A stretch of DNA of 64,000 bases from a bacterium UBA2219 (lineage in GTDB: Bacteria > Desulfobacterota > Deferrimicrobia > Deferrimicrobiales > Deferrimicrobiaceae). The stretch lies in the NCBI GenBank assembly GCA_002327765.1, contig DCUH01000133.1, forward strand, positions 58,885 to 122,884, read 5' to 3'. The notes beneath the pieces were generated by a model. That model was not told the DNA's origin. It searched no databases and saw nothing but the letters and a program-made list of their open reading frames with translations. Positions 1 to 64,000 of this stretch are shown here, one piece after another. Made by a program: the position numbers and the translations under genes. Each line of letters starts with the position of its first letter. Within the stretch, counting starts at the first letter, position 1.

Positions 1-548
1 TCGCCGGTCAGAAGCTCCGTGTCGAGTTTGGCCCCCCGGTTCTCCTTCAACGCCTCGAGCGCCTTCTCGAAGTGCGACCGCTCGATCCCCATGACGGTGG
101 AGCCGAACATGGTGATCAGCCGCCGGTAGGTGTCGAGGACGAACCGCTCGTTCCCGGTCTTATCGACCAGCGCCTTCATGGTCGTCGGGGTCATCCCGAG
201 GTTCAGGACGGTGTCCATCATCCCCGGCATGGAGAACTTCGATCCGGAGCGGACGGAAAGAAGGAGCGGCTCCTTCGCGCCCCCGAACTTCATCCCCATC
301 GCCCCCTCGACCTTCTTCAGGTTGAGGAGCACCTGTTCCCACATCCCGGCGGGGTATTTCTTCCTGTTCTCGAAGTAGGAGTTGCACGCTTCGGTGGTGA
401 TGGTGAACCCGGCGGGAACCGGGATCTTCAGGCGCGTCATGTTGGCGAGCCCGGCGCCCTTCCCTCCCAGCAGGTCCTTCATCGTACCGGTGCCGTCGGC
501 CTTCCCGTTACCGAAATAATACACATACTTTTTCGCCATCTTAGCCAT
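1..548 (-). CDS. ppdK: Pyruvate, phosphate dikinase, N-terminal part (partial; continues beyond window start)
   Basis: Reverse-strand translation from ATG (rev-comp of 546-548) gives MAKMAKKYVYYFGNGKADGTGTMKDLLGGKGAGLANMTRLKIPVPAGFTITTEAC..., the canonical PPDK N-terminus. RBS GGAGGG lies 5 nt upstream. The ORF runs off the window edge, so it is absent from the ORF track. Confidence 0.85.
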   Translation of the reverse strand, partial: MAKMAKKYVYYFGNGKADGTGTMKDLLGGKGAGLANMTRLKIPVPAGFTITTEACNSYFENRKKYPAGMWEQVLLNLKKVEGAMGMKFGGAKEPLLLSVRSGSKFSMPGMMDTVLNLGMTPTTMKALVDKTGNERFVLDTYRRLITMFGSTVMGIERSHFEKALEALKENRGAKLDTELLTG

Positions 549-691
549 CACTGCCCTCCGAGAGGCATGGTTGGTTTACAGATGCCTATTATATGGAAAT
601 ACGAGGGGAAAAGAAAATAGGGGCGAAAGGGCCCTTCCCCCGCGGGAAGCCCCCTTTCGCCCCGAAAACCGCGAATGCCGAAGCCTGCGGA

Positions 692-1603
692 CTAATGCTT
701 CTCCTTGCTCTCCTGCTCCGCCAGGACCGCGTTCGTCACCGTAGCGGACTTGGCCGCCTTCTTGTCCCGGATCATCTTGCCAATGGCAAGGACGGCGATG
801 ATGAATACGATATTGACGGCCCAGATGAACCAGTGGGGGGTCGGCTGGCCCCCGAAGAGAGCGTTCGATATCAACCCGGGGTGCCACACGCCTTCTTTGA
901 AGGTTCCGCCCACCCACGGGTCCGTGGTGATCAGCTCGCCCGATACCTTGCCGAGAACCGCTGCGCCGATCCAGACGATGATCGGGTACTTGTCCATCAG
1001 CATCGATAGGAGCGAGCTCGTGCCGACGACGAACGGGATGCTGACGACCAGACCGAAGAGCAGCAGGAAGAGGTTCCCCTTCGACGCGCCGCCGACCGCC
1101 AGCATGTTGTCGAGGGACATGACGAAGTCGGCGATGACGATCAGCTTGATCGCCTCCATCAGCTTGCTCGCCGATTCGACGTGCTCATCTTCGTGCCCCT
1201 GCGTCAAAAGCTTCACGGCGATCCAGAAGATCGCGATTCCGCCGGCGAACTTCAGCAAGGGGATGCGCAGCATCAGCGACACGACCATGGTGCAGATGAT
1301 CCGCAGCACGACCGCGGCGCCCGCGCCGAGGATGATGCCCCATTTCCTCTGTTTCGGGGGAAGGTTCCGGACGGCCAGGGCGATGACGACGGCGTTGTCG
1401 CCCGCCAGGACCAGGTCGATCAGGATGATCTCGAGCACCGCCTGAAAGAACGCCCCGGTGAAGGCGATCCAGCCCAGCTCGAAGCCAAAGAGGTTCAAAT
1501 GCCACGCATCCGGCGGCGCTTCCATTATATGCCCGCCCGATGCCAGGAGCTGGGGCAGGAAGCTGTCGAACCCGAGCATGTTCAGCCAACTCACATCAAA
1601 CAT
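692..1603 (-). CDS. TerC family integral membrane protein
   Basis: 303-aa multi-TM ORF with GDNAVVIAL and DNMLAVGGASKGN motifs typical of TerC/YjbE. GGAGG RBS 8 nt upstream of the ATG. Confidence 0.85.
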   Translation of the reverse strand: MFDVSWLNMLGFDSFLPQLLASGGHIMEAPPDAWHLNLFGFELGWIAFTGAFFQAVLEIILIDLVLAGDNAVVIALAVRNLPPKQRKWGIILGAGAAVVLRIICTMVVSLMLRIPLLKFAGGIAIFWIAVKLLTQGHEDEHVESASKLMEAIKLIVIADFVMSLDNMLAVGGASKGNLFLLLFGLVVSIPFVVGTSSLLSMLMDKYPIIVWIGAAVLGKVSGELITTDPWVGGTFKEGVWHPGLISNALFGGQPTPHWFIWAVNIVFIIAVLAIGKMIRDKKAAKSATVTNAVLAEQESKEKH

Positions 1604-1664
1604 GTAAAACCTCCATCGTTTCTGATTTCCGCTACGGGAGACGGATATTTTCGTGCGAGGCGAT

Positions 1665-2606
1665 CTACATTTTCTTCCGCATCGATTGCCAGCAGTTGGC
1701 GATCGCCGCCTTCAGGAAGCCCTTCGCGGCGGAAGCCTCGGTGGGACAGTAGCCGAGAAGCCCCCGCGCGGAGGCGTCGGAAAGCTCCCAGGGGTCGGCC
1801 AGGAAGGCGGCCCCCGTCCATTCCGGCCTGGGGATGCAACGAACCTCGGAGCGTGAACCGGCGACGTCCCGGGCCATGCGGGCGACCTCTTCCCAGGTGA
1901 CGTAGACGGTGGAGAAGTTGAACGTCTGCCCGAACGCTTTCTCGTTGAAAAGGCACCGCCCCATCCCCTGGGCCAGGTCGGGCATGTAAAGGAAACTGCC
2001 GCCGGAGCCCTCGGGCACTTCCAGGGGGCTTCCGGAGGCAGCGGTTTTCAGCATTTCACGCAGGTGCTTTCCGCCGATCGAGTCGCCGAACGCCCACCAG
2101 AAACGCACCACGGTGGCCGGGACCTTGCCCCCCTTGCCGTACATGAGGCAGAGCTTCTCCGCCGCGGCCTTGGCGATGCCGTAAAGCGGCTTCCTTGCGT
2201 GCTCCACGAGGAGGGGGTGCTCTTCGTCGATCGGGGAATACCGTGGCTTTCCGTACACGACGGCCGTGCTTGTGTAGATCAGGTGCCGTACCTTCCGGGC
2301 GGCCGCCTCCTCGAGAAGATAAAGGTGGCCCTTGAGGTCTCCCTCGAACACTTCCAGCGGGTCTTCGGAAAAGGACCAGGCCAGGTGGAGTATCGCGTCC
2401 ACCCCCTCGACGGCCGACCTGACGGCGTCCCTGTCCTCGAGCCCCGACTGGATGAAGCTGAACCTATCGTTCTTTATCGACCGGACGGGCTCCACGTTCT
2501 TGTCGATCACCCGGACCGCATGGCCGCGTTCCAGAAGCCAGGCAACCAGGGAACGGCCGCAGTCCCCCGCCCCCCCGGTGATCAGGATTTTCGATCCGTT
2601 CGTCAT
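1665..2606 (-). CDS. NAD-dependent epimerase/dehydratase (extended SDR)
   Basis: N-terminal ILITGGAGDCG Rossmann motif, catalytic YGIAK (YxxxK), 313 aa. Confidence 0.85.
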   Translation of the reverse strand: MTNGSKILITGGAGDCGRSLVAWLLERGHAVRVIDKNVEPVRSIKNDRFSFIQSGLEDRDAVRSAVEGVDAILHLAWSFSEDPLEVFEGDLKGHLYLLEEAAARKVRHLIYTSTAVVYGKPRYSPIDEEHPLLVEHARKPLYGIAKAAAEKLCLMYGKGGKVPATVVRFWWAFGDSIGGKHLREMLKTAASGSPLEVPEGSGGSFLYMPDLAQGMGRCLFNEKAFGQTFNFSTVYVTWEEVARMARDVAGSRSEVRCIPRPEWTGAAFLADPWELSDASARGLLGYCPTEASAAKGFLKAAIANCWQSMRKKM

Positions 2607-2773
2607 GTTCTTCCGCTTCCTATGAAAAAAGGGAGCGGCTCGGGAAATCGACCGAACCCGATTCCCCTGACCGCTCCCCCAAGGCCAAATGGAGCAAACA
2701 GGCAGTCACAAACGTTTCTCCGGTACCATCGGCCGTTTCCCGGCCGACATTCGTGATCGCTACTACCCCGGAC

Positions 2774-4291
2774 TCACCCGGGTCCGACACTGCTTTTCTG
2801 CGCCTTTCTTTTCGCCAGGAATTCCGAAATGCTCGGCCAGAAGAAGATGATGATGGCCGCGATCATGAGCGGAAGTGCGATCGGGGGCGCGAACAGGACG
2901 AGAGGGCTGCCGCCCGAAATGAGCAGCGCCTGCCGCAGCGCCGATTCCGCCATGTCGCCCAGGACGAGCGCCAGGACGCAGGGGGCCAGCGGGTAATCGA
3001 GCTTTTTGAACAGGTACCCGAAAACGCCGAAGATGATCATGTAATAGATGTCGATCAGCCGGTTGTTCACCGCGTAGGCGCCGATCGCGCAGACGTACAC
3101 GATGATGGGCATGATGATCGCGAAGCGGACCTGGAGGATCGACGCGAAGATCGGCGCGAACGCCAGAACGACGATGAGCCCCAGGGTGTTGCCGATCCAG
3201 CAGCTTCCGATGAAGCCCCAAACGAAGTCCGCATGTTCCTTGAAGAGCATCGGTCCGGGAACCAAACCGAAGATCATGAGACCGCCCATGATGACGGCCA
3301 TGGTCGGGGAGCCGGGGATTCCCAGGGTGATCATAGGGAGGGCCGCAGAGGTGCCGGCCCCGTGGGCGGCCGCCTCGGGGGCGACGATCCCGTCCGGGGC
3401 GCCTTTTCCGAACATTTCCTTGTTCTTCGACCCCTGCTTGGCGAAGCCGTACGCCATGAAGGACGCGGGGGTCGCGCCGCCGGGCTTCAGCCCCATCCAG
3501 CAGCCGACGAGCATGCCGAGGATGAGCGCCTTGTATTCCTTGAACACTTCGAGAACACCGCTCGTAATATCCTTCAAATGGATCTTTCCGCCCTTGCCTT
3601 CGATCTTCAGGCCTTCCTCGACCGTGAGGAAGATCTCGCCGAGGCCGAACAGACCGATGACCGCGACGATGAAGTTGAACCCGCCCATCAGGTTGATGGA
3701 GCCGTACGTCAGCCGGAGCGCCCCCGTGACGGTGTCCATGCCGACCGAGGCCAGCAGGAACCCGAGGAAGATGGAAACGCAGGTCTTGACCGCGTCCTTG
3801 CCGCCCAAACCGACGAAAGCGCTGAACGTGAGCATCATGACGGCGAAGATCTCGGCGGGGCCGAACCGCAGCGCGAACTCCGAGATGATCGGCGCGAAGA
3901 AGCTGAGCATGATGACGCCGAGAACGGCGCCGAAGAAGTGGGACACGAACGCCAGAACCAGGGCCCTGCCCGGCTCCCCCTTGTTCGCCATTGGGTAGCC
4001 GTCGAATGTGGCCGCCACCGACCATGGCTCGCCGGGGATGTTGAAGAGGATGGACGTGATGCTCCCTCCGTAGAGCGACCCCCAGTAGATGCTCGCCAGG
4101 AGGATGATGCCCGCGATGGGGGGCATTGCGACCGTGAGCGGGATGAGGATGGCCACTCCGTTCGCACCGCCAAGGCCGGGAAGAACGCCGACGATGACGC
4201 CGAGAACCAGCCCGATCATGGCGACCAGGAAGTTGTACGGCTGCATCGCAACGGAGATGCCCAGCCATAGGTTATGCATATTCTCTGCCAC
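2774..4291 (-). CDS. tctA: Tripartite tricarboxylate transporter large permease TctA
   Basis: 505-aa polytopic membrane protein with TctA/DUF112-type repeats. Adjacent to tctB and tctC. Confidence 0.9.
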   Translation of the reverse strand: MAENMHNLWLGISVAMQPYNFLVAMIGLVLGVIVGVLPGLGGANGVAILIPLTVAMPPIAGIILLASIYWGSLYGGSITSILFNIPGEPWSVAATFDGYPMANKGEPGRALVLAFVSHFFGAVLGVIMLSFFAPIISEFALRFGPAEIFAVMMLTFSAFVGLGGKDAVKTCVSIFLGFLLASVGMDTVTGALRLTYGSINLMGGFNFIVAVIGLFGLGEIFLTVEEGLKIEGKGGKIHLKDITSGVLEVFKEYKALILGMLVGCWMGLKPGGATPASFMAYGFAKQGSKNKEMFGKGAPDGIVAPEAAAHGAGTSAALPMITLGIPGSPTMAVIMGGLMIFGLVPGPMLFKEHADFVWGFIGSCWIGNTLGLIVVLAFAPIFASILQVRFAIIMPIIVYVCAIGAYAVNNRLIDIYYMIIFGVFGYLFKKLDYPLAPCVLALVLGDMAESALRQALLISGGSPLVLFAPPIALPLMIAAIIIFFWPSISEFLAKRKAQKSSVGPG

Positions 4292-4309
4292 GTTGATCTC
4301 CCTCCAATA

Positions 4310-4792
4310 TCAAAATGGAAGCGTATACAGACTTCCCAGCCACCCCGACGGCAGCGGAATCAGGAACAACCGGTCGAAAATGATGTAAAGGGAAACGGGG
4401 AACAGAATGCCAACCATAAAGCACTTGACCCACTCAATCTTTCCGACTTCCCGCATGTAGAAGACGATGAAGACGAACGCCGAGACGTGAAGACCGAGAA
4501 TCGGGATGAGCGAAACCATTACGGTGGACGGGATAAGTACCCACAGGATCGGCTTCAGGCCCCCCTCCTGGATCAACGGCTTCCCGGGGCCTTCCGCCTT
4601 CAGTTTTTTGATTCCCTTGAAGATGGTGAGGGTCGTTCCGATAATGACGCCCAGCGCCAGGTAAAACGGAAGGTAGCCGGGTCCGGGACCGATCGTCGGG
4701 TCCCAACGGAACCCCAGCCGGACGGCGTCAAAAAGACAGATCGCCCCCAACACGAATAAAAAGACAGCCAGCCAAATGTTGGCCTTGCGCAT
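4310..4792 (-). CDS. tctB: Tripartite tricarboxylate transporter small subunit TctB
   Basis: 160-aa protein with 4 TM segments, lying between tctA and tctC in the usual operon order. Confidence 0.75.
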   Translation of the reverse strand: MRKANIWLAVFLFVLGAICLFDAVRLGFRWDPTIGPGPGYLPFYLALGVIIGTTLTIFKGIKKLKAEGPGKPLIQEGGLKPILWVLIPSTVMVSLIPILGLHVSAFVFIVFYMREVGKIEWVKCFMVGILFPVSLYIIFDRLFLIPLPSGWLGSLYTLPF

Positions 4793-4892
4793 CTTCCCTC
4801 CCCTATCCGAACCGATATTAGAAGCTGCACAAATGGAGGAAGCAGGGCAGGGTCGTCCTGCTTCCTCCGGTTTTTAACCTTTCCGGTCCTTG

Positions 4893-5881
4893 TTACTTCA
4901 GAAGCTTTCCGGAGGCCATGAGTTCCTTGGTCTCTTTTTCCTTGGCTTCGAGCCAGGTAACGTACTCCGCGCCGGTAATGAACGCAGGCTTCAGCCCCAT
5001 GTCTTCCGTGTACTTCTTCCACTCGGGCGTCTCGGTGACCTTCTTCATGACGTTGACGTAGAAGTCGATCTCTTCCTGCTTTACACCCGGAGCCATGAAG
5101 ATGCCGCGGAGCATCAGGTAGCTGATGTCCTTGCCCGTGGCCTCTTTCATCGTGGGAACGTCTTTCCAGCCGGCGAAAGGCATTCTCTCGTGGTCGAGCA
5201 GAGCCAGCGGCTTCAGCCGGCCGGCTTTCCAGTGGCTGACCGCTTCCGCCGGGTTGTTGACCGTCGAGTCGACGTGCTTGCCGACGAGCTCGACCGCGAC
5301 CGCGCCGCCGCCCTTGAACGGGACGTAGTTGAACTTCACGCCGAACTGCTGCTCGAGGAGGACCGTGATGATCTGGTCTTCCTGCTTTGCACCCGTGCCG
5401 CCCATGGTGAACTTGCCGGGGGTCTTCTTGACCTCGGCGAAGTAATCATTGGGGGTCTTGTACGGAGTCTCGGCGTTGACCCAGAGGATGAAATAGTCGA
5501 GCGCCAGCCGCGCGACCGGGGTCATGTCCCGCCAGTTGAAGGGAACGCCCGTCGCGAGCGGCGTGGTGAACAGGTTGTCGAGGGTGATGATGATGACGTG
5601 CGGGTTGCCCTTCTGGCCCTTCACATACATGAAACCTTCGGCACCGGCTCCAGCGGACTTGTTGATGACGACGAAGGGTTTGGGGGAAAGCTTGTGCTTG
5701 GAAATGATCGGAGCGATGAAGCGAGCCATAACGTCCGCGCCGCCGCCGGCACCTGCCGGGATGATGAACTCGACGGGCATCTTCGGCTCCCAGGCTTTTG
5801 CTGTGCCAATTGAGGTGATGACCAGCGCCAATGAGCATGCGAGAACCATGAGAATCTTAAGCCCAGTAAACCTCTTGCTCA
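4893..5881 (-). CDS. tctC: Tripartite tricarboxylate transporter substrate-binding protein TctC (Bug family)
   Basis: Periplasmic binding-protein fold with signal peptide MSKRFTGLKILMVLACSLALVITSIGTAKA. Start chosen at internal ATG (rev-comp of 5879-5881), preceded by a GGGGG RBS. The longer ORF-track start adds a non-signal N-extension. Confidence 0.85.
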
Positions 5882-6165
5882 TGGAATACACCCCCATGTG
5901 AGATTTTTTGTTGCCGACCTCAACAGTCACATACAACAAGCCTCCTCCCTTCTTTTGGAGCATCCCCGGGGCTTGATCGAACAGGAACGCTGTTCGTCCA
6001 TCCTTCTGTCCGGGCCAACGCCAAGGCAGGCCTCAGGCACAGTGTCCCGGGAGCGGCTCCAGGGGGGATAAACCTGGCGGCGCAACCGGGACCGATTATA
6101 TCTCCTGCAAGGATAGACGATTTTCCCAACTTTGCATTCAAAATTTTTGTGTCCAGAAGTGGAGC

Positions 6166-6193
6166 GAGGGACACAGGTCGCCCTGTGTCCCTC
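6166..6193 (-). terminator. Perfect 12-bp hairpin GAGGGACACAGG-tcgc-CCTGTGTCCCTC immediately 3' of porB; possible terminator of the por operon
   Basis: Seen directly: 12-bp perfect inverted repeat with 4-nt loop, 16 nt after the porB stop. The downstream U-tract is weak (acaaaaauuuug begins 8 nt later), so the call is tentative. Confidence 0.3.
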
Positions 6194-6208
6194 GTCCGGT
6201 GCACCGTG

Positions 6209-7219
<1,011 letters not shown>

Positions 7220-7222
7220 TTA

Positions 7223-8416
7223 CTAGATGCCGTTGTCGAAACCGCACCAGTAAACGTACTGGTCGCACTTGCCCTGCTTCGCGTGCTTCTCGAGGATCTT
7301 CGCCATGTTGTAGAACTCCTCGAGAGAGATGACTTCGCCGCCCAGACCGGCCATGAACGAGCAGCAGACGGGCTGCTTCGGCGAATCATACAGGGAGGCG
7401 CGGACTTCGTGCTGCAGCTCGCCGCCCTTCATCGCGCCGCCGTAGCAGGTCTGCGACTCGACGACACCGACGGCCTTGAACTTGGAGAGAACTTCGCAAA
7501 CGGCAGCGGTCGGCCAGGGACGGACGAAGCGGAGCTTCACCATACCGACCTTCGCGCCCTTCTTGCGGAGGTGGTCAACCGCAAACCGGGCGGTACGGCA
7601 GTGGGCGCCCTGCAGGAAGAACACGTACTCGGCGCCGTCGGTCTTGTATTCTTCGAGCCACACGGGATAGCTGCGGCCCATGGCCTTGTTGTAGTCGTTG
7701 ACGGCCTGCTCGATAACCTTCGGGGCGTTCAGGAACGCCTGGGCTCTCTGCAGGTCGATCGCCGGCCCCTGGTCCGGGAAGATCTGCGGGCCGTGGTTGG
7801 TCGGGTTCTGGGGATTCAGGGCGTGCGGGCAGTTGTAAGGAGGCAGATACTCATCGACCGCGGCCTGGTCCGGGATGCTGACCTTGTTGGGGATGTGCGA
7901 CACGAAATAACCGTCCTGCACCTGCCACTGCGGCAGCATGACCTTCGGGTCTTCGCCGGCTTTGTAGTAGATGATGCAGTTGTCCATGCTCTCTTCCGGC
8001 GTCTCGGCCCAGCCGAGGATCCACCCCTGGTTGTTCACGGACATGACGTCGGTGTGCTCGGAACCGAAGTCGCCGGGGGGGTCATACGCACGGTCTGCGA
8101 TCGCCATCTGGCACGGATACCGGCCACCGGAGATCGGGGAGTACACTTCCATCGCATACGCAACACCGACGCCCGAGGAGCCCGTGTAAGCACGGGCGCC
8201 GGCCGCCGACGCACCCTGGGTAACCGAAACCTGGGCGTGCTCGCCTTCGCCGTGCACGAACTCGGCATCCAGCTCACCAGCCGCCACCATTCTCGACAGC
8301 TCCATCATGATACCGGTATACGGACGGATCGGGTACGAGGTGATGACCTCGACTCTCGCCAACTTGGCGCCGTTTGCAGTGGCGGCGCAACCTGCCATGT
8401 AAGCTTCTTTCGGCAT
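7223..8416 (-). CDS. porA: 2-oxoacid:ferredoxin oxidoreductase alpha subunit
   Basis: 397-aa protein with the POR alpha domain architecture. Lies between the delta and beta subunit genes. Confidence 0.9.
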   Translation of the reverse strand: MPKEAYMAGCAATANGAKLARVEVITSYPIRPYTGIMMELSRMVAAGELDAEFVHGEGEHAQVSVTQGASAAGARAYTGSSGVGVAYAMEVYSPISGGRYPCQMAIADRAYDPPGDFGSEHTDVMSVNNQGWILGWAETPEESMDNCIIYYKAGEDPKVMLPQWQVQDGYFVSHIPNKVSIPDQAAVDEYLPPYNCPHALNPQNPTNHGPQIFPDQGPAIDLQRAQAFLNAPKVIEQAVNDYNKAMGRSYPVWLEEYKTDGAEYVFFLQGAHCRTARFAVDHLRKKGAKVGMVKLRFVRPWPTAAVCEVLSKFKAVGVVESQTCYGGAMKGGELQHEVRASLYDSPKQPVCCSFMAGLGGEVISLEEFYNMAKILEKHAKQGKCDQYVYWCGFDNGI

Positions 8417-8436
8417 GTGAATTCTCCTCCTGGGAT

Positions 8437-8784
8437 CTAGTAAGGCTTATCAAGACGGGCGACGCCGCCTTTGAAATTCAGTTCGTTCTCGAGCCGAAGC
8501 GCATCGGCCGGGCACTCTTCCACGCAAATCCGGCAGCCCTTGCAGTAAATGGCGTCCCACACCATCTTCTCGGACTTCGGATCCAGGTGCCAGCAGCTGT
8601 CCGGGCAATAGATGAAGCAGTTGAGGCAGGTGGTGCACTTTTCGTGATCGATGACCGGGCGCTCGATCCGCCAGTTGCCGGTCTTCATCATCGGCTGCTC
8701 GCCGACCGGGGCCGGAACCACGGCGCCGTCAGCGATTTCCAGGTGCTTGGGAATCCGGAACTTTTCGCAGTACAGAGGACTCAT
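8437..8784 (-). CDS. porD: 2-oxoacid:ferredoxin oxidoreductase delta subunit (2x[4Fe-4S] ferredoxin)
   Basis: Two CxxCxxCxxxCP motifs (CTTCLNCFIYCP and CKGCRICVEECP) in a 115-aa protein. Confidence 0.85.
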   Translation of the reverse strand: MSPLYCEKFRIPKHLEIADGAVVPAPVGEQPMMKTGNWRIERPVIDHEKCTTCLNCFIYCPDSCWHLDPKSEKMVWDAIYCKGCRICVEECPADALRLENELNFKGGVARLDKPY

Positions 8785-8803
8785 GTTTTTCTCCTTCCAG
8801 CCC

Positions 8804-9418
8804 TTATAAAGTTTTCACTACGGCGGTCTTGGCGCCTTCCTTCACACCCGCCTTGTTCGCCGCGGAAGCGACGACGTGGTCCAGCTTGAACTTGTCGCAA
8901 ACCTTGGTAGCCGCGCCGCACAGCGGAGCCGCGATGCCGACCGCGACCGAAACGGCTTCCACGCCGCCTTCAGAACCCATGAAGTCGACGCTCTCCAGGC
9001 CGGTGCCGCCCGCGATGCCGGTGGCATCCACGAGAACCAGCGCGGACAGAAGGTCCTTGTTCGGGATCAGGGAGAGGATCTCGTCGGCCGACCGCTTGGT
9101 GTTGACGACGAGCTGGCCGCCCTTGGGCATCCCGCGAAGAATGTCGATGCCCTTGATGATGGTGTCGTCCATGACGAGGACGAGCTGCGGGTTGTCGTTT
9201 TCATAGAGGTACCGCATCTCGATCTCTTCGTCGCTGACGCGGCAATACTTGCGAAGCGGAACCTGCACGCGGTCCGGAAGGTCCGCGTAGTTATCCCAAG
9301 CCTGGACGAACTTGCCGTCCTTCGCCGCTGCATTGGCGAGGACCAGCGAGAGGTGTCTTCCTTCCATATCCTGGATCACGCCACGGCACCAGATCGTTAC
9401 TTCAAACACATCTGCCAT
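8804..9418 (-). CDS. porG: 2-oxoacid:ferredoxin oxidoreductase gamma subunit
   Basis: POR gamma fold (MADVFEVTIWCRGVIQDMEG...). Start set at internal ATG (rev-comp of 9416-9418) with a GGAGGA RBS. The ORF-track start adds 24 basic residues that are unlikely to be real. Confidence 0.85.
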   Translation of the reverse strand: MADVFEVTIWCRGVIQDMEGRHLSLVLANAAAKDGKFVQAWDNYADLPDRVQVPLRKYCRVSDEEIEMRYLYENDNPQLVLVMDDTIIKGIDILRGMPKGGQLVVNTKRSADEILSLIPNKDLLSALVLVDATGIAGGTGLESVDFMGSEGGVEAVSVAVGIAAPLCGAATKVCDKFKLDHVVASAANKAGVKEGAKTAVVKTL

Positions 9419-9522
9419 TTTGTCCTTCCTCCTTCGTTTGTCTACGTCTATGCGGATAGGTACGTACTGCCGAACAACTTCTTGTTTCACCTCCTTTCCC
9501 GTCGTTTATGCCGAGACTTCGC

Positions 9523-10251
9523 CTACTGCACCCTGCTCTTTCTCCCCATCATTTCGAAAAGGCTGTTCTCTATGTCGATCAGGTGCTCGCGCATGGCCGC
9601 CGCCGCGCCTTCCGGATCGCGGGCCTTGATCGCGTCGAGCAGCTCCCTGTGGCGCTGTATGGATTTCTCGGGCCTGCCCTCGACCTGGAGAAAATTGTCC
9701 CGGCTCTCCAGGAAAAGGCTCATGTTGTTGTCGACAATGTGGAGGAGAAAACGGTTCCTCGCCGCACCGGCCAGGAGGTAATGGAAGTTCCGGTCGATCT
9801 CCGTGCCCGACCCGCCCCTGGTGATCTCCCGCTCCTGGAGGGCCAGGGTTTTCTCCATCACCTGGATCTCTTCGTCGGTCGCGCGTTCGGCAGCGAGCCA
9901 TGCGAGCTGCGGCTCGATCAGCCGGCGCATCTCGAACAGCTCCCGCTGGCCGTCCTTCTCGGAACAGATGACGGAGGCCAACGGGTTGACCAGCGATTCC
10001 ACGGGATGTTTCGCGATGTAGGTGCCGTTGCCTTGACGGCTCTCGAGAAGGCCCTGACTTTCCAGGGAACGGATGGCCTCGCGGACGGAAGAACGGCTGA
10101 CCCGAAAGACCTCAGCCAGTTCCCGCTCGACGGGGAGCTGATCTCCGGACTTGAATCGACCCTTGTCGATCATGTCTTTGATCTTCGCAACGATTTCCTC
10201 ATACACTCTCGTCTTCTTGACCGGCTTGAACAGCTTTAACTTCTTCTTCAC
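9523..10251 (-). CDS. GntR-family transcriptional regulator, FadR/FCD subfamily
   Basis: N-terminal winged HTH (YEEIVAKIKDMIDKGRFKSGDQLPVERELAEVFRVSRSSVREAIRSLE) plus a C-terminal FCD ligand-binding domain. 242 aa. Confidence 0.85.
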   Translation of the reverse strand: MKKKLKLFKPVKKTRVYEEIVAKIKDMIDKGRFKSGDQLPVERELAEVFRVSRSSVREAIRSLESQGLLESRQGNGTYIAKHPVESLVNPLASVICSEKDGQRELFEMRRLIEPQLAWLAAERATDEEIQVMEKTLALQEREITRGGSGTEIDRNFHYLLAGAARNRFLLHIVDNNMSLFLESRDNFLQVEGRPEKSIQRHRELLDAIKARDPEGAAAAMREHLIDIENSLFEMMGRKSRVQ

Positions 10252-10276
10252 CCGGGCTCCCCGCCGAAAGAGGGCG

Positions 10277-12436
10277 CTAGCGTTTCAGCGCGCGGGCTTT
10301 GATCGTGGAAGCGGCCCCGGCCAGTTCGACCGCCTGGTCGAAATGCTCCGAGGAGATCGTAAGCTTCGAGAAATCGGGCTTCTCCTCCTTGCAGATCGCC
10401 TCGTCGACGACGGCGAGAACGGCCTTCTTGCACATGGTTTCGATGTCGGCCCCGGTCCACCCGTCGGTCTTGTCGGCGAGCACGTCGATGTCGACCTCGG
10501 TGCGGAACGGCAGCGTCTGCAGGAACATCTGCAGGATCTCCAGCCGCTCCTCCCTCGGGGGAAGCGGGAACTCGATGACGGAATCGAAGCGGCCCGAGCG
10601 GAGCAGCGCGGGCTCCATCAAGTCGATCCGGTTGGTGGCGGCGAGGTACATGACGCCCAGGGAGCTCTGCAGGCCGTCGAGCTCGCGGAACAGCTGGCTG
10701 ACGAGCCTCTGGGAGGCCTGCCCGGCGTCCTCCGCCGAACGGGCCGGCGCCATGGTCTCGATCTCGTCGAAGAACAGGATGCAAGGCGAGGCCTGCTTGG
10801 CCCGCTTGAAGACTTCCCGGAGCCCCTTTTCCGATTCCCCGACCCACTTCGACAGCAGGGTGGGCGGGTCGACGGTGAACAGGGTCATGCCCATCTCGCC
10901 CGCGATGGCCTTGGCCATCATGGTCTTCCCGGTCCCGGACGGGCCGGAGAAGATCACGCCCCGGGGAGGCGTCAGGCGGGAGCCGGCGAAGAGGGAAGAG
11001 CCCCGCAGGGGCAGCCGCATCATGGAAAGCAGGTTCTTCTTGATCTGGTGCAGACCGCCGATGTCCTTGAAGAAGACGTTGGGACGCTCGCTCATGAACT
11101 CGCGCGTCGAGGTGGGCTCGACCTCCTTGTAGGCGGTCATGAAGTCCCCGGCGGTTACCTTGACCTCCTGCCCCTCTTCCAGCTTGGGCTTCTGGTCCAC
11201 CTCGAACTTGACCGACGGCATGAGGCGCCGCAGGGCCGCCATGCCCGCCTCGGTGCAGAGGGCGGAGATGTCGGCGCCGACGTACCCGTGGGTGATCTCG
11301 GCCAGGCGCTCCAGATCGACGTCGTCGGCCAGCGGCATCTTGCGGGAGTGGATCTTCAGGATCGCGAGGCGCTCATGCCGCTTCGGCACGCCGATCGTGA
11401 TCTCGCGGTCGAACCGGCCCGGGCGCCGGAGGGCGAAGTCGACGAGCTCCGGCATGTTGGTCGCGCCGATGATGACGATTTCCCCGCGGCCGACGAGGCC
11501 GTCCATCAAGGCCAGGAGCTGCGCCACGACACGCTTCTCCACGTCGCCCACGACGGTGGCCCGCTTCGGGGCCAGGGCGTCCATTTCGTCGAAGAAGATG
11601 ATGGCGGGGGCGTTCTTCCGGGCTTCCTCGAAGACCGCCCGCAGCTTGGCCTCGCTCTCTCCGTAGAACTTGTGGATGAGCTCGGGGCCGTTCACGTGGA
11701 GGAAGTGGGCCCGGACCTCGTTGGAGATGGCCCGCGCGATGAGGGTCTTCCCGGTTCCCGGGGGCCCCGACAGGAGGACTCCCTTGGGCGGGTCGATGCC
11801 CAGCTGGGCGAACATCTCGGGGAACTTCAGGGGAAGCTCGATCATCTCGCGGACGTGGCCGAGCTCCTTTTCCAGGCCGCCGATGTCCTCGTAGGAGGTC
11901 CGCGTCGCCTTCTCGGAAGCGAAATCGGTGCCCCGGAACGAGATCTCGGTGTGGGCGGTGATCCGGATGGCACCGCGGGGGCTGGCGCCCTCCACCATGT
12001 AGAACACCGGCTTGGTGCCGAACATGACGATCTGGATCCGGTCGCCGATGACGACGTGAAGGCCCTGAAGGAGCAGCCGGATGTGGGGGATCTCCGCGTC
12101 CTTCGGCAGCGGGCTGCGGACGTCGACGGGGGCCAGGATGACGCTGTCGGCCTGCTTATAGGGAACCTTCTGGACGGTGCATTCCTCGTCGACGGAGATC
12201 TGCGCGTTGTCGCGCGTGATGCCGTCGATCAGGACCAGCCCCTGGCCGCAGAACTGCTGGGGTGCGTGCGCGGCGCGGGCCACGGTCGAGCGGCGGCCGG
12301 TTATGAGGAGAGCGTCCCCGGGAATCGCGTGGAGCCGGTCCAGGTCGTCCGGGTCCAGCCGGGCCAGGCCCTTGCCTTCATCCTCGATAAACGCTCTAGT
12401 AACTTTCAGGGAAAAATCATCGGGAGATTTTGCCAC
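10277..12436 (-). CDS. Cdc48/VCP-like double-ring AAA+ ATPase
   Basis: 719 aa. CDC48-type N domain followed by two AAA modules, each with Walker A (GPPGTGKT / GPSGTGKT), Walker B (IIFFDEMD / ILFFDEIE) and second-region-of-homology arginines. Confidence 0.9.
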   Translation of the reverse strand: MAKSPDDFSLKVTRAFIEDEGKGLARLDPDDLDRLHAIPGDALLITGRRSTVARAAHAPQQFCGQGLVLIDGITRDNAQISVDEECTVQKVPYKQADSVILAPVDVRSPLPKDAEIPHIRLLLQGLHVVIGDRIQIVMFGTKPVFYMVEGASPRGAIRITAHTEISFRGTDFASEKATRTSYEDIGGLEKELGHVREMIELPLKFPEMFAQLGIDPPKGVLLSGPPGTGKTLIARAISNEVRAHFLHVNGPELIHKFYGESEAKLRAVFEEARKNAPAIIFFDEMDALAPKRATVVGDVEKRVVAQLLALMDGLVGRGEIVIIGATNMPELVDFALRRPGRFDREITIGVPKRHERLAILKIHSRKMPLADDVDLERLAEITHGYVGADISALCTEAGMAALRRLMPSVKFEVDQKPKLEEGQEVKVTAGDFMTAYKEVEPTSTREFMSERPNVFFKDIGGLHQIKKNLLSMMRLPLRGSSLFAGSRLTPPRGVIFSGPSGTGKTMMAKAIAGEMGMTLFTVDPPTLLSKWVGESEKGLREVFKRAKQASPCILFFDEIETMAPARSAEDAGQASQRLVSQLFRELDGLQSSLGVMYLAATNRIDLMEPALLRSGRFDSVIEFPLPPREERLEILQMFLQTLPFRTEVDIDVLADKTDGWTGADIETMCKKAVLAVVDEAICKEEKPDFSKLTISSEHFDQAVELAGAASTIKARALKR

Positions 12437-12498
12437 TGTCGGTCGCCTCGCCGTGGGATGTATTCAGCCGAACGACTTGTATACAGAATACAAACTGA

Positions 12499-12509
12499 TG
12501 GTCTGACCA
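12499..12509. promoter_or_regulatory. Perfect palindrome TGGTCTGACCA (FadR/GntR-type operator-like) about 60 nt upstream of the cdc48-like start
   Basis: Seen directly. It matches the core of FadR-subfamily operators (TGGTCnGACCA). It sits in the promoter region of the minus-strand cdc48-gntR-porGDAB gene string. Confidence 0.35.
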
Positions 12510-12704
12510 AAATATAGTGGAACGACCGGTCGGTGTCAAGGGAAAACTGGGTGGGGGATGAGGCAAGAAGGAAACGTAATGCTTCCGATTAGTTATACTC
12601 TTTTGCTTTACGCAGCCCCCGTCCCCGCCGGGGTTCCCCGCGCGATCCCCGCGCGGGGACGGAAGCCGAATCGCCTCGAAAGAACGAGCCGAACCCGGAC
12701 CGGA

Positions 12705-13196
12705 TCAGCTCGGCCCGCCGCAGTGGTGCACGAGGACCGGGAACTTCGACTTGGCCAGGATCTTGGTCGCGAGGTTCCCGAACAGCGAGCCCAGCAACCC
12801 GGGATTGCCGTGGGTCGAGATGAAGATCATGTCGCACTTCTTTTCGGCGGCCACCTTCAGGATGCCGTCGACGGTGTCTTCGCCGGGAACATGCGCCAGT
12901 TCGCAGGGCACGCCGACGCTGTCGCACATCTTCTTCGCCACCGCGAGCGACTTTGCCGCCTCCGCCTCCTTCTCCCCGTCGACGCCGAACATGGCCGCCT
13001 TCGCCGCAGCGACGTCGGACAGCGACGTCAGCTCCTTCATGTCGTGGAGCCTCAGGATGTCGCCGGAGGAGAGCTTCCCGGTGACGCATACCGCGGTAAC
13101 CTTGGCCCCCATCGTCTTCGCGATCTGGACGCCGTGGCAGACACCGAACACGCACTTCCCCAAACCGTCCGTGGGCAACAGGATATTCTTGTACAT
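12705..13196 (-). CDS. Universal stress protein UspA family
   Basis: MYKNILLPTDGLGK... with the C-terminal ATP-binding motif (GSxxG-like: STHGNPGLLGSLFGNLATKI). Start at internal ATG (rev-comp 13194-13196) with a GGAGG RBS. The longer ORF-track version overlaps the tRNA and its terminator and is rejected. Confidence 0.8.
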   Translation of the reverse strand: MYKNILLPTDGLGKCVFGVCHGVQIAKTMGAKVTAVCVTGKLSSGDILRLHDMKELTSLSDVAAAKAAMFGVDGEKEAEAAKSLAVAKKMCDSVGVPCELAHVPGEDTVDGILKVAAEKKCDMIFISTHGNPGLLGSLFGNLATKILAKSKFPVLVHHCGGPS

Positions 13197-13240
13197 GGGA
13201 CCTCCTTCGTGATCTGCCGGCCGAAAACCCGGAATGGTTA

Positions 13241-13270
13241 TTATCCCGATCAAAAGGCCGTGCCTGTCAA
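13241..13270 (-). promoter_or_regulatory. Putative sigma70-type promoter of uspA (TTGACA-18nt-GATAAT)
   Basis: On the minus strand: TTGACA (rev-comp of 13265-13270), an 18-nt spacer, then GATAAT (rev-comp of 13241-13246). It lies about 45 nt upstream of the uspA start. Confidence 0.3.
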
Positions 13271-13299
13271 GCGCAAATCCCGGCGTTGGGTCGCTTTCG

Positions 13300-13343
13300 G
13301 GGAAAAAAAGGGGGGTGCGGGCAACGGCGCCCGCAACCCCCGG
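13300..13343 (-). terminator. Rho-independent terminator downstream of tRNA-Pro
   Basis: Minus strand: GGGGGTTGCGGGCGCCGTTGCCCGCACCCCCC hairpin followed directly by TTTTTTT, 8 nt after the tRNA 3' CCA. Confidence 0.6.
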
Positions 13344-13350
13344 GTGGGCA

Positions 13351-13427
13351 TGGTCGGGATGACTGGATTTGAACCAGCGACCCCCTGGTCCCGAACCAGG
13401 TGCTCTACCAGGCTGAGCCACATCCCG
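13351..13427 (-). tRNA. tRNA-Pro (anticodon CGG), CCA encoded
   Basis: Hand-folded cloverleaf: acceptor CGGGATG/CATCCCG; D arm GCTC-AGCCTGGTA-GAGC; anticodon arm CCTGG-TTCGGGA-CCAGG (anticodon CGG); T arm GCTGG-TTCAAAT-CCAGT; discriminator A; 3' CCA. Confidence 0.9.
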
Positions 13428-13503
13428 ACGCGAAAGGAAACTATCCTACCAACGGCGTCGCCGGGTCGTCAATAGGGAGATTCCGGCGCCTCGCCCGCCT
13501 CCT

Positions 13504-14145
13504 TCACAACCCCATCGGCTCGCCGCAGACGATCACCGTGATGTCCGAGTTCGGCGGCTTCCGCTCGATGATCGAATAGACGCGGCAGATGCGCTGGGGG
13601 GAGGAGCATTCCTCGCAGAGGCCGGTGACCGCGCAGGGCGTGGAAAGCTGCAGGCGCCTGGCGTTCCGGGGAGCGGCCACCGACTTGATCCGCTTGATCG
13701 CCTCGGCGACGTCGGCCACGATCTTGTTCGCGCCCGCGACCACCATGATCTTCTTCGGGCCGAACGTCATCGCGTTCGTCCGGTTGCCGTTCATGTCGAG
13801 GTTGACGAGGCACCCGTTCAGCGTGACCGCGTTGGTCCCCGACAGGAAGAGGTCGCAGGTCAGCTCCTCGTGGCGAACGGCGGCCTTCTCCCCGGCGGGG
13901 ACCCGCCCGTGGTCCAGCAGCCGCTTCCCCTTCCCCGCGAGCGCCTCGTGGATCCCCAGCTCCCCGACGGTCATCGACCCGCCGAAGCCGATGGAGACGG
14001 CCTTTTCGCACTCCGCCAGCAGGCGGTCCCGGGCGGATTCCCTGTCGGGGAGGAACAGGGCGTCGAAACCGTTCTTCCGCAGCGCCTCGACGCACCGTTT
14101 CCCCCGCTGCTCGAAATGCCACAACCCGATCTCCAGTCGGTCCAC
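13504..14145 (-). CDS. LUD-domain (LutC/YkgG-like, DUF162) protein
   Basis: 213-aa protein with the lactate-utilisation LUD fold signature region (FGGSMTVGELGI..., MVVAGANKIV). Confidence 0.7.
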   Translation of the reverse strand: MDRLEIGLWHFEQRGKRCVEALRKNGFDALFLPDRESARDRLLAECEKAVSIGFGGSMTVGELGIHEALAGKGKRLLDHGRVPAGEKAAVRHEELTCDLFLSGTNAVTLNGCLVNLDMNGNRTNAMTFGPKKIMVVAGANKIVADVAEAIKRIKSVAAPRNARRLQLSTPCAVTGLCEECSSPQRICRVYSIIERKPPNSDITVIVCGEPMGL

Positions 14146-14175
14146 TGCGCGCCCCCCTTCCCGGGCGATCGCCCG

Positions 14176-14853
14176 TCAGGCCTTGAGGCCGACGGCCGAG
14201 CGGATGTTCCGCTTCATGCGCCCGATCGTCTCCTTGTAGTCCGGCGTCCCGAAAACCCCCGACCCCGAGACGATCACGTTCGCCCCGGCAGCCGCCACTT
14301 CCCCGACATTGTCGGCCTTGATCCCGCCGTCCACCTGGATGTCCACGTCCAGCTTCGCCCGCCGGATCTGCGAGCGGAGCAGCTCGATCTTCGCCAGCGA
14401 CGCCGGGAGGAACGCCTGCCCCCCGAACCCGGGGTTGACGCTCATGATCAGGACCATGTCCACGTCCTGGAGGACCCATTCGACGGCGGAAAGCGAGGTG
14501 CCCGGGTTCAGCGCCACGCCGGCTTTCCTGCCCAGCTCCCGGACCCGGGCCACGGCGCGCTGGAGGTGGGGCGTGGCCTCCGGGTGGACCGTGATGATGT
14601 CGGCCCCCGCACCGGAGAACGCGTCGATGTACCGCTCGGGCTCGACGATCATCAGGTGCACGTCCAGCGGTATCGTGGCGCATTTCCTGATCGCCTCGAC
14701 CACGAACGGGCCGATGGTGATGTTGGGGACGAACCTGCCGTCCATGACGTCCACGTGGAGGAGGTCGGCCCCCGCCTCCTCGATGGCCCGGATCTCCTCC
14801 GCCAGCCTCCCGAAGTCGGCGGACAACAGCGACGGCGCGATGTAATAGTCCAT
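14176..14853 (-). CDS. rpe: Ribulose-phosphate 3-epimerase
   Basis: Typical Rpe sequence (IAPSLLSADF...LHVDVMDGRFVPNITIGP...GGQAFLP...DGGI). 225 aa, with AGGGGAG RBS. Confidence 0.9.
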   Translation of the reverse strand: MDYYIAPSLLSADFGRLAEEIRAIEEAGADLLHVDVMDGRFVPNITIGPFVVEAIRKCATIPLDVHLMIVEPERYIDAFSGAGADIITVHPEATPHLQRAVARVRELGRKAGVALNPGTSLSAVEWVLQDVDMVLIMSVNPGFGGQAFLPASLAKIELLRSQIRRAKLDVDIQVDGGIKADNVGEVAAAGANVIVSGSGVFGTPDYKETIGRMKRNIRSAVGLKA

Positions 14854-14880
14854 GGATCTCCCCTTTCCCCGTATCCTACC

Positions 14881-14929
14881 TTAGAACCGGGACGTAGATG
14901 AGTTCTTCCGCAGTTCAGGGACACTCATG
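14881..14929 (-). repeat. Copy D of the ~50-nt repeat family, inverted relative to A/B/C so that it points toward rpe
   Basis: Rev-comp reads CATGAGTGTCCCTGAACTGCGGAAGAACTCATCTACGTCCCGGTTCTAA. It lies 30-75 nt upstream of the rpe start. Confidence 0.6.
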
Positions 14930-14967
14930 AAATCCCGGTTTGTCCGACTTGTCGGGCCGAATCCTTT

Positions 14968-15018
14968 CATCTCTGTCCCTGTTTTGCGGAAGAACTCATC
15001 TACGTCCCGGTTTTGTGG
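14968..15018 (+). repeat. Copy A of the ~50-nt repeat family
   Basis: CATCTCTGTCCCTGTTTTGCGGAAGAACTCATCTACGTCCCGGTTTTGTGG. It lies upstream of the caspase-like gene. Confidence 0.6.
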
Positions 15019-15029
15019 TCCGCCTCCTG

Positions 15030-15080
15030 CATCTCCGTCCCCAGGCTGGTGAGGAACTCATCAACGTCCCGGTTCCGGGG
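15030..15080 (+). repeat. Copy B of the ~50-nt repeat family (tandem to A)
   Basis: CATCTCCGTCCCCAGGCTGGTGAGGAACTCATCAACGTCCCGGTTCCGGGG. It ends 22 nt before the caspase ATG. Confidence 0.6.
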
Positions 15081-15102
15081 GCGGTCCTGGGGAGGTGCTT
15101 CC

Positions 15103-15963
15103 ATGAAGAAGAAGGCGTTGCTGGTCGGCATCGACAAATACCCGGATCCGCGCGACGGGTTGAGGGGGTGCGTCAACGACGTGCGCCTGATGGAGGAAAC
15201 GCTTCGCGGGGAATACGGTTTCTCCGGCAAGTCCGACATCCGCATCCTCGCCGACTCCCGCGCCACGACGGACGCGATCCTCGACGGCCTTTCGTGGCTC
15301 GTCGCCGGGGCGGCCCCCGGCGATTCCCTCGTGTTCCATTACTCCGGCCACGGTTCCCAGGTGCCCGACGACCGGCACGGCGACGAGACGTCCGACGGCC
15401 TCGACGAGATCCTTTGCCCCTACGACCTCGACTGGGACCGCCCGTTGACCGACGACCGCCTTGCCGCCGCGTGCGCCGGCATCCCGAGGGATGCGCTTCT
15501 TACCGTCATCCTCGACTGCTGCCATTCCGGCACCGGCCTGCGCGAGACCGGCCGCCCCTGCGGCCCGGCCCGCCCGCGCTTCATGCCGAGCCCGTCCGAT
15601 CCGTTCCCTCCGGCCCTGCGCCCCGTGCGCCGGTTCGGGGTATCCGTCACGAGGACCAAGGCGGTGCTGCTCGCCGCCTGCCGCGAAAACCAGACGTGCG
15701 CCGACGCCCCGATCGGCGCCTCCTGGCACGGCGCGCACACCTATTACCTCTGCCGGGCCTTGCGCCATGCCAACTGGATCGCAACCTATCGCGCGCTCGT
15801 CGCCTCCATGGGAGACGCCCTCGCCCGGGCCGGCTTCGACCAGGCCCCCCAGCTCGAGGGGCCGTCCCGCCTCCTGTCCTCCCGGTTCCTGGAACCTCCC
15901 CCGAAGGGGGGCGCCCGGAGGGAAACGGGGATGCGCATCGGGCTCCCCCTGCTGTGCCGGTGA
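15103..15963 (+). CDS. Caspase-like peptidase (peptidase C14, orthocaspase), stand-alone catalytic domain
   Basis: ALLVGIDKYPD...LRGCVNDV, His in HYSGHGSQ, and catalytic Cys in DCCHSG. 286 aa with no fused effector domain. GGGGAGG RBS. Confidence 0.85.
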   Translation: MKKKALLVGIDKYPDPRDGLRGCVNDVRLMEETLRGEYGFSGKSDIRILADSRATTDAILDGLSWLVAGAAPGDSLVFHYSGHGSQVPDDRHGDETSDGLDEILCPYDLDWDRPLTDDRLAAACAGIPRDALLTVILDCCHSGTGLRETGRPCGPARPRFMPSPSDPFPPALRPVRRFGVSVTRTKAVLLAACRENQTCADAPIGASWHGAHTYYLCRALRHANWIATYRALVASMGDALARAGFDQAPQLEGPSRLLSSRFLEPPPKGGARRETGMRIGLPLLCR

Positions 15964-16065
15964 GACGGCCGCCCTCCTTTTTCCGGAGAAAAGGGGGTTG
16001 CCGCCGGGCTATGCTGAAAGGCGAGGAAGAGAATCCGTCCGGTTCCATCGGAAAGGAGCTGTTCC

Positions 16066-18378
16066 ATGCCGGTCCGCGCGGCTTGTCTGGGATACCCTCG
16101 CATCGGGATCGACCGGGGATTGAAGAAGGCGCTCGAAAGCCACTGGGCGGGGAAGCTTTCCGCGGAGCAGCTCAAAGGCGTAGCCTCCGCGCTCCGCCGG
16201 GCCGCCTGGATGTCGATGAAGGTCGCCGGGATCGACCATATCCCGGGCAACGACTTTTCGCTGTACGATCACGTGCTCGACATGGCGGTCGCCGTCGGCG
16301 CCGTCCCCGCGCGCTACCGCCGCATCGAGGACCCTCTCGCCCGCTATTTCGCGATGGCGCGGGGGCTTCAGGACCACGCGGCGGGCATCGATGTCCCGGC
16401 GCTCGACATGACCAAGTGGTTCGACACGAATTACCACTACATCGTCCCGGAGCTGGAGGAGCGGCAGGCGTTCCGGCTCGACGCGTCGAAGATCCTGTCC
16501 GAGGTGGAGGAGGCGCGCTCCCTCGGGGTCGAGATCCGCCCCGTGGTCCCCGGCCCGGTCACCTTCCTGATGCTGTCCCGGTTCGGGCCCGGCGCGCGCG
16601 GTGGGCGCGTTCCCCTCGACCTTCTCGGCGCGCTGCTGCCGGTCTACGGGGAGCTGCTCGCGGCGCTGGCCGCTCGGGGCGTCGCGTGGGTCCAGGTCGA
16701 CGAGCCCTGCCTGGTCCTGGATCTCGACGACCGCGCCGCGGAAGCGTACCGGATCGCGCTTCGCCGGCTCGCCGCCTGCGAAAGCCGCCCGCGGCTGATG
16801 GTCGCTACCTGCTTCGGCCCTGTCGCCCGCAACCTGCCTCTGTTCGCGGAGTCGGGATGCGACGCCCTCCACGTCGACCTGGCGAGGGCCCCGGGCCAGC
16901 TGCAGGCGGTCCTCGACGGGCTTCCTCCCGAAGCGCAACTCTCCCTCGGCGTGGTGGACGGCCGCAACATCTGGCGCGCCGACCTGGACGCCGCCCACGC
17001 GCTCGTCCGGCGCGCCCGCGAGGCGCTCGGGGAGGAGAGGTTGTCCGTCGCCCCCTCCTGCTCCCTGCTCCACGTGCCGATCGACCTCGCCGCCGAGAAG
17101 CGGCTCGACCCCGGGCTGAAAGGCTGGCTCGCCTTCGCCGCCCAGAAGCTCGCGGAGGTGCGGGCGCTGGCGGACGCGGCCGGAGACGACGCGCCGGCGG
17201 GGCCGTTCTTCGAGGAGGCGCGCGCGGCGCTGGCCGGGCGGCGGGCGTCGCCCCGGACGCGCGACCCGGAGGTTCGGGCCCGGGCCGCCGCCGTGGACGC
17301 GGCGATGCTGCGCCGGGCCGCCCCCTTCGGGGAGCGCATCGCGAAGCAGCGGGCGCGCTTCGGCCTGCCGCTCCTGCCGACGACCACGATCGGCTCGTTC
17401 CCCCAGACCGCGGAGGTCCGCGAGGCCCGCGCGAAACGGCGGAAGGGGCAATGGACGGAAGAGGAGTACGAGGGCTTCCTCCGGGAGCAGGTGCGAAGGT
17501 GCGTCGCGACCCAGGAGAAGCTGGGGCTCGACGTCCTGGTTCACGGGGAGTTCGAGCGGAACGACATGGTCGAATACTTCGGGGAGAAGCTCGAGGGGTA
17601 CGCCTTCACCGAAAACGGCTGGGTCCAGAGCTACGGCTCCCGGTGCGTGAAGCCCCCCGTGCTCTTCGGGGACGTGTCGCGGCGCGCCCCCATGACGGTG
17701 GAATGGTCGGGGTTCGCCCGGTCGCTTTCGCGGCGGCCCATGAAGGGGATCCTCACCGGCCCGGTCACGATGCTCCAGTGGTCGTTCGTCCGGGACGACC
17801 AGCCGCGCGAGGAGACGTGCCTGCAGGTGGCGCTCGCGCTCCGCGACGAGGTGGCCGACCTCGAGGCCGCGGGGATCGCCATGATCCAGGTTGACGAGCC
17901 GGCGATCCGGGAAGGGCTGCCGCTGCGCCGCGGGGACCGGGCGGCATACCTGCGTTGGGCGGTCGACGCCTTCCGCCTCGCCACGAGCGGGGTCCGCGAC
18001 GAGACCCAGGTCCACACGCACCTGTGCTATTCGGAGTTCGGGGACATCATGGATTCCATCGTGGAAATGGACGCGGACGTCCTTTCCATCGAGTCGTCCC
18101 GCTCCGGGATGGAGCTGCTCTCCGATTTCCGACGCTGCAGCTACCCGAACGAGATCGGCCCCGGCGTCTACGACATCCATTCGCCGCGTGTTCCGTCCGC
18201 CGGGGAAATGGAGGAGCTGATCGCGAAGGCGGCCGAGGCGATCCCGCCGGCGCGCCTTTGGGTGAACCCGGACTGCGGCCTCAAGACGCGCGGCTGGACG
18301 GAGGTCGAGGCGGCGCTCGGGAACATGGTGGAAGCCGCGCGCCGGGTGAGGGAGCGGCTCGGCCCCCGGGAGGGCTGA
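16066..18378 (+). CDS. metE: Cobalamin-independent methionine synthase (5-methyltetrahydropteroyltriglutamate--homocysteine S-methyltransferase)
   Basis: 770 aa with N- and C-terminal MetE (UroD-like) barrels, a conserved N-terminus (VRAACLGYPRIGIDRGLKKALE) and a C-terminal Zn-binding region (HTHLCYSEF...DCGLKTR). Confidence 0.95.
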   Translation: MPVRAACLGYPRIGIDRGLKKALESHWAGKLSAEQLKGVASALRRAAWMSMKVAGIDHIPGNDFSLYDHVLDMAVAVGAVPARYRRIEDPLARYFAMARGLQDHAAGIDVPALDMTKWFDTNYHYIVPELEERQAFRLDASKILSEVEEARSLGVEIRPVVPGPVTFLMLSRFGPGARGGRVPLDLLGALLPVYGELLAALAARGVAWVQVDEPCLVLDLDDRAAEAYRIALRRLAACESRPRLMVATCFGPVARNLPLFAESGCDALHVDLARAPGQLQAVLDGLPPEAQLSLGVVDGRNIWRADLDAAHALVRRAREALGEERLSVAPSCSLLHVPIDLAAEKRLDPGLKGWLAFAAQKLAEVRALADAAGDDAPAGPFFEEARAALAGRRASPRTRDPEVRARAAAVDAAMLRRAAPFGERIAKQRARFGLPLLPTTTIGSFPQTAEVREARAKRRKGQWTEEEYEGFLREQVRRCVATQEKLGLDVLVHGEFERNDMVEYFGEKLEGYAFTENGWVQSYGSRCVKPPVLFGDVSRRAPMTVEWSGFARSLSRRPMKGILTGPVTMLQWSFVRDDQPREETCLQVALALRDEVADLEAAGIAMIQVDEPAIREGLPLRRGDRAAYLRWAVDAFRLATSGVRDETQVHTHLCYSEFGDIMDSIVEMDADVLSIESSRSGMELLSDFRRCSYPNEIGPGVYDIHSPRVPSAGEMEELIAKAAEAIPPARLWVNPDCGLKTRGWTEVEAALGNMVEAARRVRERLGPREG

Positions 18379-18603
18379 CTCCCCGGCTCCTTCGGCATCG
18401 CGTGGCATCCGCCCGTCGCCGGGCGCGCGACGGGGCCGGCCCCGCTCCGCCATGCAGCCCCGCTCCCCTTGCCCGTTTCCGCCGCTTCCGGTACTATCCC
18501 CATGCAGCGGAATCCGGTGCGCCGGGCTGCGGGAGACGTCGCATCGGGCAGCGATGCCCACGACGCCGACGATGCCGTCGACGCGGAAAGCGGGGAGCGG
18601 TCC

Positions 18604-19098
18604 TTGGAACCGAAATGGTACTTGGTCAAGACGAAGGCCCTGAACGAGAACCGGGTGGTCACTCGCCTCCTCGGCGCCGGGTACGAAGTCCTTTTCCCCA
18701 AGATCCGGAAGAAGTCGCGGCGCCACAAGGGCGTCTTCGACGTCCGGCCCCTCTTTCCCACGTATCTCTTCGTCCTTTTCCGCGGGGACGAGCTCAAGAC
18801 CATCAAGTACACCCACGGCGTCGCCCGCGTCATCTGCTTCGGCCTGGAGCCCCAGGAGGTCGATGAAGAGATCATCGTCGCGATCCGGGAGCGGATGGAC
18901 GCCGAAGGGTTCGTCAAGCTCGAGCCGAAGAAGGTCGAACTCGCCCCCGGCCAGAAGGTCAAGATCGGCGAAGGCCCCTTCGCGGGGCTCGACGCCATCT
19001 TCCTCGAGGAGCTTCCCGACCGCGAGCGCGTAGTCCTGCTCCTCGACGCCGTCTCCAGCTATAAGCTGACGATCGGGAAGAGCGACCTGGAGACGTAG
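18604..19098 (+). CDS. NusG-paralog transcription antiterminator (RfaH/UpxY/LoaP-like; NGN + KOW)
   Basis: MEPKWYLVKTKALNENRVVTRL... NGN domain and a C-terminal KOW (GQKVKIGEGPFAGLDAIF). Start chosen at TTG 18604, with a GGGGAG RBS 6 nt upstream. The ORF-track ATG at 18469 would add 45 non-conserved residues. Confidence 0.75.
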   Translation: MEPKWYLVKTKALNENRVVTRLLGAGYEVLFPKIRKKSRRHKGVFDVRPLFPTYLFVLFRGDELKTIKYTHGVARVICFGLEPQEVDEEIIVAIRERMDAEGFVKLEPKKVELAPGQKVKIGEGPFAGLDAIFLEELPDRERVVLLLDAVSSYKLTIGKSDLET

Positions 19099-19238
19099 GC
19101 CCCCTCCGGCTGCGGGCCGGAACACCCCAAAAAAACAGAAAGAACAGCCCCCGGAGGTTGATATGATCAGGGGTACTGTCGCGTCCGGAGAAAATCATCC
19201 TGAACGCCACGGGGGGATCATTTGCCGCTCCCCTTATG

Positions 19239-19250
19239 GGCGGTAGCTTG
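19239..19250 (+). promoter_or_regulatory. ops-like element GGCGGTAGCTTG (consensus GGCGGTAGnnTG) in the leader of the polysaccharide operon
   Basis: Exact match to the 12-nt operon-polarity-suppressor consensus. It lies on the non-template strand, 140 nt downstream of the NusG-paralog gene and 125 nt upstream of the first export gene. Confidence 0.35.
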
Positions 19251-19373
19251 CCCGCCGGCCCGGCAACGCTCTTGTGATCGGAAGCGAAATTGGTAAACTG
19301 GCCCGAACAGCTTGTAAAGCGCCATGAAATAAGGAAAAGGGCGCCCTTCCGGAAGCAGAGGAGGACGAATCTC

Positions 19374-22300
19374 TTGCGGTTCCTGCCCCGCCATCTCTGT
19401 CCCCGTTCTGGTGAAGAACTCATCAACGTCCCGGTTCTGTGGGTCGCTCTCCTTCTCGCGCTCCTCCTGGTGCTTTCTGCGGGCGGGCCCGCCGGCGCGG
19501 CGGAGCCGCTCTCCTCCGGGGTCACTCCCGAGCAGGCGGCCGCGATGCGGCAGCTCGTAGGGTCCGACCCCGAGGCGGCGAAGGCGGTGGAGGAAACGCT
19601 CCGGAGGAAGGCGGAAGAAGCGGAAGGCGGGGGCGGGAGCGCGGCCGGGACGGCGGGCGAGGCGGAAAAGAGGGACCTCTTCGGGGGAAAAGCCGCGCCC
19701 GAAGGGTCGGAGGCCCGGGCCGCGCGGATCGCGGCGGAGCCGCGGTACGACTGGACGAAGTCCACCTACGTCGGCGGGCTCTTCGGGAAGCGACTCACCG
19801 CCCGGGAGCGGGAGACGCTGCCCCATTTCGGGCACGACCTGTTCGCCTTCTCCTCCGTGACGCTGCAACCTCATGAAAACCTGCCGGTTTCGCCGGGATA
19901 CGTCGTCGGGCCGGGCGACGAGATCGTGGTGCGGATGTGGGGGCGCGTCGAGGGGACGCAGCGCATGGTGGTCGACCGCGACGGGAAGATCTTCTTCCCG
20001 AAGTTCGGCTCCCTCTACGTGGCCGGGAAGACCTTCGACGAGGTGCGGGCCTTCCTCATGGGGAAGGTCCAGACGATCGCCGAGGTCAGCTCCGACGTCG
20101 GCCTGGGGCAGATGAAGGGGATCCGCGTCTCCGCGATGGGCGAGGTGCGCTTCCCGGGGTGGTACAGCGTCAGCTCGCTCCACACGGCGATGCAGGCGCT
20201 CTCCGCCGCCGGGGGGATCAAGGACATCGGCTCGCTGCGCCGGATCCTGATCCGGCGCGGGGGAGGCGTGGCCGGGGAGGTCGACCTGTACGATTTCCTC
20301 CTCAAAGGGGACACGCGCGGGGACATCCACCTGCTGCAGGGCGACGTCGTCTTCGTCCCGGTCGTGGGGAAGCTCGCGGCGGTCGCGGGGGAGGTCCGCC
20401 GCCCCGCCATCTACGAGCTGAAGGGGGAGCGGTCGCTGCTCGACCTGATCCGCCTCGCGGGCGGGTTCACCCCGGCGGCCTACAAGCGGCGCGTCCAGGT
20501 GGAGCGGCTCGAGGGGAACACCGCGCGCGTGGTCTTCGACGCCGACGCCGACGCGCTGGAAAAGGGCGGGCACGGCTTCGAGCCGGCCGACGGCGACTTG
20601 GTGCGCGTCTTCCCGATCGTCCTGGCCGAGGAAAACGCGGTCCGTGTCGAGGGGAACGTCCAGCGCCCCGGCCGGTACGAGATGAAGAAGGGCATGACGG
20701 TGGGATCCCTCTTCAAGGGGGAGAAGGAGTTCCTGCCCGACACGTATTTCGACTACGCGCTGATAACCCGCCTCGTGCCTCCCGACCTGCGCAAGGAGGT
20801 CGTCCCGGTCAACCTGCGCGAGATCGTGCTGGAGCGCAAGCCCGGCTCGGACGTGCCCCTCAAATCCCGCGACACGCTGCGGGTGTTCCGCAGGAGCGAG
20901 TTCCGGGACTACCCGAGGGCGTCCATCTCCGGGGAGGTGCGGCTGGTGCGGGCGGGGCTGCTCAAGGAACCGGGGCTCGACAACCAGGCGGAGGAGAGGT
21001 TGCTCCGGGACGAGGCGGGCGGGGAACGGCTCGACGGTCAGGCGTCAGGGCGGGAAGCGGAGCGGCGCGCTGCCGCGTTCCCGGGCGCGGACGGCCTGCG
21101 CTCCGGCATGCGCCCCGTGGATTCCGTCGCCGCCGCCGATCTCCGCGATCGGGAGTTGCGCCGGATGGATCCGCGCAGGGCGGATCCGCCCGACCGGATG
21201 CTCCCCGACAGGGAACGGGACGCCCGCGGCGCGGCGCCCCGGGACGCGAACGGCCGCGACGCCAACCGGCGCGACCCGTCGGCCCGCGAAAGGGCGCTTC
21301 GGGACGCGGCCGACCGCGGCATGGACACCCGCGCCGAGGAGATCCTGAAGGCGGAGGAGCGCGGGGCGGACGTCCGCGACGTGGACGCCCCCAGGGCGGA
21401 GTCCCCCTTCTGGCGCGACGCGGTCTCCTTCGAGATCCACGGCGGGACGCGGGTGGCCGACCTCGTCCGGATGGCGGGCGGCCTCACCCGCATGGCGCAC
21501 CTCGATCGCGCCGAGATCGTCCGCGTGGACGAGAACCGCAACTACCGGACGATCTACTTCCACCTGGGCAAGGCGGTCGCCGGCGACCCGCAGGAGAACA
21601 GGCTCCTGGAAAACGAGGACCAGGTCCGCATCCACTCGGTGCTGGAGATGTCGTCCCGCAAGACGGTGTCCGTCTCGGGCGAGGTGAACCTGCCGGGCGA
21701 CTTCGTCCTCACGGAAGGGATGAAGCTGTCCGACCTGCTGTTCAAGGCCGGCGGTTTCCGGGAGAGCGCCTACCGGAGGGAGGCCGAGCTGGTGCGCCGG
21801 GAGGTCAACGTCCAGGGCGACCTCGTCAAGACGCAGGCGGTGGTCGTCTATCCCGACCGCGCGCTGTCGGGCGACAACACGGCGGACATCCCGTTGAAGG
21901 CCGACGACTACCTCTACGTCCGGCAGATCCCCGACTGGGGCGAGAAGATCGTCGTCACGCTGGCGGGGGAGTTCCGCTTCCCGGGGACCTACGCGGTGGC
22001 GAAAGGCGAGCGGATCAGCTCCGTGATCGAGCGGGCGGGCGGCTACACGACGGGCGCCTACGTGAAGGCCGGCGTCTTCACCCGCGTCTCCACCCGCGAG
22101 GCGCAGCAGCAGGCGATCGACCGGATGATCGAGGAGCTCGAGACCTCGATCGCGGAGAAGGGGCAGGAGGTGGGCGCCGCCCTCGACAAGGAGGACGTCG
22201 AGTCGAACCGGCAGCTTCTCGAGGCCCGAAGGAACCTCGTCTCCCAGCTGCGGAAGCTGAAGGCCCAGGGGCGGGTCATCGTGCGCCTTCGGGACCCCGA

Positions 22301-22715
22301 CGCGATGAAGGGGAGCAGCGACGACATCTTCCTGGAAGACGGCGACCGGCTCTACGTGCCGCAGAAGATGAACGTGGTGAACGTCGTGGGGAGGGTCTAC
22401 AACCCGACTGGCGTCGTCTACGACCCGGCGAACGACACCCTGGGCCATTACCTGAAGAGGGTCGGCGGGCCCGCGGGCAACGCGGACGAGGACAACATCT
22501 TTCTCCTGAAGGCGGACGGCTCGGTGGTGAGCCGCGCCAACGCCGACGGCAACTTCTTCACCGGCGGCTTCATGTCCTCGAAGGTGGAGCCGGGCGACTC
22601 CATCATCGTGCCGCAGAAGCTGTTCGAGGCCCGGGCGATGAAGGACGTGAAGGACCTCATCCAGATCATGTACCAGATCGCCGTGTCGGTAGGCGTGCTG
22701 GTGGTGGCGTTTTAG
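19374..22715 (+). CDS. Polysaccharide export protein, Wza/KpsD-like with Poly_export and multiple SLBB domains (paralog 1, about 1113 aa)
   Basis: Repeated SLBB-type modules (VVGPGDEIVVRMWGRVEG..., GEVRFPGWYSV..., GEVRRPAIYELKGERSLLDLIRLAGG..., GEFRFPGTYAVAKGERISSVIERAGG...). TTG start with an AGGAGGA RBS. Signal-like hydrophobic core WVALLLALLLVLSAGG. Contains an Arg/Asp-rich low-complexity insert of about 140 aa. Confidence 0.85.
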   Translation: MRFLPRHLCPRSGEELINVPVLWVALLLALLLVLSAGGPAGAAEPLSSGVTPEQAAAMRQLVGSDPEAAKAVEETLRRKAEEAEGGGGSAAGTAGEAEKRDLFGGKAAPEGSEARAARIAAEPRYDWTKSTYVGGLFGKRLTARERETLPHFGHDLFAFSSVTLQPHENLPVSPGYVVGPGDEIVVRMWGRVEGTQRMVVDRDGKIFFPKFGSLYVAGKTFDEVRAFLMGKVQTIAEVSSDVGLGQMKGIRVSAMGEVRFPGWYSVSSLHTAMQALSAAGGIKDIGSLRRILIRRGGGVAGEVDLYDFLLKGDTRGDIHLLQGDVVFVPVVGKLAAVAGEVRRPAIYELKGERSLLDLIRLAGGFTPAAYKRRVQVERLEGNTARVVFDADADALEKGGHGFEPADGDLVRVFPIVLAEENAVRVEGNVQRPGRYEMKKGMTVGSLFKGEKEFLPDTYFDYALITRLVPPDLRKEVVPVNLREIVLERKPGSDVPLKSRDTLRVFRRSEFRDYPRASISGEVRLVRAGLLKEPGLDNQAEERLLRDEAGGERLDGQASGREAERRAAAFPGADGLRSGMRPVDSVAAADLRDRELRRMDPRRADPPDRMLPDRERDARGAAPRDANGRDANRRDPSARERALRDAADRGMDTRAEEILKAEERGADVRDVDAPRAESPFWRDAVSFEIHGGTRVADLVRMAGGLTRMAHLDRAEIVRVDENRNYRTIYFHLGKAVAGDPQENRLLENEDQVRIHSVLEMSSRKTVSVSGEVNLPGDFVLTEGMKLSDLLFKAGGFRESAYRREAELVRREVNVQGDLVKTQAVVVYPDRALSGDNTADIPLKADDYLYVRQIPDWGEKIVVTLAGEFRFPGTYAVAKGERISSVIERAGGYTTGAYVKAGVFTRVSTREAQQQAIDRMIEELETSIAEKGQEVGAALDKEDVESNRQLLEARRNLVSQLRKLKAQGRVIVRLRDPDAMKGSSDDIFLEDGDRLYVPQKMNVVNVVGRVYNPTGVVYDPANDTLGHYLKRVGGPAGNADEDNIFLLKADGSVVSRANADGNFFTGGFMSSKVEPGDSIIVPQKLFEARAMKDVKDLIQIMYQIAVSVGVLVVAF
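19392..19443 (+). repeat. Copy C of the ~50-nt repeat family, overlapping the 5' end of the first export gene
   Basis: CATCTCTGTCCCCGTTCTGGTGAAGAACTCATCAACGTCCCGGTTCTGTGGG. Confidence 0.6.
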
Positions 22716-22724
22716 GGAGACGGG

Positions 22725-23612
22725 ATGAAAATGAAATCCACTCCGTATCCCGTTGGGGATGAAATCACCGTGGGAGATCTCCTGGAGAGACTGCGCGGCA
22801 ACTGGTTGAAGATCGTCCTGCTGTCGGCGGCGGCGGGAATCTTGACGTACATCGTGTTGCTTGCGAAGCCGAATGTCTACCGGACGACGGCCGTCATCGC
22901 TCCCGCTGTCGAGGAAAAGAGGACGAACTCGACCATCGGGGCGCTCGCATCGATCGGCATGGAGATTGGAAGTCCGAACAGGCTGGAAGATCTGGAGACC
23001 CTCTTCAAGAGCAAAGATCTCTCCGTGCGTGTGTTCGGGAAGCACGACCTCTGGTCGATCGTGCTCGGAGACCGGTTCAATCACGCAACGGGTAAGATCC
23101 GGGGCCGATGGACGGACCTGACGGAGAAGGGGGGAAGATCGCCTTCGGAATGGGATGCCATACGCACAGCGGAGAAGCGGCTGACCATATCCATCAACAA
23201 GAGGAGCGGCACGCTTTCCGTTTCGTTCGATGCGCCCTCCCCGGAAGGGTCCGCGAAAATCGTGGGGTATTACCTCGATGAAGGGAAAAGTCGATTACAG
23301 GAAGAGGCGCTGGGGCGCGCGATCATGAACAAGAAGTTCATCGAGGAGCAGATAGCGAAAACCCACGATGCGTTGACGCGTGACCGGCTCTATTCCCTGT
23401 ACAGCCAGGAGGTCGAGCGGGAGATGATGGGGCGGAACCGGGAGCAGTTCGGGTTCCGGATCATCGACACGCCACGTGTTCCGGACAGGAAGGTGCATCC
23501 CGGGAAGGTGTCCGCGGTTATCGCGGCCTATTGCATCGTCTTCTTCATAGGGTGCGTGTTTTTCGCCCTTCGTGGGAACGGGAGGGGGCGGGGAACGGAA
23601 GTACCGAGGTAG
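22725..23612 (+). CDS. Polysaccharide co-polymerase / chain-length determinant (Wzz-like; no kinase domain)
   Basis: N-terminal TM (WLKIVLLSAAAGILTYIVLL), a periplasmic coiled region, and a C-terminal TM (VSAVIAAYCIVFFIGCVFFAL). 295 aa. Confidence 0.75.
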   Translation: MKMKSTPYPVGDEITVGDLLERLRGNWLKIVLLSAAAGILTYIVLLAKPNVYRTTAVIAPAVEEKRTNSTIGALASIGMEIGSPNRLEDLETLFKSKDLSVRVFGKHDLWSIVLGDRFNHATGKIRGRWTDLTEKGGRSPSEWDAIRTAEKRLTISINKRSGTLSVSFDAPSPEGSAKIVGYYLDEGKSRLQEEALGRAIMNKKFIEEQIAKTHDALTRDRLYSLYSQEVEREMMGRNREQFGFRIIDTPRVPDRKVHPGKVSAVIAAYCIVFFIGCVFFALRGNGRGRGTEVPR

Positions 23613-23651
23613 CCATAAGGCCGCTACCTCGCGGAATCCCGGTTTCTGCGC

Positions 23652-24917
23652 GTGGGGAAAGATCTCTATATGTACCACGCATTGAACGCCAGCCAAGTGG
23701 CGTTGGGCGTGGTTTTCCATTTCCTCCTCGCGAGGCGGTTCGGGGCGGGGGCGGAAACGGATGTGTTTTTCCTGTCAGCCGTCGTCATAGGATTCCTTTC
23801 CCTAATAGGATCGCTTTTTTCGGAGATGTTCCTCCAGCACTACTGCAAGCTGCTGGCCCGGGATACCGGGAACGCGGAGGAATTCTACCAGGCGGCATTT
23901 ACTCATTCCATCCTTCTCGGCGCGATCAGCATCGCTTTCGGTAACTCGTTTTTCCACCTGATAACGGGGCTGTTTGCTCCTGGTTTTGATGATGGCCGGG
24001 CTTCGCTTTTCCGTGATTTCTTTTTTCTTCACAGCGGGACCTTGTTGCTTTCCCGCGCAGTCGGTTTGAACAATTCACTTCTGAACGCCCACATGCGATT
24101 CTTTCTCCCGTATTTCCTGTCCGTCGTCCTTCAAGCGATAAACATCATCTTCCTGGTCGCTTTTTCCGACCGTTGGGGAATCCGCGCGCTGGCGGCAGGA
24201 TCGGTCACCGGGGTCCTGGTTTCCTTCGGGATACAGGCGCTGGCTGTCCCGCGCCTAGTCGGCGTCCGGATGAGGATCCGCCTGTGGCATCCCTCTATAC
24301 GGCCCATGGCGGCGAGCAGCGTGTCTCTGCGTCTCGGGTACCAGGTCTGGGGTCTCAGGGATCTCATCACCGCGAATGTACTTTCCAGGCTCCCCGCCGG
24401 ATCCGTCAGCGAATTTTTCTATGCGATGAGGATCGTCTCCATCTTGTTTACCGTTACCAGCTCCCCGATCCTCCAGATCTTCCAATCGAAGGCGTCCCAC
24501 CTTGCTGCCGAGGAGAGGGCAAAGGACATCCTCCCGTTGGCGCGTCAGGCGATCCTGAAAAACGTTCTGTTGTTCTCCGCGGCCGCCCTGGTCACGGCCG
24601 TTCTCCTTCCGGAGGCGCTTCATCGTCTGTTCCGGGAGGCGATGAGCCCGGATTCGATGGATTCCATCTATTATCTGTTCCTGGCGTTCGTTCCCGTGTA
24701 CGTAATTATGGCCGTCGAGGCGCCCTACCTCCAGACGGTGATCGCCATGGTGCGCGGCGACGTAGTATTCTGGATCTCCACCGTCTTCATCACGGTTTAT
24801 TTCTTGGGAGTCCAGGCGATGGGAGTCTCTCGGGGTCCGTTCGGCCTCGTTGTGAGCATGGCGGTGGCGCAGGCGGTGAATCTCCTTTTGTATGCCCGTT
24901 TCGTCGAGCAACGGTAA
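23652..24917 (+). CDS. MOP-superfamily polysaccharide flippase (Wzx-like)
   Basis: 421 aa with about 12 predicted TM helices and polysaccharide biosynthesis protein topology. Confidence 0.75.
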   Translation: MGKDLYMYHALNASQVALGVVFHFLLARRFGAGAETDVFFLSAVVIGFLSLIGSLFSEMFLQHYCKLLARDTGNAEEFYQAAFTHSILLGAISIAFGNSFFHLITGLFAPGFDDGRASLFRDFFFLHSGTLLLSRAVGLNNSLLNAHMRFFLPYFLSVVLQAINIIFLVAFSDRWGIRALAAGSVTGVLVSFGIQALAVPRLVGVRMRIRLWHPSIRPMAASSVSLRLGYQVWGLRDLITANVLSRLPAGSVSEFFYAMRIVSILFTVTSSPILQIFQSKASHLAAEERAKDILPLARQAILKNVLLFSAAALVTAVLLPEALHRLFREAMSPDSMDSIYYLFLAFVPVYVIMAVEAPYLQTVIAMVRGDVVFWISTVFITVYFLGVQAMGVSRGPFGLVVSMAVAQAVNLLLYARFVEQR

Positions 24918-25860
24918 TGCCGTCTCCTTTCATCAGCGTCGTCATCAACTCGTATAACTACGCCGAATTCGTCGCGCAGGCAGTCCAAAGCGTCCTTGCC
25001 CAGCGGTTCCCGCCGTCCGACCGGGAGATCTTGATGATTGATGACGGTTCTTCGGACGGCACAGGGAAGGTGATGGCGGCATATGCGGGCAGCGTACGGT
25101 ACATACGGAAGGAAAACGGGGGCCAGGCTCTGCATTGAACCTGGGCTCGGCAATGGCTCGCTGGGAGATCGTCTGCCTGCTGGATGCGGACAACTGGTTC
25201 TACACCGACAAGCTTGCGGCCGTGGCCGAAAAATTCCGCCGCGAGCCGGAAACCGGGGTCGTCTACAACCGGTTCGATATCATCGACAAGGACGGGTTGA
25301 TCCGGCATGCCGCCGTTCCCCGTCGGCTCATCGAGGGCGATTTGTCGGCGCTCGTTCGAATCTGGCGTGCGCCGGGTTCACCTACTTCCGGGATATCGGT
25401 CCGCCGCGAGATCTTGAAGAGGATTCCGGTCCCCGAATCATCGTTCCGAATCTGCGCGGACTCCTTCTTCCCGGTTATCCTCCCCCTCGTCGCAAACGTC
25501 GGCGTCCTCAATGAAACGTTGCACGCATACCGGGTCCACGACCGAAACGGCTACCTTGGTAAAGCGGAAGAGCAGCGATTGGAAATCCACAGGGTTCAAT
25601 GGAATGTCTTGCAAAGATACGCGACAGATCTCGGCTACCCGTTGTTCGACGCGTTCAGGACAATCGAAAGGGCGCGAGGATTTCAGGAACGAAAGGAGAA
25701 TTTCTTTCGGGGAGCGAGGTTCCTCAAGGCGATGGAAGGGTCCCGCGGGCTTCGGGCATGGACTTTCGCGAAGCTCGTGCTTGCCACCATCTTCCCGCCG
25801 GATGGTGTTTCCTTCCTTCGTCGTTTCCGCCAGCGGATGAGTAGGGAATCAGGATTTTGA
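24917..25860 (+). pseudogene. GT2 glycosyltransferase disrupted by a -1 frameshift in a G5 tract (25118-25122)
   Basis: Frame A gives MPSPFISVVINSYNYAEFVAQAVQSVLAQRFPPSDREILMIDDGSSDGTGKV...ENGGQALH*. The -1 frame continues as NLGSAMARWEIVCLLDADNWF...(DAD motif). Adding one G would restore a contiguous ENGGPGSALNLGSAMARWEIVCLLDADN GT2 core. Confidence 0.7.
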
Positions 25861-25878
25861 ACGGATATCGATAAGGCA

Positions 25879-27174
25879 ATGACCAATATCCGACCGGTAG
25901 CCATCGCGGGGCGGCAGAGGGTCCACGGACTGGCGCTTCCCTGCTTGTACCAGCTGGAAATTCTGGATATCGCCGCCTTCCTCGTGCCCGTCACGCGGTT
26001 CATCGAAATCAGCCTGGTCGGGAGGCTCTTCCTGACGGATGTGCTGCTGGCGTGCATCCTCCTCCTGCTGTTGCCGGCCCGAGGGAAACGGCTTCGCGAG
26101 CGTCTTCCGTTGACGTTCCTTCTGCTGGCGCTTCTCTGGTTATCTGGGCAGCTGGCGGCGGACATTGTCCGGCAGGCGGAATTTCGGGATTATGCAAGGG
26201 GATGGTCGAAGATCCTGTTCACCATGATCAATTTCAGCGCGCTTTATCTGATGCTGGTCGGGAACAGGCGCCGCCTGATTCTGTACGCCGGCGGCTTGGC
26301 GGCAGGAGGGCTGGCGACGTATCTCTTCAACCCGAGCGTCTTCGCCGAAGGCCTGCCGTGGAAATTCGGATACGGGGAGTCCGTCACCTGGCTGATGGCG
26401 CTGTTAGCGACATTGCTTGCCGTCAACGGAAAAACCGGCCTGTATGCCGCGTGCACGGTCCTGGCGTCTTCTGCGGTCCTGAACCTGTCGATGGGCTTCC
26501 GAAGCCTTGGCGGAATCTGCTTCTTGTCATCCTGTTACCTGTTCCTCCTGGCTCGCTGGGGGGATGGGCTTGCAAAAGGGGGCGGTCTGCGAAGAATCCT
26601 GGTCGTCGGGGGGGCGCTGGCAATTTCCGGAGCGCTCGTTTATGCGGCATACGGACACGCGGCCCGCTCCGGATGGCTCGGCGAAAACGAACTGGGGAAA
26701 TTCGAGTCTCAGCTCTTGGGGAAGTACGGATTACTGCTCGGGGGTCGCGGCGAGGTGCTTGCGGCCGGCCGGGCCATCTACGATTCGCCGCTGCTAGGTC
26801 ATGGATCGTGGGCGAAGAATTACGATTATTCGTATTTTTATTATGAGCTGATGCGGCGGTCGGGCTATGTCGTGGAGGGGGAGGTCGAGGATGGACTGAT
26901 CCCCTCTCATTCCCACCTGCTGGGGGCGTGGGTCGAGGCTGGATTGGCGGGAGCCTTGTTCTGGATTTGGGTCCTGAGTCTTCCTGCTCGCGTAATGTTC
27001 GGTGTGTACGGAAAGGTGTTCCGATTGGCGCCGTTGGCGGTGCTCTTTGCCTTATTGTTGATCTGGGATGTGCTCTTTTCCCCGTATGGGGCGGCGCAGC
27101 GCTTTGTGACGCCATACTATGTCGTTTTCATGATGAGTTGCTTGTGTGTGAAGCATCCGGGAGGGGTGGATTGA
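25879..27174 (+). CDS. O-antigen ligase/polymerase-family membrane protein (Wzy-like)
   Basis: 431 aa with about 10-12 TM helices and a large periplasmic loop, as in Wzy_C/O-antigen ligase proteins. Lies in the cluster next to the flippase. Confidence 0.6.
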   Translation: MTNIRPVAIAGRQRVHGLALPCLYQLEILDIAAFLVPVTRFIEISLVGRLFLTDVLLACILLLLLPARGKRLRERLPLTFLLLALLWLSGQLAADIVRQAEFRDYARGWSKILFTMINFSALYLMLVGNRRRLILYAGGLAAGGLATYLFNPSVFAEGLPWKFGYGESVTWLMALLATLLAVNGKTGLYAACTVLASSAVLNLSMGFRSLGGICFLSSCYLFLLARWGDGLAKGGGLRRILVVGGALAISGALVYAAYGHAARSGWLGENELGKFESQLLGKYGLLLGGRGEVLAAGRAIYDSPLLGHGSWAKNYDYSYFYYELMRRSGYVVEGEVEDGLIPSHSHLLGAWVEAGLAGALFWIWVLSLPARVMFGVYGKVFRLAPLAVLFALLLIWDVLFSPYGAAQRFVTPYYVVFMMSCLCVKHPGGVD

Positions 27175-27953
27175 AATTTTCAATAGTCACGTTGTCATTC
27201 AATCAGGGGAAATTTCTGGAAGAAGCGATCCTTTCCGTCATTCGACAGGATTATCCTGATATTGAATATATAATTGTGGACCCTGGATCCACGGATGGAA
27301 GCAGAGAAATAATAGAAAAATACAGAAGGAGTATTGCAAAGATCATATTCGAGGAGGACAACGGGCCTGCAGACGGCTTAAACAAAGGATTCCGGGCTGC
27401 GAAAGGAGATATTCTCGGATATATCAATGCCGATGATTATTACGAGCCCGCCGCTTTCACGCATGTTGCCGAAATATTTAAAAACAAACAGGATGTTGCT
27501 GTCGTTAATGGGGCGATCAGGATCGTTGACGGCCGTGGGCGGGCGAAATGGCGTAGGCGGATGTCCGACGCATTCGACCTGGAAAATTTCGCGGAAGGAA
27601 TGTGCTGGGTCGGCCAACAAGCCACATTTTTCCGGAAGACCGTTTTTGGCAACCCGGTAACGTTCAACTCGGGAAACAGGACCTGCTGGGATGCGGAATT
27701 TCTTGTGGACCTGGCATTAAATGGTTGCTTGTTTCACCGGCATCCAAAAGTATTGGGAAATTTCCGGGTCCATGAAGGATCGATCACCGGGTCGGGGCGT
27801 TTAGAGTCGCTCTATCGACAGGATATCGATCGAATCCGGAAAATCATTAGCAGGAGTATAACTAGACGGCGCCCCGGATACGTCAATGCCCTGTTGCGCG
27901 TGATGTACAAGTTCGACATCCGGCGCCAATTCATGAACTACACCGTCAGATGA
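27171..27953 (+). CDS. Glycosyltransferase family 2
   Basis: KFSIVTLSFNQGKFLEEAILSVIRQDYPDIEYIIVDPGSTDGS...INADDYY (DxD). TTG start overlapping the upstream stop (gaTTGAaa). Confidence 0.8.
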   Translation: MKFSIVTLSFNQGKFLEEAILSVIRQDYPDIEYIIVDPGSTDGSREIIEKYRRSIAKIIFEEDNGPADGLNKGFRAAKGDILGYINADDYYEPAAFTHVAEIFKNKQDVAVVNGAIRIVDGRGRAKWRRRMSDAFDLENFAEGMCWVGQQATFFRKTVFGNPVTFNSGNRTCWDAEFLVDLALNGCLFHRHPKVLGNFRVHEGSITGSGRLESLYRQDIDRIRKIISRSITRRRPGYVNALLRVMYKFDIRRQFMNYTVR

Positions 27954-27964
27954 AGGAAAGGTCC

Positions 27965-29020
27965 ATGAGGATTACCGTCCTATGGGCCAGCCTGGCCAGT
28001 TATTCCTGCGCGTTCTTCCGGGAGATTGCGAATCTTGGATGTCCTTTGCAGATTGTGTATCAGCCCGTGGATGAGGAGGCTCCGTACCAGGGATTCGACC
28101 TTTCTTTCTGCACGGCGGCAATGGAAGATTTCAAGGACACAAAAGCCCGGTTGGATTCAATGGTTTCGGATTTCCGTCCCGATTGCATACTGATGTCGAC
28201 CTGGTGTTACCCCCATTTCAGGAAATTGGCGAGAGCTGTTCGCAAAAAAGGTGTTTACGTGGTATCCGCAATGGACAACCAATGGCATGGGAGCTTACGG
28301 CAGCATATCGGAGTCTTGTCGTCACGGTTTTTTTTGAAACCCTGCATCGATACGTTTTTCTTGCCAGGAGACCGCCAGGCCTATTTTGCCCGGAAACTCG
28401 GGTATGGGAAGGTGATTTACGGATTCGGCGCCACAGACGTACGCCAATATTCCAGTGCGATACCGATCACGAGGCGTCCGGGAAATTTTCTTTTTTTCGG
28501 AAGGCTCCTTCCGATAAAGGGGGTCAGAGAACTCATCGACGCCTATGCGATATATCGAAAAGCGGTAAAGGAGCCATGGGGCTTGAAGGTGGTGGGGAAG
28601 GGGCCCATGGACTGACTGTTACGATAGGTGGAGGGGGTGGATGCTCTCGGATTCGTCCAGTCGGCGGAAATCCCTTCGGTTATGAACGAGGCCCAGTGCC
28701 TTGTCCTGCCGAGTCGATTGGAGAATTGGGGCGTGGTGATCCAAGAGGCGGGGGTAGCAGGTTTGCCTGTGATTACGACGGATGCCTGCGGCGCGGTGTC
28801 GACGTTCGTTCGGGACGGGATAAACGGATATATCGACCCCGTTGACAGGGACTATTTGGCGCAGGCCATGGTACGGATGACGGAATTGAGCCGACCGAAA
28901 CTGGAGGAAATGTCCGCGGCTGGTTGCCGGCTGGCCCGGATTTCAGATGTACGGATGGTAGCCGAATATTTTTTGGACACCGTCCGGATCATGATCAGAT
29001 CGAAGCGGCATCATCGATGA
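27965..29020 (+). pseudogene. GT4 (GT-B) glycosyltransferase interrupted by two in-frame stop codons (TGA 28613-28615, TAG 28625-28627)
   Basis: The N-terminal half ends ...FFGRLLPIKGVRELIDAYAIYRKAVKEPWGLKVVGKGPMD*. The same frame then reads LLR* VEGVDALGFVQSAEIPSVMNEAQCLVLPSRLENWGVVIQEAGVAGLPVITTD... Across the break this is a collinear GT4 C-domain (xVGxGP...LG...V.F.G.V....L......L.LPS...E.FG.V..EA...G.PVI) with no length change. Confidence 0.65.
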
Positions 29021-30162
29021 ACATAGCATATTTGACAACTTCTGATCCGTTAGACATTTCTGGCTGGTCTGGGCTGAACACATATATCTTGAGGACGCTT
29101 CAGGGAAGCGGTTTCCGAGTTGCGCCTATAGGGAATCTCAAGAAAAAGATAAACCCGCAGAATGTTCTGAAAGCATTCTGGTACAGGAAGATAGCGTCCA
29201 GTTCATATATCTTGGAACAGGATCCTGCCGTATTGAAATATTATGCCAGCCAAATCGAGAGTCGGCTTTCATCAATTCAATATGATTTGATTTTCAGTCC
29301 CAGCACGATTCCCATTGCCTATCTGGATACAAAAAAGCCGATAGTATTTTGGACGGATGCGACTTTTGCTGGGATGATTAATTATTATCCTTATCCATTT
29401 TCAGGTTTGTGTGCTGAAAGCATAAAGAATGGAAATGATATGGAACAGAGGGCTCTATCTAAATGTCGTATTGCTATATACAGCTCAGACTGGGCCGCAG
29501 ACACCGCAATAAAATGCTATGATGTGGATCCTATAAAAGTTAAGGTTGTCCCATTTGGCGCAAATGTTGAGTGCAATAGAAGCATTGATGATATTGAGGA
29601 TATGCTGAGGAAAAAGAATTTAGATATTTGTAAATTGCTATTCGTAGGGGTGGATTGGGGAAGGAAAGGAGGGGTTTTTGCGTTGGAGGTGGCTGAATTA
29701 TTGAATTGCCGAGGCATTCCAACAGAATTGCACGTGATTGGTTGCGATCCTAAAATTAAGATTCCTAAGTTTGTAAAGAAGCATGGGTTTATTTCCAAAA
29801 GGACTAAATCAGGAGAAATATGTTTTGATCAGTTGATGGCCGAATCGCATTTTTTGATTTTGCCTGCACGAGCGGAGTGTTGTGCAGTTGTCCTTGCCGA
29901 GGCAAATTCTTTTGGGCTTCCCACTCTGGCTTCGAGAACAGGAGGAATACCTACGGTAATCCGGAACGGGAAAAACGGCCAGACATTCGATATGAGCGAA
30001 GGCCCCGAGGCATATTGTAAATATATCGAAAGCGTTTTTTCATCGAAACAGTTTTATCGTGAATTGGCGCTCGCTTCGTTCCACGAATATTCCGAAAGAT
30101 TGAACTGGTCCTCCGCAGGGCGAAAAGTTCATGATCTGATAAAAGAACACTGCCGCGGATAA
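29017..30162 (+). CDS. Glycosyltransferase family 4 (low GC, about 42%)
   Basis: MNIAYLTTSDPLDISGWSGLNTY... GT-B N-domain, and a C-domain with EANSFGLPTLASRTGGIPTVI (E-x7-E region). The ATG overlaps the upstream stop (cgATGAac). Confidence 0.8.
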   Translation: MNIAYLTTSDPLDISGWSGLNTYILRTLQGSGFRVAPIGNLKKKINPQNVLKAFWYRKIASSSYILEQDPAVLKYYASQIESRLSSIQYDLIFSPSTIPIAYLDTKKPIVFWTDATFAGMINYYPYPFSGLCAESIKNGNDMEQRALSKCRIAIYSSDWAADTAIKCYDVDPIKVKVVPFGANVECNRSIDDIEDMLRKKNLDICKLLFVGVDWGRKGGVFALEVAELLNCRGIPTELHVIGCDPKIKIPKFVKKHGFISKRTKSGEICFDQLMAESHFLILPARAECCAVVLAEANSFGLPTLASRTGGIPTVIRNGKNGQTFDMSEGPEAYCKYIESVFSSKQFYRELALASFHEYSERLNWSSAGRKVHDLIKEHCRG

Positions 30163-30175
30163 AGGTTTTCGCAAT

Positions 30176-31081
30176 ATGCCATTAGATATACCTGGTTCCG
30201 AATGTCCCATCTGCAGAAGTGGAACGATTAAGGCCAGTCTCCATTTCCCGTATTGTTATTGGCGGTGTGTGTCGTGTGGATCGTCTCATCTGCATCCTCA
30301 ACCGACCAATGAGGAACTGGAACGGTACTATGAGGTTTTTCATTTGCCTTCGGAAGCCGGCGGCATCTATGCCGATTTCGAAGACAGGGTTCAATCTGAT
30401 TTTTCTGTAAAAGCGGGAATCGTATCCCGCTTGTTGAAAAACAATGGCGGGCAAGACTTAGGCAATAAGCGTGTATTGGATGTGGGTTGTGGGAAAGGTT
30501 TTTTCGTCCGGGAACTCCTGAAATCAGGAATTTCCGTTGAAGGGATCGACCTGTCTTCGAGCGCAATTTCAGAAGGGAAAGAGGTACATGGAATCAGAGG
30601 ATTGCGTATTGGGCGGATAGAATATCAGGAGGATTGGTCAGAGCGATTCGATGCCGTAACGGCTTGGGCGACGTTGGAGCATCTTCCATCTCCCCAAGAT
30701 TTTCTGAATTCGGTCAGGAGGGTTCTGAAGCCTGATGGTTTACTTGTTTTCGATACGGGGTTGGCCGGAGACTATCTGGATCGGCATGCTCCGGGATTGA
30801 TCCAGTGGTACGACCCCCCGCAGCACCTGTTCGTCTTCAGTCTCGCGGGGCTCGAATTGCTGCTGAAACAATCCGGTTTTTCGATTATTTCCTGCGACAA
30901 AAATTTCGAAAGGACATCAGGCCGCCGCCTGTTGAAATACGTCAGGAACAAAATTCTTGTTACCGTGACCGCCGGCATCTTCCGTGCCGCCTTAGGAAAA
31001 AGGCAGTATCAAAGGATGCGGATGGAAAGCAAAATGCCTTACGGTTCATTGGTCATGATAGCGGCACGGCGCGTTTCTTAG
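30176..31081 (+). CDS. Class I SAM-dependent methyltransferase with N-terminal zinc ribbon
   Basis: CPICRSG...CVSCGS zinc ribbon, then motif I VLDVGCGKGFF and post-I/II motifs. 301 aa. Confidence 0.8.
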   Translation: MPLDIPGSECPICRSGTIKASLHFPYCYWRCVSCGSSHLHPQPTNEELERYYEVFHLPSEAGGIYADFEDRVQSDFSVKAGIVSRLLKNNGGQDLGNKRVLDVGCGKGFFVRELLKSGISVEGIDLSSSAISEGKEVHGIRGLRIGRIEYQEDWSERFDAVTAWATLEHLPSPQDFLNSVRRVLKPDGLLVFDTGLAGDYLDRHAPGLIQWYDPPQHLFVFSLAGLELLLKQSGFSIISCDKNFERTSGRRLLKYVRNKILVTVTAGIFRAALGKRQYQRMRMESKMPYGSLVMIAARRVS

Positions 31082-31083
31082 AC

Positions 31084-32256
31084 TTGAAGATCCTGCATGT
31101 CATTGCAAGTATCGCGTTGAGATATGGCGGCCCATCCAAGGCCTGCTTGGAAATGGCGCGCGCCCAGGTGGAACTTGGCAATGACGTCAGTATTTACACG
31201 ACAAATCAGGATGGGGCCGGCACCTTGGACGTGCCCACCTACCGCCCGGTTCTTCGGGAGGGAGTGGATATTAGATATTTCCCGATCCAGCACCCGAAAA
31301 GATGGGGAGCCTCCTTTCCGATGGCGATGGCTCTGAAGAAGAAAATTCCGGGCATCGATATCGTTCACATTCATACCCCTTATATGTTTCATACATTCAT
31401 AACAGCATCGCTATGCGATCGTTTTTCAATACCATATGTTTTAACTCCCCATGGCACGCTGGACCCCTATATCTACAACAGGCACAGACTGCGCAAGCGA
31501 ATCGCCGAATTACTTTTCCAGGACCGGATCACCCGGCGCGCATCCGCGATCCATTTCATCACGGAGGAAGAAAAGGCGCTGGCGGAGCCTTACATCCATG
31601 GCGCTCCAGGGTATGTGGTTCCGATCGGGTTGAGCGTCGAGGAATACTGCGGCCGGCCATCCAAAGGAATTCTTTTTACCCGGTTCCCGGAATTAAAAGG
31701 GAAGAAGATCATCCTTTTCCTGGGGAGGATCAATTTCATAAAAGGGCTGAACATCGTGGCGCGCGCGTTTGCCGCCGTCGCAAGGAAACGCGAGGATGTC
31801 CACCTTCTCATAGCCGGGCCTGACGACGATGGATACGGGGAAAAGGTCACCGGATGGCTGAAGGAGGAAGGTGTATTCGAAATGTCCACCTTCACCGGCA
31901 TGCTTCTCGGGGAGGAAAAGCTGGAGGCGTTCTACGGGTCCTCGGTTTTTGTCCTTCCGTCCTATTCCGAAAACTTCGGAATAGCGGTCCTGGAAGCCAT
32001 GGCGTGCGGGCTGCCCGTGATCGTTTCGGACAAGGTGAACCTGTGGCCTGAGATCATCGAGGCGAAAGCGGGCGAGGTCGCACCCTGCAATGCGGAAGCG
32101 TTTTCCCGGAAGATTCTGGCGGTCTTAGAAGATGATGATGCCGCCCGGAAAATGGGGATGAACGGCGCGGCGCTCGTGCGCGAAAGATATTCCTGGCCGG
32201 AAGTCGCCGCACGGATGATCGAGATGTATGCCTCGCTGGTCCCTCCAGATCCTTGA
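31084..32256 (+). CDS. Glycosyltransferase family 4
   Basis: LKILHVIASIALRYGG... N-domain, and a C-domain with FVLPSYSENFGIAVLEAMACGLPVIVSD. TTG start 3 nt after the upstream stop. Confidence 0.8.
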   Translation: MKILHVIASIALRYGGPSKACLEMARAQVELGNDVSIYTTNQDGAGTLDVPTYRPVLREGVDIRYFPIQHPKRWGASFPMAMALKKKIPGIDIVHIHTPYMFHTFITASLCDRFSIPYVLTPHGTLDPYIYNRHRLRKRIAELLFQDRITRRASAIHFITEEEKALAEPYIHGAPGYVVPIGLSVEEYCGRPSKGILFTRFPELKGKKIILFLGRINFIKGLNIVARAFAAVARKREDVHLLIAGPDDDGYGEKVTGWLKEEGVFEMSTFTGMLLGEEKLEAFYGSSVFVLPSYSENFGIAVLEAMACGLPVIVSDKVNLWPEIIEAKAGEVAPCNAEAFSRKILAVLEDDDAARKMGMNGAALVRERYSWPEVAARMIEMYASLVPPDP

Positions 32257-32466
32257 CATGGAGCCGCTCGGGATCGATTTTCCGGAAATGCCCGGCGCCA
32301 TCGGGGAGTTTCCTCCGTGCCCGGTCGGCGTGTCGTTCATGACCAGCCAGTATTCCTATGCGATGCAAAGCTTCGCCACCGTGCGCCTGCTTACTGGGTG
32401 CGACGACCGCAGCCAGCGGATTCAAGAAATATGTTTCTTTGCCACGTAGAATAAATATAGCGAAAT

Positions 32467-33363
32467 ATGAACATGAATGAATATAATGATATGTCTAACA
32501 TAAACTGTTGTATTTGTGGTTCAAAAGTTAGTTTATGGAACAAATTATCTTCGGGGGTCAATGTTTATTTTTTAATGTTGTGTAAAAGCTGTAGATTTGC
32601 TTTTGCATATCCAAGGCCGGAAGCATCTAGTTTATATGATTTATATTCAAAATCGAGTCAAGGTGTTTCTTGTTTAATTAAATATGATGACGTGATAGAT
32701 GAAGAAAAAAGAAATCCGAATTCCGTAATAGATGCTGAAAGAATGATTAGTAAAATAATAGATATGCTTTCGAAAAATAACATTTCGAGTAGAAAATTTT
32801 TAGAAGTCGGCAGTGGATACGGTTTTTTTTCGAAAAAAGCCATGGAAAAAGGGTTCGATGTGACAGCTATTGAACTTGCGGAAACAGAGCGGGCAATCAC
32901 AAAGAAGATGACTGGTTTGGATCCTGTTGCTGTTTCTTTTGAGGATTTTTCGGGAAGTTCCAAATTGTTCTCGTCAATTCTTATGAGCCAGGTGCTTGAG
33001 CATGCATTGGATGTGGATAAGTGGATCGGCAAGGCGTCATCGTTGCTTGTCCCGGGTGGGGTACTCGCTATCGCATTGCCGAATTTTGATAGTATTGTCC
33101 GGATTTTTCTTGGAACCAGAGACCCGTATATCTGTCCACCGATTCATTTGAACTATTTTACGAAAGAAAGTTTATCAAGGCTTCTGGCCAAGCATGGATT
33201 TGGAAACATATATTGCAATTTCGTCTATAGGATTAGCAAAGATGCCATTAACAGGCGTCTCTCTCCGTTGATAGGCCCTTTTATTCCAATAAAGAGTGTA
33301 TTGAGGTTGGCCTACAATTTTGGAGTTGGTATGTTTATAAACATGTACGCAGTAAAAATATAA
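32467..33363 (+). CDS. Class I SAM-dependent methyltransferase with N-terminal zinc ribbon (very low GC, about 37%)
   Basis: CCICGS...CKSCRF ribbon, motif I FLEVGSGYGFF, and the same overall layout as the 30176 and 34310 paralogs. Confidence 0.75.
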   Translation: MNMNEYNDMSNINCCICGSKVSLWNKLSSGVNVYFLMLCKSCRFAFAYPRPEASSLYDLYSKSSQGVSCLIKYDDVIDEEKRNPNSVIDAERMISKIIDMLSKNNISSRKFLEVGSGYGFFSKKAMEKGFDVTAIELAETERAITKKMTGLDPVAVSFEDFSGSSKLFSSILMSQVLEHALDVDKWIGKASSLLVPGGVLAIALPNFDSIVRIFLGTRDPYICPPIHLNYFTKESLSRLLAKHGFGNIYCNFVYRISKDAINRRLSPLIGPFIPIKSVLRLAYNFGVGMFINMYAVKI

Positions 33364-33429
33364 ACGAGTTGTTTCCAAATACGACTATTTTTATTATCTG
33401 AAACGGTAGCATGTCCGATGATGCGTTAA

Positions 33430-34320
33430 ATGACTGAGTTGCCTGAAAAGATCCCCGTCTCCGTCCTCGTCCCGACCCGGAACGAGGAATCGAACTTGGA
33501 AGCGTGCCTGTCCTGCCTGAAGCCGTTCGGCGAGGTGATCGTATACGATTCCTTGAGCACCGACCGCACGGTCGAGATCGCCGAAAAACACGGCGCGACG
33601 GTGGTCAGGAGGGAATTCGACAATTTCGCCGCGCACAAGAACTGGGCGCTGGAGAACATCCCGTTCCGCCACGAGTGGATCCTGATGGTCGACGCCGACG
33701 AGCGGGTCGGAAGCGGGCTGGCAGAGGAGATCGAGCGGGTCGTGTCGCGGAACGATCCGGCCTTCGACGGCTATTTCGTGGCGCTGAAGTACATGTTCGC
33801 GGGGAAGTGGATGCGTCATGGAGGATGGTATCCCGGCTGGCAGCTGCGCCTGTTCCGCCAGGGACGGGTTCGGTACGAATCGCGGCTGGTGCACGCGCAC
33901 GCGATGCTCGAAGGGAACTCCGGCCGCCTGGGGAACGATCTGCTGCACGAGGATTACAAGGGGATCGAGCGGTATTTCGACCGGCATAACGCCTATTCGA
34001 GCATGGAGGCGGTCGAGGTTTACCGTGCTTTGGCATCGCAGGCGGCTCCTTCCGGGCAGATCGAGCCCTCGCTCTTCTCTACGGGGCCCAAACGCCGGCG
34101 GTACCTGAAATCGCTGGCGTACCGGTACCTGCCGTTCCGCCCGCTCTTCAAGTTCCTGTGGCTGTACGTGTTCCGGGGCGGGTTCCTCGACGGCCGGATC
34201 GGCTTCCGGTTCTGCCTGCTTCACACGTTCTACGAGTACCAGGTCAGTCTGAAGATCGAGGAGCTGCGCGATCCCGGTTCGCCGCTGCGAAGGAAGTACC
34301 GGGAGTACCTTGACGGCTGA
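33430..34320 (+). CDS. Glycosyltransferase family 2
   Basis: VSVLVPTRNEESNLEACLSCL...VIVYDSLSTDRT...MVDADE (DxD). 296 aa. Confidence 0.8.
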   Translation: MTELPEKIPVSVLVPTRNEESNLEACLSCLKPFGEVIVYDSLSTDRTVEIAEKHGATVVRREFDNFAAHKNWALENIPFRHEWILMVDADERVGSGLAEEIERVVSRNDPAFDGYFVALKYMFAGKWMRHGGWYPGWQLRLFRQGRVRYESRLVHAHAMLEGNSGRLGNDLLHEDYKGIERYFDRHNAYSSMEAVEVYRALASQAAPSGQIEPSLFSTGPKRRRYLKSLAYRYLPFRPLFKFLWLYVFRGGFLDGRIGFRFCLLHTFYEYQVSLKIEELRDPGSPLRRKYREYLDG

Positions 34321-35266
34321 CCGTCTTCCGTCGAATGGCCGCACCCGGTGCCTCGATTGCGGCGGCCCACTCGCCGTTCAGGAGTCCGGCCTCTTCGACA
34401 CGCGTTTCGGCGTTCCCGGCGATTACTCCTTCGCCGTCTGCGGCGCGTGTGGCCTGGAGCAGCTGACGCCGCGCCCCTCGCAGGAAGAGCTCGACCGCCT
34501 CTACGCCTCCCATTACAACTTCGGGGGGGAGCGGGGCACCGCCTACACGTCCGCCCGGCTCCGGTTCCACGGTTCCCGGCTCTACCGCCTCTGGACCCGG
34601 ATCGACGGGGATGTCTTCTTCCACGGCGTGAAGGGGAGCGGGCGGCTGCTGGACGTCGGCTGCAACGAGGGGCGCGGCCTCCTCTTCTATCGGGGCAACG
34701 GATGGGAGGCGGAAGGGCTGGAGCCGAACGCGGGCGCGGCGGCGGCGGCGCGGGGCCTGGGCTTCCCGGTTCACGCCATGCCGCTGCGGAACTTCCTGCC
34801 GGAAAAACCGTACGACGTCGTCGTCCTGTCGAACGTCCTGGAGCACTCGCAGGACCCCAGGGGGATGCTCGAACGGGTGCGCGGCATCCTCGCCCCCGGC
34901 GGCCGGTTGTGGGTCAGCGTGCCCGACGGCGACAGCGTCCTCCGGGGCGTGTTCGGCCGCTCCTGGATCAACTGGCACGTGCCGTTCCACGTCGTGCTCT
35001 TCACGCGGCGCACGCTGGGGCGGCTGCTGGAGGAGACGGGCTTCCGCGTCGAGTCCGCCCGGCGGGAGACTCCGGCCCTGTGGGCCGCGCAGTCGCTGGT
35101 CGCCGCGGCGTTCGCGCGGCCCGGGGCACCCACGCGGCAGTTGCGCAACCCTCTGCTCGTCGGTCCTCTCATCGTGGGCATCCGGGCGTTCCTCTTCCCG
35201 CTTCTGTGGCTGGCCAACCGGTCCGGCCGGGGCGACTGCCTCGTGGTCGAGGCGGCGCGCGACTGA
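34310..35266 (+). CDS. Class I SAM-dependent methyltransferase with N-terminal zinc ribbon (high GC)
   Basis: CLDCGG...CGACGL ribbon, motif I LLDVGCNEGRGL, and the same architecture as the 30176 and 32467 genes. Confidence 0.75.
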   Translation: MTADRLPSNGRTRCLDCGGPLAVQESGLFDTRFGVPGDYSFAVCGACGLEQLTPRPSQEELDRLYASHYNFGGERGTAYTSARLRFHGSRLYRLWTRIDGDVFFHGVKGSGRLLDVGCNEGRGLLFYRGNGWEAEGLEPNAGAAAAARGLGFPVHAMPLRNFLPEKPYDVVVLSNVLEHSQDPRGMLERVRGILAPGGRLWVSVPDGDSVLRGVFGRSWINWHVPFHVVLFTRRTLGRLLEETGFRVESARRETPALWAAQSLVAAAFARPGAPTRQLRNPLLVGPLIVGIRAFLFPLLWLANRSGRGDCLVVEAARD

Positions 35267-36501
35267 TGCGCGTCCTGGTCTGCGGCATGAATTACGCCCC
35301 CGAGCCGGTGGGGATCGGCAGGTACACCGCGGAGATGGCCGAATGGCTGGCCGCGCGGGGCCACGAAGTGCGGGTCGTGGCGGCGCCGCCGCATTACCCG
35401 GCGTGGAAGGTCGGGGCGGGATACCGGGGCTGGGCGTACAAGAGGGAGATGATCCGCGGGGTCGACGTGCTCCGCTGCCCCTTGTGGGTCCCCGGGAACC
35501 CGGAGCGGCCCACCCGCCTTTTCCATTTCCTGTCATTCGCCGTTTCCAGCTTCCCGGCCGTGCTGGCCCAGGCGTTCTGGCGCCCGGACGTGGTGTTCGC
35601 GGTCGAGCCGACGCTCTTCTGCGCACCCGGGGCGTTGGCGGCGGCGCGCCTTTCGGGAGCACGGGCGTGGCTGCACGTCCAGGATTTCGAGGTGGAGGCG
35701 TTCTTCGGCCTGGGCTTCGCGCCGGGAGGCCCGGTGAAGCGATGGGTCGCGGCGGTCGAGGGGTGGCTGACGCGCCGGTTCGACACGGTCTCGACCATCT
35801 CCCGGCGGATGAGCGACCGGCTTTCCGCGCTCGGGGTGGACGGGTCCCGCGCGGCGCTGTTCCCGAACTGGGTGGACACGGAGCGGGTCCGGCCGGGCGC
35901 CGGCGGGCGAGATTTCCGCAAGGAGTGGGGGCTTGCGCCCGGAAGCCGGATCGTCCTGTACGCCGGCAGCATGGGAAGGAAGCAGGGGCTGGAACTGGTC
36001 CTGGAGGCCGCGGCGGCGGTCAAGGAAGAGTGCCCGGAAGCCGTCTTCCTGATGGTGGGCGACGGCTCGGCGAAGAACGACCTCGAGAGGACGGCCGGCG
36101 GGATGGGCTTGCGGAACGTCCTGTTCAAGCCGCCGCAGCCGGAGGAGGACTTCCCCGCGCTGCTTTCGTCCGCGGACGTCCACCTGGTCGTCCAGAAGAA
36201 AGGGGTCGCCGACGCGTTCATGCCGTCGAAGCTGACCGGCATCCTGGCGGCGGGGGGGACGGCGGTCGTCACGGCGGACGCCGATTCCGAGCCCGGCCGC
36301 CTGGCGGCGGAGCATCCGGGCATCTTCCTCCTCGTGCCCCCGGAGGATCCCGCGTCGTTCCGCGAGGCGCTGCGGTCGGCGCTGTCGGGGGCCGGCGCAG
36401 GAGGGAACCGGGTTGCCCGGGAGTACGCGGAAAAGATTTTGTCCAAAGATATTGTGTTGGCGGAATTTGAGGGTATGCTTTTCTCTGGGAAGAAGTCCTG
36501 A
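35266..36501 (+). CDS. GT4 glycosyltransferase, WcaI-like
   Basis: MRVLVCGMNYAPEPVGIGRYTAEMAEWLAARGHEVRVV... N-terminus typical of WcaI-type GT4, plus a C-terminal GT-B nucleotide-binding domain. Confidence 0.8.
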   Translation: MRVLVCGMNYAPEPVGIGRYTAEMAEWLAARGHEVRVVAAPPHYPAWKVGAGYRGWAYKREMIRGVDVLRCPLWVPGNPERPTRLFHFLSFAVSSFPAVLAQAFWRPDVVFAVEPTLFCAPGALAAARLSGARAWLHVQDFEVEAFFGLGFAPGGPVKRWVAAVEGWLTRRFDTVSTISRRMSDRLSALGVDGSRAALFPNWVDTERVRPGAGGRDFRKEWGLAPGSRIVLYAGSMGRKQGLELVLEAAAAVKEECPEAVFLMVGDGSAKNDLERTAGGMGLRNVLFKPPQPEEDFPALLSSADVHLVVQKKGVADAFMPSKLTGILAAGGTAVVTADADSEPGRLAAEHPGIFLLVPPEDPASFREALRSALSGAGAGGNRVAREYAEKILSKDIVLAEFEGMLFSGKKS

Positions 36502-37227
36502 ATGCGGAAGGGCCCGGTCTCGATGAACGCCTCCTGCGCGGTCAAGCGCGCTTTCGATATGTTCCTCGCGGCGTCGATCCTCCTGGCGACCTCGCCGGTG
36601 CTCGCGCTGGTGGCGCTGCTGATCCTGCTGCTGGAGGGGAGGCCGGTGATCTACGTCTCCCGCAGGCAGGTGTCGTTCGGCCGGACGATCCCGGTCTACA
36701 AGTTCCGCACCATGGTGCGCGACGCGACCTCCCGGAAGTACCGCCTCAAGGAGCGGTTCATGCGGGACGGCTTCCTCGACATCCCCCGCACATGCGAGGT
36801 CTACACGCCGATCGGCCGGGTCCTGGAGCGGCTGCAGATCGTGGAGCTGCCGCAGATGGTGAACGTCCTGCTCCACGGGATGAGCCTGATCGGGAACCGC
36901 CCGCTGCCGGCCGAGAACGTCAAGCTCCTGCGGAAATTCCCCGGCTGGAAGGAACGGTTCGACAGCCCCGCGGGCATCACGGGGATCGCGCAGGTCGTCG
37001 GCCGCCTCGAGCTGACGCCGGCCCAGCGGCTCGATCTCGAGCGCGCCTACTCGAAGGTGTACCGGGAAGGCAACATCCTCTGGTGCGACCTGAAGATCTT
37101 CTTCTGCACGCTGTACGTGATCGTATTCGCCAGGGGCATCCCGCTCGAGAAGGCGTACCGGCTGGTCGGGATCGAGCATAAAGTCGCCGAGCTGCAACCG
37201 ATCATTCAGACAAGCGTCCAGACATGA
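36502..37227 (+). CDS. Polyprenyl-phosphate sugar phosphotransferase (bacterial sugar transferase, priming enzyme; EpsL/WbaP C-domain type)
   Basis: FDMFLAASILLATSPVLALVALLILLLEGRPVIYVSRRQVSFGRTIPVYKFRTMV... and PQMVNVLLHGMSLIGNRP (bac_transf hallmark). Confidence 0.85.
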   Translation: MRKGPVSMNASCAVKRAFDMFLAASILLATSPVLALVALLILLLEGRPVIYVSRRQVSFGRTIPVYKFRTMVRDATSRKYRLKERFMRDGFLDIPRTCEVYTPIGRVLERLQIVELPQMVNVLLHGMSLIGNRPLPAENVKLLRKFPGWKERFDSPAGITGIAQVVGRLELTPAQRLDLERAYSKVYREGNILWCDLKIFFCTLYVIVFARGIPLEKAYRLVGIEHKVAELQPIIQTSVQT

Positions 37228-37949
37228 ACGTGCTGGTGCTCGGTGCGTCCTCCGCCGTCGGCGCGGGGGTGGCCGAGGCCTTTTCCCCGGGCAACCGGCT
37301 GCTCCTCACGGGCCGGGACGCGTCCCGGCTGGAGCGCGCCGCGGAGCGATGCCGCGCCGCGGGGGCTTCCGCCGTCTCCTGCGTGGCGTGGGACCTGCGG
37401 AATGGGCCGGGCGATCTCGGGCAGGCGGCCGTCGACTTCCGGCCGGACCTGTTCGTAAACGCGGCCTCGGCGACGAGCCGCCTTCGGGACGACCGGATCG
37501 ACCCCGCCGGGATGGATGGTCTTCTGGCCGTCGACGTGGCCGTCCCGCTCGACCTGGTCCGGGCCCTGCTGCCGGAGCTGGGCGGCCGCCCGTTCGGCGT
37601 CATCTTCATATCCTCCTTCCTTTCGGCGGTCCGCAGCCCCGGACGCGAGATATATGGTTCGCTGAAAAGGGTCCACGAGACGGCCCTCCGGGGGATGGCG
37701 GACTCCCGTCCGGGCCTCCGGCTGCTGATCGTCCGGGTTTCGAAGAGGATTCCGACGGACATGGGGAGCCCGGAAGCCGGCCGCCTCGGCGCGGCGGTCC
37801 GGAAGGGGTATTTCGAGGGCGGGCGGGTCATGTATCATGGAGTTGCCGGCCGCCTGGCCGAGGCGCTCTACGGGTTCCAGCCGTTCCTGTTCTCCCTCGC
37901 GGTCCGGATCGACCGTTTCCTGCACGGAAGGTCTTCCACATCCCGATGA
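37224..37949 (+). CDS. Short-chain dehydrogenase/reductase (SDR)
   Basis: VLVLGASSAVGAGVA Rossmann motif and YGSLK catalytic motif. 241 aa. Confidence 0.7.
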   Translation: MNVLVLGASSAVGAGVAEAFSPGNRLLLTGRDASRLERAAERCRAAGASAVSCVAWDLRNGPGDLGQAAVDFRPDLFVNAASATSRLRDDRIDPAGMDGLLAVDVAVPLDLVRALLPELGGRPFGVIFISSFLSAVRSPGREIYGSLKRVHETALRGMADSRPGLRLLIVRVSKRIPTDMGSPEAGRLGAAVRKGYFEGGRVMYHGVAGRLAEALYGFQPFLFSLAVRIDRFLHGRSSTSR

Positions 37950-37962
37950 AAGAGGTAGGCCA

Positions 37963-38625
37963 ATGCGCAAGCTCCTCCTGCTCTCCCTGATCGTCCTGCT
38001 CGCCGCCCCAGCCTTCGCGGAGCCCCCCCAGACAGAGGACCAGAAGGTGCTCTACGCCCTCGGCATGCTCCTCAACCGCTCGGTCGCCTCCTTCCAGCTC
38101 TCGCCCGCGGAGCTGGAGTTCGTGAAGCAGGGGATGACGGACGCCGTGGCGGGGAAGCCGTCCGCCGTGGACCTGCAGGCGTACGGCCCGAAGGTGCAGG
38201 CGCTGAACGAGGCGCGCCGCAAGGCGCAGGCGGACAAGGCGGTCTCCACCGGGAAATCGTTCGAGGAGAAGGCAGCGAAGGAGAAGGGCGCCGTTAAGAC
38301 CGCCTCCGGCCTGGTTTACCAGCCCTTGAAGGAAGGGACCGGGAAGGCCCCGGGCCCGGCCTCCACGGTGAAGGTGCACTACCGCGGGACGCTTCCCGAC
38401 GGGAAGGAGTTCGACAGCTCGTACAAGCGGGGCACCCCCGCCGAGTTCCCGCTGAACGGCGTCATCAAGTGCTTCAGCGAGGGGCTGCAGATGATGAAGG
38501 TGGGCGGAAAGGCGAAGCTGGTCTGCCCCGCGAAGATCGCCTACGGGGACCAGGGGGCGGGCGACGTCATCCCGCCGGGGGCGACCCTCCAGTTCGAGAT
38601 AGAGCTTCTCGGAATTAAGGAGTAA
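37963..38625 (+). CDS. FKBP-type peptidyl-prolyl cis-trans isomerase (FkpA-like), secreted
   Basis: Signal peptide MRKLLLLSLIVLLAAPAFA, and an FKBP domain with VKVHYRGTLPDGKEFDSSY...GATLQFEIELLGI. Confidence 0.85.
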   Translation: MRKLLLLSLIVLLAAPAFAEPPQTEDQKVLYALGMLLNRSVASFQLSPAELEFVKQGMTDAVAGKPSAVDLQAYGPKVQALNEARRKAQADKAVSTGKSFEEKAAKEKGAVKTASGLVYQPLKEGTGKAPGPASTVKVHYRGTLPDGKEFDSSYKRGTPAEFPLNGVIKCFSEGLQMMKVGGKAKLVCPAKIAYGDQGAGDVIPPGATLQFEIELLGIKE

Positions 38626-38636
38626 AATCAACGGTT

Positions 38637-40544
38637 ATGTCCAAGAGCGTGGCCGGGGAGCATTTCTTCCTGCGGTACCGGCTTTTCCTGAAGCTGGTGC
38701 TCCACGGGGTCATCTGCGTCATGGCGTTCCTGGGGGCGTATTTCCTCCGGTTCGAATTCTCCATCCCTTCCCAGTACTTCCCCGTCATCCGGGAAGCGGT
38801 CCCGATTCTGCTGCTGGCGAAGGCGGCTGGGTTCTCCGTCTTCGGCCTGTTCCACGGGTGGTGGCGGTACGTCGGGATCCGGGACGTTCTGCCGATCGCG
38901 GGCGGGTGCGCCCTCGGGTCGTCCCTGTTCTTCGCGGTCGCTTTCTTCCTGTACCCCCCCTCCTCCATTCCCAGGTCGATCTACGCCCTCGACTGCATCC
39001 TGACCTTCCTGTTCGTCATGGGGGCGCGGTACCTGATCCGCTTCAGCCGGGAGACGTTCGAGCGGCGGTCTCACCCGGCAAACCGGCGCGTCCTGATCGT
39101 GGGGGCGGGATCGGCGGGGCAGATGATCGTCCGGGAGATCCGGGCGAACCCGTCCCTGGGGATGATCGAGGTCGGCTTCGTGGACGACGATCCGCGGAAG
39201 CTGCGCGCCCGGATCGACGGCGTCCCGGTGCTGGGGCACCACGGGGACATCCCGCGCCTCTGCGAGGACCAACGGGTCGACGAGATCATCATCGCCATCC
39301 CCTCCGCCCCGCCGTCCCGTCTGCGGCACATCCTGGAGCACTGCCGCGACGCGAAGGCGAGGGCCCGGATCCTCCCGGGGGTCGGGGACCTCATCGACGG
39401 GAAGGTCAGCGTGAGGGACCTCCGGAACGTGGATCTCCAGGACCTCCTCGGGCGCGACCCGGTCCGGCTGGACACCGACCTGCTGAGCCGGAACATCAAG
39501 GGGAAGACGGTGATGGTGACCGGCGCCGCCGGCTCCATCGGTTCGGAGCTGTGCCGCAAGATCGCCGCCCTGTCGCCCGCCCGGCTGGTGATGTTCGAGA
39601 TCGCGGAGAGCCCGCTGTTCGACTTCGAGATGGAGATGCGGGAGAGGTTCCCCGGTATCAGCGCCGTCCCCGTGATCGGCGACGTGCGGGACCGCTCGCG
39701 CGTGGAGGAGGCGCTCCGGATCCACCGGCCGTCCATCGTGTACCACGCGGCGGCGTACAAGCACGTCCCCATGATGGAGATGCACCCCGTGGAGGCCGTG
39801 AAGACGAACGTGCTGGGGACGCGGATCCTCGCCGAGGCGTCCGCGAAGTACGAGGTCGAGAGGTTCGTCCTCGTCTCGACCGACAAGGCGGTCCGCCCGA
39901 CGAACGTGATGGGGGCGACGAAGCGGCTCGCGGAGCTGGTCATCCACAACATGAACGGCGAAGGCCGCCGCACCGTGTTCGTGGCGGTCCGGTTCGGAAA
40001 CGTGCTGGGCAGCGTGGGCAGCGTGATCCCGATCTTCCGGAAGCAGCTGGAGACCACGGGGAAGCTGACCGTCACGGATCCCGCGGCCACCCGCTACTTC
40101 ATGCTGATCCCGGAGGCGGCGGGGCTGATCCTCCAGGCGGGGGCGATGGGGAAGGGCGGGGAGGTGTTCGTCCTCGAGATGGGCGAGCCCATCAAGATCG
40201 TCGACCTGGCGGAGAACCTGATCCGTCTCTCCGGGAGGGAGCTGGGCGTGAACGCCGAGATCGCCTTCACCGGCCTGCGCCCCGGCGAGAAGCTGCACGA
40301 GGAGCTGGTCATCGAGGGGGAGGACGTCGAGCGCACCGACCACCCCAAGGTGATGAAGCTGATCGGCAGCGAGACGATGCCGCCGGGGTGGGCCGAGCGG
40401 CTGGACGAGTTGATCCTCACCGCGACCGCGGGCGAACGGGTCGGCGTCGTCGGCCTGCTGGACGCCCTCGTGAAAGGGTACAACCCCCGATACGAGTACC
40501 ACAAGGCGCCCGCCGGCGAGGACGCCTCGAAATCGTTGCATTGA
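38637..40544 (+). CDS. Membrane-bound nucleotide-sugar 4,6-dehydratase/epimerase (CapD/WbpM/PglF family)
   Basis: Four N-terminal TM helices, a central regulatory region, and a C-terminal extended-SDR domain with VTGAAGSIGSEL and YKHVP... 635 aa. Confidence 0.9.
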   Translation: MSKSVAGEHFFLRYRLFLKLVLHGVICVMAFLGAYFLRFEFSIPSQYFPVIREAVPILLLAKAAGFSVFGLFHGWWRYVGIRDVLPIAGGCALGSSLFFAVAFFLYPPSSIPRSIYALDCILTFLFVMGARYLIRFSRETFERRSHPANRRVLIVGAGSAGQMIVREIRANPSLGMIEVGFVDDDPRKLRARIDGVPVLGHHGDIPRLCEDQRVDEIIIAIPSAPPSRLRHILEHCRDAKARARILPGVGDLIDGKVSVRDLRNVDLQDLLGRDPVRLDTDLLSRNIKGKTVMVTGAAGSIGSELCRKIAALSPARLVMFEIAESPLFDFEMEMRERFPGISAVPVIGDVRDRSRVEEALRIHRPSIVYHAAAYKHVPMMEMHPVEAVKTNVLGTRILAEASAKYEVERFVLVSTDKAVRPTNVMGATKRLAELVIHNMNGEGRRTVFVAVRFGNVLGSVGSVIPIFRKQLETTGKLTVTDPAATRYFMLIPEAAGLILQAGAMGKGGEVFVLEMGEPIKIVDLAENLIRLSGRELGVNAEIAFTGLRPGEKLHEELVIEGEDVERTDHPKVMKLIGSETMPPGWAERLDELILTATAGERVGVVGLLDALVKGYNPRYEYHKAPAGEDASKSLH

Positions 40545-42034
40545 AAGCAAGGTTTCCATTCCCTTCCGCCGCCGTCCTTTTCGCGCTGCTCGCGCTCGCC
40601 GCGGCGCCGGCGCATCCCGCGGACCTCGACCTGGTCGAGGAGCGGGAGGTCTACGTCGCGCTGGACAAGCTGAACGCGATGGGGCTGCTGCCCGGCTTCC
40701 TGGCGAACACGCGCCCCTACGACATGCAGGCGGTTCGGGCGGCCGCGGGGGACGTCCAGTGGGCCGGGATGGCCGTGCCGGAATCCGTCGCCGATCTGGG
40801 CCGGTGGGTCGCCTGGCGGTCGAGCCACGCGAACATGGTCCGCGGGCAGCTGTCGGCGGGCTATTCCAGGGAACCTCGGGTTGAGGAAAACAGCGGCGCG
40901 ACGCGGACGCCCGACGGGTACTCGATCCGGGGCACCGCCCTCGGCCGCTCCGAGCCGTATCCCTGGCTCTCCTTCGGCGGCAAGGCGACGGCCTGGACCG
41001 GCGAGGAGGACGGCGCGCGCATGGCGGGCTATTCCGCACAGGCCGGCCACAAGTACGCCTCCCTGCAGGCGGGGAAGATCACGACCTGGTACGGCCCCGG
41101 GCGCCGCGGCTCCCTGATCTTCACGAATAACGCGGAGCCGTATCCCGGCGTGCGTCTCCACAACCCGGTGCCCATCCCGATCACGGGATTCTTCTCCTTC
41201 CTGGGGCATTTCCAGTACGACCTGTTCGTGGCCCGGATGGACAAGGACCGGCCGGTGCCGGAGACGATGCTTTCGGGTATGCGTCTCGCCCTGCGGCCCA
41301 ACCGTTACCTGGAGATCGGCGCTTCCCGGGCGATGCACTTCGGGGGGGAGGGGTACGACGACGGCTTCAGCGCCTGGTGGGACGCGTTCAAGGGGAAAGA
41401 GGAGGGCGACCTGGAGAACACCCGGAACCAGCTCGGGGGGTTCGACGTCCAGCTGACGCTGCCCTTCAAGACCTTTCCCGTGCAGCTCTACTTCGAGGCC
41501 GCGGGGGAGGACCAGTCCCGGGGGGAAGGGATCGAGTTCCTCCCCATGCCGGAGAAGTGGGCGTACTTGGGCGGGGTGTTCTTTCCCGCCCTCTTCGGGA
41601 CCCCCCGGCTCGATTTCCGGGCGGAGTACGCGGACAACCGCGTCCACCACGAGGGCGACATCTGGTACACCCACCCTTACTCCCCGCACGAATACAAGGG
41701 GCGGATCCTCGGCCACCCGATGGGCACGGACGCGCGGGATCTCATGCTGCAGGGGCGATGGTTCCTCCTTCCGTCCACGTACCTGGAATTCACGATGAAC
41801 TTCACCGACCGGTACCACCCGGGGCCGTCGACGGAAAAGACGACCGGTTTCCGCACGGCGTTCGTGGGCTGGCTCACCCCTTCCGTCCGGGCCGGCGCGG
41901 GGGTCCTGCTGGAACGGGTGAAGAACCCGGGCGGGGCCGCGGTCGGCACGCGGGACGAATTCGCGTATTATATCGATCTGTCCTGGCAAATTTCCGGCGG
42001 CAATGTTCCGGCTTCCTCCAAGGAGAGACCATGA
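40541..42034 (+). CDS. wzi: Wzi-family outer-membrane capsule assembly protein
   Basis: Signal peptide (KARFPFPSAAVLFALLALAAAPAHPA). Blocks matching E. coli K30 Wzi as I recall it: WYGPGRRGSLIF ~ WWGPGYEGSLIR; LEIGASRAMHFGGEGYDDGFSAWWDAFKGKE ~ LELGASRIMQWGGEGRPESFSNFWDGLTGKD; NQLGGFDVQLTL ~ NQLAGFDFKFKL; AAGEDQS ~ MIGEDES. TTG start overlaps the capD stop. The ORF track shows only a long read-through ORF in this frame. Confidence 0.75.
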   Translation: MKARFPFPSAAVLFALLALAAAPAHPADLDLVEEREVYVALDKLNAMGLLPGFLANTRPYDMQAVRAAAGDVQWAGMAVPESVADLGRWVAWRSSHANMVRGQLSAGYSREPRVEENSGATRTPDGYSIRGTALGRSEPYPWLSFGGKATAWTGEEDGARMAGYSAQAGHKYASLQAGKITTWYGPGRRGSLIFTNNAEPYPGVRLHNPVPIPITGFFSFLGHFQYDLFVARMDKDRPVPETMLSGMRLALRPNRYLEIGASRAMHFGGEGYDDGFSAWWDAFKGKEEGDLENTRNQLGGFDVQLTLPFKTFPVQLYFEAAGEDQSRGEGIEFLPMPEKWAYLGGVFFPALFGTPRLDFRAEYADNRVHHEGDIWYTHPYSPHEYKGRILGHPMGTDARDLMLQGRWFLLPSTYLEFTMNFTDRYHPGPSTEKTTGFRTAFVGWLTPSVRAGAGVLLERVKNPGGAAVGTRDEFAYYIDLSWQISGGNVPASSKERP

Positions 42035-44550
42035 TTCGCCATTTATCCCGGGGATTGTTCGCGGTCGTGCTTCTGCTGGTTTCGGGTCTCCACGGCGCAT
42101 GGGCCGTGGACCTTTTCGGGACGGGAGGCGGGGTTTTCGGCCCGGCGCAATCCGGCGACGCGGACGCCAGGGGCTATTACCAGGGGACGGGGTCGAGATC
42201 CCCCTACCAGCCGACGGGGGATCCGTCCTCCGCCTATCCCCTGGGGGGCTATCCCTACCCGATGATGGGCGGCGACACCCTGGCGGATCAACCCGGCCCG
42301 CCGTCCGCGCCCGCCCCGACGCTTCCCCCCCTGCCGCCGGAAGGCCAGTCCGCGTTCGAGCAGTTCGTTTCGGGAAAGATCGAGATCACGAAAGCGCAGC
42401 TCGACGTGATCGTTTCCGACCCGGCGATCGTTTTCACGAATTTCCTCGCGGGCGTCCCCAACGGGACGGTGGCCGTGCCGGTCGGCATCGTCATGCCGCC
42501 GGGGGCGGCGGCGCCGGCGAAGCCTCCGGAATCGGCCGAGCAGAAGGCCGCGGCCCCCTCCTCCGACAACGTGGCGCCCGCCGCGACCGCCGGCTACCTC
42601 GTCGGCCCGCGGGACCGGATCGCCGATGCGTTCCGGCTCCTGGGGATCGCGAGCCCGTATTCCATTTCCATGGACCTGAAGCATTTCGGGCTCGACCTCT
42701 TCGAGCAGGGCCGTTCCGGCTTCCTCACGACGGCCAATCTCCCCGTGGGGCCCGACTACGTGCTGGGCCCAGAGGACGAGGTGAAGATACGGGTCTGGGG
42801 CAAGGTCGAAGGGGCATGGATCCGGCGGATCGAGCGGGACGGCACGGTCCGGCTGCCGAAGGTCGGCGTCGTCTCCCTCGGAGGGCTGAGCTTCGCGCAG
42901 GCGAAGGAAACGCTCCACAAGGAGTATTCGAGGGTGTTCACCGGGTTCGAGATGAACGTAACCCTCGGGGCGCTTCGCACGATGACCGTGTACGTCGTGG
43001 GCAACGCCCGGATGCCGGGCGCCTACACGGTGTCGTCGCTTTCGACGCTGGTGCACGCCATGATGCAGGCCGGCGGGCCGTCCAAGGCCGGGTCCATGCG
43101 CGACATCCAGATCCGCAGGGACGGGATGACGGTTTCCCACTTCGACATGTACGACCTGCTGCGGCACGGGGACAAGTCCGGCGATCCGAGGCTCCTGCCG
43201 GAGGACGTGATCTTCATCCCCCCCGTCGGCCCGGTCGCCGCGATCGCGGGCAGCGTGAGCCGCCCGGGGCTGTACGAGCTGAAGGGGGAGCGGACCGTTT
43301 CGCAGCTCATCGAGCTGGCGGGGGGGCTGAACGCCCTGGCGTTCCGGGGCCGGCTGCAGATCGAGCGGATCGTGGAGAGCAACCGCCAGATCGTGTTCGA
43401 ATCCGACCTCGCCGAATGGAAGGAAAGGGAGGTCGACCTCCGTTCCGGCGACATCCTCAAGGTCTTCCAGATCGTCAAGGACCAGCGTACCGTCCGCGTG
43501 ACGGGGGCCGTTCTCCGGGAGGGCGATTACGGGTTCACCCCCGGCATGACGGTGAAGGACCTGGTCGGCCTGTCCGGCGGGGCGAAATATTACGCGTACC
43601 TGAAGGAGGCGGAGCTGGCCCGCCTGTACCTTTCCGAGCAGGGGCCGCGGGTGGAGAAGGTCAACCTCGACCTGGAAAATGCGATGGCCGGGGATGCCCG
43701 GTCGAACCTGCCGCTGCAGGAAAACGACCACCTGTTCGTCCGGACCATCCCCGAGTGGGGCACGTACACGCAGGTCTCGGTCCTGGGGGAGGTCCGGTTC
43801 CCCGGCACCTACACCGCGCGGAAGGGGGAGCGGCTCTCCTCCCTGATCGAGAGGGCCGGCGGCTACACGTCGAGCGCCTACGTCCGGGGCGCCGTGTTCA
43901 CGAGGGTCAGCGTGCGGGAGACCCAGCAGAGGATGCTCGACGAGTCCATCGCGCGGCTGGAACGGGACCTGATGGCACAGAGCGCCGCTTCCGCGGCGAC
44001 CGCGGCCTCCGGCGAGGAGCTGGGGGCGAAGGAACTGGAGGTCCGGCGGGTCCAGGCGCTGGTGGAGAAGCTGCGGACCTTCAAGGCCCGGGGGAGGATG
44101 GTGCTGGAGGTGTCCTCGCCGGAAAAGATGAAAAACACCATGAACGACATCGAGCTCGAAAACGGGGACGTCCTGTACGTGCCCCAGAATCCCCGGTGCG
44201 TCCACGCGTTGGGCGCCGTGTTCAACCAGGCGACGTTCGTTTTCGACAAGAGCAAGGGGGTCGAGGATTACATCACGATGGCCGGCGGGTTCATGGACTC
44301 CGGCGACAAGGAGCGCGTCTACATCCTGAAATCGAACGGGTCCGCGGTCCGTCCCGACAGCGGCCGTTTCTTCCTGCTCCCCGGGTCTTCGTTCTCCTCG
44401 GCGGACGGCAAGCCGATACTGGAATCCGGGGACACCATCGTGGTGCCCGAGAAGATCGACCGGATCGCGTGGCTCCGCAACACTAAGGACGTCTTCCAGA
44501 TCCTGTTCCAGGCGACGATGGCGGCCGGCGTCGTGATCGCAGCGTTGTGA
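42033..44550 (+). CDS. Polysaccharide export protein, Wza/KpsD-like with multiple SLBB domains (paralog 2, 839 aa)
   Basis: Signal peptide MIRHLSRGLFAVVLLLVSGLHGAWA. SLBB modules (VLGPEDEVKIRVWGKVEG..., GSVSRPGLYELKGERTVSQLIELAGG..., GEVRFPGTYTARKGERLSSLIERAGG...). Collinear with paralog 1 except for the insert. Confidence 0.85.
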
Positions 44551-44574
44551 GAGGCATCGACACGGGAGCGTAGA

Positions 44575-45717
44575 ATGGACCCCGACACGACCATCCGCGA
44601 GGAAGAAATCGACTGGGGTGCGGTGTTCCGCGCCCTGTCCCGGAGGAAATGGCTCATCCTTCGTGTCGCCGCCGCGACCGCGGTGATCGCCGCCCTGGTC
44701 TCCCTGTTCCTGCCCGTCTATTACGAGGCGGAAACGAGGATCTACCCTCCCCAGGACAAGGGGGGCAACCTCGCGGCGCAGCTCATGGGCCAGGGAGGGG
44801 GGTTGATCGCCCTCGCGACGGGGGCCGCGGGCGTCAGCGTCAAGTCGACGGGCGAGCTGTACGTGTCCATGATGAAATCCCGCACGGTCCTGGACCGGCT
44901 GGTCGACCGGTTCGACCTGCTGAAGCTATACGGGAAGAAGTACCGGCAGGACGCCCGGAGGGAGCTCCTCGACCTGCTCAAGGCCCGGGAGGAGCGGAAG
45001 ACGGGGATCATCGTCCTCTCCGTGCAGGACAAGGACCCGAAACGGGCGGCGGAGCTCGCCAACGCCTTCGTGGAGGAACTCCGGTCCCTGACGGGCGGGC
45101 TGTCGATCTCGGAGGCCGGCCAGCGGCGCCTGTTCTTCGAGGAGCAGCTCGCGCGGACGAGGGATGCGCTTTCCCGCTCCGAGGAAGAGATCAAGGAGTT
45201 CCAGCAGCGGACCGGCATGTTCCAGATCGACGCGCAGGCGGGCGCCATCATCGAAAGCATCGCGCAGCTGCGGGCGAGCATCGCGATGAAGGAGGTCCAG
45301 GCCAAGGTCCTGCGGTCGTTCGCGACCTCCCGGAATCCCGACCTGCAGCGGGTCGAGGAGGAGCTCCGGGGGCTGCGCTTGGAGCTGGAGAAGGTGGAGA
45401 CGAAAAAGGGGAGCGGCTTCGACCCCCTCATGTCCTCGGGCCGCGTCCCGGAGATGGGCTTGGAATATCTCCGGAAGATGCGGCAGCTGAAATACAACGA
45501 AACACTCTACGTGCTCCTCGCGAAGCAGTTCGAGCTGGCGAAGCTGGACGAGGCGAAAGAGGCGGTCGTCATCCAGGTGATCGACCAGGCGGTCCCCCCG
45601 GAGCGCAAGTCCAGGCCCCAGAGGGCGTCGATCGTCCTGCTCGCGACGGGGCTGGCGCTCCTGCTCTCCTCGTTGTACGTGCTGTTCGGCGAACGCCCGT
45701 GGAAGAGGGCGGGTTGA
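44575..45717 (+). CDS. Polysaccharide co-polymerase / chain-length determinant (Wzz-like, paralog 2)
   Basis: N-terminal TM (LILRVAAATAVIAALVSLFLPV), a long coiled-coil periplasmic region, and a C-terminal TM (IVLLATGLALLLSSLYVLF). No Walker motifs. Confidence 0.75.
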   Translation: MDPDTTIREEEIDWGAVFRALSRRKWLILRVAAATAVIAALVSLFLPVYYEAETRIYPPQDKGGNLAAQLMGQGGGLIALATGAAGVSVKSTGELYVSMMKSRTVLDRLVDRFDLLKLYGKKYRQDARRELLDLLKAREERKTGIIVLSVQDKDPKRAAELANAFVEELRSLTGGLSISEAGQRRLFFEEQLARTRDALSRSEEEIKEFQQRTGMFQIDAQAGAIIESIAQLRASIAMKEVQAKVLRSFATSRNPDLQRVEEELRGLRLELEKVETKKGSGFDPLMSSGRVPEMGLEYLRKMRQLKYNETLYVLLAKQFELAKLDEAKEAVVIQVIDQAVPPERKSRPQRASIVLLATGLALLLSSLYVLFGERPWKRAG

Positions 45718-45793
45718 CCGGGGAAGATCCCCTTCCCATGCCGCCGGAACGGGAAGGAAGGCCGGCCTCCGCTCCGCGCCGGGTGCCCCTCCC

Positions 45794-47332
45794 GTGAGCC
45801 GGCCCCTCAGCGGGCGGCTCATGGTCCGCAACGCCCTGGCGAACGTCGCGAGCGGGGCCTCCGCCGCACTGCTCGCCATCGTCCTGCCGCCCGTCCTCGT
45901 GCGCGCCCTGTCGGCGGAAGTCTACGCCACGTGGGCCCTCATCCTCCAGATCGGGGCCTACACTGCGCTATTGAATTTCGGGATCCAGACGGCCGTCGGC
46001 CGGTTCGTGGCCCGCTACGACGAAACCGGCGAGACCGGCCGCCGCGACGAGCTGGTGTCCACGGCCTGGGCGGTCCTGTCGGCCAGCGCGGCGGCGGGGA
46101 TCCTGGCGATGCTCCTGCTTTCGGCCTTCCTCCCCGAATTTTTCCCGAGGATCCCCGCCGCGGTCCGCCGGGAAGCGCAGGGCTCCCTGGCCTGGGTCGG
46201 GACCTCCCTGGCGCTGGGCCTTCCGTTCTCCGTCTTCATGGGGATCTTCATAGGCCGCCAGAGCAACGGGATCCCCGCGGTGATCCAGGTGGTGAGCCGC
46301 CTCGCCACGGGGGTCGGGATCTACCTCGTCTGCATCTTCTCCCCGACCCTGCTGTCCATGGCGAAGGTCTTCGCCGGGGTGAACTTCTGCACGTACGCGT
46401 TCCAGTACCTCGTGCACAGGCGCTGGAACGGGGACTGCGACATCCGCCCGGGGCTGGCCGGCAGGTCGGCGTGGGCCGACCTTTGGGACTACTGCTTCAG
46501 TCTCACCGTCTGGAGCCTGGCCTCGCTGATGGTTTCCGGCCTGAGCCTGGTGATCGTCGGGAGGCTCGATTTCGGGGCCGTCGCCGCGTTCGCGATCGCC
46601 TCGGGCCTCGTCACCTTCATCAGCGGCCTGCAGGGCGCCGTCTTCAACGTGCTGATCCCGGTGGGCGCCGTCCTCCAGGTCGACACCGACGGGGACCGCC
46701 TCCGCCGCATGCTCCTGAACAGCACCCGCTACGGCGTGCTGCTCCTGCTGGCCTCGGGGCTGCCGCTGTTCGTCTTCGGGGACTTCCTGCTGAAATACTA
46801 CGTCGGCCCGAAATGGATCCCGCAGACGCTGCCGCTTCTCCAGTTGCTCGTCGTGGGGAACCTGATCCGGCTGTCCGCCGTGCCGTACGTCTCCCTGCTG
46901 ATCGGGACCGGGCAGCAGCGGCTGGTCATCGCCAGCCCGCTGCTGGAAGGGTTCACGAACCTCCTCTCCAGCGTTTTCCTCGGGTTGCGGTTCGGCGCCC
47001 GCGGCGTGGCGGTCGGCACCATCCTCGGGGCGGTGGTTGGGCTGGTTTTCCATATCCTGTACAATTTCCCCAGGACGGACCAGATCCCGGCCCGGGCGGG
47101 CCGGTTCGTGCGGGAGGGGCTGCTCCTTCCGCTGGTCCCCGCGCTGCCCTGGGCCGCGTGGGTCTTCCGGGACCGGATCCTCCCTTCGGGGGGATCGGCG
47201 GCGTTTCCGCTGTTCCTGGCGGTCGCCGGATCGACGCTTTACCTTTTGTGGAAATTCGTCCTCCGCCGGGAAGAGCACGAGGCGCTGGCGGGCTTTCTGC
47301 GCCGGAGGGGACAAGGGGCCGACCGCGCGTGA
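45794..47332 (+). CDS. MOP-superfamily oligosaccharide flippase (Wzx-like, paralog 2)
   Basis: 512 aa with about 12-14 TM helices. Confidence 0.75.
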   Translation: MSRPLSGRLMVRNALANVASGASAALLAIVLPPVLVRALSAEVYATWALILQIGAYTALLNFGIQTAVGRFVARYDETGETGRRDELVSTAWAVLSASAAAGILAMLLLSAFLPEFFPRIPAAVRREAQGSLAWVGTSLALGLPFSVFMGIFIGRQSNGIPAVIQVVSRLATGVGIYLVCIFSPTLLSMAKVFAGVNFCTYAFQYLVHRRWNGDCDIRPGLAGRSAWADLWDYCFSLTVWSLASLMVSGLSLVIVGRLDFGAVAAFAIASGLVTFISGLQGAVFNVLIPVGAVLQVDTDGDRLRRMLLNSTRYGVLLLLASGLPLFVFGDFLLKYYVGPKWIPQTLPLLQLLVVGNLIRLSAVPYVSLLIGTGQQRLVIASPLLEGFTNLLSSVFLGLRFGARGVAVGTILGAVVGLVFHILYNFPRTDQIPARAGRFVREGLLLPLVPALPWAAWVFRDRILPSGGSAAFPLFLAVAGSTLYLLWKFVLRREEHEALAGFLRRRGQGADRA

Positions 47333-48099
47333 AGGTCATGACGACGCTGGGCAAGCTGGCGGACCAGGGCCGTTTCCGGCTGTTTTTGTGGAGGAGGATC
47401 CGCCCCCATTTCGCCGGCGCGCACGGGATCGAGATCGGGGGCCCCAGCAACCCCTTCAAGGCCACGGGGTTCATGCCGGTCTATTCCGCCGCAAGGCGGG
47501 TCGACGTGTGCAACTTCAGCGACCGGACGATCTGGGAGGGTACGCTCGCGTCGGGGTTCACCTTCGCGCCGGAAGGGCGGACCATCGGCATGCAGTACGT
47601 CTGCGAGGGGTCGAACCTGTCGATCCTCCCGGAGGGGTCGTACGATTTCGTCCTTTCCTGCCACAATCTGGAGCATTTCGCCAACCCGTTGAAGGCCGTG
47701 TCGGAATGGCTGAGGATCCTGAAGGGGGACGGGGTCCTGCTCCTGGTCCTCCCGGATCCCGCCAGGACGTTCGACCGGGGGAGGGACGTGACGCGGTTCG
47801 ACCACCTCCTGAAGGACTTCGAGGAGAACGTCGGGGAGGACGACCAGACCCACGTTCCGGAAGTGGTCGAGAGGACGGATTTTTCCGTCTACCCGAAGAA
47901 CATCGCCGCGACGACGGAGGAGTTCGCGGGATTATGCCGCGACAACCTGAACAACCGCAGCATGCATCACCACGTGTTCGACCGGGACCTCCTGGAGCGC
48001 ATTTTCGACGGGTTCTCGTTGAAGACCCGGTTCTGGGCGAAGGTGCTGCCGTATCACCAGGTCATCGTCGGGCAAAAGACGGCGAAGGCGGCGGTTTGA
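47329..48099 (+). CDS. SAM-dependent methyltransferase (Methyltransf_11/23-like)
   Basis: GIEIGGPSNPF and LSCHNLEHFANP motifs. Start overlaps the upstream stop (GTGA); alternative ATG at 47338. Confidence 0.7.
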   Translation: MKVMTTLGKLADQGRFRLFLWRRIRPHFAGAHGIEIGGPSNPFKATGFMPVYSAARRVDVCNFSDRTIWEGTLASGFTFAPEGRTIGMQYVCEGSNLSILPEGSYDFVLSCHNLEHFANPLKAVSEWLRILKGDGVLLLVLPDPARTFDRGRDVTRFDHLLKDFEENVGEDDQTHVPEVVERTDFSVYPKNIAATTEEFAGLCRDNLNNRSMHHHVFDRDLLERIFDGFSLKTRFWAKVLPYHQVIVGQKTAKAAV

Positions 48100-49326
48100 A
48101 TGGAAGCCGGCGCATCCAGATCGTTTTCCTCCCGGATCAGCGTGTTTTCCTGGTTCGTCGCGGTCTACCTGATCATCTACATTTTCCCGTTCGCGGTGCT
48201 GGTTCTCCAGGACGAGATCGACCTCAAAGAGCCCGGCACCCGCACCCATTTCCGGTTCGCGATGCTGTACATACTTTCGTACGTGGCTTCCGGCTTCCTG
48301 CTGTCGGCGATTGCGTCGTACTACAAAAGGGAAACGTCCTATTCGAGCGGCTACGTGGAAGGCCGCGTGCTGGGAAAAAGGGCGATCGCGGACCGGGTCG
48401 CCACGGTCATGGGATACCTGGGGTCGATCTTCATCGTCCTGTATTACGTGAGCGGCGGCTACAAGAAGATCATGATGCTCGGGTCGGAAATCGAGGCCTG
48501 GGAATACCGGATCATCGGGTATGACGATACGAGCCGCGTATTGACCGCGCTTCTCGAGATCTCGAGACGCATATTGATGCCCTATGCTCTGCTGGTGAAA
48601 CTGGCTTTCAAGAAATTCCATGTCGGGAGGAAGGATCACAGCCTCCTTCTGTTCCTGCCGGTGGCGGTCCTTGGGGCGGTCGTCAACCTGGACAGGGGGC
48701 CCGTATTCCTCTACCTGTTCCTCGCGATTTTCTTTATTCTCATCACGTCCCGGTCCGGCTACCTGCTGAAATTTTCCTATCTGCTGGTCTTCATCTTCTG
48801 CGTCGGCGTGATCGGGGGCGTCGTCACCCTGCTGCAGCACAACATCGTCGATTTCGACCTGGTCCGCTTGTCCCAGACGTTCTTTCCGATCGTGTTCGAC
48901 CGGATCGTTCTCGACCCGGTCCGCATGGCGGAGGAGTACGCGTTCAGCGACGTCTCGCTGTACGGGAATCCCCTGTACCTGAAATATTCCCGCCTGGGGG
49001 CGCTGGTCGGCGCGGAATACGTGGGGACGGAGCACCAGTTTTCCTTCTACGTGACGCCCGTCGGCCTGGTGGGGGACATCTGGAGGAATTTCGGCATGCC
49101 GGGCGCCGTGATCGTCGGCATGGTCCACGGGCTCCTGTTCAAGATCCTGTCTTCCCTTTTGAAGAAATGCGATTTCGCGGCGACACTGCCCGTGTATTTC
49201 CTGGTGATAATATTAATATTCTACCTGTTCTACTCCGGCATGTTCTCCCAGGGGCCGTTCGCGCTCCTGTTCATGATATTCATCATGTCGTATTCCAATA
49301 AATTGTTTTCAAGGGAATATGCATAA
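48100..49326 (+). CDS. Putative polysaccharide polymerase (Wzy-like/EpsG-like polytopic membrane protein)
   Basis: 408 aa, about 11 TM helices, rich in aromatic residues. Sits next to the flippase and the acetyltransferase. Confidence 0.55.
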   Translation: MEAGASRSFSSRISVFSWFVAVYLIIYIFPFAVLVLQDEIDLKEPGTRTHFRFAMLYILSYVASGFLLSAIASYYKRETSYSSGYVEGRVLGKRAIADRVATVMGYLGSIFIVLYYVSGGYKKIMMLGSEIEAWEYRIIGYDDTSRVLTALLEISRRILMPYALLVKLAFKKFHVGRKDHSLLLFLPVAVLGAVVNLDRGPVFLYLFLAIFFILITSRSGYLLKFSYLLVFIFCVGVIGGVVTLLQHNIVDFDLVRLSQTFFPIVFDRIVLDPVRMAEEYAFSDVSLYGNPLYLKYSRLGALVGAEYVGTEHQFSFYVTPVGLVGDIWRNFGMPGAVIVGMVHGLLFKILSSLLKKCDFAATLPVYFLVIILIFYLFYSGMFSQGPFALLFMIFIMSYSNKLFSREYA

Positions 49327-49925
49327 TGAAAAGGGACTTCAGCGGCGAAAGCGCCGTCAACACCATCATGCGGGCGATGCGGGCTTTCGGCTGCAGGGCG
49401 AGGGGCCGGTTCTATTCGTACCTGAACGCGTTCGCACCCGGCAGCTCGAAGCGCGTGGCCTTCGGGGCGAACCCGAAATTCATGAACTCGAAGAAGATAC
49501 ACCTCGGGAACAACGTGAGCTTCGGCAACCTTTGCCGCCTGGAATGTTATTCGAGCGGCGCGTACCCTGCGGGCGACCGGCCCAAGATATCGATCGGGGA
49601 AAACTGCAGCTTCGGCGATTTCAACCACATCGGCGCCGTCAACGAGGTGACGATCGGCAGGAATCTTCTGTGCGCGAGCAAGGTCCTGATCATCGATCAC
49701 GATCATGGCCGGTGCGGCAGCGAGCTGAAGAACCACGCCGCCGTCCCCCCGACGCAGAGGGAGCTCGTGAGCAAGGGGCCGATCCGCATCGGCGACAACG
49801 TCTGGATCGCCGAGTCCGTGGTGATCCTTGCGGGGGCCGACATCGGCGACGGCGCGGTGATCGGGGCCAACAGCGTCGTCCGGGGCGTCGTGCCGCCCGG
49901 CACGGTGCACACGTCGAAGTCCTGA
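49326..49925 (+). CDS. Left-handed beta-helix (hexapeptide-repeat) sugar O-acetyltransferase, WcaF/CysE-like
   Basis: Hexapeptide repeats (IGENCSFGDFNHIGAVNEVTIGRNLL...IRIGDNVWIAESVVILAGADIGDGAVIGANSVV). Confidence 0.8.
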   Translation: MKRDFSGESAVNTIMRAMRAFGCRARGRFYSYLNAFAPGSSKRVAFGANPKFMNSKKIHLGNNVSFGNLCRLECYSSGAYPAGDRPKISIGENCSFGDFNHIGAVNEVTIGRNLLCASKVLIIDHDHGRCGSELKNHAAVPPTQRELVSKGPIRIGDNVWIAESVVILAGADIGDGAVIGANSVVRGVVPPGTVHTSKS

Positions 49926-49992
49926 AGGGGGACGCGTCATCCGGATCTACACCTTTTTTCTCCCTCAATTCCACGAATGCCATTACAACAAC

Positions 49993-51126
49993 ATGTGGTG
50001 GGGCAAGGGATTCACGGAATGGGAGATCGTCCGAAACGCGAAGCCGCTGTTCCCGGGGCACCTTCAGCCCAAGGTCCCGGCCGGGGGCTACTTCGATCTG
50101 ACGGAAGAGGGGCAGATCGAGGCGCAGTTCCGCCTGGCGCGGTCCCACGGGATCGACGGTTTCGTCTTCTACCATTACTGGTACGAGAAGAAGCGTCCCC
50201 TCGGGAAACCGCTGGACCTCGTGCTCGGGAACCGGGGCCTGGACGTAAAATTCAGCCTTTGCTGGGCGAACCATTCGTGGACGAGGTCGTGGAGGAACCG
50301 GGCCGGTTCCCTGGACGTGCTGATCGAGCAGACCTACGAAAAGGATTGCGGGAGCCGCCGCGCGCATTACGAATTCCTTCACCGCGCCTTCGTCGACGCC
50401 CGGTATATCCGCGTCGACGGGAAGCCGCTTTTCCAGATCTACGTCCCGGAGGAGATTCCCGACCTGGCCGGATACCTGGACGGTCTGCGGGAGCATTGCC
50501 TGAAGGCCAGCGGGACCGGGCTCCACGTCTCGGCCCTGGTGACGGGATGGAGGCCCGGGTGGGGCCATGCGAGGCATTTCGATTCCCTCACCCTGCTCCA
50601 GCCGGCGCTGGCGCTGTTCTCCCCGGCGGATATCTTTTCCGGAAACCGCGCCGGGAAAATGGATGCGAGCTACTGGTCCGCCCGGGTCAGGGCGCTGCCG
50701 TTGCCCGTGAAGAAGATCCTTTATCGGGTCCAGGACCGGTTTTTCAACAGGGTGTCCATGTTCGATTACGGGGACGTGTGGGACAAATTGCTGGTGCAGA
50801 CGGAAAATTCACATAAGCAGGGAATGCCGGTGTTCCCGTGCGCGTTCGTCGATTTCGACAACACGCCGAGGTACGGGGGGCGCGCCAGGATCATCAAAGG
50901 GTTTTCCCCGGAATCGTTCGGCGGATACCTGAAGAAGCTGCTTTCGCTGTCCGTTCGTTCGTCCCGGGAAGGGATCGTTTTCATCAACGCGTGGAACGAA
51001 TGGGGCGAGGGGATGTATCTCCAGCCCGACGAGGACTTCGGGAACGCCCGGTTGACGGAAGTTCTCGAAGCGAAAAAGGGAGCGCTCGCTTCGGGAGGGC
51101 ACGGAACCGGCGGGGGGACGGAGTGA
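49993..51126 (+). CDS. WbsX-family glycosyltransferase (Glyco_tran_WbsX)
   Basis: WWGKGFTEWEIVRNAKPLFPGHLQPKVP..., characteristic of the WbsX family. The conserved family N-terminus (RIYTFFLPQFHE) is encoded in-frame upstream of the first ATG with no canonical start; a possible ATC start at 49939 lies 6 nt after a GAAGGGGGA RBS. Confidence 0.75.
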   Translation: MWWGKGFTEWEIVRNAKPLFPGHLQPKVPAGGYFDLTEEGQIEAQFRLARSHGIDGFVFYHYWYEKKRPLGKPLDLVLGNRGLDVKFSLCWANHSWTRSWRNRAGSLDVLIEQTYEKDCGSRRAHYEFLHRAFVDARYIRVDGKPLFQIYVPEEIPDLAGYLDGLREHCLKASGTGLHVSALVTGWRPGWGHARHFDSLTLLQPALALFSPADIFSGNRAGKMDASYWSARVRALPLPVKKILYRVQDRFFNRVSMFDYGDVWDKLLVQTENSHKQGMPVFPCAFVDFDNTPRYGGRARIIKGFSPESFGGYLKKLLSLSVRSSREGIVFINAWNEWGEGMYLQPDEDFGNARLTEVLEAKKGALASGGHGTGGGTE

Positions 51127-52379
51127 GGGTCTGGCTGATCACGGTGGGGGAGCCGCTGCCCATCGACGACGACAACCCCCGCCTGTTGCGGACCGGCATC
51201 CTTTCCGACGTCCTGGCCCGGCGGGGGGACGAGGTCCTCTGGTGGACCTCCGCCTTCGACCACGTGCGGAAACGGCATCGTTGCCCGACGGATGCGGAAA
51301 GGGAGGCCGGCGCCCGGTGCCGCATCCGGTTGCTCCACGGGAGAGGCTACGACAGGAACGTTTCCGTCGCGCGCTACCTGGACCACCGGGAGGTGGCGCG
51401 GAAATTCCGGGAGCGGCAGGGGAGCGAACCGCGGCCGGACGTGATCGTGTGCTCCCTTCCCACCGTGGAGCTTTGCGTCGAGGCGGTCCGGTACGGAGAG
51501 AGGAACCGCGTTCCCGTGGCCGTCGACATCCGGGACCTGTGGCCGGACCTGATCGCGGAAATCGTCCCCCCGTGGGGCCGGTCCACGATGAAGCTGCTGC
51601 TTTCGCCGCTGTTCCGGGACGTCCGGGAGGTTTGCTCGAAAGCGACGGCGCTGTTCGGCCTGACCCCGGAGTTCCTGGACTGGGGGCTGGGCTACGCCGG
51701 CCGGGAAAAGAGCGGCCTGGACAGGGTGTTCCCGATGGGCTACGTTGCCCACGCCCCGCCGCGGGAAGAGGTGGAGGAGGCGTCGAAGCGGTGGGAGGCC
51801 GCCGGCGTCTCCGCGGAAGACTTCAACCTCTGCTACTTCGGGGCGATCGGCCGCCAGTCGGATTTCGGTACGGTCATCGACGCCGCGAGGATCCTGTCGC
51901 GCGGCCCGCGCCGGTTCCGGTTCGTCCTCTGCGGGAACGGGGAGAAGCTCGATCATTACAGGAAATACGCCGCCGGCTGTCCCGGGATCCTTTTCCCGGG
52001 GTGGGTGAACCGTGCGGAGATCTACTCCCTGATGAGGATCTCCTCGGCGGGCCTCGTTGCGTTCCTGAACAAGAAGAACTACACCTGGAACCTCCCGAAC
52101 AAGCCGATCGAGTACCTGTCCGCGGGGCTGCCCGTCGTCTCGAGCCTTACCGGGGTCCTCCAGAGGCTGCTATCCGGGAACCGGTGCGGCGTGACGTACG
52201 AGGAGGGGAATCCGGAATCGCTGGCCGAAGCCCTCGTCCGCCTGTACGATGACAGGAATGAGCTGCGCCGGATGGCGGGCAATGCGAAGGATCTGTACGA
52301 CAGGTCGTTCCAGGCGGAGCGGGTCTACGGCGAAATGGCCGGGCACCTGCAGCGCATGACGGAGGAGTGGAGGCGATGA
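51123..52379 (+). CDS. Glycosyltransferase family 4
   Basis: GTG start overlapping the upstream stop. GT-B fold with a C-terminal nucleotide-binding region. 418 aa. Confidence 0.8.
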   Translation: MRVWLITVGEPLPIDDDNPRLLRTGILSDVLARRGDEVLWWTSAFDHVRKRHRCPTDAEREAGARCRIRLLHGRGYDRNVSVARYLDHREVARKFRERQGSEPRPDVIVCSLPTVELCVEAVRYGERNRVPVAVDIRDLWPDLIAEIVPPWGRSTMKLLLSPLFRDVREVCSKATALFGLTPEFLDWGLGYAGREKSGLDRVFPMGYVAHAPPREEVEEASKRWEAAGVSAEDFNLCYFGAIGRQSDFGTVIDAARILSRGPRRFRFVLCGNGEKLDHYRKYAAGCPGILFPGWVNRAEIYSLMRISSAGLVAFLNKKNYTWNLPNKPIEYLSAGLPVVSSLTGVLQRLLSGNRCGVTYEEGNPESLAEALVRLYDDRNELRRMAGNAKDLYDRSFQAERVYGEMAGHLQRMTEEWRR

Positions 52380-53266
52380 GCGGGGCGAGGGAGGGCGCGG
52401 CGGGCGCGCACCGTTCCGGGGAGGATGTCCAGGTCTTCCTCGAGGCGCTGCGGGCCGTGGAGGCCGTGCGCGACGAGGAGTGGATGGCGGGGCTCGACGA
52501 GAGGAAACGGATCGAGCTCGTATTCCACGACAAGCACAGGGACCGGCAGAAGGAGCAGGCGCTCGACAAGGACACGTTCGACAAGCTCTACGGGAACAAG
52601 AAGTATTACTCGACCACGGAGCTTTCCAAGGAGTACCTGGACGGGTGGATCGCCCGGGAGGCGCGAGGGGGGATCTTCCTCGATTACGCCTGCGGCAACG
52701 GGGCGTACGCGATCAAGGCCGCCAAGGCCGGGGCGGCCCTCTCCGTGGGGATAGACATCAGCCCGGTTTCCGTGTCGAACGCCCGGCAGGACGCCGAACG
52801 GGAGGGGGTTGCCGGGAACACGAGGTTCCTTCAGGCGGACGCCGAGGACACGCGGCTTCCGGCGGGCTCTGTCGACCGCGTCCTCTGCAACGGGATGCTC
52901 CACCACCTCGATCTCTCCCGCGCCTTCCCGGAGCTCGAAAGGATCCTGGCGCCGGGCGGCCGCATCCTCGCCGTCGAGGCGCTCGATTACAACCCCGCGA
53001 TCAGGCTGTATCGGCGCCTGACGCCGGACATGCGGACCGAATGGGAGAAGAACCACATCCTCGACCTCGGGGACCTCGAATACGCCCGCCGCTTCTTCAC
53101 GCTGGGGGAGGTCCGCTACTGGCACATCACGAGCATCCTGGCGCCCCACGCGAGGGCGCTGCTGCCCGTGCTGAACCGGATCGACCGCGTTCTCACGAGG
53201 ATCCCGCTGGTCCGGCTCATGGCGTGGATCTTCACGTTCGAGCTCGTCAAGGCGGAGCGCCTCTGA
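52376..53266 (+). CDS. Class I SAM-dependent methyltransferase
   Basis: Motif I FLDYACGNGAYAI, and Methyltransf_11-type LAPGGRILAVE. ATG overlaps the upstream stop. Confidence 0.75.
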   Translation: MSGAREGAAGAHRSGEDVQVFLEALRAVEAVRDEEWMAGLDERKRIELVFHDKHRDRQKEQALDKDTFDKLYGNKKYYSTTELSKEYLDGWIAREARGGIFLDYACGNGAYAIKAAKAGAALSVGIDISPVSVSNARQDAEREGVAGNTRFLQADAEDTRLPAGSVDRVLCNGMLHHLDLSRAFPELERILAPGGRILAVEALDYNPAIRLYRRLTPDMRTEWEKNHILDLGDLEYARRFFTLGEVRYWHITSILAPHARALLPVLNRIDRVLTRIPLVRLMAWIFTFELVKAERL

Positions 53267-54042
53267 TGGAGGTCGATTTCCTGTCCGTGACGGAGTTGAC
53301 GGGGGACGACGTAACCGCCGAACAGGTCGACCGGATCTGCCAGCGCTATTACTGGGCCGGGGAGCATTGCCGGGGGAAGGACGTCCTCGAGGCGGCCTGC
53401 GGGACCGGGCAGGGCGCGGGGTACCTGGCCGGGCTGGCGAAAAGCTACTGCGCCGGCGATTATTCGGAAAGGATCCTGGAGATCGCCCGCGCCCATTACG
53501 GCGGGCGGGTCGCGTTCCGGCGGTTCGACGCCCAGGAGATGCCGTTTGGCGACGGTTCGTTCGACGTCGTGGTCCTGTTCGAGGCGATCTATTACATTCC
53601 TTCCGCCGAGCGGTTCGTCTCGGAATGCCGCCGCGTGCTGCATCCCGGCGGGAAGGTGCTGATCGCCACGGCGAACAAGGACCTGTACGACTTCAACCCC
53701 AGCCCGCACAGCGTCGCCTATTACGGCGTCCCCGAGCTGAGGGACGTTTTCGCCCGGCACGGCTTCGCGACAGCGTTCTTCGGCAACACGCCCGTGGACG
53801 GTCTCTCGCTTCGCCAGAGGATGCTCCGGCCGGTGAAAAAATTCATCGTGGACCGGGGGCTCATGCCGAAGACCATGGCGGGAAAGAAGTTCTTCAAAAA
53901 GCTCGTTTTCGGGTCCCTCGTTCCCATGCCGCCGGAAGTCCTTCCCGGCATGGTCCCTCGACAGGAGCCGGTCCCCCTTTCCGGCGACCGTCCCGATACG
54001 AGGCACAAGGTCCTCTACTGCCTGGCGACGGCCCCGGGGTGA
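53266..54042 (+). CDS. Class I SAM-dependent methyltransferase
   Basis: Motif I VLEAACGTGQGAGYL, and VLHPGGKVLIAT. ATG overlaps the upstream stop (ctgATGg). Confidence 0.75.
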   Translation: MEVDFLSVTELTGDDVTAEQVDRICQRYYWAGEHCRGKDVLEAACGTGQGAGYLAGLAKSYCAGDYSERILEIARAHYGGRVAFRRFDAQEMPFGDGSFDVVVLFEAIYYIPSAERFVSECRRVLHPGGKVLIATANKDLYDFNPSPHSVAYYGVPELRDVFARHGFATAFFGNTPVDGLSLRQRMLRPVKKFIVDRGLMPKTMAGKKFFKKLVFGSLVPMPPEVLPGMVPRQEPVPLSGDRPDTRHKVLYCLATAPG

Positions 54043-54046
54043 CGGC

Positions 54047-54682
54047 GTGGGCAAACGGCTGTTCGACGTCGTTTTTTCCGCGATGGGCCTGTCGATCCTG
54101 GCCCCTTTCCTGCTCCTCCTCGCCGCGGCGATCAAGCTCGATTCTCCCGGGCCGGTCTTCTATCGCGGGGTCCGGGTGGGGCTGGGCGGCCGCCCCTTCC
54201 GAATCTACAAGTTCCGAAGCATGGTGGCCGACGCCGAGTCGAAGGGCGCCTCGTCGACCAGCGGGGCCGACCCGCGGGTCACCCGCACCGGGCGGTTCAT
54301 CCGGCGGTGCAAGCTGGACGAGTTCTCCCAGTTGATCAACGTGCTTTTGGGGGACATGAGCCTGGTCGGCCCCCGCCCGGAGGTGCAGAAGTACGTCGAC
54401 CGGTACACCGACGAGGAAAAGGTTATACTGACGGTCCGTCCCGGAATCACCGACTGGGCCTCCATCAAGTACCACAACGAGGGGGAGATCATCGAGTCTT
54501 CCGGGATCGCCGACGCGGACGAGGCGTACGAGCGGCTCATCCGGCCCGGGAAGCTCCGGCTGCAGATGAAATACGTCCGGGAGCGCAACATGTGGATCGA
54601 CATCCAGATCATTTTCCGCACGATCCTGACGATTGTTTCCGGCCGCGCGGGGGGCGGCCCGGTCGGGATCCCGGAGGATTGA
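54047..54682 (+). CDS. Small monotopic polyprenyl-phosphate sugar phosphotransferase (PglC/WcaJ-C-domain type; second priming enzyme)
   Basis: MGKRLFDVVFSAMGLSILAPFLLLLAAAIKLDSPGPVFYRGVRVG...YKFRSM...LINVLLGDMSLVGPRP. 211 aa with a single N-terminal re-entrant helix. Confidence 0.85.
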   Translation: MGKRLFDVVFSAMGLSILAPFLLLLAAAIKLDSPGPVFYRGVRVGLGGRPFRIYKFRSMVADAESKGASSTSGADPRVTRTGRFIRRCKLDEFSQLINVLLGDMSLVGPRPEVQKYVDRYTDEEKVILTVRPGITDWASIKYHNEGEIIESSGIADADEAYERLIRPGKLRLQMKYVRERNMWIDIQIIFRTILTIVSGRAGGGPVGIPED

Positions 54683-54695
54683 AGGGCGGAAGCGG

Positions 54696-55883
54696 ATGCG
54701 TTTCTCCATCAATCCCCACATCGAGAAGGTCATCTTCCCGCCGATCGTGGAGATCAAGCGCTCGGTCGTCGGGGACGCGGCGCCCTGCGGGAAGCCGTAC
54801 ATCGACCTCTGCCAGGCGGTGCCCGATTACCCGCCGGCCCGGGAGATGGTCGAGGCGCTGACGGCGCGGCTGCACGAACCGGAAACCGCCCTGTATACCT
54901 CCGACGAGGGGCTCCCCGAGGTCCGGGAGGCGGTCTGCCGGCGGTACCGGCGGATGTACGGCGCGTCCCTTTCGGCGGACAGCGTCTGCCTGACCGTCGG
55001 CGCCAGCCAGGCGTTCTGGCTGGCCATGGTCGCTCTGTGCGCCGCGGGGGACGAGGTCATCCTGCAGGTCCCGTTCTACTTCGACTACGACATGGCGCTC
55101 GGGATGATGGGGATCCGCCGCGTCTACGCGCCGTTCCGGGAGGAGTCCGGCGGCCTGCCCGACGCGGAGGCGATCGAGGCGCTGATCACTCCCCGCACCC
55201 GGGCGATCCTCCTCGTGACGCCCAGCAACCCGACGGGTGTCGTGATTCCTCCGGAGCTCCTCGACCGGCTTTTCGAAACGGCGAAACGGGCCGGGGTCGC
55301 GCTGGTGGTCGACGAGACCTACGCCGACTTCATCGCCGGCGGCGCACGTCCCCACGGGCTGTTCGGGCGCCCCGACTGGCGGGACCACTTCGTCCACATC
55401 ATGTCGTTCGGCAAGACGTACGCGATGACCGGCTACCGGGCCGGCCTGCTGATCGGGTCGGAGCGGTTCCTCCACCAGGCGATGAAGGCCCACGACACCA
55501 TGGCGATCTGCCAGCCGACGCCGACCCAGATCGCGCTGGGGTACGGCCTCGACCGCCTCGACGAATGGGTCGCGTCCAACCGCCGGATGATGGAGCGGCG
55601 GCACGACCGCTTCCGGGAGGAGTTCACGGCGCCGGGGAACCCCTTCGCGCTGGTCGCCAGCGGCGCTTTCTTCGCGTGGATCCGGCACCCCTACCGGGGC
55701 GCGTCGGGATGGTCCGTCGCGCGGAGCCTCATAGAGAAAGCGGGGCTGGTCACGCTGCCGGGGGAGATCTTCGGGCCGGAAATGTCGCGCTACCTCCGCG
55801 TGGCATTCGGTAATATCGTGGAGGAGCGGATCCCGGAGGCGGTTTCCCGATTCCGGGAGCTCAAGGGAGAGGAAGCGGGATGA
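54696..55883 (+). CDS. PLP-dependent aminotransferase, class I/II fold
   Basis: SFGKTYAMTGYRAGLL (Schiff-base lysine context). 395 aa. Confidence 0.8.
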   Translation: MRFSINPHIEKVIFPPIVEIKRSVVGDAAPCGKPYIDLCQAVPDYPPAREMVEALTARLHEPETALYTSDEGLPEVREAVCRRYRRMYGASLSADSVCLTVGASQAFWLAMVALCAAGDEVILQVPFYFDYDMALGMMGIRRVYAPFREESGGLPDAEAIEALITPRTRAILLVTPSNPTGVVIPPELLDRLFETAKRAGVALVVDETYADFIAGGARPHGLFGRPDWRDHFVHIMSFGKTYAMTGYRAGLLIGSERFLHQAMKAHDTMAICQPTPTQIALGYGLDRLDEWVASNRRMMERRHDRFREEFTAPGNPFALVASGAFFAWIRHPYRGASGWSVARSLIEKAGLVTLPGEIFGPEMSRYLRVAFGNIVEERIPEAVSRFRELKGEEAG

Positions 55884-56986
55884 GAAAAGTGCGGTTCGTG
55901 GAACCGGCGAAAGTCTACCGGATGATCAAGGACGAGCTCGACGCCGCCTATTTCGACTGCATGGCGAGGGGGGAGCTGATCGACCGCGGGCACCTTCGGA
56001 GCTTCGAGGAGAACCTGGCGCGGTTCGTGGGGACGAAATACGCCGTGGGGCTGAACAGCGGCTACGACGCGCTTCACATGTCGCTGCGGGCGGCGGGGAT
56101 CGGTCCCGGGGACGAGGTCGTCGTCCCGGCGCACACGTTCGTGGCGACCTGCTCCGCGGTGGTGAACGTGGGCGCGACGCCCGTGCTGGTCGATGTGGGG
56201 AAGGATTTCAACATCGACGTCGACCGGGTCGAGGAGTCCCTGACCCCGAGGACCCGGGCGATCATCGCCGTCCATCTGAGCGGGTACATGGCCGACATGC
56301 CCCGCATCCTGCGGATCGCGGAGAAGCACGGGCTGAAGGTCGTGGAAGACGCGTGCCAGAGCCTGGGCAGCAGCATTGACGGGAAGATGGCGGGCTCCTT
56401 CGGCCTCACTGGCTGCTGGAGCTTCTACCCGTTCAAGATCCTGGGCGGGTACGGGGACGGCGGGGCGGTCACGACGGACGACCCCGAAGTTGCGCTGTTC
56501 GCCCGGCGGATGCGGTACAACGGGGAGGACCGGGACACGGGGGAATACCACGGCCACGGCTTCACCTGCCTCCTGGACAACCTCCAGGCGGCGTTCCTTG
56601 ACGTGAAACTGCGGCATCTGCCGGCCTGGATCGTCCGGCGGAAGGCCGTCGCGGAGATGTACCGGCGCGGCTTGAGCGGCATCCCGGGCCTGATGCTGCC
56701 GCATTACGACCGCCCCGGATTCGATCATGTCTACCAGAACTACACGGTCCGCTCGACGCGTGGGAACGAGTTCTCTGAATACCTGAAGGCCAACGGCATC
56801 GAGGTGCTCACGCAGTTCCGGAAGCCGTACTACCGGCACGAGGCGCTGGGCCTTCCGGACCGCGGCTTCCCGGAAACGGAGGCCCTGAGCCGCGAGGTAT
56901 GCTCCCTTCCGATGAACGTGGAGCTCGACGACGAAGAGATCGAATACGTCATCCGCATGGTGCGTTCCTTTTACGGGCTCGCATGA
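55880..56986 (+). CDS. DegT/DnrJ/EryC1/StrS-family sugar aminotransferase
   Basis: Typical DegT motifs (GDEVVVPAHTFVAT, FYPFKILGGYGDGGAV, CSLPMN). Confidence 0.9.
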   Translation: MRKVRFVEPAKVYRMIKDELDAAYFDCMARGELIDRGHLRSFEENLARFVGTKYAVGLNSGYDALHMSLRAAGIGPGDEVVVPAHTFVATCSAVVNVGATPVLVDVGKDFNIDVDRVEESLTPRTRAIIAVHLSGYMADMPRILRIAEKHGLKVVEDACQSLGSSIDGKMAGSFGLTGCWSFYPFKILGGYGDGGAVTTDDPEVALFARRMRYNGEDRDTGEYHGHGFTCLLDNLQAAFLDVKLRHLPAWIVRRKAVAEMYRRGLSGIPGLMLPHYDRPGFDHVYQNYTVRSTRGNEFSEYLKANGIEVLTQFRKPYYRHEALGLPDRGFPETEALSREVCSLPMNVELDDEEIEYVIRMVRSFYGLA

Positions 56987-57966
56987 AGGACGGAGGTGAC
57001 CGCGGATTGAGGGTGTCCCCGAAAGACCTCTACCGCGCGATGGTCCGCATCCGCGTCTGCGAGGAGAGCTTCGTCGAGCCGATCCTCGCCCGGGAGATCC
57101 TGTGCCCGGTCCACCTTTACACCGGTCAGGAGGCGGTGGCCGCCGGGGTCTGCGCGGCCCTGTCGAAGGAGGATTACATCTTCGGCAACCACCGTTCCCA
57201 CGGGCATTATCTCGCGAAGGGCGGCGGCATGAGGGAGCTGGTGGCCGAGGTGTATTGCAGGGAAACGGGCTGCTCCCGGGGGTGGGGCGGCTCCATGCAC
57301 CTCGTGGACCCCTCCGTCGGCATGATGGGTTCCGCGCCCATCGTGGCGGGGACGGTCTCCCTGGCGCTGGGGGCCGCGCTCGCCTCGAAGATCCGCGGCG
57401 ACGGCCGGGTCGCCGTCAGCTTCTTCGGTGACGGCGCCAGCGGCGAGGGGGTCCTGTGCGAGTCGCTGAACTTCGCCGCGCTGGAGAGGCTGCCGCTCCT
57501 GTTCGTCTGCGAGAACAACCTCTATTCCACGCACCTGCCCATCGACGAGATCCGCGTCAGCCGGAAGATCTTCGAGCTGGGAATCCCGTTCGGCGTGACG
57601 AGCCGCCGCGTCGACGGGAACGACGCCCTCGCGGTCCACGAGGCCGCGCGGAAAGCGGTGTCCATGTGCCGGAAGGGAAAGGGGCCGGTCTTCCTGGAGT
57701 GCCTGACGTACCGCATGCGGGGCCACGTCGGACCGGACGACAACATCCAGGGGACGCACACCGACATCCGCCCGCCGGCCGAGGTGGAGAAGTGGCGGCG
57801 GAAGGATCCTATCCGGAGGATAGAGCGTCACATCCTGAGGAACCGGGTCGCATCGCGGGAGGAGCTGGCGGAGATCCGCGCCGAGGCGGAAGCGGAAGTC
57901 CGCGAGGCGCACGATTTCGCCCGGCGCAGCCCGTTTCCGGGAGAGGGGATTACTGAGCCGACATGA
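56983..57966 (+). CDS. TPP-dependent dehydrogenase E1 component alpha subunit (PdhA/AcoA-like)
   Basis: TPP-binding motif (GDGASGEGVLCESLNFAALERLPLLFVCENNLY) and phospho-loop region (YRMRGHVGPDD). Confidence 0.85.
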   Translation: MKDGGDRGLRVSPKDLYRAMVRIRVCEESFVEPILAREILCPVHLYTGQEAVAAGVCAALSKEDYIFGNHRSHGHYLAKGGGMRELVAEVYCRETGCSRGWGGSMHLVDPSVGMMGSAPIVAGTVSLALGAALASKIRGDGRVAVSFFGDGASGEGVLCESLNFAALERLPLLFVCENNLYSTHLPIDEIRVSRKIFELGIPFGVTSRRVDGNDALAVHEAARKAVSMCRKGKGPVFLECLTYRMRGHVGPDDNIQGTHTDIRPPAEVEKWRRKDPIRRIERHILRNRVASREELAEIRAEAEAEVREAHDFARRSPFPGEGITEPT

Positions 57967-58940
57967 CCGCGAAGGGCCGGAAGTTGACCTATAGCCTCGC
58001 GATCAACGAGGCGCTCCACCAGTCGATGGAACGGGACGATTCCGTCCTCCTCCTCGGGCAGGGGGTCAAGAGTCCCTGGTACGTCGGGAACACGGCCCAG
58101 GGCCTGTTGAAGCGGTTCGGGAAGCTCCGGGTGATCGACACGCCGGTGTCGGAGAACGCGATGACCGGAGCCGCCGTCGGGGCCTCCATCGTCGGGATGC
58201 GCGCGGTGGTCGTCCACCCGAGGGTGGATTTCATGCTGTACGCCTTCGACCCCATCGTCAACGAGGCGGCCAACTGGTCCTACATGAACGGCTCCCGGAC
58301 CCCGGTCCCGGTGGTCTTCTGGGGAGTCGTCAACCGCGGGGGGGAGCAGGCCGCCCAGCACTCGCAGTCCCTTCACGCGACGTTTTCCCACGTCCCCGGC
58401 CTCAAGGTGGTGATGCCCGCCACTCCATTCGACGCGAAGGGGCTGATGACCGCCGCGATCCGCGACGACGGCCCCGTGGTCTTCATCGACGACCGGTGGC
58501 TGTACGACGTCGAGGGCGTGGTCCCCGCGGAGCCCTACGTCGTTCCGATCGGGAGGGGGATCGTGCGGAGGGAGGGGAAGGACGTGTCGCTGGTCGCGTC
58601 GTCCTACATGGTCGCGGAATCGATGAAAGCCGCCGCGATTCTCGAGCGGGAAGGCGTCGACGCCGAGGTCGTCGACCTGCGGACGGTCAAGCCGCTGGAT
58701 GTTGCGCTGATCCTTGCGTCGGTGGGGAAGACGGGCCGCGCGGTGATCGTGGACGGCGGCTGGAAGACGTGCGGCCTGGCCGCCGAGGTGGCCGCCCTCA
58801 TCGCGGAAAACGGTCTCTGCGGCGGGAAAAACCTCATCCGGCGGGTCACCCTGCCGGACACCCCGGCGCCCGCGAGCCGATCGCTGGAGAAAGGATATTA
58901 CCTCGACGCCCGGAAGATCGTCGAGGCCGTGATGAGGTAA
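57963..58940 (+). CDS. TPP-dependent dehydrogenase E1 component beta subunit (PdhB/AcoB-like)
   Basis: Transketolase-like pyrimidine-binding domain (VIDTPVSENAMTGAAVGASIVGMRAVV) plus a C-terminal domain. Confidence 0.85.
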   Translation: MTAKGRKLTYSLAINEALHQSMERDDSVLLLGQGVKSPWYVGNTAQGLLKRFGKLRVIDTPVSENAMTGAAVGASIVGMRAVVVHPRVDFMLYAFDPIVNEAANWSYMNGSRTPVPVVFWGVVNRGGEQAAQHSQSLHATFSHVPGLKVVMPATPFDAKGLMTAAIRDDGPVVFIDDRWLYDVEGVVPAEPYVVPIGRGIVRREGKDVSLVASSYMVAESMKAAAILEREGVDAEVVDLRTVKPLDVALILASVGKTGRAVIVDGGWKTCGLAAEVAALIAENGLCGGKNLIRRVTLPDTPAPASRSLEKGYYLDARKIVEAVMR

Positions 58941-58968
58941 GCGGAACCCGGGTTTTCGCGGTTCCCGC

Positions 58969-59481
58969 TCAGTGCCCCCAGAACGTCTCCACCAGCCCCG
59001 CCTTCCAGCCGTCCCCTTCCCGGAACATTCTCAGCACCGCCGGCCGGTCCGCCCCCTGGCGGGTGATCAGCACCTCCGCCCGGTCCTTCTCCCAGGCCCC
59101 CATCTGCCAGCGGCTTTTCTCGAGCGCGTCGTCGGGATCGAACCTGCGGAGGAACGCCTCCCAGTATTCCCGCGAGATCGGCCCCCCCGCGGCGAAATCC
59201 TCCCGAATCCGCTCCTTCGGGAACGGCGGGGCGCCGGTCCTGCGGATCGCGTCGTCGGTTTCCGAGATGATCGTTTCGCGCGATTTCCCGGTAAGGACGC
59301 GCCAAGTCGCGGGGTAATCCTTCGTCTTCATCGTCCGGAAGAGCGTTTCGGCGGCGTCGAGGATCGAATGAACGGCGAGCGTGTCCGGCGGCGGGCCGGC
59401 TTCGGCGCGGAACGCGCCGGGTGAAAAAAGAAACGCCGCGATCGCGAGGATCACGGCGTCTTGCCGCAACAGGGCCTTCAA
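58969..59481 (-). CDS. Small secreted protein of unknown function (170 aa)
   Basis: TTG start with signal peptide MKALLRQDAVILAIAAFLFSPGAFRA. The ORF-track version is extended N-terminally by a Pro/Arg-rich translation typical of spurious high-GC frames. Last gene of the gfc-like operon. Confidence 0.5.
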   Translation of the reverse strand: MKALLRQDAVILAIAAFLFSPGAFRAEAGPPPDTLAVHSILDAAETLFRTMKTKDYPATWRVLTGKSRETIISETDDAIRRTGAPPFPKERIREDFAAGGPISREYWEAFLRRFDPDDALEKSRWQMGAWEKDRAEVLITRQGADRPAVLRMFREGDGWKAGLVETFWGH

Positions 59482-59497
59482 GCCGGCCGGGCCCCGG

Positions 59498-59860
59498 TCA
59501 TGGGCTGGTAGTGTGGGCCGGAGAGGAGGAGGAGCCGCCCCCGCCTCCCGCCGCCACGGCGATGAGCGCCGCCGCCGCGACCCCGCCCGCGATCCAGCCC
59601 CACGTCCCCCTGGAGATGCCGGAGGAGGTCTTCTCGCCCGCGGCTTCCCCGGCGGTCGCCGGGCCGGTGGGCACCCCGGAGGTCGCGGGCCCTCTCGGCC
59701 AGGTTTCCCAGGGGGAAGATTTGAGCGCGGGCTTGGGAGCCGGCGCGGGATCGGCCGCCAGCACGGGCGCCACCGCCATGATTTCGAAGGAAAGGAAGCA
59801 GGCAAGCGACAGCAGCGCCGCAAAGATCTTCACGGGGATGCGGGACCGGCAGATCGTCAT
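59498..59860 (-). CDS. Small secreted Pro/Ala/Gly/Ser-rich protein with C-terminal hydrophobic helix (GfcA/YjbE-like architecture)
   Basis: MTICRSRIPVKIFAALLSLACFLSFEIMAVAPVLAA signal, a low-complexity PAPAPKPALKSSP...GPATAGEAAGEKTSSG stretch, then a WGWIAGGVAAAALIAVAAGGGGG helix. AAGGGGA RBS 6 nt upstream. Confidence 0.45.
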   Translation of the reverse strand: MTICRSRIPVKIFAALLSLACFLSFEIMAVAPVLAADPAPAPKPALKSSPWETWPRGPATSGVPTGPATAGEAAGEKTSSGISRGTWGWIAGGVAAAALIAVAAGGGGGSSSSPAHTTSP

Positions 59861-59885
59861 GATAATCCCCTTATGGATCGAAATG

Positions 59886-62039
59886 TTACCTGATTCCCTT
59901 GTACAAGTCCCGGGTGTCCTTGTCAAGCAGTATATCCGTGTTGCGCCCGATGAAGTCGGCCAGCGGGTGGTAGTGGTCGATGTCCTGCCCGGCGTCCCGC
60001 GTCCATGGAGAGAGGCTGATCCGGTAGGCGGTCCGCGAATCCCGCCCCAGGAAGAGCCGGATCGGGATCGTGACGGAGATCCCCTTGTCGTTGTACCCCC
60101 GGTTGAGCGAATCGGTGAAGTCGGAGGTGTCGGTGGTGGTGTACCACGCGGTCAGGGTCACCCCGCGGATGAACTTCGACATCGAGAACCGGGCCCCGTA
60201 ATCGCCCGCCAGGAACCGGCCGCCCTTGACGTCGAACCAGAGGTCGGCCTCCGGGACGTTCAGCCGCCCGCAGAGGAAGGCCGTCTTGTACCAGTTGTCT
60301 CCGGTGAGCCGGAACGGATCGTCCGGAGAGCGCTTCCGGACGGCGCTTCCCCCCGCGCTTCCGATCAGCCGCCCCCTGAAGAAAGGAACCGCGATTTCGG
60401 CGTCGAAGCCGGCGTACTGAATCTCGAGCATCCCCGCGGTGACGCGCGCGAAAATCGGGGAATCCGTCTTCACGATCTGGTCGAACAGGAGCCTGCCCAG
60501 CGCGAAATCCTGCTCTTTGTATTGGCCGACATCACTGCGCACCGGGTTGGAGAGCGGCTCCACGGTGCTGCTGACGTCGTTGAACGGGTACGCCTCCAGC
60601 CCCATGACGGCAGTACCGCCCCTCCATGGAAAGAGGTTCAGGTTCGCGATGGCGCCGCCCCGGAAGCTTATGAAACGCGATGCTTGGTTCAGGTAGGCGT
60701 CCAGCGCCGGCTTGATCTCCCAGCCGTACCGGCGGCGGCTGGTCGTGTTCCGGATCGGGTCCCCGATGGTTTCCGTCCGGAACGAGGAGACCTCGAAGAA
60801 ACGGCTTCGGGGCATGCGCCCCTCGCGGAGCATCTCGAGGGCCGCGGTCGTCGTGATGAACTCGACCATCGGAATGCCGTTTTCCTTGATGCGGATGCGG
60901 ACGTATTCGTACCGGGAGGGGACCATCGGGGCGATGGAATCGACGGCGGCCGCGACGGCGTCGGGGGTGTAGAAATACCGGTTGTTCTCCGCGTCGACGC
61001 GCAGGAAGTAGTCGTCCCCGTCCACCCCGACGTCACTGAAGCCGGATGCGAGAAGCGCGGCGGCGATCCGTTCGGCCAGCGGGTTCTGCCGTTCCGCGTC
61101 CGGTTCCTTGTAGGGCGGGTCGTAGATGGGCAGGATCGGCCGCCCGATGTCGAAGGAGACCGTGGCGCCGAGGCCGAGCTCCTCCCCCCGCTGCCAGCTG
61201 GCGTCGACCTCCAGCCAGCTAAAGGGTTTCAGGCGCACGCCGGCGTTGATCTTCGAGCGGACCGGCTCCGTGAAGTATTTTGGTTGCGCGGGGTCACGGG
61301 TCTGCCGCTCGTACCGGACCGGGCTGTATTCCACCGACAGGGTGATCCAGTCGGTGGCGGCGAACTGGACCCCCCCGAAGAGCTGCGCGTCCCGCCACCA
61401 CGAATTCGGGCTGGTGAACATTTCCACCTTGAACCCGTCGATCTGCTCGGGAAGCGGCTGCTTGCCCAACCGTCCGTTCCCCAACCCGATGGTGAAGTCG
61501 AACGGGTAGAGCTGCTTGCTGGCAACGATCGACTGCGAGGGGTAGATGCGCGTTCCCTGCGGGTCGGAGATCGCGATGGCGAGGGCGGGTAGGTAAATCC
61601 CTTCCTTCACCAGCTGCAGCTTCAGGTCGAAGGCCTTGTCCTTGAAGTCGCCGTACCCTGATCCGGTGTCGCTGTCGAACCCGGGAATGCCACTTGTTTC
61701 CGTGATCCGCCCGTTCACCTCGAGGCGGTCGAACAGCCCCAATGTGACCCTGTAATAGCGGTAAGGGTGGACCTCCGTGATGCCGAACCGGTAGCGGTTC
61801 TGCTGCATCACCCGGGCGTTGGGGATCTCGTAGAGGCCGGTCAGGCCGTAGTTGGACGGGGAGGTGAACGGCTCGTCGCCCGCGCGGGCGGGAGGGGCGG
61901 CCGGCGCGGCGGCGAGCAGCAGCGCGGCGAGGGCGGCGGCCAGGAGCAGGAAGGCGCGGGCGCGGCGGGTGGGGGCGCGGCCGCTCCGGGCATCGGGCCG
62001 ACATGCGGGCCGCGCGTCCCGTGCGGCGCGGCCCGGCAA
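59886..62039 (-). CDS. YjbH/GfcD-family outer-membrane exopolysaccharide/group-4-capsule protein
   Basis: FKDKAFDLKLQLVKEG...ASKQLYPFDFTIGLGNG...LSPWTRDAGQ matches YjbH blocks as I recall them (YKDKAFDLKLRLWEE, ASKAWGPFDFTLGLGWG, WTPLTRDGGQ). Start placed at the in-frame TTG (rev-comp 62037-62039) before the hydrophobic signal AFLLLAAALAALLLAAAPA. Start position is uncertain. Confidence 0.8.
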   Translation of the reverse strand: MPGRAARDARPACRPDARSGRAPTRRARAFLLLAAALAALLLAAAPAAPPARAGDEPFTSPSNYGLTGLYEIPNARVMQQNRYRFGITEVHPYRYYRVTLGLFDRLEVNGRITETSGIPGFDSDTGSGYGDFKDKAFDLKLQLVKEGIYLPALAIAISDPQGTRIYPSQSIVASKQLYPFDFTIGLGNGRLGKQPLPEQIDGFKVEMFTSPNSWWRDAQLFGGVQFAATDWITLSVEYSPVRYERQTRDPAQPKYFTEPVRSKINAGVRLKPFSWLEVDASWQRGEELGLGATVSFDIGRPILPIYDPPYKEPDAERQNPLAERIAAALLASGFSDVGVDGDDYFLRVDAENNRYFYTPDAVAAAVDSIAPMVPSRYEYVRIRIKENGIPMVEFITTTAALEMLREGRMPRSRFFEVSSFRTETIGDPIRNTTSRRRYGWEIKPALDAYLNQASRFISFRGGAIANLNLFPWRGGTAVMGLEAYPFNDVSSTVEPLSNPVRSDVGQYKEQDFALGRLLFDQIVKTDSPIFARVTAGMLEIQYAGFDAEIAVPFFRGRLIGSAGGSAVRKRSPDDPFRLTGDNWYKTAFLCGRLNVPEADLWFDVKGGRFLAGDYGARFSMSKFIRGVTLTAWYTTTDTSDFTDSLNRGYNDKGISVTIPIRLFLGRDSRTAYRISLSPWTRDAGQDIDHYHPLADFIGRNTDILLDKDTRDLYKGIR

Positions 62040-62080
62040 CCGGTCGCGGATCCCGGCGACGCGGGCGGAGAGGGCCGGCG

Positions 62081-63022
62081 TCACGGTGGGCTCGCGGGCG
62101 CGCCTTCGACGGGCGCGCCGCCCCCGGTCCCGGGCGCCCCCGGAAGGACCACGGGGGTACCGGTGATCTCCGCGGCGCGCATCAGGACCCCGGGGACCCG
62201 GCGCGCGGTCCTGCGCGGAAGGCCGGGGAGCGTGGGGCGCGGCACGACGATCGCGTCGCCCGGGCCGATCTCGGGAATGGACCGGGCGAGCGCCGTCACC
62301 TCCCAGCGGGCCGCGGCGCGGTTCCAGGAGACGAAGCCGGGGGTCAGGAGCGCCGTCGTTCCGTCCGCCCGCAGCAGGTAGACCGCGCCGCGGTCCGCGT
62401 CGCCGGCGTACCCGCCGGCCCGGCGGACGTATTCCGCGAGCCGCAGCCCCGGGGAGAACGGCACGCGGGCTGGAGCCTCCCGCGCCGCTCCGCCGACCGC
62501 CCCTGCAATCGCGACGGTATCGTCCCTCGCGGGGATGCGGAGCGCGTCGCCCTCCTCCAGCCGCAGGTCGTCCGGGCTGTTCTTCAGGAGCCGCGGGTGC
62601 GTCATCCGCACGGGGACCCTCCCGGCGGGGCTCAACCCCATGAGGAGGGCGACGACGGGGCGCAGCGCGTCGCCCGCCGCCCCGGAGCCGCCGGTATCGA
62701 GGGCGAGCGTCGCGGCCGCGTTGTCGAGCTCCGCCTTCCCGGCCGCCCGGGCGGAAAGACGGATGAGCGCCGCCCCGCGCGGGTCCGCGCCGTCGGTGAA
62801 CCCGCCCGCGGCGAGCACCAGGGAGGAAAGGGTCGCGTCGTGGGGAAGGGTGTAGGCGCCGGGGCGCCTCACCTCGCCTTCCACGGTGACGGCGATCGGC
62901 CACGGGCCGCCCAGCGCGCGGACCGTTCCCGGCAGGAGGAGGGCGCACGCCGCCGCAAGGAGGAGGAAACCGGCCGTTTTCCCGGCCCTGGGGCCGCGCG
63001 GGCATTGGAGGAGGCGGGGCAT
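62081..63022 (-). CDS. GfcC/YjbG-like periplasmic protein with SLBB-type domains
   Basis: Signal peptide MPRLLQCPRGPRAGKTAGFLLLAAACALLLPGTVRA, then VTVEGEVRRPGAYTLPHDATLSSLVLAAGGFT (SLBB-like). Lies immediately upstream of the YjbH-like gene. Confidence 0.6.
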   Translation of the reverse strand: MPRLLQCPRGPRAGKTAGFLLLAAACALLLPGTVRALGGPWPIAVTVEGEVRRPGAYTLPHDATLSSLVLAAGGFTDGADPRGAALIRLSARAAGKAELDNAAATLALDTGGSGAAGDALRPVVALLMGLSPAGRVPVRMTHPRLLKNSPDDLRLEEGDALRIPARDDTVAIAGAVGGAAREAPARVPFSPGLRLAEYVRRAGGYAGDADRGAVYLLRADGTTALLTPGFVSWNRAAARWEVTALARSIPEIGPGDAIVVPRPTLPGLPRRTARRVPGVLMRAAEITGTPVVLPGAPGTGGGAPVEGAPASPP

Positions 63023-63148
63023 CCCCCGGAGTATACCGCGGAGCCGCCCGTTTTCGCCCTCTTCGACTTCCTTCTTGTTTAAAGTTTGCGATATCCTTAG
63101 CCGATCAGTCTGAATGTGTAATATATCGGCAAACATGGGGGAATCCGG

Positions 63149-64000
63149 ATGAACGTATCGATCGTGGGCACCGGCTACGTGGGGCTGGTCACCGGCGTGT
63201 GCCTGGCCGAGCGCGGGAACGAGGTTCTGTGCATCGACGCGAACCCGTCGATCGTTGAGCGGCTGACCCGCGGCGAAGTGACCATCTACGAGCCGGGGCT
63301 GGAAGAGGTCTACGCGCGGAACCAGAAGAAGGGGCGCATCTCCTTTTCGGGGGATCTCGAAAAGGCCGCGAAGGCCGACGTGATCTTCCTTTGCCTGCCG
63401 ACGCCTCCCGGCGAGGACGGCTCGGCGGACCTGCAATACGTGCTGAGGGTGGCCGGGGAGCTGGGGAAGATCTTTTCCCGCATGCGCAACCCGGAATACA
63501 AGGTGATCGTCGACAAGTCGACCGTGCCGGTCGGGACGAGCGAGAAGGTCCGGGCGGAGATCCGGAAATATTCCGGGCCGGATTTCGATTTCGACGTGGT
63601 CTCGAACCCGGAATTCCTCCGGGAGGGGTTCGCGGTCGAGGATTTCCTGCGGCCGGAGCGCGTGGTGATCGGGTCGGGCAGCGAGCGGGCGGTCCTGGTC
63701 ATGAAGGACCTGTACGAGCCGTTCCTCCAGCCGGGGAGCGCGGTCTTCGTGATGGACGAGCGCAGCGCCGAGGTCACCAAGTACGCAGCGAACGCCTTCC
63801 TCGCGCTGAAGATCTCCTACATGAACGACCTGGCCAACTTCTGCGAGGCCGTGGGGGCGGACATCGACAAGATCCGCGAGGGGATCGGCTCCGACTCGCG
63901 CATCGGGAAGAAGTTCCTCTTCCCCGGGCTGGGATACGGCGGCTCGTGCCTCCCGAAGGACGTGAAGGCGCTGCTGAGGACCGCGGAGGACGCGGGGGCC
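63149..64000 (+). CDS. ugd: UDP-glucose 6-dehydrogenase, N-terminal part (partial; runs off window end)
   Basis: MNVSIVGTGYVGLVTGVCLAERGNEVLCIDANPSIVERL... and GGSCLPKDV. Absent from the ORF track because it has no stop inside the window. Confidence 0.9.
   Translation, partial: MNVSIVGTGYVGLVTGVCLAERGNEVLCIDANPSIVERLTRGEVTIYEPGLEEVYARNQKKGRISFSGDLEKAAKADVIFLCLPTPPGEDGSADLQYVLRVAGELGKIFSRMRNPEYKVIVDKSTVPVGTSEKVRAEIRKYSGPDFDFDVVSNPEFLREGFAVEDFLRPERVVIGSGSERAVLVMKDLYEPFLQPGSAVFVMDERSAEVTKYAANAFLALKISYMNDLANFCEAVGADIDKIREGIGSDSRIGKKFLFPGLGYGGSCLPKDVKALLRTAEDAGA

Follow-up and report, generated by a model that had tools for sequence, protein, structure and literature searches.

The four repeats in the 64-kb stretch of DNA analyzed here (the window) very probably belong to a dispersed family of REP/REPIN-like elements, which in close relatives constitute the terminal repeats (TIRs) of a gene for a RAYT-type Y1 transposase. 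It is equally probable that the four copies do not represent a regulatory leader or an operator that is specific to the genes next to which they are located.

Anatomy and gene context of the four window copies

An earlier note on this DNA, made from the sequence alone, had described four copies of a repeat of about 50 nt, and these were all present essentially at the places noted, with copy D being 2 nt longer than stated (Table 1). The 26-nt core AAGAACTCATCWACGTCCCGGTTYTG with at most three mismatches matched exactly the four copies in the window, as compared to zero matches in 100 dinucleotide-preserving shuffles of the window, and a chance origin is unexpected for each of them. No copies beyond D, A, B and C were found in a profile HMM search of the window. 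The module of 51 nt consists of two ~22-nt units spaced 29 nt, in agreement with the internal direct half-repeat that had been noticed: each module contains CATCnnnGTCCCnnnnYTGnGG two times, at a period of 29 nt. The bases given for the inner inverted repeat were also correct (AGAAC/GTTTT in A, GGAAC/GTTCC in B, and AGAAC/GTTCT in C and D). Copy B is the most diverged in the window, with 7 mismatches to C, and copy A shares 49 of 51 positions with the repeat that follows the RAYT-like gene in locus L026, as determined from a comparison of the printed sequences. That these repeats are not a CRISPR was confirmed, since the units abut (spacings of 29, 33, and 29 nt) without an array of unique spacers, and dispersed copies are found in either orientation.

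Table 1. Location and structure of the repeat modules, the inverted pair and their subunits in the window.
Feature	Position	Strand	Description	nhmmer score
Module D	14879..14929	(-)	51 nt, "AA" form GTCCC-TGAAC-TG	59.5 bits, E 2.9e-17
Module A	14968..15018	(+)	51 nt, "TT" form GTCCC-TGTTT-TG	62.3 bits
Module B	15030..15080	(+)	extra single copy, tandem with A	47.6 bits
Module C	19392..19442	(+)	single copy, "TT" form	62.8 bits
D-A inverted pair	14878..15019		REPIN-like doublet, spacer 38 nt (14930-14967)	
D columns 13-17 (TGAAC)	14913..14917	(-)	half of the D-A mismatch bubble	
A columns 13-17 (TGTTT)	14980..14984	(+)	bubble partner of D 14913-14917	
A ~22-nt units	14968-14989 (first), 14997..15018 (second)	(+)	second unit is CATCTACGTCCCGGTTTTGTGG	
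B ~22-nt units	15030-15051, 15059-15080	(+)		
C ~22-nt units	19392-19413, 19421-19442	(+)		
D ~22-nt units	14908-14929, 14879-14900	(-)		

The assignment of the copies to neighboring genes holds in that D is located near rpe, B near the gene for a caspase-like protein and C at the 5' end of wza, but C resides inside the ORF. The outer (3') end of D, which is the left arm of the inverted pair in which A is the right arm, lies 25 nt away from the rpe start codon (ATG at 14853), and the outer end of B is 22 nt from the ATG (15103) of the caspase-like Peptidase_C14 gene. Together, D, A and B occupy 202 of the 249 nt between these two genes, and an overlap with the promoter or 5' UTR of each gene is therefore unavoidable; it is a consequence of their landing place and not their purpose. 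Copy C contributes 17 codons (HLCPRSGEELINVPVLW) in frame to the Wza-like (Poly_export/SLBB) ORF, where it is placed after the SD sequence GGAGGA (19360-19365) and a TTG start (19374) and before the hydrophobic core of the signal peptide. One unit has been retained at this 5' end across genera, in distant homologs of Wza, which hints at a local function. A breakpoint in synteny adjoins copy D, consistent with a repeat-mediated rearrangement. No transposase gene was found within the window.

A family of inverted pairs flanking a transposase gene

The family scan with GAACTCATCNACGTCCCGGTT identified 22 loci in two related MAGs (CAVUIA01 and CAZTFC01, scanned at captured loci) and 8 metagenome contigs. 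In total, 61 full modules were recovered over ~30 loci, of which at least 57 are additional to the four in the window, with a length of 51-53 nt, a common end (...GTTCTGYGGTT) and a mean column identity of 87%. Named homologs point to a host lineage of uncultured GC-rich bacteria from the former Deltaproteobacteria, possibly the Deferrimicrobiaceae. Matches in L005 and L029 (WPS-2) and in L010 (Amycolatopsis) covered half a module at 21-22.5 bits and were taken as chance or coding similarities rather than as members. Loci of the L037/L038 type represent divergent sub-families. A full-text literature search by core sequences produced no published match and two chance matches.

Most modules are arranged in inverted pairs with arms that are 0-173 nt apart, and besides 18 adjacent inverted pairs, the family has clusters (D-A-B in the window, for example) and solitary modules, of which C is one. 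Many copies are single, are located at gene 5' ends or reside within ORFs, with the intragenic copies being a minority. In-frame translation is genuine for some copies, as in the n-region of the Wza-like signal peptide (C) and in an LpxH-like metallophosphoesterase. A coding role for the repeats in general was also considered, given that small ORFs cross D-A on both strands and that in one frame neither the A/T nor the C/T polymorphisms change the encoded residue, but it was rejected as a general account because the 29-nt period and the variable pair spacing shift the frames, and A, B and C share none relative to their genes. Stop codons of neighboring genes, in-frame segments of their peptides and one start codon are contributed by repeats.

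The arms of the D-A pair are 55 nt long and 84% complementary, and either strand folds as DNA into one long hairpin (-50.6 kcal/mol, z -12.6, for one strand and -49.6 kcal/mol, z -13.2, for the other), interrupted by internal loops at columns 4-6 and 13-17 of the module. The 18 adjacent inverted pairs form such long hairpins (z -12.6 to -18.8). In the variable columns 20-24, the two arms of a pair are identical in 84 of 90 cells, as compared to 61.3 +/- 4.1 for shuffled partners, a value that was reached in none of 5000 shuffles. The reverse was found for columns 13-17, with identity in 14 of 90 cells versus 37.5 +/- 5.8 for shuffled partners, and 15 of the 18 pairs are AA/TT heterotypic. Thus, the arms of the pairs co-vary in a manner that keeps the long hairpin, with a 5-nt core that is always mismatched. 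The bubble in D-A is T-rich on the + strand in both arms. The polarity of the AA/TT core is flipped between orthologous pairs (window versus L027, L001 versus L012, L014 versus L033). Inversion of the inner segment was considered as the cause and rejected; in the comparison of the window with L027, columns 13-17 are flipped without the markers at columns 4-6, and the two spacers have unrelated sequences.

The modules also flank a gene. In L026, L015, L039-L042, and L043, an ORF of 286-287 aa has a (-) module upstream, at a distance of ~117-134 nt (L026, L039), and a (+) module downstream, at a distance of 27-35 nt (L026, L039, L043). The product is a Y1/HUH transposase related to RAYTs, with HUH and catalytic Tyr motifs and a score of 58.8 to the NCBIfam RAYT model, as compared to a cutoff of 80. 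It is longer than the classical RAYTs and has a C-terminal Bac_DnaA_C/HTH-like domain, for which fold comparison alone was decisive, the domain not being found in single-sequence Pfam and BLASTP searches. In the related genomes examined, the gene occupies a syntenic position; one was seen among the captured loci of each MAG, and it is the only gene found between inverted modules. The module is thus the TIR of a RAYT-like Y1 transposase gene, a known kind of element. The statement of the earlier note that the repeat matches no named element remains valid for Rfam and published sequences, but not for the type of element, which is a terminal repeat of the TIRtron/TIRYT type.

Alternative explanations for the repeats

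The alternative that fares best, though we consider it unlikely, is that the repeats are structural or regulatory elements maintained by the host through selection at each site, for example as bidirectional 3'-end hairpins by which transcripts are stopped or stabilized, or as docking sites for a domesticated DnaA-like/Y1 protein. It is partly compatible with an origin as transposase TIRs rather than exclusive of it. Most copies occupy orthologous positions in the window and the two MAGs, between which DNA identity is only ~84-90%, and the modules would thus move rarely, if at all; gene conversion or selection at the level of the host could be an alternative cause of this conservation. The pairs are mainly located between convergent genes, where they abut stop codons, and the base following the outer end is T in 51 of 60 copies, with TTTT in 12 of 60. 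Maintenance by the host would also agree with the persistence of the unit at the 5' end of wza, and with the RAYT-like gene being syntenic and seen once per MAG, in the manner of domesticated RAYTs (PMC5581495). Against it, no canonical terminator was found by scanning the D-A-B region or copy C, and many copies are single, at 5' ends or in ORFs. Moreover, the copies differ in presence and in construction at the same site: the panC-panD spacer contains a module in L004, L025, L028, and L030 but not in L008, a composite of ~290 bp is whole in L014 and absent in L033, and the composite at one orthologous site measures 102 bp in L001 versus 219 bp in L012.

Far less probable is that the repeats are operators through which a dimeric or multimeric transcription factor would control rpe together with the caspase-like gene and the polysaccharide-export operon. 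The invariant cores in direct half-repeats, the location of all window copies at gene 5' ends and the conserved position in distant wza homologs would fit such a function. However, the orientation toward a downstream gene that the earlier note had emphasized is not a property of the family, as the wider pattern search that it proposed yielded 61 modules with no bias to downstream genes; of the 52 outward ends that could be scored, 38 face a stop codon and 14 a start codon. The impression that the copies point at their neighbors arises because outward-facing inverted pairs fill short intergenic spacers. The near-identity over 51 nt is far above that of operators, and the co-variation of the arms preserves a hairpin. 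Furthermore, the associations of D with rpe and of A and B with the caspase-like gene are not syntenic in the closest MAG, and the region upstream of the caspase gene in L037 is devoid of modules. Scans for consensus promoters and terminators at positions 14700-15250 and 19050-19550 identified none inside the modules.

A structured cis-regulatory RNA, such as a leader or riboswitch-like element, or a small RNA with mutually exclusive hairpins, is extremely unlikely. The AGAAC...GTTCT segments can pair in 96.7% of the cells and G-C replaces A-T in copy B, but the high level of pairing is uninformative because the sequences are nearly invariant. The covariation that had been claimed for these segments amounts to a double-sided change in 1 of 300 pair-cells (G24/C47 in module B, the only such case), which is matched by 58 of 500 shuffles, and the alternative, mutually exclusive hairpin pairs in only 75% of the cells and shows no covariation. 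Single modules (eight sequences, both strands) have z-scores of -0.83 to +1.36 relative to shuffles and hence no excess stability, and the copies occur on both strands relative to their neighbors and also inside ORFs. A search of Rfam at gathering and permissive thresholds, covering the window and both loci, recovered nothing at gathering score in the modules; a tRNA was detected at another place, and a generic long-hairpin miRNA model matched over D-A below its threshold (43.4 bits versus 80), which is explained by the long D-A hairpin.

Finally, a MITE derived from an insertion sequence with a conventional DDE transposase is likewise extremely unlikely, since, in spite of the inverted-repeat architecture of 100-260 bp, the dispersal and the presence/absence polymorphism, two comparisons of filled and empty sites, which have diverged, revealed no target-site duplication, target-site signature or excision junction, the gene between inverted modules is solely of the Y1/HUH type, and none of the modules at the loci examined was found to adjoin a DDE transposase. 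All three findings that the earlier note had itself listed as arguments against its interpretation, namely copies without an orientation bias, no covariation in a larger alignment and identity with a terminal repeat, were made in this analysis.

Relation to known REP and TIR systems

The closest counterparts to the TIRs of the RAYT-like gene are the TIRtrons, in which long TIRs with the common sequence GGGGWSAS border the TIRYT genes, and the TIR families are dispersed as dimers and clusters (Di Nocera, De Gregorio & Rocco 2013; PMC3733652). The arrangement corresponds to TnpA_Y1 subclass 2.1, the proteins of which are long with a Bac_DnaA_C-like C-terminus (PMC6006769). Common to both are a long RAYT-like Y1/HUH gene with a DnaA_C-like domain, long TIRs instead of small hairpin REPs, and dispersal as singles, dimers and clusters. 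The GGGGWSAS sequence is also shared, as the reverse complement of consensus columns 6-13, at the inner end of the module, is GGGGACAG; roughly half of the modules, as judged by eye, match it exactly, and the first G is changed in the remainder (CCCT, CCCG). The repeats described here differ in being a new sequence family from a lineage outside those surveys, with TIRs built of 2-3 direct units of 29-nt period plus 11-12-nt mini-repeats (CGGTTYTGYGGT), and with short pairs that are systematically heterotypic at the 5-nt core. While Quentin et al. (2018) did not find REP-like sequences near subclass 2.1 genes (PMC6006769), such a gene is here explicitly linked to a dispersed REPIN-like population.

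The REP, BIME and REPIN elements associated with RAYTs (TnpA_REP) in E. coli and Pseudomonas (PMC3116915, PMC3479197) are likewise short, abundant and mostly extragenic, form inverted doublets that fold into long hairpins with compensatory changes, cluster downstream of genes and between convergent genes, and have a cognate Y1 gene that is repeat-flanked, as is the one described here, which is syntenic in the related genomes examined. A classical REP is a palindromic hairpin unit of 20-40 nt, in contrast to the module of 51-53 nt, which has no palindrome of its own (z ~0), and the extra DnaA-domain-IV-like domain sets the protein apart from the RAYTs of these systems. Nor is GTAG conserved at the foot of a hairpin: the reverse complement of the unit is GGGACGTAGATG or GGGACGTTGATG, with A or T at column 34, giving GTAG or GTTG as the tetranucleotide, and neither this nor the invariant CGTC (columns 36-39) is at a hairpin foot, a unit hairpin being absent. 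BIMEs contain REPs of the Y and Z types, which the heterotypic doublets recall. The in-frame intragenic repeats known as Rickettsia palindromic elements resemble C and the insertion in the LpxH-like gene in being tolerated in frame within protein-coding sequences, but only a minority of the copies here are intragenic. Intragenic REPs have also been noted (PMC3733652). The IS200/IS605 elements (IS608, ISDra2) differ in having multiple autonomous copies and neither long TIRs nor such a dispersed non-autonomous population, as compared to the one gene seen per genome here (captured loci), at a syntenic site.

By analogy with these systems, the Y1 transposase may act in trans to duplicate or maintain the pairs, working on the folded single strand in the manner of other Y1 enzymes, and the conserved bubble would be its single-stranded recognition or nicking site, with the DnaA-like domain docking on the repeated GTCCCGGTTCTGYGG units. 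To our knowledge, no TIRYT has been tested biochemically, and the catalytic steps are for this reason inferred by analogy; the single RAYT that we know to have been studied biochemically has hairpin substrates, unlike the single modules here. If the direct half-repeats bind a protein, this would probably be the transposase itself, through its DnaA-like domain, and not a regulator of rpe, the caspase-like gene or wza. A resemblance of the outer end (CCACAGAAC) to the DnaA box (TTATCCACA) was not claimed, since the common part is only CCACA. It is conceivable, although improbable, that the family is a domesticated two-part system, in which the DnaA-domain-IV-like domain reads a repeated 9-15-nt box (GTCCCGGTTCTGYGG) in duplex DNA, the HUH domain nicks the T-rich/A-rich bubble of extruded pairs and the host co-opts individual copies, the in-frame unit retained across genera in the Wza signal-peptide region and the cluster in the rpe-caspase promoter region being the candidate examples. 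If so, the protein would, by interacting with the repeats, affect expression, the processing of replication forks or rearrangement at these loci, and the system would provide the first tractable substrate model for TIRYT/subclass 2.1 enzymes.

As TIRs of a RAYT-type gene, the repeats offer a clean case of a DnaA-like subclass 2.1 Y1 transposase with dispersed doublets, a link that is missing from the published phylogenomic survey, and their long hairpin, which contains repeated boxes and the conserved 5-nt mismatch bubble, is a well-defined candidate substrate. The obligate mismatch bubble of the pairs is worth noting, as are the in-frame copies, including C in the signal peptide of Wza. The main value lies in the reclassification: what appeared to be a local motif of three unrelated genes is very probably a genome-wide repeat of the REP/REPIN type, and annotation and regulon inference should not read it as an operator or leader.

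A dispersed family of 51-nt modules

The four copies of the 51-nt module that the earlier note had reported in the window (A, B, C and D) were confirmed by direct reading of the stretches 14854-15102 and 19392-19442. A 26-nt core pattern with up to three mismatches matched exactly these four in the 64-kb window and yielded zero matches in 100 dinucleotide-preserving shuffles of it, while a profile HMM built from 46 copies identified no further copies in the 64 kb. The repeat finding is clearly real and non-random. The internal direct half-repeat was also borne out, with each module containing two ~22-nt units (CATCnnnGTCCCnnnnYTGnGG) at a period of 29 nt.

Modules D and A together form a 55-nt inverted repeat with 84% complementarity. 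The ATG of rpe is separated from the end of D by 25 nt and that of the caspase-like gene from the end of B by 22 nt. Modules and spacers take up 202 of the 249 nt between the two genes, so that each gene must have its promoter or 5' UTR overlapping with them. A scan of this region gave no sigma-70-like site, and the regions scanned around D-A-B and C yielded no canonical terminator. A tRNA gene (13354-13427, minus strand; Rfam, 66.5 bits) is located ~750 nt past the 3' end of rpe, and a terminator-like hairpin with a T-run (19333-19350, minus strand) lies just upstream of the Wza-like gene.

A scan of species-representative genomes with the 21-mer common to A, B, C and D returned 24 loci, of which 22 came from MFD04716.bin.1.102 (the MFD MAG) and binchicken_co43_350 (the binchicken MAG), and a metagenome scan added 9 contigs. 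In total, approximate matching and nhmmer recovered 61 full modules, with a mean column identity of 87% and 24 invariant columns. Matches in a WPS-2 MAG and in Amycolatopsis were set aside because they covered only half a module. Over shared regions, DNA identity to the window is ~90% for the binchicken MAG and ~84% for the MFD MAG. Judging from the names on homologues of the window proteins and the transposase, rather than from a phylogeny, the host would belong to the former Deltaproteobacteria (Thermodesulfobacteriota), possibly to Candidatus Deferrimicrobiaceae.

Coordinates of modules, neighbouring genes and compared sites (L numbers, loci or contigs from other assemblies or metagenomes)
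Feature	Sequence	Position	Strand	Basis
Module D	window	14879-14929	-	direct reading of sequence
Module A	window	14968-15018	+	direct reading of sequence
Module B	window	15030-15080	+	direct reading of sequence
Module C	window	19392-19442	+	direct reading of sequence
rpe	window	14176-14853	-	Pfam
Peptidase_C14 (caspase-like) gene	window	15103-15963	+	Pfam
metE	window	16066-18378	+	Pfam
Poly_export/SLBB (Wza-like) gene	window	ends at 22715	+	Pfam
Wzz-like gene	window	from 22725	+	Pfam
Wza 5' unit, homologous site	L021	2049-2099		
Wza 5' unit, homologous site	L037	10001-10050		
Wza 5' unit, homologous site	L038	1377-1430		
Related sub-family copies	L038	3466-3534, 4832-4904, 6224-6254		
LpxH-like ORF with in-frame module	L031	650-1099	-	
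LpxH-like ORF with in-frame module	L024	about 6049-6260		
LpxH-like ORF with in-frame module	L016	7472-7693		
panC-panD site (versus L008)	L004	2766-2862		
panC-panD site (versus L004)	L008	4484-4493		
panC-panD site	L028	41-91		
panC-panD site	L030	741-791		
Synteny breakpoint at D	window	14856-14876		
Synteny breakpoint at D	L023	4389-4700		
Synteny breakpoint at D	L018	6395-6700		

Pairing, folding and orientation of the modules

The usual arrangement is an inverted pair of modules, 0-173 nt apart, in which the 5' (CAT...) ends face each other and the 3' (...GTTCTGYGG-TT) ends point outward. In longer composites (~190-250 bp), each arm has a third unit, GGACTTCTCATCTACGTCCCGGTTCTGCGGTCC, and the arms enclose a centre of ~45 nt; mini-repeats of 11-12 nt (CGGTTYTGYGGT) often adjoin the outer ends, and 51 of 60 copies are directly followed by a T. 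Single modules, treated as DNA, folded no better than shuffles (z -0.83 to +1.36); pairs formed long hairpins (z -12.6, -13.2, -18.8 and -14.0).

At the variable columns 20-24, the arms of 18 adjacent pairs were alike in 84 of 90 cells, as compared to 61.3 +/- 4.1 for shuffled partners, and the observed value was reached in none of 5000 shuffles. The presence of the same variants in both arms indicates that complementarity within pairs is maintained. At columns 13-17, the arms were identical in just 14 of 90 cells, where shuffled partners give 37.5 +/- 5.8: one arm is of the AA form (xGAAC or xAAAC) and its partner of the TT form (xGTTC or xTTTy), with such heterotypic pairs accounting for 15 of the 18. 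Both arms thus read alike on a given strand, which places an obligate mismatch bubble in the hairpin, and columns 4-6 (CTC versus GAG or GTG) form a second, weaker bubble. The modules flanking the transposase gene and most singles, including copy C, are of the TT form, and AA-form singles are few (e.g., in L021 and at 6787 in L024). In the orthologous pairs window/L027, L001/L012 and L014/L033, the 5-nt core has opposite AA/TT polarity. Between the window and L027, the adjacent columns 4-6 do not flip along, so that a simple inversion of the inner segment does not account for the change.

The earlier note had interpreted each copy as a structured element directed toward the adjacent gene, with a co-varying AGAAC/GTTCT inverted repeat and an alternative pairing that suggested mutually exclusive hairpins or a dimeric-protein operator. 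In this helix (columns 24-28 and 43-47), 96.7% of the cells pair because the columns are nearly invariant; column 46 varies between C and T without a change in its partner (G-C versus G-T), and A24-T47 is broken in six copies. The only double-sided change, 1 of 300 cells, occurs in copy B, and since 58 of 500 shuffles attain that value, the suggested covariation did not hold up. The alternative helix (columns 14-18 and 24-28) pairs in 75% of the cells and has no covariation. To assign gene context, ORFs were called on the basis of GC3, a procedure that recovered the Pfam-supported genes in the window. Of the outward module ends, 38 face a stop codon and 14 a start codon, and many neighbouring ORFs enter the module by 18-22 nt, ending at a TGA given by the reverse complement of CTCATC. 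The apparent orientation toward genes is thus explained by outward-facing pairs that fill short spacers, and in the window the module neighbours happen to be the 5' ends of genes. With helices that lack covariation and outward ends mostly at stop codons, the reading as a regulatory leader or operator is unsupported. Host-level roles, for example as 3'-end hairpins, are possible, but the scanned regions gave no canonical terminator.

Retention, turnover and rearrangement

Most elements are found at orthologous sites in the MFD and binchicken MAGs, so that movement is slow, if it occurs at all. Turnover is nonetheless evident from several comparisons. The panC-panD spacer contains a module in four assemblies but none in the MFD MAG. 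In contigs L028 and L030, the ATG of panD is supplied by the module's 5' CAT on the opposite strand and is preceded by a GGGGA Shine-Dalgarno-like run, while panC reads into the module and is terminated by the TGA within it. Where L014 has a ~290-bp composite (5085-5371), the orthologous spacer in L033 (916-955) has 40 unrelated nt. Composites of unlike build also occur at orthologous sites, such as 102 versus 219 bp in L001/L012, and these share site-specific variants between their two arms. No target duplication was recognisable at the two filled/empty sites (panC-panD and L014/L033), which is the prediction for Y1 transposition but not strong evidence, since the sites are too diverged. The rpe and caspase-like genes, adjacent in the window, are on separate contigs in the binchicken MAG, where either gene has a separate repeat cluster next to it. 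Homology to the window stops at most 21 nt from D. This arrangement is consistent with a repeat-mediated rearrangement.

Copy C does lie at the 5' end of the Wza-like gene, as the earlier note had proposed, but inside the ORF rather than upstream of it. It is read in frame over 17 codons, which follow a conserved Shine-Dalgarno sequence and TTG start (19374) and precede the hydrophobic core of the signal peptide; copy C encodes part of the n-region of this peptide (MRFLPRHLCPRSGEELINVPVLW..., window 19374-19442). Distant Wza-like homologues with 32-44% identity likewise begin with ...LLRNVPVLRF, for which the coding DNA is AACGTCCCTGTTCTGCGGTTC in L037 and a near-identical unit in L038. Since one unit has been kept at the same place in these homologues, the position of copy C is old, and its retention suggests DNA-level conservation or repeated conversion. 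An LpxH-like metallophosphoesterase ORF also crosses a module in frame (...GHFHQERLE-PQNRPQNRDVDEFSRSSGTEM-GPGS...), and this insertion is kept in three genomes.

The unit in L038 is that of a related sub-family, dispersed in L038 and carried by a more distant genome (GCA_040961035.1), in which the core GTCCCKGTTCTGCGG is the same but the linker, GAGTTCTCAGGAA, differs. A decayed remnant lies past the end of a gene in L037 (5285-5312). Also in L037, ~3.6 kb separate a Peptidase_C14 gene (5537-6355) from the Wza-like export gene (10001-11302) downstream of it. The caspase-EPS export neighbourhood of the window is partly conserved, with the same pairing in this distant relative.

A Y1 transposase gene flanked by inverted modules

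In the metagenome contig L026, an ORF of 287 amino acids is flanked by a minus-strand and a plus-strand module. Its product is a Y1_Tnp protein (Pfam, 36.7 bits; cutoff 23), for which the best NCBIfam model, REP_Tyr_transpos, scored 58.8 bits, under the cutoff of 80. In an alignment with E. coli TnpA_REP (PDB 4ER8), the segments NHFHLL and RYIHLNP fall on its HUH and catalytic-Tyr motifs, and 4ER8 was also ranked first by Foldseek for the AlphaFold2 model of the 93% identical homologue P0001 (pLDDT 83.6). At the sequence level, the evidence that the protein has a DnaA-like domain is weak. Homologues between inverted modules were identified in the MFD MAG (L015), binchicken-type assemblies (L020 and L039-L042) and a metagenome (L043), with identical spacing to the modules in every case. 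The gene is syntenic where flanks exist (L015, L020 and L026), and two 1.1-kb contigs terminate within modules, as contigs would be expected to do at repeats. The 64-kb window itself contains no homologue. More than 4800 database matches, many called RayT by JGI, mark this as a large protein family. In L015 (5938-6781, minus strand), from a long-read MAG, the gene is split in two reading frames near 6515, probably by an indel error, the alternative being a pseudogene.

RAYT-like genes with long terminal inverted repeats instead of hairpin REPs have been named TIRtrons or TIRYTs; many of these repeats share GGGGWSAS, and the families can be moderately abundant, as dimers or clusters (Di Nocera et al., PMC3733652). 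Most TIRYTs fall into TnpA_Y1 subclass 2.1, which contains long proteins with a Bac_DnaA_C/HTH-like C-terminus and near whose genes no REP-like sequences were found (Quentin et al., PMC6006769). A literature search for the two names returned these two papers only, and no biochemical study came up in it. The module family displays every feature listed for TIRtrons, among them the motif, here GGGGACAG, at the module's inner end. It resembles REPINs (PMC3116915) in that inverted doublets form hairpins with compensatory changes, but differs from classical REPs in that the unit is not a palindrome and that the tetranucleotide corresponding to the GTAG at a hairpin foot is not fixed, being GTAG or GTTG. 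We therefore consider it probable that the modules are TIRtron/TIRYT-type repeats of a RAYT-like Y1 transposase. By analogy with IS608, ISDra2 and TnpA_REP, with which the fold is shared, the transposase would act on the folded single strand; this detailed account of how it might duplicate or maintain the repeats could equally well be right or wrong.

The element is of an ordinary kind, yet a clean and previously undescribed example. The module family links a DnaA-like Y1 transposase with a population of REPIN-like repeats, and its pairs provide a concrete candidate substrate for experiments.

Follow-up and report, generated by a model that had tools for sequence, protein, structure and literature searches.

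The caspase gene and its product

The window (the whole 64,000-nt stretch of DNA that was analysed) carries, on its + strand, a C14 metacaspase gene at 15103-15963, followed on the same strand by metE, an RfaH-like NusG paralog, an ops-like motif and a Wza-like polysaccharide export gene, and preceded by arms of a palindromic repeat. The caspase ORF, which has GGGAGG (15090-15095) on its 5' side, encodes 286 aa and matches Pfam PF00656 (Peptidase_C14) over residues 2-252 (E 1.7e-29; 103.6 bits against a cutoff of 21.4). A Pfam scan of all 286 aa gave no second domain, in agreement with an earlier note on this DNA that had described a caspase domain fused to no effector or sensor. The same note had read an intact His/Cys dyad, and this too is borne out: His83 (codon CAC, 15349-15351, within YSGHGSQ) and Cys140 (codon TGC, 15520-15522, within DCCHSG) are invariant in 23 aligned relatives, and their motifs line up with the catalytic HYSGHG and DSCHSG of AtMC4 and Yca1.

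Several further residues are equally constant. Asp26 (CVND), Asp138 (LDCCH) and Asp201, all in motifs common to metacaspases, are invariant among the 23 relatives, as are Q197, A200, D201 and A202, and the acidic stretch D94 E95 D98 D101 E102 is conserved. From the structure of TbMCA2 we take Asp26, Asp138 and Asp201 as a putative S1 pocket; because they occupy the positions expected of such a pocket, the enzyme would most likely cleave after Arg or Lys. The C-terminal half is p10-like: it carries QTCADA, and residues 183-253 pair with 337-405 in the p10 region of AtMC4 and with 270-338 in that of Yca1, weakly when this part is taken alone (9.0 and 7.1 bits). TbMCA2 gives one unbroken alignment over residues 4-254, and the PDB metacaspases AtMC4 and Yca1 match at about 3.5e-26 (Yca1 3.8e-26). 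No N-terminal prodomain of the proline-rich or zinc-finger kind is present (the Pfam domain begins at residue 2, and the homologues likewise begin MKKALLVG), nor does the ORF have a signal peptide. The AlphaFold model (pLDDT 51.5) is too poor for use. The gene is thus that of a real single-domain bacterial metacaspase, probably active: a predicted cytoplasmic C14 peptidase in which a p20 half is joined to a p10-like one, with His83 and Cys140 as its dyad. Activation would probably be by calcium and/or by self-cleavage within the variable linker C-terminal to Cys140, as in solved relatives; we infer specificity, calcium dependence and self-processing alike from homology alone.

Among solved structures the best matches are Yca1 and TbMCA2, and it is the type I metacaspases (Yca1/Mca1, PDB 4F6O; T. 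brucei MCA2, PDB 4AF8; AtMC1) that our protein most resembles, having in common with them HYSGHG, D(S/C)CHSG, the acidic GDE..DG.DE.I.P.D and the p10 motif QT(S/C)ADA, as well as the same p20-then-p10 order with a short linker. Unlike them it has no prodomain, beginning at the first beta strand (MKKKALLVGI); moreover it is bacterial and, at 286 aa, much shorter, and its activity and calcium dependence are only predicted. The orthocaspase MaOC1 of Microcystis aeruginosa is another prokaryotic C14 protein with a His/Cys dyad and, as here, an expected cleavage after basic residues, and it, too, lacks any additional C-terminal domain (PMC5756287). Orthocaspases, however, by definition are without a p10 domain (PMC5756287), whereas the C-terminal half here aligns to that of metacaspases. 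The earlier label "orthocaspase" therefore holds in so far as this is a prokaryotic C14 protein with the dyad, but it is a loose name for one that falls outside the strict definition. Closer in taxonomy is GSU0716 of Geobacter sulfurreducens (PDB 3BIJ, 285 aa), a free-standing caspase-fold protein of similar size from a related bacterial group; since its match (E 1.2e-12, residues 23-232) is far weaker than that of the eukaryotic metacaspases, we place it in another subfamily.

A free-standing caspase had been thought unusual. On the contrary, stand-alone proteins are the commonest form of prokaryotic metacaspases, the C14-only architecture accounting for 398 of 671 (PMC3501461). Our own homologue search gave 3783 matches, and all 120 of the 120 examined among the matches listed are single-domain (222-337 aa); species-representative genomes contain at least 577 caspase loci.

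The polysaccharide locus around the caspase

The RfaH-like NusG paralog (18469-19098, + strand) has a NusG NGN domain (Pfam, 3.6e-12), and its best NCBIfam model is RfaH TIGR01955, at 95.6 bits below the cutoff of 144.5. The ops pattern is GGCGGTAGNNTG, and GGCGGTAGCTTG at 19239-19250 (+ strand), in the Wza operon leader, fits it; this is the sole match in the 64 kb, against 0.12 expected. The Wza-like polysaccharide export protein that follows (19374-22715, + strand; a gene call, with Pfam Poly_export/SLBB in contig L001 of the same strain) has NCBIfam PEP-CTERM-type export and EpsE matches, both under cutoff, and its gene is the first of the export/assembly part of the locus.

This arrangement is not peculiar to the window. 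Ten further loci of the Deferrimicrobiaceae (candidate phylum MBNT15) have the caspase, then the RfaH-like paralog, an ops-like motif and the Wza export gene. In all, the RfaH-like gene lies 3' of the caspase in 11 family loci (L005, L006, L007, L009, L010, L011, L012, L014, L015, L017 and L032); the full ops-like 12-mer pattern stands 140-150 nt 3' of the paralog in L007, L009, L012, L014 and L032, and variants changed in their last positions stand 140-310 nt 3' of it in L006, L011 and L015. On the other side of the caspase, the M20, GDP-mannose dehydratase (GMD) and epimerase genes are found in 12 of the 12 family loci with enough upstream sequence, and the epimerase part alone in three more, while Wza and Wzz are kept downstream wherever the family-locus sequence extends. 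The head of the locus begins with the M20 peptidase, the GDP-mannose dehydratase and two epimerases; the caspase comes next, then the RfaH-like antiterminator and the ops-like site, and after these Wza, Wzi, Wzz and the remaining genes. The caspase is a conserved resident of this surface-polysaccharide locus head. What the earlier note had called a metabolic neighbourhood is instead a polysaccharide locus, with the RfaH-like gene, the ops-like motif and Wza downstream and genes for GDP-sugar enzymes upstream.

The obvious comparison is with RfaH and ops of the long surface-polysaccharide operons of enterobacteria. As in that system, a NusG paralog (here one whose best NCBIfam model is RfaH) adjoins a Wza-type locus, and GGCGGTAGCTTG lies in the operon leader and is conserved in relatives. 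Unlike RfaH, the paralog here scores below both the RfaH and the UpxY cutoffs and is encoded inside the locus that it presumably controls.

A role for the caspase tied to the polysaccharide locus is possible on these grounds, although synteny conserved in one family can be inherited without any functional tie. A stronger version would make the caspase a dedicated regulatory protease of the locus, processing one of the locus proteins (for example the RfaH-like factor, a chain-length regulator or a priming transferase) and so tuning the production of matrix or capsule. The caspase and an RfaH-like paralog do adjoin at the start of Wza-type loci in two separate lineages whose gene orders differ: the caspase comes before the paralog in Deferrimicrobiaceae and after it in the Desulfarculaceae loci L037, L039, L059 and L060 (L037 has the NusG paralog first, then caspase, DegT aminotransferase, Wza and YjbH). 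Moreover, sugar-nucleotide genes flank the caspase of L060, GDP-mannose-dehydratase-like genes lie at most 10 kb away in L052, L056 and L063, and L049 has an ops-like 12-mer 190 nt 5' of its caspase. Nevertheless, related polysaccharide genes occur within 10 kb of the caspase in only 7 of about 62 non-family loci, the majority of the loci in other phyla are without such neighbours, the Acidobacteriota show a different conserved context, and the slot beside the caspase accepts unrelated insertions. Our literature search found no report of a link between a caspase and a polysaccharide locus. A dedicated regulatory protease is, on balance, unlikely, and we prefer to see in the caspase a conserved resident of the locus head.

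The palindromic repeat

The earlier note had placed two tandem repeat copies directly 5' of the caspase, and both are real. Copy A is the right arm (14965-15019, + strand; 14957-15019 according to the direct-repeat family D1) and copy B an extra tandem right arm (15019-15081, + strand, also of family D1). Two other copies had been overlooked: an inverted left arm at 14878-14932 (- strand, inverted repeat I1, with a core match at 14885-14905), and a solo arm at 19381-19443 (+ strand), 81% identical to copy B and with an exact core match, located just before or overlapping the Wza-like start. The arms of I1 are 55 nt long, 84% complementary and 32 nt apart, and each arm is made up of two 29-nt subunits (family D2). 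The window contains four occurrences of the 21-nt core, where 0.02 would be expected. In L005, the nearest relative, there is only one right arm at the caspase site; the duplication that gave copy B is specific to the window lineage.

As a motif linked to the caspase the repeat does not stand up, being present at several intergenic sites of the locus and on 23 other metagenome contigs, where it has unrelated flanks and forms mainly inverted pairs; most copies are without a long in-frame ORF. Contig L001 has 8 arms in 20 kb, and three elements there have mutually unrelated central spacers. The element is found at orthologous sites in at least nine relatives: between epi3 and the caspase in 9 loci, between GMD and epi2 in 5, and 3' of the RfaH-like gene in 3. 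Five relatives are without it at the caspase site, with nothing else altered. When eight species are aligned, 36 pairs can be formed within the element, 11 of which show compensatory changes, and the copies in any one genome all carry the same genome-specific variant. Rfam gave a spurious microRNA match alone for the element.

The repeats 5' of the caspase are the arms of a REPIN-like palindromic element, one arm of which was duplicated in the window lineage; the same element recurs between other genes of the locus, at several sites, and in other parts of these genomes. REPINs are REP doublets that form hairpins and are mobilised by RAYT transposases. They and our repeat are alike in having two inverted copies of a short repeat around a less conserved spacer, folding into a long hairpin, and in being intergenic and apparently many-copy, with a genome-specific variant that persists at the same sites in relatives (PMC3337134; bioRxiv 10.1101/2021.07.10.451892). 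Unlike a single short REP hairpin, the arm here is about 52 nt and has its two 29-nt subunits, and the host belongs to a candidate phylum without any such curated family.

Could the repeat instead be a functional regulatory structure of the locus rather than a selfish one, either an RNA hairpin that blocks read-through or serves processing, or a protein-binding site? Its occupation of orthologous intergenic sites in many species would agree with this, as would the perfect arm pairing preserved through 11 compensatory positions and the confinement of all four window arms to 4.6 kb at the locus head, with none elsewhere in the 64 kb. However, since the copies within a genome share one variant, the compensatory pattern is as expected from concerted evolution; the central spacer is unconserved, the five relatives without the element at the caspase site show no other change, and copies with unrelated flanks occur on the 23 other contigs. 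We therefore hold a regulatory function for the repeat to be improbable and favor the REPIN-like element. More speculative still, and in our opinion doubtful, is a combination of both ideas: that a prodomain-less metacaspase subfamily is a dedicated part of RfaH-like/ops-controlled polysaccharide loci in MBNT15 and some Desulfobacterota, with the REPIN-like hairpins as barriers that only an antiterminator-modified polymerase can pass. If true, this would tie caspase-type proteolysis to the control of capsule or biofilm matrix.

The left junction of the window

The repeat also seems to be the cause of a mis-join at the left edge of the locus. A 28-nt segment, AACCGGGACGTAGATGAGTTCTTCCGCA (14885-14912, no strand assigned), is common to two genomic copies of the repeat and is the probable point of mis-joining or recombination. 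Other assemblies of this strain supply the caspase-side contigs L001, L002 and L004, which show 100% identity with the window from 14885 rightward and are unrelated to it leftward, whereas the rpe-side contigs L108 and L110 follow the window as far as 14912 and then differ, continuing AAACAGGGACACACATGCGG. A further rpe-side contig, L109, ends 2-3 nt beyond 14912, and its final bases agree with the AAACAGGGACACACATGCGG continuation. Three independent assemblies thus contradict the window on both sides of 14885-14912, and the arrangement in L001 agrees with the synteny of the family and with L005. Because the join passes through a 28-nt identical repeat and three assemblies disagree with it, the adjacency of rpe and the caspase is probably a chimera of assembly, and the native upstream neighbor of the caspase would be the epimerase cluster rather than rpe. 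Alternatively, the junction in the window could reflect a true recombination of repeat copies in this one strain. A mis-join at 14885-14912 is nevertheless very probable, and it is unsafe to treat rpe and the genes further upstream as neighbors of the caspase locus.

metE as an occupant of a variable slot

The gene metE (16066-18378, + strand), located after the caspase and before the RfaH-like paralog, encodes a cobalamin-independent methionine synthase of 770 aa by Pfam and NCBIfam. The gene is complete, with both Meth_synt_1 and Meth_synt_2 and an NCBIfam equivalog match of 1099 bits against a cutoff of 541, and the gap of 102 nt given in the earlier note is exact. That no obvious terminator separates the two genes is correct as far as a consensus scan goes, which found none on the + strand between them; yet a GC-rich hairpin (15964-16010, + strand, -21.6 kcal/mol, without a U tract), uncalled by that scan and unconserved in L005, directly follows the caspase stop, so that the empty scan is no proof of co-transcription. 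The entire spacer has a folding z-score of -2.18 and is conserved with L005 solely at the ribosome-binding region. With respect to a SAM or cobalamin riboswitch for metE, there was no Rfam match at the gathering threshold in the window and none at E<=10 in 14800-16200.

Conservation of the caspase-metE pair among orthologs, which the earlier note had proposed as a check, was sought in the loci of 76 other species. It is present in one, L005 (77% identity), and in none of 10 further loci of the same family nor of about 62 more distant ones. In some species no gene separates the caspase from the RfaH-like one, and in others a DUF7718/DUF5647 pair fills this slot. The adjacency is a recent accident limited to two species; metE is a lineage-specific occupant of a variable slot and not a functional partner of the caspase, even if the caspase, metE and the RfaH-like gene might be co-transcribed in the window lineage. 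It is accordingly very improbable that caspase and metE make up a functional two-gene unit, co-transcribed and with a protease that acts on methionine metabolism or is co-regulated with it: the shared strand, the short gap with neither canonical terminator nor riboswitch, and the recurrence in the nearest species would suit such a unit, but the pair is missing from all the other loci, the slot is elsewhere empty or otherwise filled, a stable hairpin follows the caspase stop, and the spacer is unconserved save at the ribosome-binding region.

Discussion

We consider it likely that the account as a whole is correct, that is, a single-domain metacaspase at the head of a polysaccharide locus, an incidental metE, REPIN-like repeats and an artefactual left join. 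Scarcely credible by comparison is a defense or programmed-cell-death effector or activator, after the manner of gasdermin-activating proteases or of the caspases of EACC1/NTPase conflict systems: the PADLOC generic caspase model (E 3.4e-26), the only PADLOC match, and a weak NCBIfam match named "caspase, EACC1-associated type" point that way, but the former spans only catalytic-domain positions 3-150 of a 453-position profile and the latter (NF047832) reaches 47.9 bits against a cutoff of 140 over residues 4-87 only, while the neighbors are an epimerase and metE, with no adjacent gasdermin, STAND NTPase, TIR or EACC1 partner, and the cross-species synteny is stable, unlike that of typical defense islands. 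The assignment to the EACC1-associated caspases (NF047832) was rejected, the score being below cutoff and the caspase having no extra domain.

As a typical single-domain bacterial metacaspase with an incidental metE, the finding as originally made carries little weight. Besides the probable mis-join, what is useful is the conserved position of the caspase where a polysaccharide locus starts, beside an RfaH-like gene and an ops-like site; it gives a concrete context to a protease family whose roles in bacteria are almost wholly obscure. Finally, an uncultured candidate phylum with a REPIN-like family kept at the same intergenic sites across species is relevant to the study of long-lived intragenomic repeats.

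The caspase is a prodomain-less bacterial metacaspase

The caspase is encoded on the + strand at 15103-15963 (286 aa), with GGGAGG at 15090-15095 preceding it. Its residues 2-252 match Peptidase_C14 (PF00656, E 1.7e-29), and a search of the 286-aa protein against Pfam matched no second family. His83 (CAC, 15349-15351, + strand, motif YSGHGSQ) and Cys140 (TGC, 15520-15522, + strand, motif DCCHSG) do not vary among 22 aligned homologues of 63-85% identity, so the C14 domain with an intact His/Cys dyad claimed in the earlier note is confirmed. The best sequence matches among solved structures are metacaspases, namely AtMC4 (E 3.5e-26), Yca1 (E 3.8e-26) and also AtMC9, with the TbMCA2 alignment spanning residues 4-254; a weaker match (1.2e-12) is GSU0716, a stand-alone protein of Geobacter. 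These metacaspase alignments cover both the p20 and p10 halves. Within the p10 stretch, LLAACRENQTCADA aligns with LISGCQTDQTSADA of AtMC4, a match that is weak when taken alone (9.0 bits for AtMC4 and 7.1 bits for Yca1). Moreover, D26, D138, D201 and an acidic stretch (D94 E95 D98 D101 E102) are invariant and lie in motifs shared with the metacaspases. The protein therefore combines a C14 domain, its dyad conserved, with a p10 half of the metacaspase type, and since orthocaspases by definition lack p10 (PMC5756287), it is better called a "prodomain-less bacterial metacaspase". It has neither a prodomain nor a signal peptide and starts at the first beta strand; in other words, it is a single-domain protein without an export signal. 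Structure prediction from a shallow, 23-sequence alignment gave a pLDDT of 51.5 (below 50 in the C-terminal half) and the AlphaFold model is unusable; the assignment consequently rests on the matches to solved metacaspases.

By analogy with known metacaspases, the enzyme would cut after Arg/Lys, and calcium or self-cleavage may activate it. Between Cys140 and the p10 half, an insertion of 0 to ~45 residues is found in relatives, flanked in the alignment by the invariant Arg147 and Arg159. It is plausible that this insertion is a self-cleavage linker.

The earlier note had thought a free-standing caspase unusual, but this architecture is commonplace. In the survey of Asplund-Samuelsson et al., the C14 domain stood alone in 398 of 671 prokaryotic metacaspases (PMC3501461). 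Our own homologue search returned 3783 proteins at E <= 0.001 among the candidates examined, and all 120 among the matches listed are single-domain proteins of 222-337 aa. A scan of species-representative genomes confirmed at least 577 loci in many phyla. There is thus nothing exceptional about the caspase, whose known family is very large.

A conserved position at the head of a polysaccharide locus

Throughout the Deferrimicrobiaceae the caspase has the same neighbors: an M20 peptidase (minus strand), a GDP-mannose-4,6-dehydratase-like gene and two further NAD-dependent epimerase/dehydratases on its 5' side; and then a NusG paralog, Wza (with Wzi in some loci), Wzz, a flippase and glycosyltransferases. 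Of this order, the stretch from the M20 gene to the epimerases is present in all 12 loci with enough upstream sequence (L001, L006-L012, L015-L017 and L032); in L005 (the nearest species), L014 and L029 that sequence is too short to reach the M20 gene. The NusG paralog (18469-19098, + strand) has RfaH as its best NCBIfam model, at a below-cutoff 95.6 bits. An ops-like motif, GGCGGTAGCTTG, lies 141 nt past its stop (19239-19250, + strand) and is the sole match to the pattern in 64 kb. The full 12-mer occupies the same relative place at L007:12195, L009:11906, L012:5890, L014:2724 and L032:12284, and variants in its last positions are found in L006, L011 and L015. Generalized as GGCGGTAGC(C/T)(T/C)(G/T), the motif is conserved across Deferrimicrobiaceae species, 140-310 nt after the paralog and before the Wza operon. 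The RfaH-like protein is encoded within the very locus that it presumably controls.

A similar association recurs elsewhere. The Desulfarculaceae locus L037 has the order NusG paralog, caspase, DegT aminotransferase, unknown gene, Wza and YjbH. Loci L039, L059 and L060 resemble it, the caspase of L060 being located between sugar-nucleotide genes. Polysaccharide-type neighbors are absent from most loci of other phyla, and the Acidobacteriota caspase loci have a conserved context of their own. Given the shared order in the Deferrimicrobiaceae and the L037-type loci, the caspase is a stable resident at the head of a polysaccharide locus in the former family, recurrent in a second lineage. The "metabolic neighborhood" attributed to it previously must accordingly be replaced, its conserved neighbors in the Deferrimicrobiaceae being a polysaccharide locus.

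With respect to function, the reading that we rank first, at somewhat better than even odds, is that of an intracellular housekeeping or stress protease held in place by inherited synteny. The conserved position beside the RfaH-like gene and its ops-like site does suggest some functional tie to the locus, with which the caspase may be co-expressed. Nevertheless, a dedicated regulator of the locus, our second choice, seems rather unlikely, and a literature search for a link between caspases and exopolysaccharide found nothing relevant.

Some other features of these loci deserve mention. The third epimerase/dehydratase gene, the native upstream neighbor of the caspase (L001:7814-9742; also L011:7692-9617), encodes 642 aa in this lineage, and a faint LAGLIDADG_3 match divides its two epimerase halves. 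In most relatives the halves are contiguous (~310 aa); the sugar-nucleotide enzyme may thus carry an intein in this lineage. Between 27000 and 34000 of the window, in what is probably part of the polysaccharide locus, the GC content is 0.42-0.54 compared to ~0.66-0.70 in the flanks; such a drop is typical where glycosyltransferase or O-unit genes have been exchanged horizontally.

In 11 relatives, a conserved motif with sigma-54-like GG-N10-GC spacing, CGGYCCKYCCNTTGC, is located 50-220 nt upstream of the caspase start (L007:9934-9948, L008:3032, L010:4780, L011:9784, L012:3514, L014:82, L015:9934, L016:5534, L017:3686, L029:1388 and L032:9934). L005, L006 and the window lineage do not have it in front of their caspase genes, and a sigma-54 consensus search of the window gave fewer matches than chance.

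metE occupies a variable slot

The gene following the caspase, metE (16066-18378), is complete, with both Meth_synt domains and an NCBIfam equivalog score of 1099 bits (cutoff 541). As the earlier note had it, the gap is exactly 102 nt and holds no obvious terminator: a consensus scan of the + strand called none in the caspase-metE region, although a hairpin (-21.6 kcal/mol) lacking a U tract is present directly 3' of the caspase stop. Nor did Rfam detect a riboswitch, at its gathering threshold anywhere in the window or, in 14800-16200, at E values up to 10.

The adjacency itself, however, is not conserved. Searching 80 genome loci (L005-L084) with the proteins of the window, we found metE 3' of the caspase in L005 only (77% identity), and there conservation of the 102-nt spacer was not seen beyond the ribosome-binding region. 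A same-strand NusG paralog follows the caspase in ten further loci, from records named Deferrimicrobiaceae or Candidatus Deferrimicrobium (candidate phylum MBNT15). The slot between the two genes is empty (108-331 nt) in L006, L009 and L015; it holds a DUF7718 + DUF5647 gene pair in L007, L010, L011, L012, L014, L017 and L032, and metE in the window lineage and L005. Because the content differs from locus to locus, metE is simply the occupant of a variable slot. The alternative cassette (DUF7718, 104 aa, and DUF5647, 94 aa; for example L032:10926-11509) occurs also twice in the Nitrospirae locus L068 and resembles a small gene pair of mobile or toxin-antitoxin type.

That the caspase is a partner of MetE, their close spacing notwithstanding, is thus very improbable. 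A role as a defence effector shares third rank with it and is just as doubtful: PADLOC returned a generic caspase model alone, and the NCBIfam EACC1-type caspase model scored 47.9, far too low for its cutoff of 140.

The left boundary is probably a mis-join

An identical caspase gene is present in three other assemblies of the same strain (ENA ERZ27315072/ERZ27315071, JGI 3300001580 and Logan SRR5323303), which match the window at 100% identity from 14885 rightwards. To the left of this point they have the epimerase cluster instead of rpe. The same three sources also contain an identical rpe gene, on contigs that all end within ~180 nt of it. Two of these (L108 and L110) follow the window through 14912 and then diverge (AAACAGGGACACACATGCGGACC...); L109, the Logan contig, stops only 2-3 nt beyond 14912, and its last bases agree with the continuation of L108. 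The alternative junctions are at L001:9740-9830 and L108:1-200. The junction in the window is thus contradicted by the other assemblies. The rpe and caspase contexts have in common only 28 nt (14885-14912), inside a repeat arm, and the epimerase arrangement is that of the whole Deferrimicrobiaceae and of L005; for these reasons the window contig is most likely an assembly artefact in which the repeat has bridged two loci from one genome. Possibly, a true strain-specific recombination at the repeat produced the junction instead. Under both readings it would be wrong to take rpe, the LUD-domain gene, the tRNA or the genes beyond them to the left for native neighbors of the caspase.

A dispersed palindromic repeat

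The tandem copies reported upstream of the caspase (A, 14957-15019; B, 15019-15081) do exist, and the 21-nt core that they share, GAACTCATSWACGTCCCGGTT, is present at four sites in the window compared to 0.02 expected, namely 14885 (-), 14992 (+), 15054 (+) and 19416 (+). An inverted copy and a copy in front of the Wza gene had been missed. A and B each represent the right arm of a palindrome, and each arm of this element (~52 nt, CATSTCTGTCCC...GGRAGAACTCATSWACGTCCCGGTTYTGYGG) is made of two 29-nt subunits. The left arm (14878-14932, - strand) pairs with copy A over 55 nt, with 84% complementarity and a 32-nt spacer. Copy B is an additional tandem arm of this lineage only, L005 having one right arm.

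Caspase genes are not the only neighbors of the repeat, as it is found at other intergenic sites and on 23 further contigs with different flanks recovered in a metagenome core scan, mostly as inverted pairs 146-242 nt apart and mostly without a long in-frame ORF. Contig L001, from another assembly of the same strain, has two more complete elements (between the transporter and lactamase_B genes and between the first and second epimerase genes), with similar arms and unrelated central spacers. Variants occupy the epimerase-caspase site in L005, L008, L010, L011, L014, L016, L017 and L029 (and, in diverged form, in L006), the dehydratase-epimerase site in L008, L009, L010 and L011, and the site 3' of the RfaH-like gene in L011 and L014; the caspase site is without the element in L007, L009, L012, L015 and L032. 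In those of the 11 relatives with motif CGGYCCKYCCNTTGC that have the element upstream of the caspase, it is inserted between this motif and the ribosome-binding site.

An alignment of the element from 8 species has 36 base pairs; compensatory double changes occur at 11 of them, and hardly any is broken. Since all the copies in one genome are the same variant, this pattern is the one expected from concerted evolution of the repeat family and does not prove selection on each hairpin, although the hairpins may act on transcripts. The closest known kind of element is the REPIN, in which a spacer separates two inverted REP units and which persists for a long time within a lineage (PMC3337134; bioRxiv 10.1101/2021.07.10.451892).

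Several other readings were discarded. The AAC...GTT arm ends and the breakpoint at that edge recall integron attC sites, but the 3-4 kb multigene blocks between elements keep their order in species without the element, the end sequences misfit RYYYAAC/GTTRRRY and no integrase is evident. A recruitment site for the RfaH-like protein is unnecessary since a separate, conserved ops-like 12-mer exists, and the Rfam MIR3444 match at 14878-15019 (43 bits; gathering score 80) merely reflects the long hairpin. Finally, two L001 genes called from an arm-internal ATG (GGAGGAACTCATGAACGTCCCGGTT) raised the idea of a portable start codon. As a general property this was rejected, because most copies have ATC there or a short in-frame ORF only, and the caspase has its own Shine-Dalgarno sequence and ATG in a different frame. 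The arms concerned read GGAGGAACTC-ATG-AACGTCCCGGTT (L001:3284, L001:6774 and L085:77), and gene callers begin the lactamase_B and epimerase genes at this ATG, giving proteins that start MNVPVLR; as the majority of copies show ATC or lack a long ORF, these starts are probably over-extended. Many arms on the metagenome contigs are followed by 2-3 short tandem repeats of their terminal 8-12 nt (GGTTYTGCGG or CCGGTTTTGCGGTT; for example L098:1415, L100:2051 and L103:3103, all on the - strand), which suggests slippage or stepwise growth at the element ends.

The context of the caspase was, in sum, misjudged at first. Its arrangement with the RfaH-like gene and the ops-like site, the repeat family and the mis-join are all worth recording, and they leave unaltered the verdict that this is an ordinary metacaspase.

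Follow-up and report, generated by a model that had tools for sequence, protein, structure and literature searches.

A candidate RfaH/ops-type antitermination module at the start of a polysaccharide gene tract in a member of Candidatus Deferrimicrobiota

The paralog, the leader and the polysaccharide genes

The window (i.e., the whole 64,000-nucleotide stretch of DNA analyzed here) contains a gene for a NusG paralog, a leader carrying an exact copy of the ops element, and a long run of co-directional polysaccharide genes (Table 1). The paralog gene neighbors metE and polysaccharide genes, and is not in the secE-nusG-rplK context. It lies upstream of both a candidate promoter and ops, outside the operon, unlike the arrangement of UpxY genes.

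Table 1. Features of the locus, with positions in the window
Feature	Position	Strand	Basis or remark
RfaH-like NusG paralog, 164 aa, NGN + KOW, TTG start	18604-19098	+	Pfam NusG NGN, 2e-12
Candidate extended -10 promoter, TGaTATGAT	19159-19167	+	Inferred from intergenic alignment only
Extended conserved 16-mer, ATG-GGCGGTAGCTTG-C	19236-19251	+	Column conservation, 30 unique leaders
13-codon ORF opened by the ATG abutting ops, MGGSLPAGPATLL-stop	19236-19277	+	No Shine-Dalgarno sequence in the window
ops element, GGCGGTAGCTTG	19239-19250	+ (non-template strand of leader)	12/12 match to GGCGGTAGnnTG
First structural gene, large Wza-like exporter, TTG start	19374-22715	+	Poly_export, SLBB and SLBB_2 domains
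Co-directional polysaccharide tract, presumed target	19374-58940	+	~39.6 kb, roughly 33-35 genes
Low-GC island: flippase, glycosyltransferase and methyltransferase genes	24000-34000		48-58% GC vs 67-72% in flanks; low GC3
Wzi-like gene, 497 aa	40541-42034	+	tblastn of the first gene of related locus L006

The first-pass annotation of this DNA described an NGN+KOW protein of 164 aa, of the RfaH/UpxY type, upstream of the motif. The protein is as described, and RfaH is its best family. The top NCBIfam match is RfaH (TIGR01955, 96.8 bits, under the curated cut-off of 144.5), followed by UpxY (NF033644, 59.1 bits, cut-off 100), housekeeping NusG (TIGR00922, 34.8 bits, cut-off 135.7) and, weakest of all, LoaP (NF033641, 29.6 bits, cut-off 125), none of which reaches its cut-off. 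Similarly, a phmmer search matched the paralog to E. coli RfaH structures (6e-10), with an alignment spanning residues 3-147. Among these four families, the scores place the paralog nearest to RfaH. It has ~220 homologs, mostly of 163-164 aa, a length that supports the TTG start. A BLAST search of the paralog and leader against plasmids gave no match.

Residue by residue, the likeness to E. coli RfaH is partial. K10, R16, F56, T72, I93, F130 and R138 (E. coli numbering) are conserved in the paralog. The residues that contact ops in E. coli are K10, H20, R23, Q24 and R73; K10 is kept, and the set as a whole is not. Three of five residues contacting G5/T6 of ops are altered (H20R, R23G and Q24A), and the R73 position is His in the window's paralog and Arg in roughly half of the family members. 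In autoinhibited E. coli RfaH, the KOW domain is an alpha-helical hairpin that packs against the NGN domain and is secured by E48-R138, I93 and F130. At E48, a residue required for autoinhibition, the family has an invariant Arg, with I93, F130 and R138 kept. The NusG-type IFG Rho-binding loop is absent from the KOW domain, as read directly from the alignment to E. coli RfaH.

Modeling of the KOW domain, which the first-pass annotation had proposed as a way to tell an RfaH-like alpha-helical form from a NusG-like barrel, predicted the beta-barrel and not the RfaH-type alpha hairpin, at low confidence. Two AlphaFold runs both gave the C-terminal KOW as beta strands (pLDDT ~80 and ~58), with pLDDT values across the C-terminal domain of 55-83, i.e., low confidence. 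The full-length matches that Foldseek returned for the model were active RfaH and NusG; autoinhibited RfaH was not among them. In a fold-switching protein, a predicted structure cannot settle the choice between alpha hairpin and beta KOW; AlphaFold's choice of fold for the RfaH family hinges on the alignment (PMC13015549). In the current model, a beta KOW goes with ops-independent recruitment in cis (PMC13015549).

The polysaccharide tract begins with the Wza-like gene, whose TTG start is preceded at 8 nt by GAGGAGGA. In order, it runs through Wza1, Wzz1, a MurJ-like flippase, GT2/GT4 glycosyltransferases, methyltransferases, Bac_transf, SDR, FKBP and Polysacc_synt_2 genes, and then through Wzi-like, Wza2, Wzz2/GNVR, WbsX, GT1, Bac_transf2, aminotransferase and E1 alpha/beta genes. 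Export and priming genes are present as two sets in tandem. The first-pass annotation counted about 38 co-directional genes over 40 kb with almost no intergenic gaps, read as one long operon. The shared direction and the length stand; the gene count is somewhat lower (Table 1), the description of the gaps is only roughly true (several are of 200-300 nt), and the tract may comprise more than one transcription unit. Terminator scans across it gave counts equal to those in shuffled sequence and are therefore uninformative on internal terminators. No second ops-like site with up to two mismatches was found in a leader position within the tract. The Wzi-like gene aligns with the first gene of locus L006 in one frame (49% identity over residues 33-494), and in many relatives its ortholog is the first gene after ops, starting at the ATG beside ops.

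Conservation of the ops element in two types of locus

The 12/12 match to ops on the non-template strand of the leader is real, as the first-pass annotation had it, and every specified position is kept in relatives. It is the single match to GGCGGTAGNNTG in the whole window. Dinucleotide shuffles of the window gave a mean of 0.12 matches, with at least one match in 12 of 100 shuffles, in agreement with the earlier chance estimate of about 0.1. The single window is not significant on its own, and it is through conservation in related loci that the motif rises above chance.

The comparison set consisted of 41 related genome loci totaling 259 kb. These contain 25 perfect 12-mers, all on the paralog's strand and 59-602 nt past the paralog stop codon, and none elsewhere in the 259 kb; the chance rate calculated for the window would predict ~0.5 copies in that much sequence. 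The first-pass annotation had named, as a result that would count against its reading, ops 12-mers equally frequent in coding regions; this is not the pattern in related DNA. Counting the 37 related loci with enough downstream sequence, 25 have the perfect 12-mer and five more a version with one mismatch. Six related loci (60-65% identity) have no recognizable ops downstream of the paralog. The 12-mer forms an island of identity in leaders that otherwise cannot be aligned, even between loci whose paralogs are only 59-67% identical, and C3, G4, G5, T6, A7 and G8 are invariant in all copies but one.

Conservation extends slightly beyond the 12-mer. In 30 unique genome leaders, positions -3 to -1 (ATG) and +13 (C) carry 1.4-1.8 bits, with flanking columns near 0 bits, giving the 16-mer of Table 1. 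The ATG directly precedes the 12-mer in 27 of the 30; three leaders (L032, L034b and L040) keep the 12-mer and have lost the ATG. GGAGG lies 4 nt upstream in ~60% of loci. In 18 of the 45 loci carrying this ATG (~40%), it opens the first long ORF, usually Wzi-like, of ~500 aa and often with a clean signal peptide (MGGSLLAVLAAL...); in other relatives, the ORF that it opens has 11-18 codons. The E. coli ops model leaves both the conserved ATG and the common upstream GGAGG unexplained.

Other signals in the leader were also considered. The promoter is proposed solely from an extended -10 element that aligns with TGnTAACAT, TGnTACTAT and TGnTAATAT of relatives, another group having GTGTATAAT farther upstream; a scan of the leader for consensus sigma-70 -35/-10 pairs found nothing. 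At gathering thresholds, Rfam models matched only a tRNA in the whole window, with no JUMPstart around ops, and a scan of 18300-19500 with E up to 10 returned neither JUMPstart nor a leader family. The latter region includes a chance-level match to GA-cis, inside the paralog's upstream region. A different, known recruitment site of the UpxY or LoaP type, which the first-pass annotation had listed as a possible objection, was not found in the leader, nor was any Rfam family.

The same element occurs in a second type of locus. The lineage also has XrtA/PEP-CTERM-type polysaccharide loci, in which it occupies codons 5-10 of the first gene, in a reading frame (TGG GCG GTA GCC TG, i.e., WAVAC) that differs from that of the ATG beside ops (MGGSL). 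These loci have no paralog within 10 kb, and a gene for an NtrC/PrsR-type sigma-54-dependent activator (response regulator) lies immediately upstream. A metagenome scan with the exact 16-mer returned 80 loci: 11 have a paralog of the family 65-250 nt upstream of the motif, and in 18, it falls 10 nt inside the leading gene of a polysaccharide locus, in the other frame. In one metagenome locus (L062), the same 16-mer directly precedes a UpxY-like paralog. Six loci of the second type were picked by C-terminal protein homology only, not by the motif; GGCGGTAGCCTG is kept in all six, including a rare GTA Val codon, and neighboring codons vary synonymously. Conservation in two reading frames means that the constraint acts on nucleotides. 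The MAG GCA_049685835.1 has both locus types, so the search for other ops sites suggested in the first-pass annotation succeeded: a second polysaccharide locus in that MAG has the element at its start. An ops locus with no paralog nearby suggests that the RfaH-like protein probably also works in trans, on an unlinked site.

A proposed mechanism and its alternatives

The family of the protein, the exact motif with its strand and position, and the conservation of its nucleotides in two reading frames together make it likely that this member of the phylum Candidatus Deferrimicrobiota has a processive antitermination module of the RfaH/ops type. The interpretation of paralog, ops and long operon offered in the first-pass annotation is supported in this respect, with RfaH as the best family and ops conserved in relatives; its remark that such an arrangement is not expected a priori outside enterobacteria was overstated, since RfaH-like genes adjoining polysaccharide genes outside Enterobacteria have been described in general terms (PMC7593976). 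Weighing against the main reading are the score under the RfaH cut-off, the altered ops-contact residues, the Arg at E48, the predicted beta KOW, the six related loci without a recognizable ops, the ATG and GGAGG features foreign to the E. coli model, and the possible division of the tract into several transcription units.

We propose the following sequence of events. First, a promoter downstream of the paralog gene would start transcription ~65 nt before ops. Second, RNA polymerase would pause at U11 of GGCGGTAGCTTG, a motif in which the G(-10)/Y(-1)/G(+1) pause consensus is present; the non-template strand would then be exposed on the polymerase surface. Third, the RfaH-like protein, encoded just upstream, would bind the paused complex via its NGN domain, stay on, and carry polymerase through ~40 kb of polysaccharide genes. 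Bound in this way, it is proposed to exclude NusG and therefore Rho. The 10-kb low-GC island may otherwise be prone to premature termination, and, if E. coli is a guide (PMC7593976, PMC7819879), its presence in the operon offers a reason for having an anti-Rho factor. The KOW domain would probably contact the ribosome, as in E. coli, and the same protein could act in trans at the unlinked XrtA/PEP-CTERM-type locus.

A more specific version of this mechanism is possible, and we put it forward tentatively: instead of being a simple 5'-UTR signal, ops would be fused to a translation start as ATG-GGCGGTAGCCTG-C, in most cases preceded by a Shine-Dalgarno sequence, and a canonical ops would be read by a protein that lacks most of the contact residues and probably autoinhibition. 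The fused element would open the first gene or a mini-ORF, or lie 10 nt inside the first ORF. With the element at or near an ORF start, polymerase paused at U11 would stand ~8-9 codons from the AUG, so that the RfaH-like factor might load where the pioneer ribosome initiates, coupling transcription to translation from the first codons.

Among the alternatives, the one that survives best, which we nevertheless judge unlikely, takes the motif for a plain RNA polymerase pause, or for a site read by something else, and the paralog for a monomorphic, non-autoinhibited NusG-like factor that loads in cis without ops. The beta KOW in both AlphaFold runs, the full-length Foldseek matches to active RfaH and NusG, the invariant Arg at E48, the three altered ops-contact residues of five, and the six related loci with a paralog and no ops would all fit such a factor. 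Predicted-monomorphic homologs also adjoin long operons, lack some ops-binding residues and are ops-independent in E. coli (PMC13015549). However, the low pLDDT of the C-terminal domain and the dependence of AlphaFold's fold choice on the alignment (PMC13015549) weaken the structural part of this case, and cis-loading cannot account for the element where the nearest 10 kb hold no paralog. For a plain pause, G2, T11 and G12 would suffice, yet C3-G8 are invariant in all copies but one. In E. coli, it is these bases (C3, G4, G5, T6, A7 and G8) that form and decorate the hairpin bound by RfaH.

To a second alternative we give little credence: that the block is a coding start, i.e., a leader or signal peptide beginning M-G-G-S-L, kept for its product or for initiation, with the resemblance to ops coincidental. 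The ATG in 27 of 30 leaders, the GGAGG 4 nt upstream in ~60% of loci, and the long ORFs (18 of 45 loci) and 11-18-codon ORFs that the ATG opens agree with this reading, but the third codon positions (GGC GGT AGC CTG) are invariant and the peptide past residue 5 is wholly unconserved. Moreover, the window and several other loci lack a Shine-Dalgarno sequence, L032, L034b and L040 keep the 12-mer without the ATG, and a chance match at all ten specified positions of the family's own motif has a probability of about one in a million. A leader peptide as the sole explanation was rejected because the same nucleotides are conserved in another frame (WAVAC) in the second locus type.

The two weakest readings can be dealt with briefly. 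A sigma-54 promoter (TGG-N10-GC at -24/-12 spacing, aTGGgcGgtagccTGC) would have GG and GC correctly spaced in 21 of 30 genome leaders and an NtrC/PrsR-type activator gene immediately upstream in the second locus type, but we consider it highly improbable and rejected it because of the conservation pattern: the spacer positions (TAGC) are invariant and the core varies, with GG shifted by one base in three leaders, the -12 GC losing its G in two and its C in four, and TGT instead of TGC in five of the six second-type loci chosen without regard to the motif; in addition, the -24 element would be TGGGCG instead of TGGCAC, and the promoter would fall inside ORFs with their own Shine-Dalgarno sequence and signal peptide, cutting them off. 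LoaP, another NusG paralog, binds leader RNA, and an element acting as RNA (a hairpin of the LoaP type, or some other RNA structure to which the paralog binds) could draw on pairing of GGCGG with CCGCC 8 nt downstream in the window and on a moderately conserved C-G-C at +14 to +16; this reading is just as hard to credit and was dropped because the predicted fold of the leader did not exceed that of shuffled sequence in stability (z = +1.6); the leader also has no Rfam match with E up to 10, the downstream CCGCC is missing from the second locus type, and of the four family models LoaP scores lowest (29.6 bits).

RfaH and ops are the standard example of an elongation factor recruited by a specific sequence, and only in E. 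coli has the mechanism been worked out in detail. According to reviews, how other NusG paralogs are recruited is unknown (PMC7593976, PMC7819879). The locus described here sets an exact 12-nt signal under strong selection beside a paralog without E48 and several of the residues that read ops in E. coli. It therefore offers a natural test of three questions: (i) whether ops recognition and autoinhibition evolved together and late; (ii) whether cis-encoded "monomorphic" homologs are truly ops-independent; (iii) whether ops can work from inside coding sequence at a translation start. If a canonical ops is indeed read without most of the contact residues, ops recognition would be older or more portable than a "late acquisition" model holds (PMC7593976). 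In practical terms, ATGGGCGGTAGCCTGY would be a simple marker for the starts of exopolysaccharide operons in uncultured Deferrimicrobiota.

Comparison with known systems

PrfaH of IncX plasmids is likewise an RfaH homolog encoded beside its target, with an ops-like site just past a nearby promoter (PMC11880322). It differs in being plasmid-borne in Enterobacteriaceae and in controlling conjugation genes (PMC11880322); its Foldseek match to the paralog is partial (9ik0_A, E = 5e-4), and there is no plasmid DNA similarity. Bacteroides UpxY is also a NusG paralog whose gene belongs to a capsular or exopolysaccharide locus, and it works at the 5' end of the operon. Its gene, however, opens that operon, and UpxY acts via an unknown site in the leader preceding the gene, whereas the paralog described here is encoded ahead of both the candidate promoter and ops.

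RfaH homologs with a predicted monomorphic beta KOW, encoded beside long operons, have been described in a preprint (Tabilo-Agurto et al. 2026; PMC13015549) and correspond to clusters CL2-CL8 of Wang et al. 2020 (PMC7593976). The paralog resembles these homologs in lying next to a long cell-envelope polysaccharide operon, in its active-like AlphaFold fold, and in lacking the E48 salt bridge and some ops-contact residues. Those homologs are described as ops-independent and recruited in cis, whereas here a canonical ops is strictly conserved, including at loci with no paralog nearby.

The closest match in both profile and structure searches is E. coli RfaH, itself a two-domain NGN+KOW paralog of NusG. 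E. coli RfaH acts in trans on unlinked operons that carry ops, delays RNA polymerase there, suppresses Rho-dependent polarity and recruits the ribosome through S10. The 12-nt consensus is identical to that of the operons RfaH controls (waa, rfb, hly, tra and kps), and, as there, it marks the beginning of long polysaccharide operons and lies on their non-template strand; as in E. coli, there is probably more than one target locus per genome. The differences concern both partners. The score is under the NCBIfam cut-off for RfaH, E48 is replaced by Arg, H20, R23 and Q24 differ, R73 is His or Arg, and the KOW domain is predicted to be beta instead of an alpha hairpin. The gene adjoins its main target and is co-oriented with it; ops has no JUMPstart context (no Rfam match), is flanked by a conserved ATG, often with a Shine-Dalgarno sequence before it, and can lie in the first ORF. 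Our verdict is that the locus extends the RfaH/ops kind, with some variant features, to a non-proteobacterial phylum, Deferrimicrobiota.

The ops motif in the window and in related loci

The motif that lies between the RfaH-like NusG paralog and the polysaccharide genes is probably a functional ops-type site for that paralog, judging from sequence comparison. The first-pass annotation had described a NusG paralog and an ops-like 12-mer leading a ~40-kb polysaccharide operon, an interpretation that our analysis supports with corrections. The ops match was confirmed downstream of the paralog and is unique in the window; it lies 141 nt past the paralog stop codon and 124 nt ahead of the TTG start of the exporter gene. 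Shuffled versions of the window contain a mean of 0.12 matches to GGCGGTAGNNTG; therefore, the window on its own cannot establish significance.

Features of the paralog locus and the polysaccharide tract in the window
Feature	Position	Strand	Details
tRNA	13354–13427	−	only one
Caspase-domain (Peptidase_C14) gene	15013–15963	+	upstream of metE
metE			upstream neighbour of paralog
RfaH-like paralog	18604–19098	+	TTG start, 164 aa; Pfam NusG NGN domain, 2e-12
Candidate promoter element TGATATGAT	19159–19167		TGnTAnnAT
Second conserved leader block	~19165–19185		GAAAC-A-nTGT-nT(C)GC
ops GGCGGTAGCTTG	19239–19250	+	sole match to GGCGGTAGNNTG in 64 kb
Potential pairing	19240–19262		GGCGG of ops with CCGCC 8 nt downstream
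Wza-like exporter	TTG start 19374	+	1113 aa
Co-directional polysaccharide genes	to 58940	+	two tandem sets
Set one			Wza, Wzz, MurJ-like flippase, GT2/GT4, methyltransferases, Bac_transf priming enzyme, Polysacc_synt_2 dehydratase
Low-GC island (10 kb)	24000–34000		48–58% GC versus 67–72% in surrounding DNA; flippase, glycosyltransferase and methyltransferase genes
Set two	from 40541		no gap before; Wzi-like, second Wza, Wzz/GNVR, WbsX, second Bac_transf, aminotransferases, E1 subunits
Wzi-like gene	40541–42034		
YjbH-family exopolysaccharide gene	59886–63005	−	marks end of co-directional tract

We collected 41 genome loci encoding relatives of the paralog (35–96% identity; 259 kb in total). 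These contain 25 perfect 12-mers, every one of them on the paralog's strand and 59–602 nt past its stop codon. The annotation had raised the possibility that such 12-mers are equally common elsewhere; no off-site copy was found on either strand of the 259 kb. Of the 37 loci whose downstream sequence extends for 350 nt or more, 25 have a perfect copy; five further copies carry a single change: T11C in L003, G12T in L004 and L020, T6C in L025 (reading GGCGGCAGCCTG) and G1A in L040. Leaders aligned on the motif, a set whose selection fixed the eight central bases, show 1.3–2.0 bits over a 16-nt block, ATGGGCGGTAGCCTGC, with flanks near zero. The first search required GGTAG alone, and loci without GGTAG were inspected by eye; therefore, the near-invariance is not a selection artefact. 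One leader (L034) has tandem ops copies at 2934–2945 and 3028–3039, 94 nt apart, the second of which, GGCGGTAGCCCG, lacks the ATG.

A sub-clade of six loci (L027, L029, L030, L031, L033 and L037; 60–65% identity) has no recognisable ops, and a Wzi-like gene lies 60–200 nt after the paralog. An apparent decayed remnant, GAGAGGCGGCC..., is seen in L030 and L037. Many family members end in E-R-stop (GAG CGG TAG), giving an ops-like AGCGGTAGCCGG (10/12) that overlaps the stop codon (L025, L028, L030, L031, L033 and L037; also L006, L018 and L022); its carriers are mostly loci without a leader ops (L030, L031, L033 and L037). This overlap may be functional or may simply reflect codon usage.

Candidate promoter elements lie upstream of ops. 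One group of relatives has an extended −10 element, GTGTATAAT, 115–125 nt upstream; in the window and another group, TGnTAnnAT is aligned ~70 nt upstream. A consensus promoter scan of the window leader gave no match. The aligned elements suggest a separate promoter for the polysaccharide genes, located past the paralog gene and ahead of ops; this would place ops in the early transcribed region. Located ~75 nt ahead of ops, after the candidate promoter, the second conserved leader block (L006–L023, L075, L084 and L121) may be the transcription start region. Paralog-linked leaders moderately conserve C-G-C at +14 to +16, which is absent from the second locus type described below.

In many relatives, the Wzi-like gene directly follows ops, so ~21 kb may be inserted between the two in the window. 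In L121 and L075, the genes after a typical ops leader (GGGAGGCCGC-ATGGGCGGTAGCCTGC) are not polysaccharide genes but ribbon-helix-helix antitoxin-like and PIN-type toxin-like genes, judged from sequence alone; in L121, a large ORF that reads as transposase-like is just upstream on the opposite strand.

A second locus type with the motif in another frame

Metagenome contigs scanned for exact copies of the 16-mer yielded at least 80 loci. A family paralog lies 65–250 nt upstream in at least 11 of them, and at least 18 have another context, ggaggtggaATGGTGAAGGCCATATGGGCGGTAGCCTGC, in which the motif is read W-A-V-A-C, 10 nt into a gene. This gene, which encodes a small Wza-like exporter or lipoprotein and holds the motif in codons 5–10, immediately follows a gene pair for a histidine kinase and a sigma-54-dependent response regulator. 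This locus type is a polysaccharide cluster of the XrtA/PEP-CTERM kind, in which the polysaccharide deacetylase meets the NCBIfam cut-off and the chain-length determinant falls just short of it. Homologues of the first gene are also labelled Candidatus Deferrimicrobium.

The 18 loci were picked by exact motif match and are hence biased; therefore, six more were picked by protein, on the basis of matches to the C-terminal 184 residues alone (second-type loci: L045, L046, L052, L056, L058, L059, L067, L070, L079, L080, L082, L090, L096, L108, L115, L119 and L162–L167). GGCGGTAGCCTG is exact in all six, and the rare GTA encodes the motif's Val in each, while adjoining codons vary synonymously (GTT/GTG, AAG/AAA, TGT/TGC, GTA/ATT/ATC/GTT). 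Identical nucleotides are kept both as M-G-G-S-L and as W-A-V-A-C; thus, it is the nucleic acid rather than the peptide that is constrained.

No NusG paralog was found within 5–10 kb of second-type loci, and one MAG, GCA_049685835.1, holds both a second-type locus (L162) and a paralog with ops (L021). This is indirect evidence that the paralog may act in trans on second-type loci. A single polysaccharide locus, L062, encodes an UpxY-like paralog (original 5906–6463, − strand; 96.6 bits, cut-off 100) with the 16-mer directly ahead and the motif ATG in frame (MGGSLPWERDEVVTVHPWYAVRV...).

The paralog and competing readings of the motif

The annotation had called the paralog RfaH/UpxY-type, and RfaH indeed ranks first among NCBIfam models (TIGR01955; 96.8 bits, curated cut-off 144.5), followed by UpxY (59.1, cut-off 100), NusG (34.8, cut-off 135.7) and LoaP (29.6, cut-off 125). 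E. coli RfaH is also its top sequence match among solved structures (6e-10). Public data hold ~220 homologues, mostly labelled Candidatus Deferrimicrobiaceae (phylum Candidatus Deferrimicrobiota in NCBI taxonomy) or “Deltaproteobacteria” MAGs.

We compared residues using a HMMER alignment to E. coli RfaH and paralog family alignments, with roles taken from the literature. Conserved residues include K10, R16 and T72 (ops recognition), F56 (RNA polymerase binding), and I93, F130 and R138 (interdomain contact, autoinhibition). Among ops contacts, H20 is Arg and Q24 is Ala, both invariant across the family; R23 is Gly; and R73 is His in the window and Arg in roughly half of the family members. E48, which forms the autoinhibitory salt bridge to R138, is invariantly Arg. 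The paralog is below the curated RfaH cut-off and departs from RfaH at ops-contact residues; therefore, that it is an RfaH orthologue is less well supported than that it works like RfaH/ops.

The annotation had proposed modelling the KOW domain, and beta strands rather than an alpha-helical fold are predicted, with low AlphaFold confidence. Two runs, with 22 and 81 family sequences, both gave a C-terminal domain of four beta strands (pLDDT ~80 and ~58, respectively; whole-model means 74 and 67). In Foldseek, the whole model matches ops-recruited RfaH (8phk_P, 6c6s_D) and NusG; autoinhibited RfaH (5ond, 2oug) matches over the NGN domain only.

The strongest rival explanation, which we consider improbable, is that the motif is only a pause site where a non-autoinhibited paralog loads in cis. 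The paralog's profile is like that of “monomorphic” homologues, which adjoin long operons, are missing some of the ops-binding residues and are ops-independent in E. coli (PMC13015549). However, the non-pause ops bases C3–G8 are strictly conserved, ops is present at a locus type without a paralog nearby, and the predicted fold has low confidence, with the fold picked for the family varying with the alignment.

We reject the reading as a sigma-54 promoter. TGG-N10-GC does fit the block, and a sigma-54 activator gene precedes the second locus type, but the wrong positions are conserved and the would-be spacer is invariant. The GG/GC core or spacing is broken in 9 of 30 leaders, GT replaces GC in five of the six second-type loci picked by protein homology, and a promoter here would truncate ORFs equipped with a Shine-Dalgarno sequence and signal peptide of their own.

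A leader peptide is rejected as the sole explanation, since the motif is read in a different frame in the second locus type. An ATG directly precedes ops in 27 of 30 leaders, with GGAGG 4 nt upstream in ~60%. In 18 of 45 loci, the first long ORF begins at this ATG and frequently encodes a clean signal peptide. Against this reading, third codon positions do not vary, the peptide shows no conservation past residue 5, and three loci have ops but have lost the ATG. An RNA element is rejected: the leader has no Rfam match and folds no better than shuffles.

Proposed mechanism and comparison with known systems

From the protein family, the motif with its strand, position and nucleotide-level conservation, and the two locus types in one genome, we propose an ops-type mechanism whose biochemical steps would all follow E. 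coli (PMC7819879, PMC7593976). Polymerase would start near 19174, reach ops and pause at U11; the RfaH-like paralog would bind the paused complex via the non-template strand and remain bound. It would then keep off NusG/Rho and connect to the ribosome, together allowing read-through of the long tract, including the low-GC island.

RfaH-like genes have been reported from 23 of 117 bacterial phyla; ~95% of these genes are proteobacterial, and non-E. coli clusters are enriched beside cell-envelope polysaccharide genes (PMC7593976). Our literature search returned no paper pairing RfaH with Deferrimicrobiota, Desulfobacterota or related taxa queried, nor did it turn up any on ops at PEP-CTERM-type loci. 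The RfaH/ops system itself is familiar; the present case is directly relevant to the current model for the evolution of ops recognition and autoinhibition, and is easily tested with existing reporters.

In residue and predicted-fold profile, the paralog is similar to the “monomorphic” homologues (PMC13015549). Unlike E. coli RfaH, it adjoins its target, has lost E48 and three contact residues, and has a KOW domain predicted to be beta. Unlike the E. coli element, its putative ops is joined directly to a start codon or lies within the first ORF.
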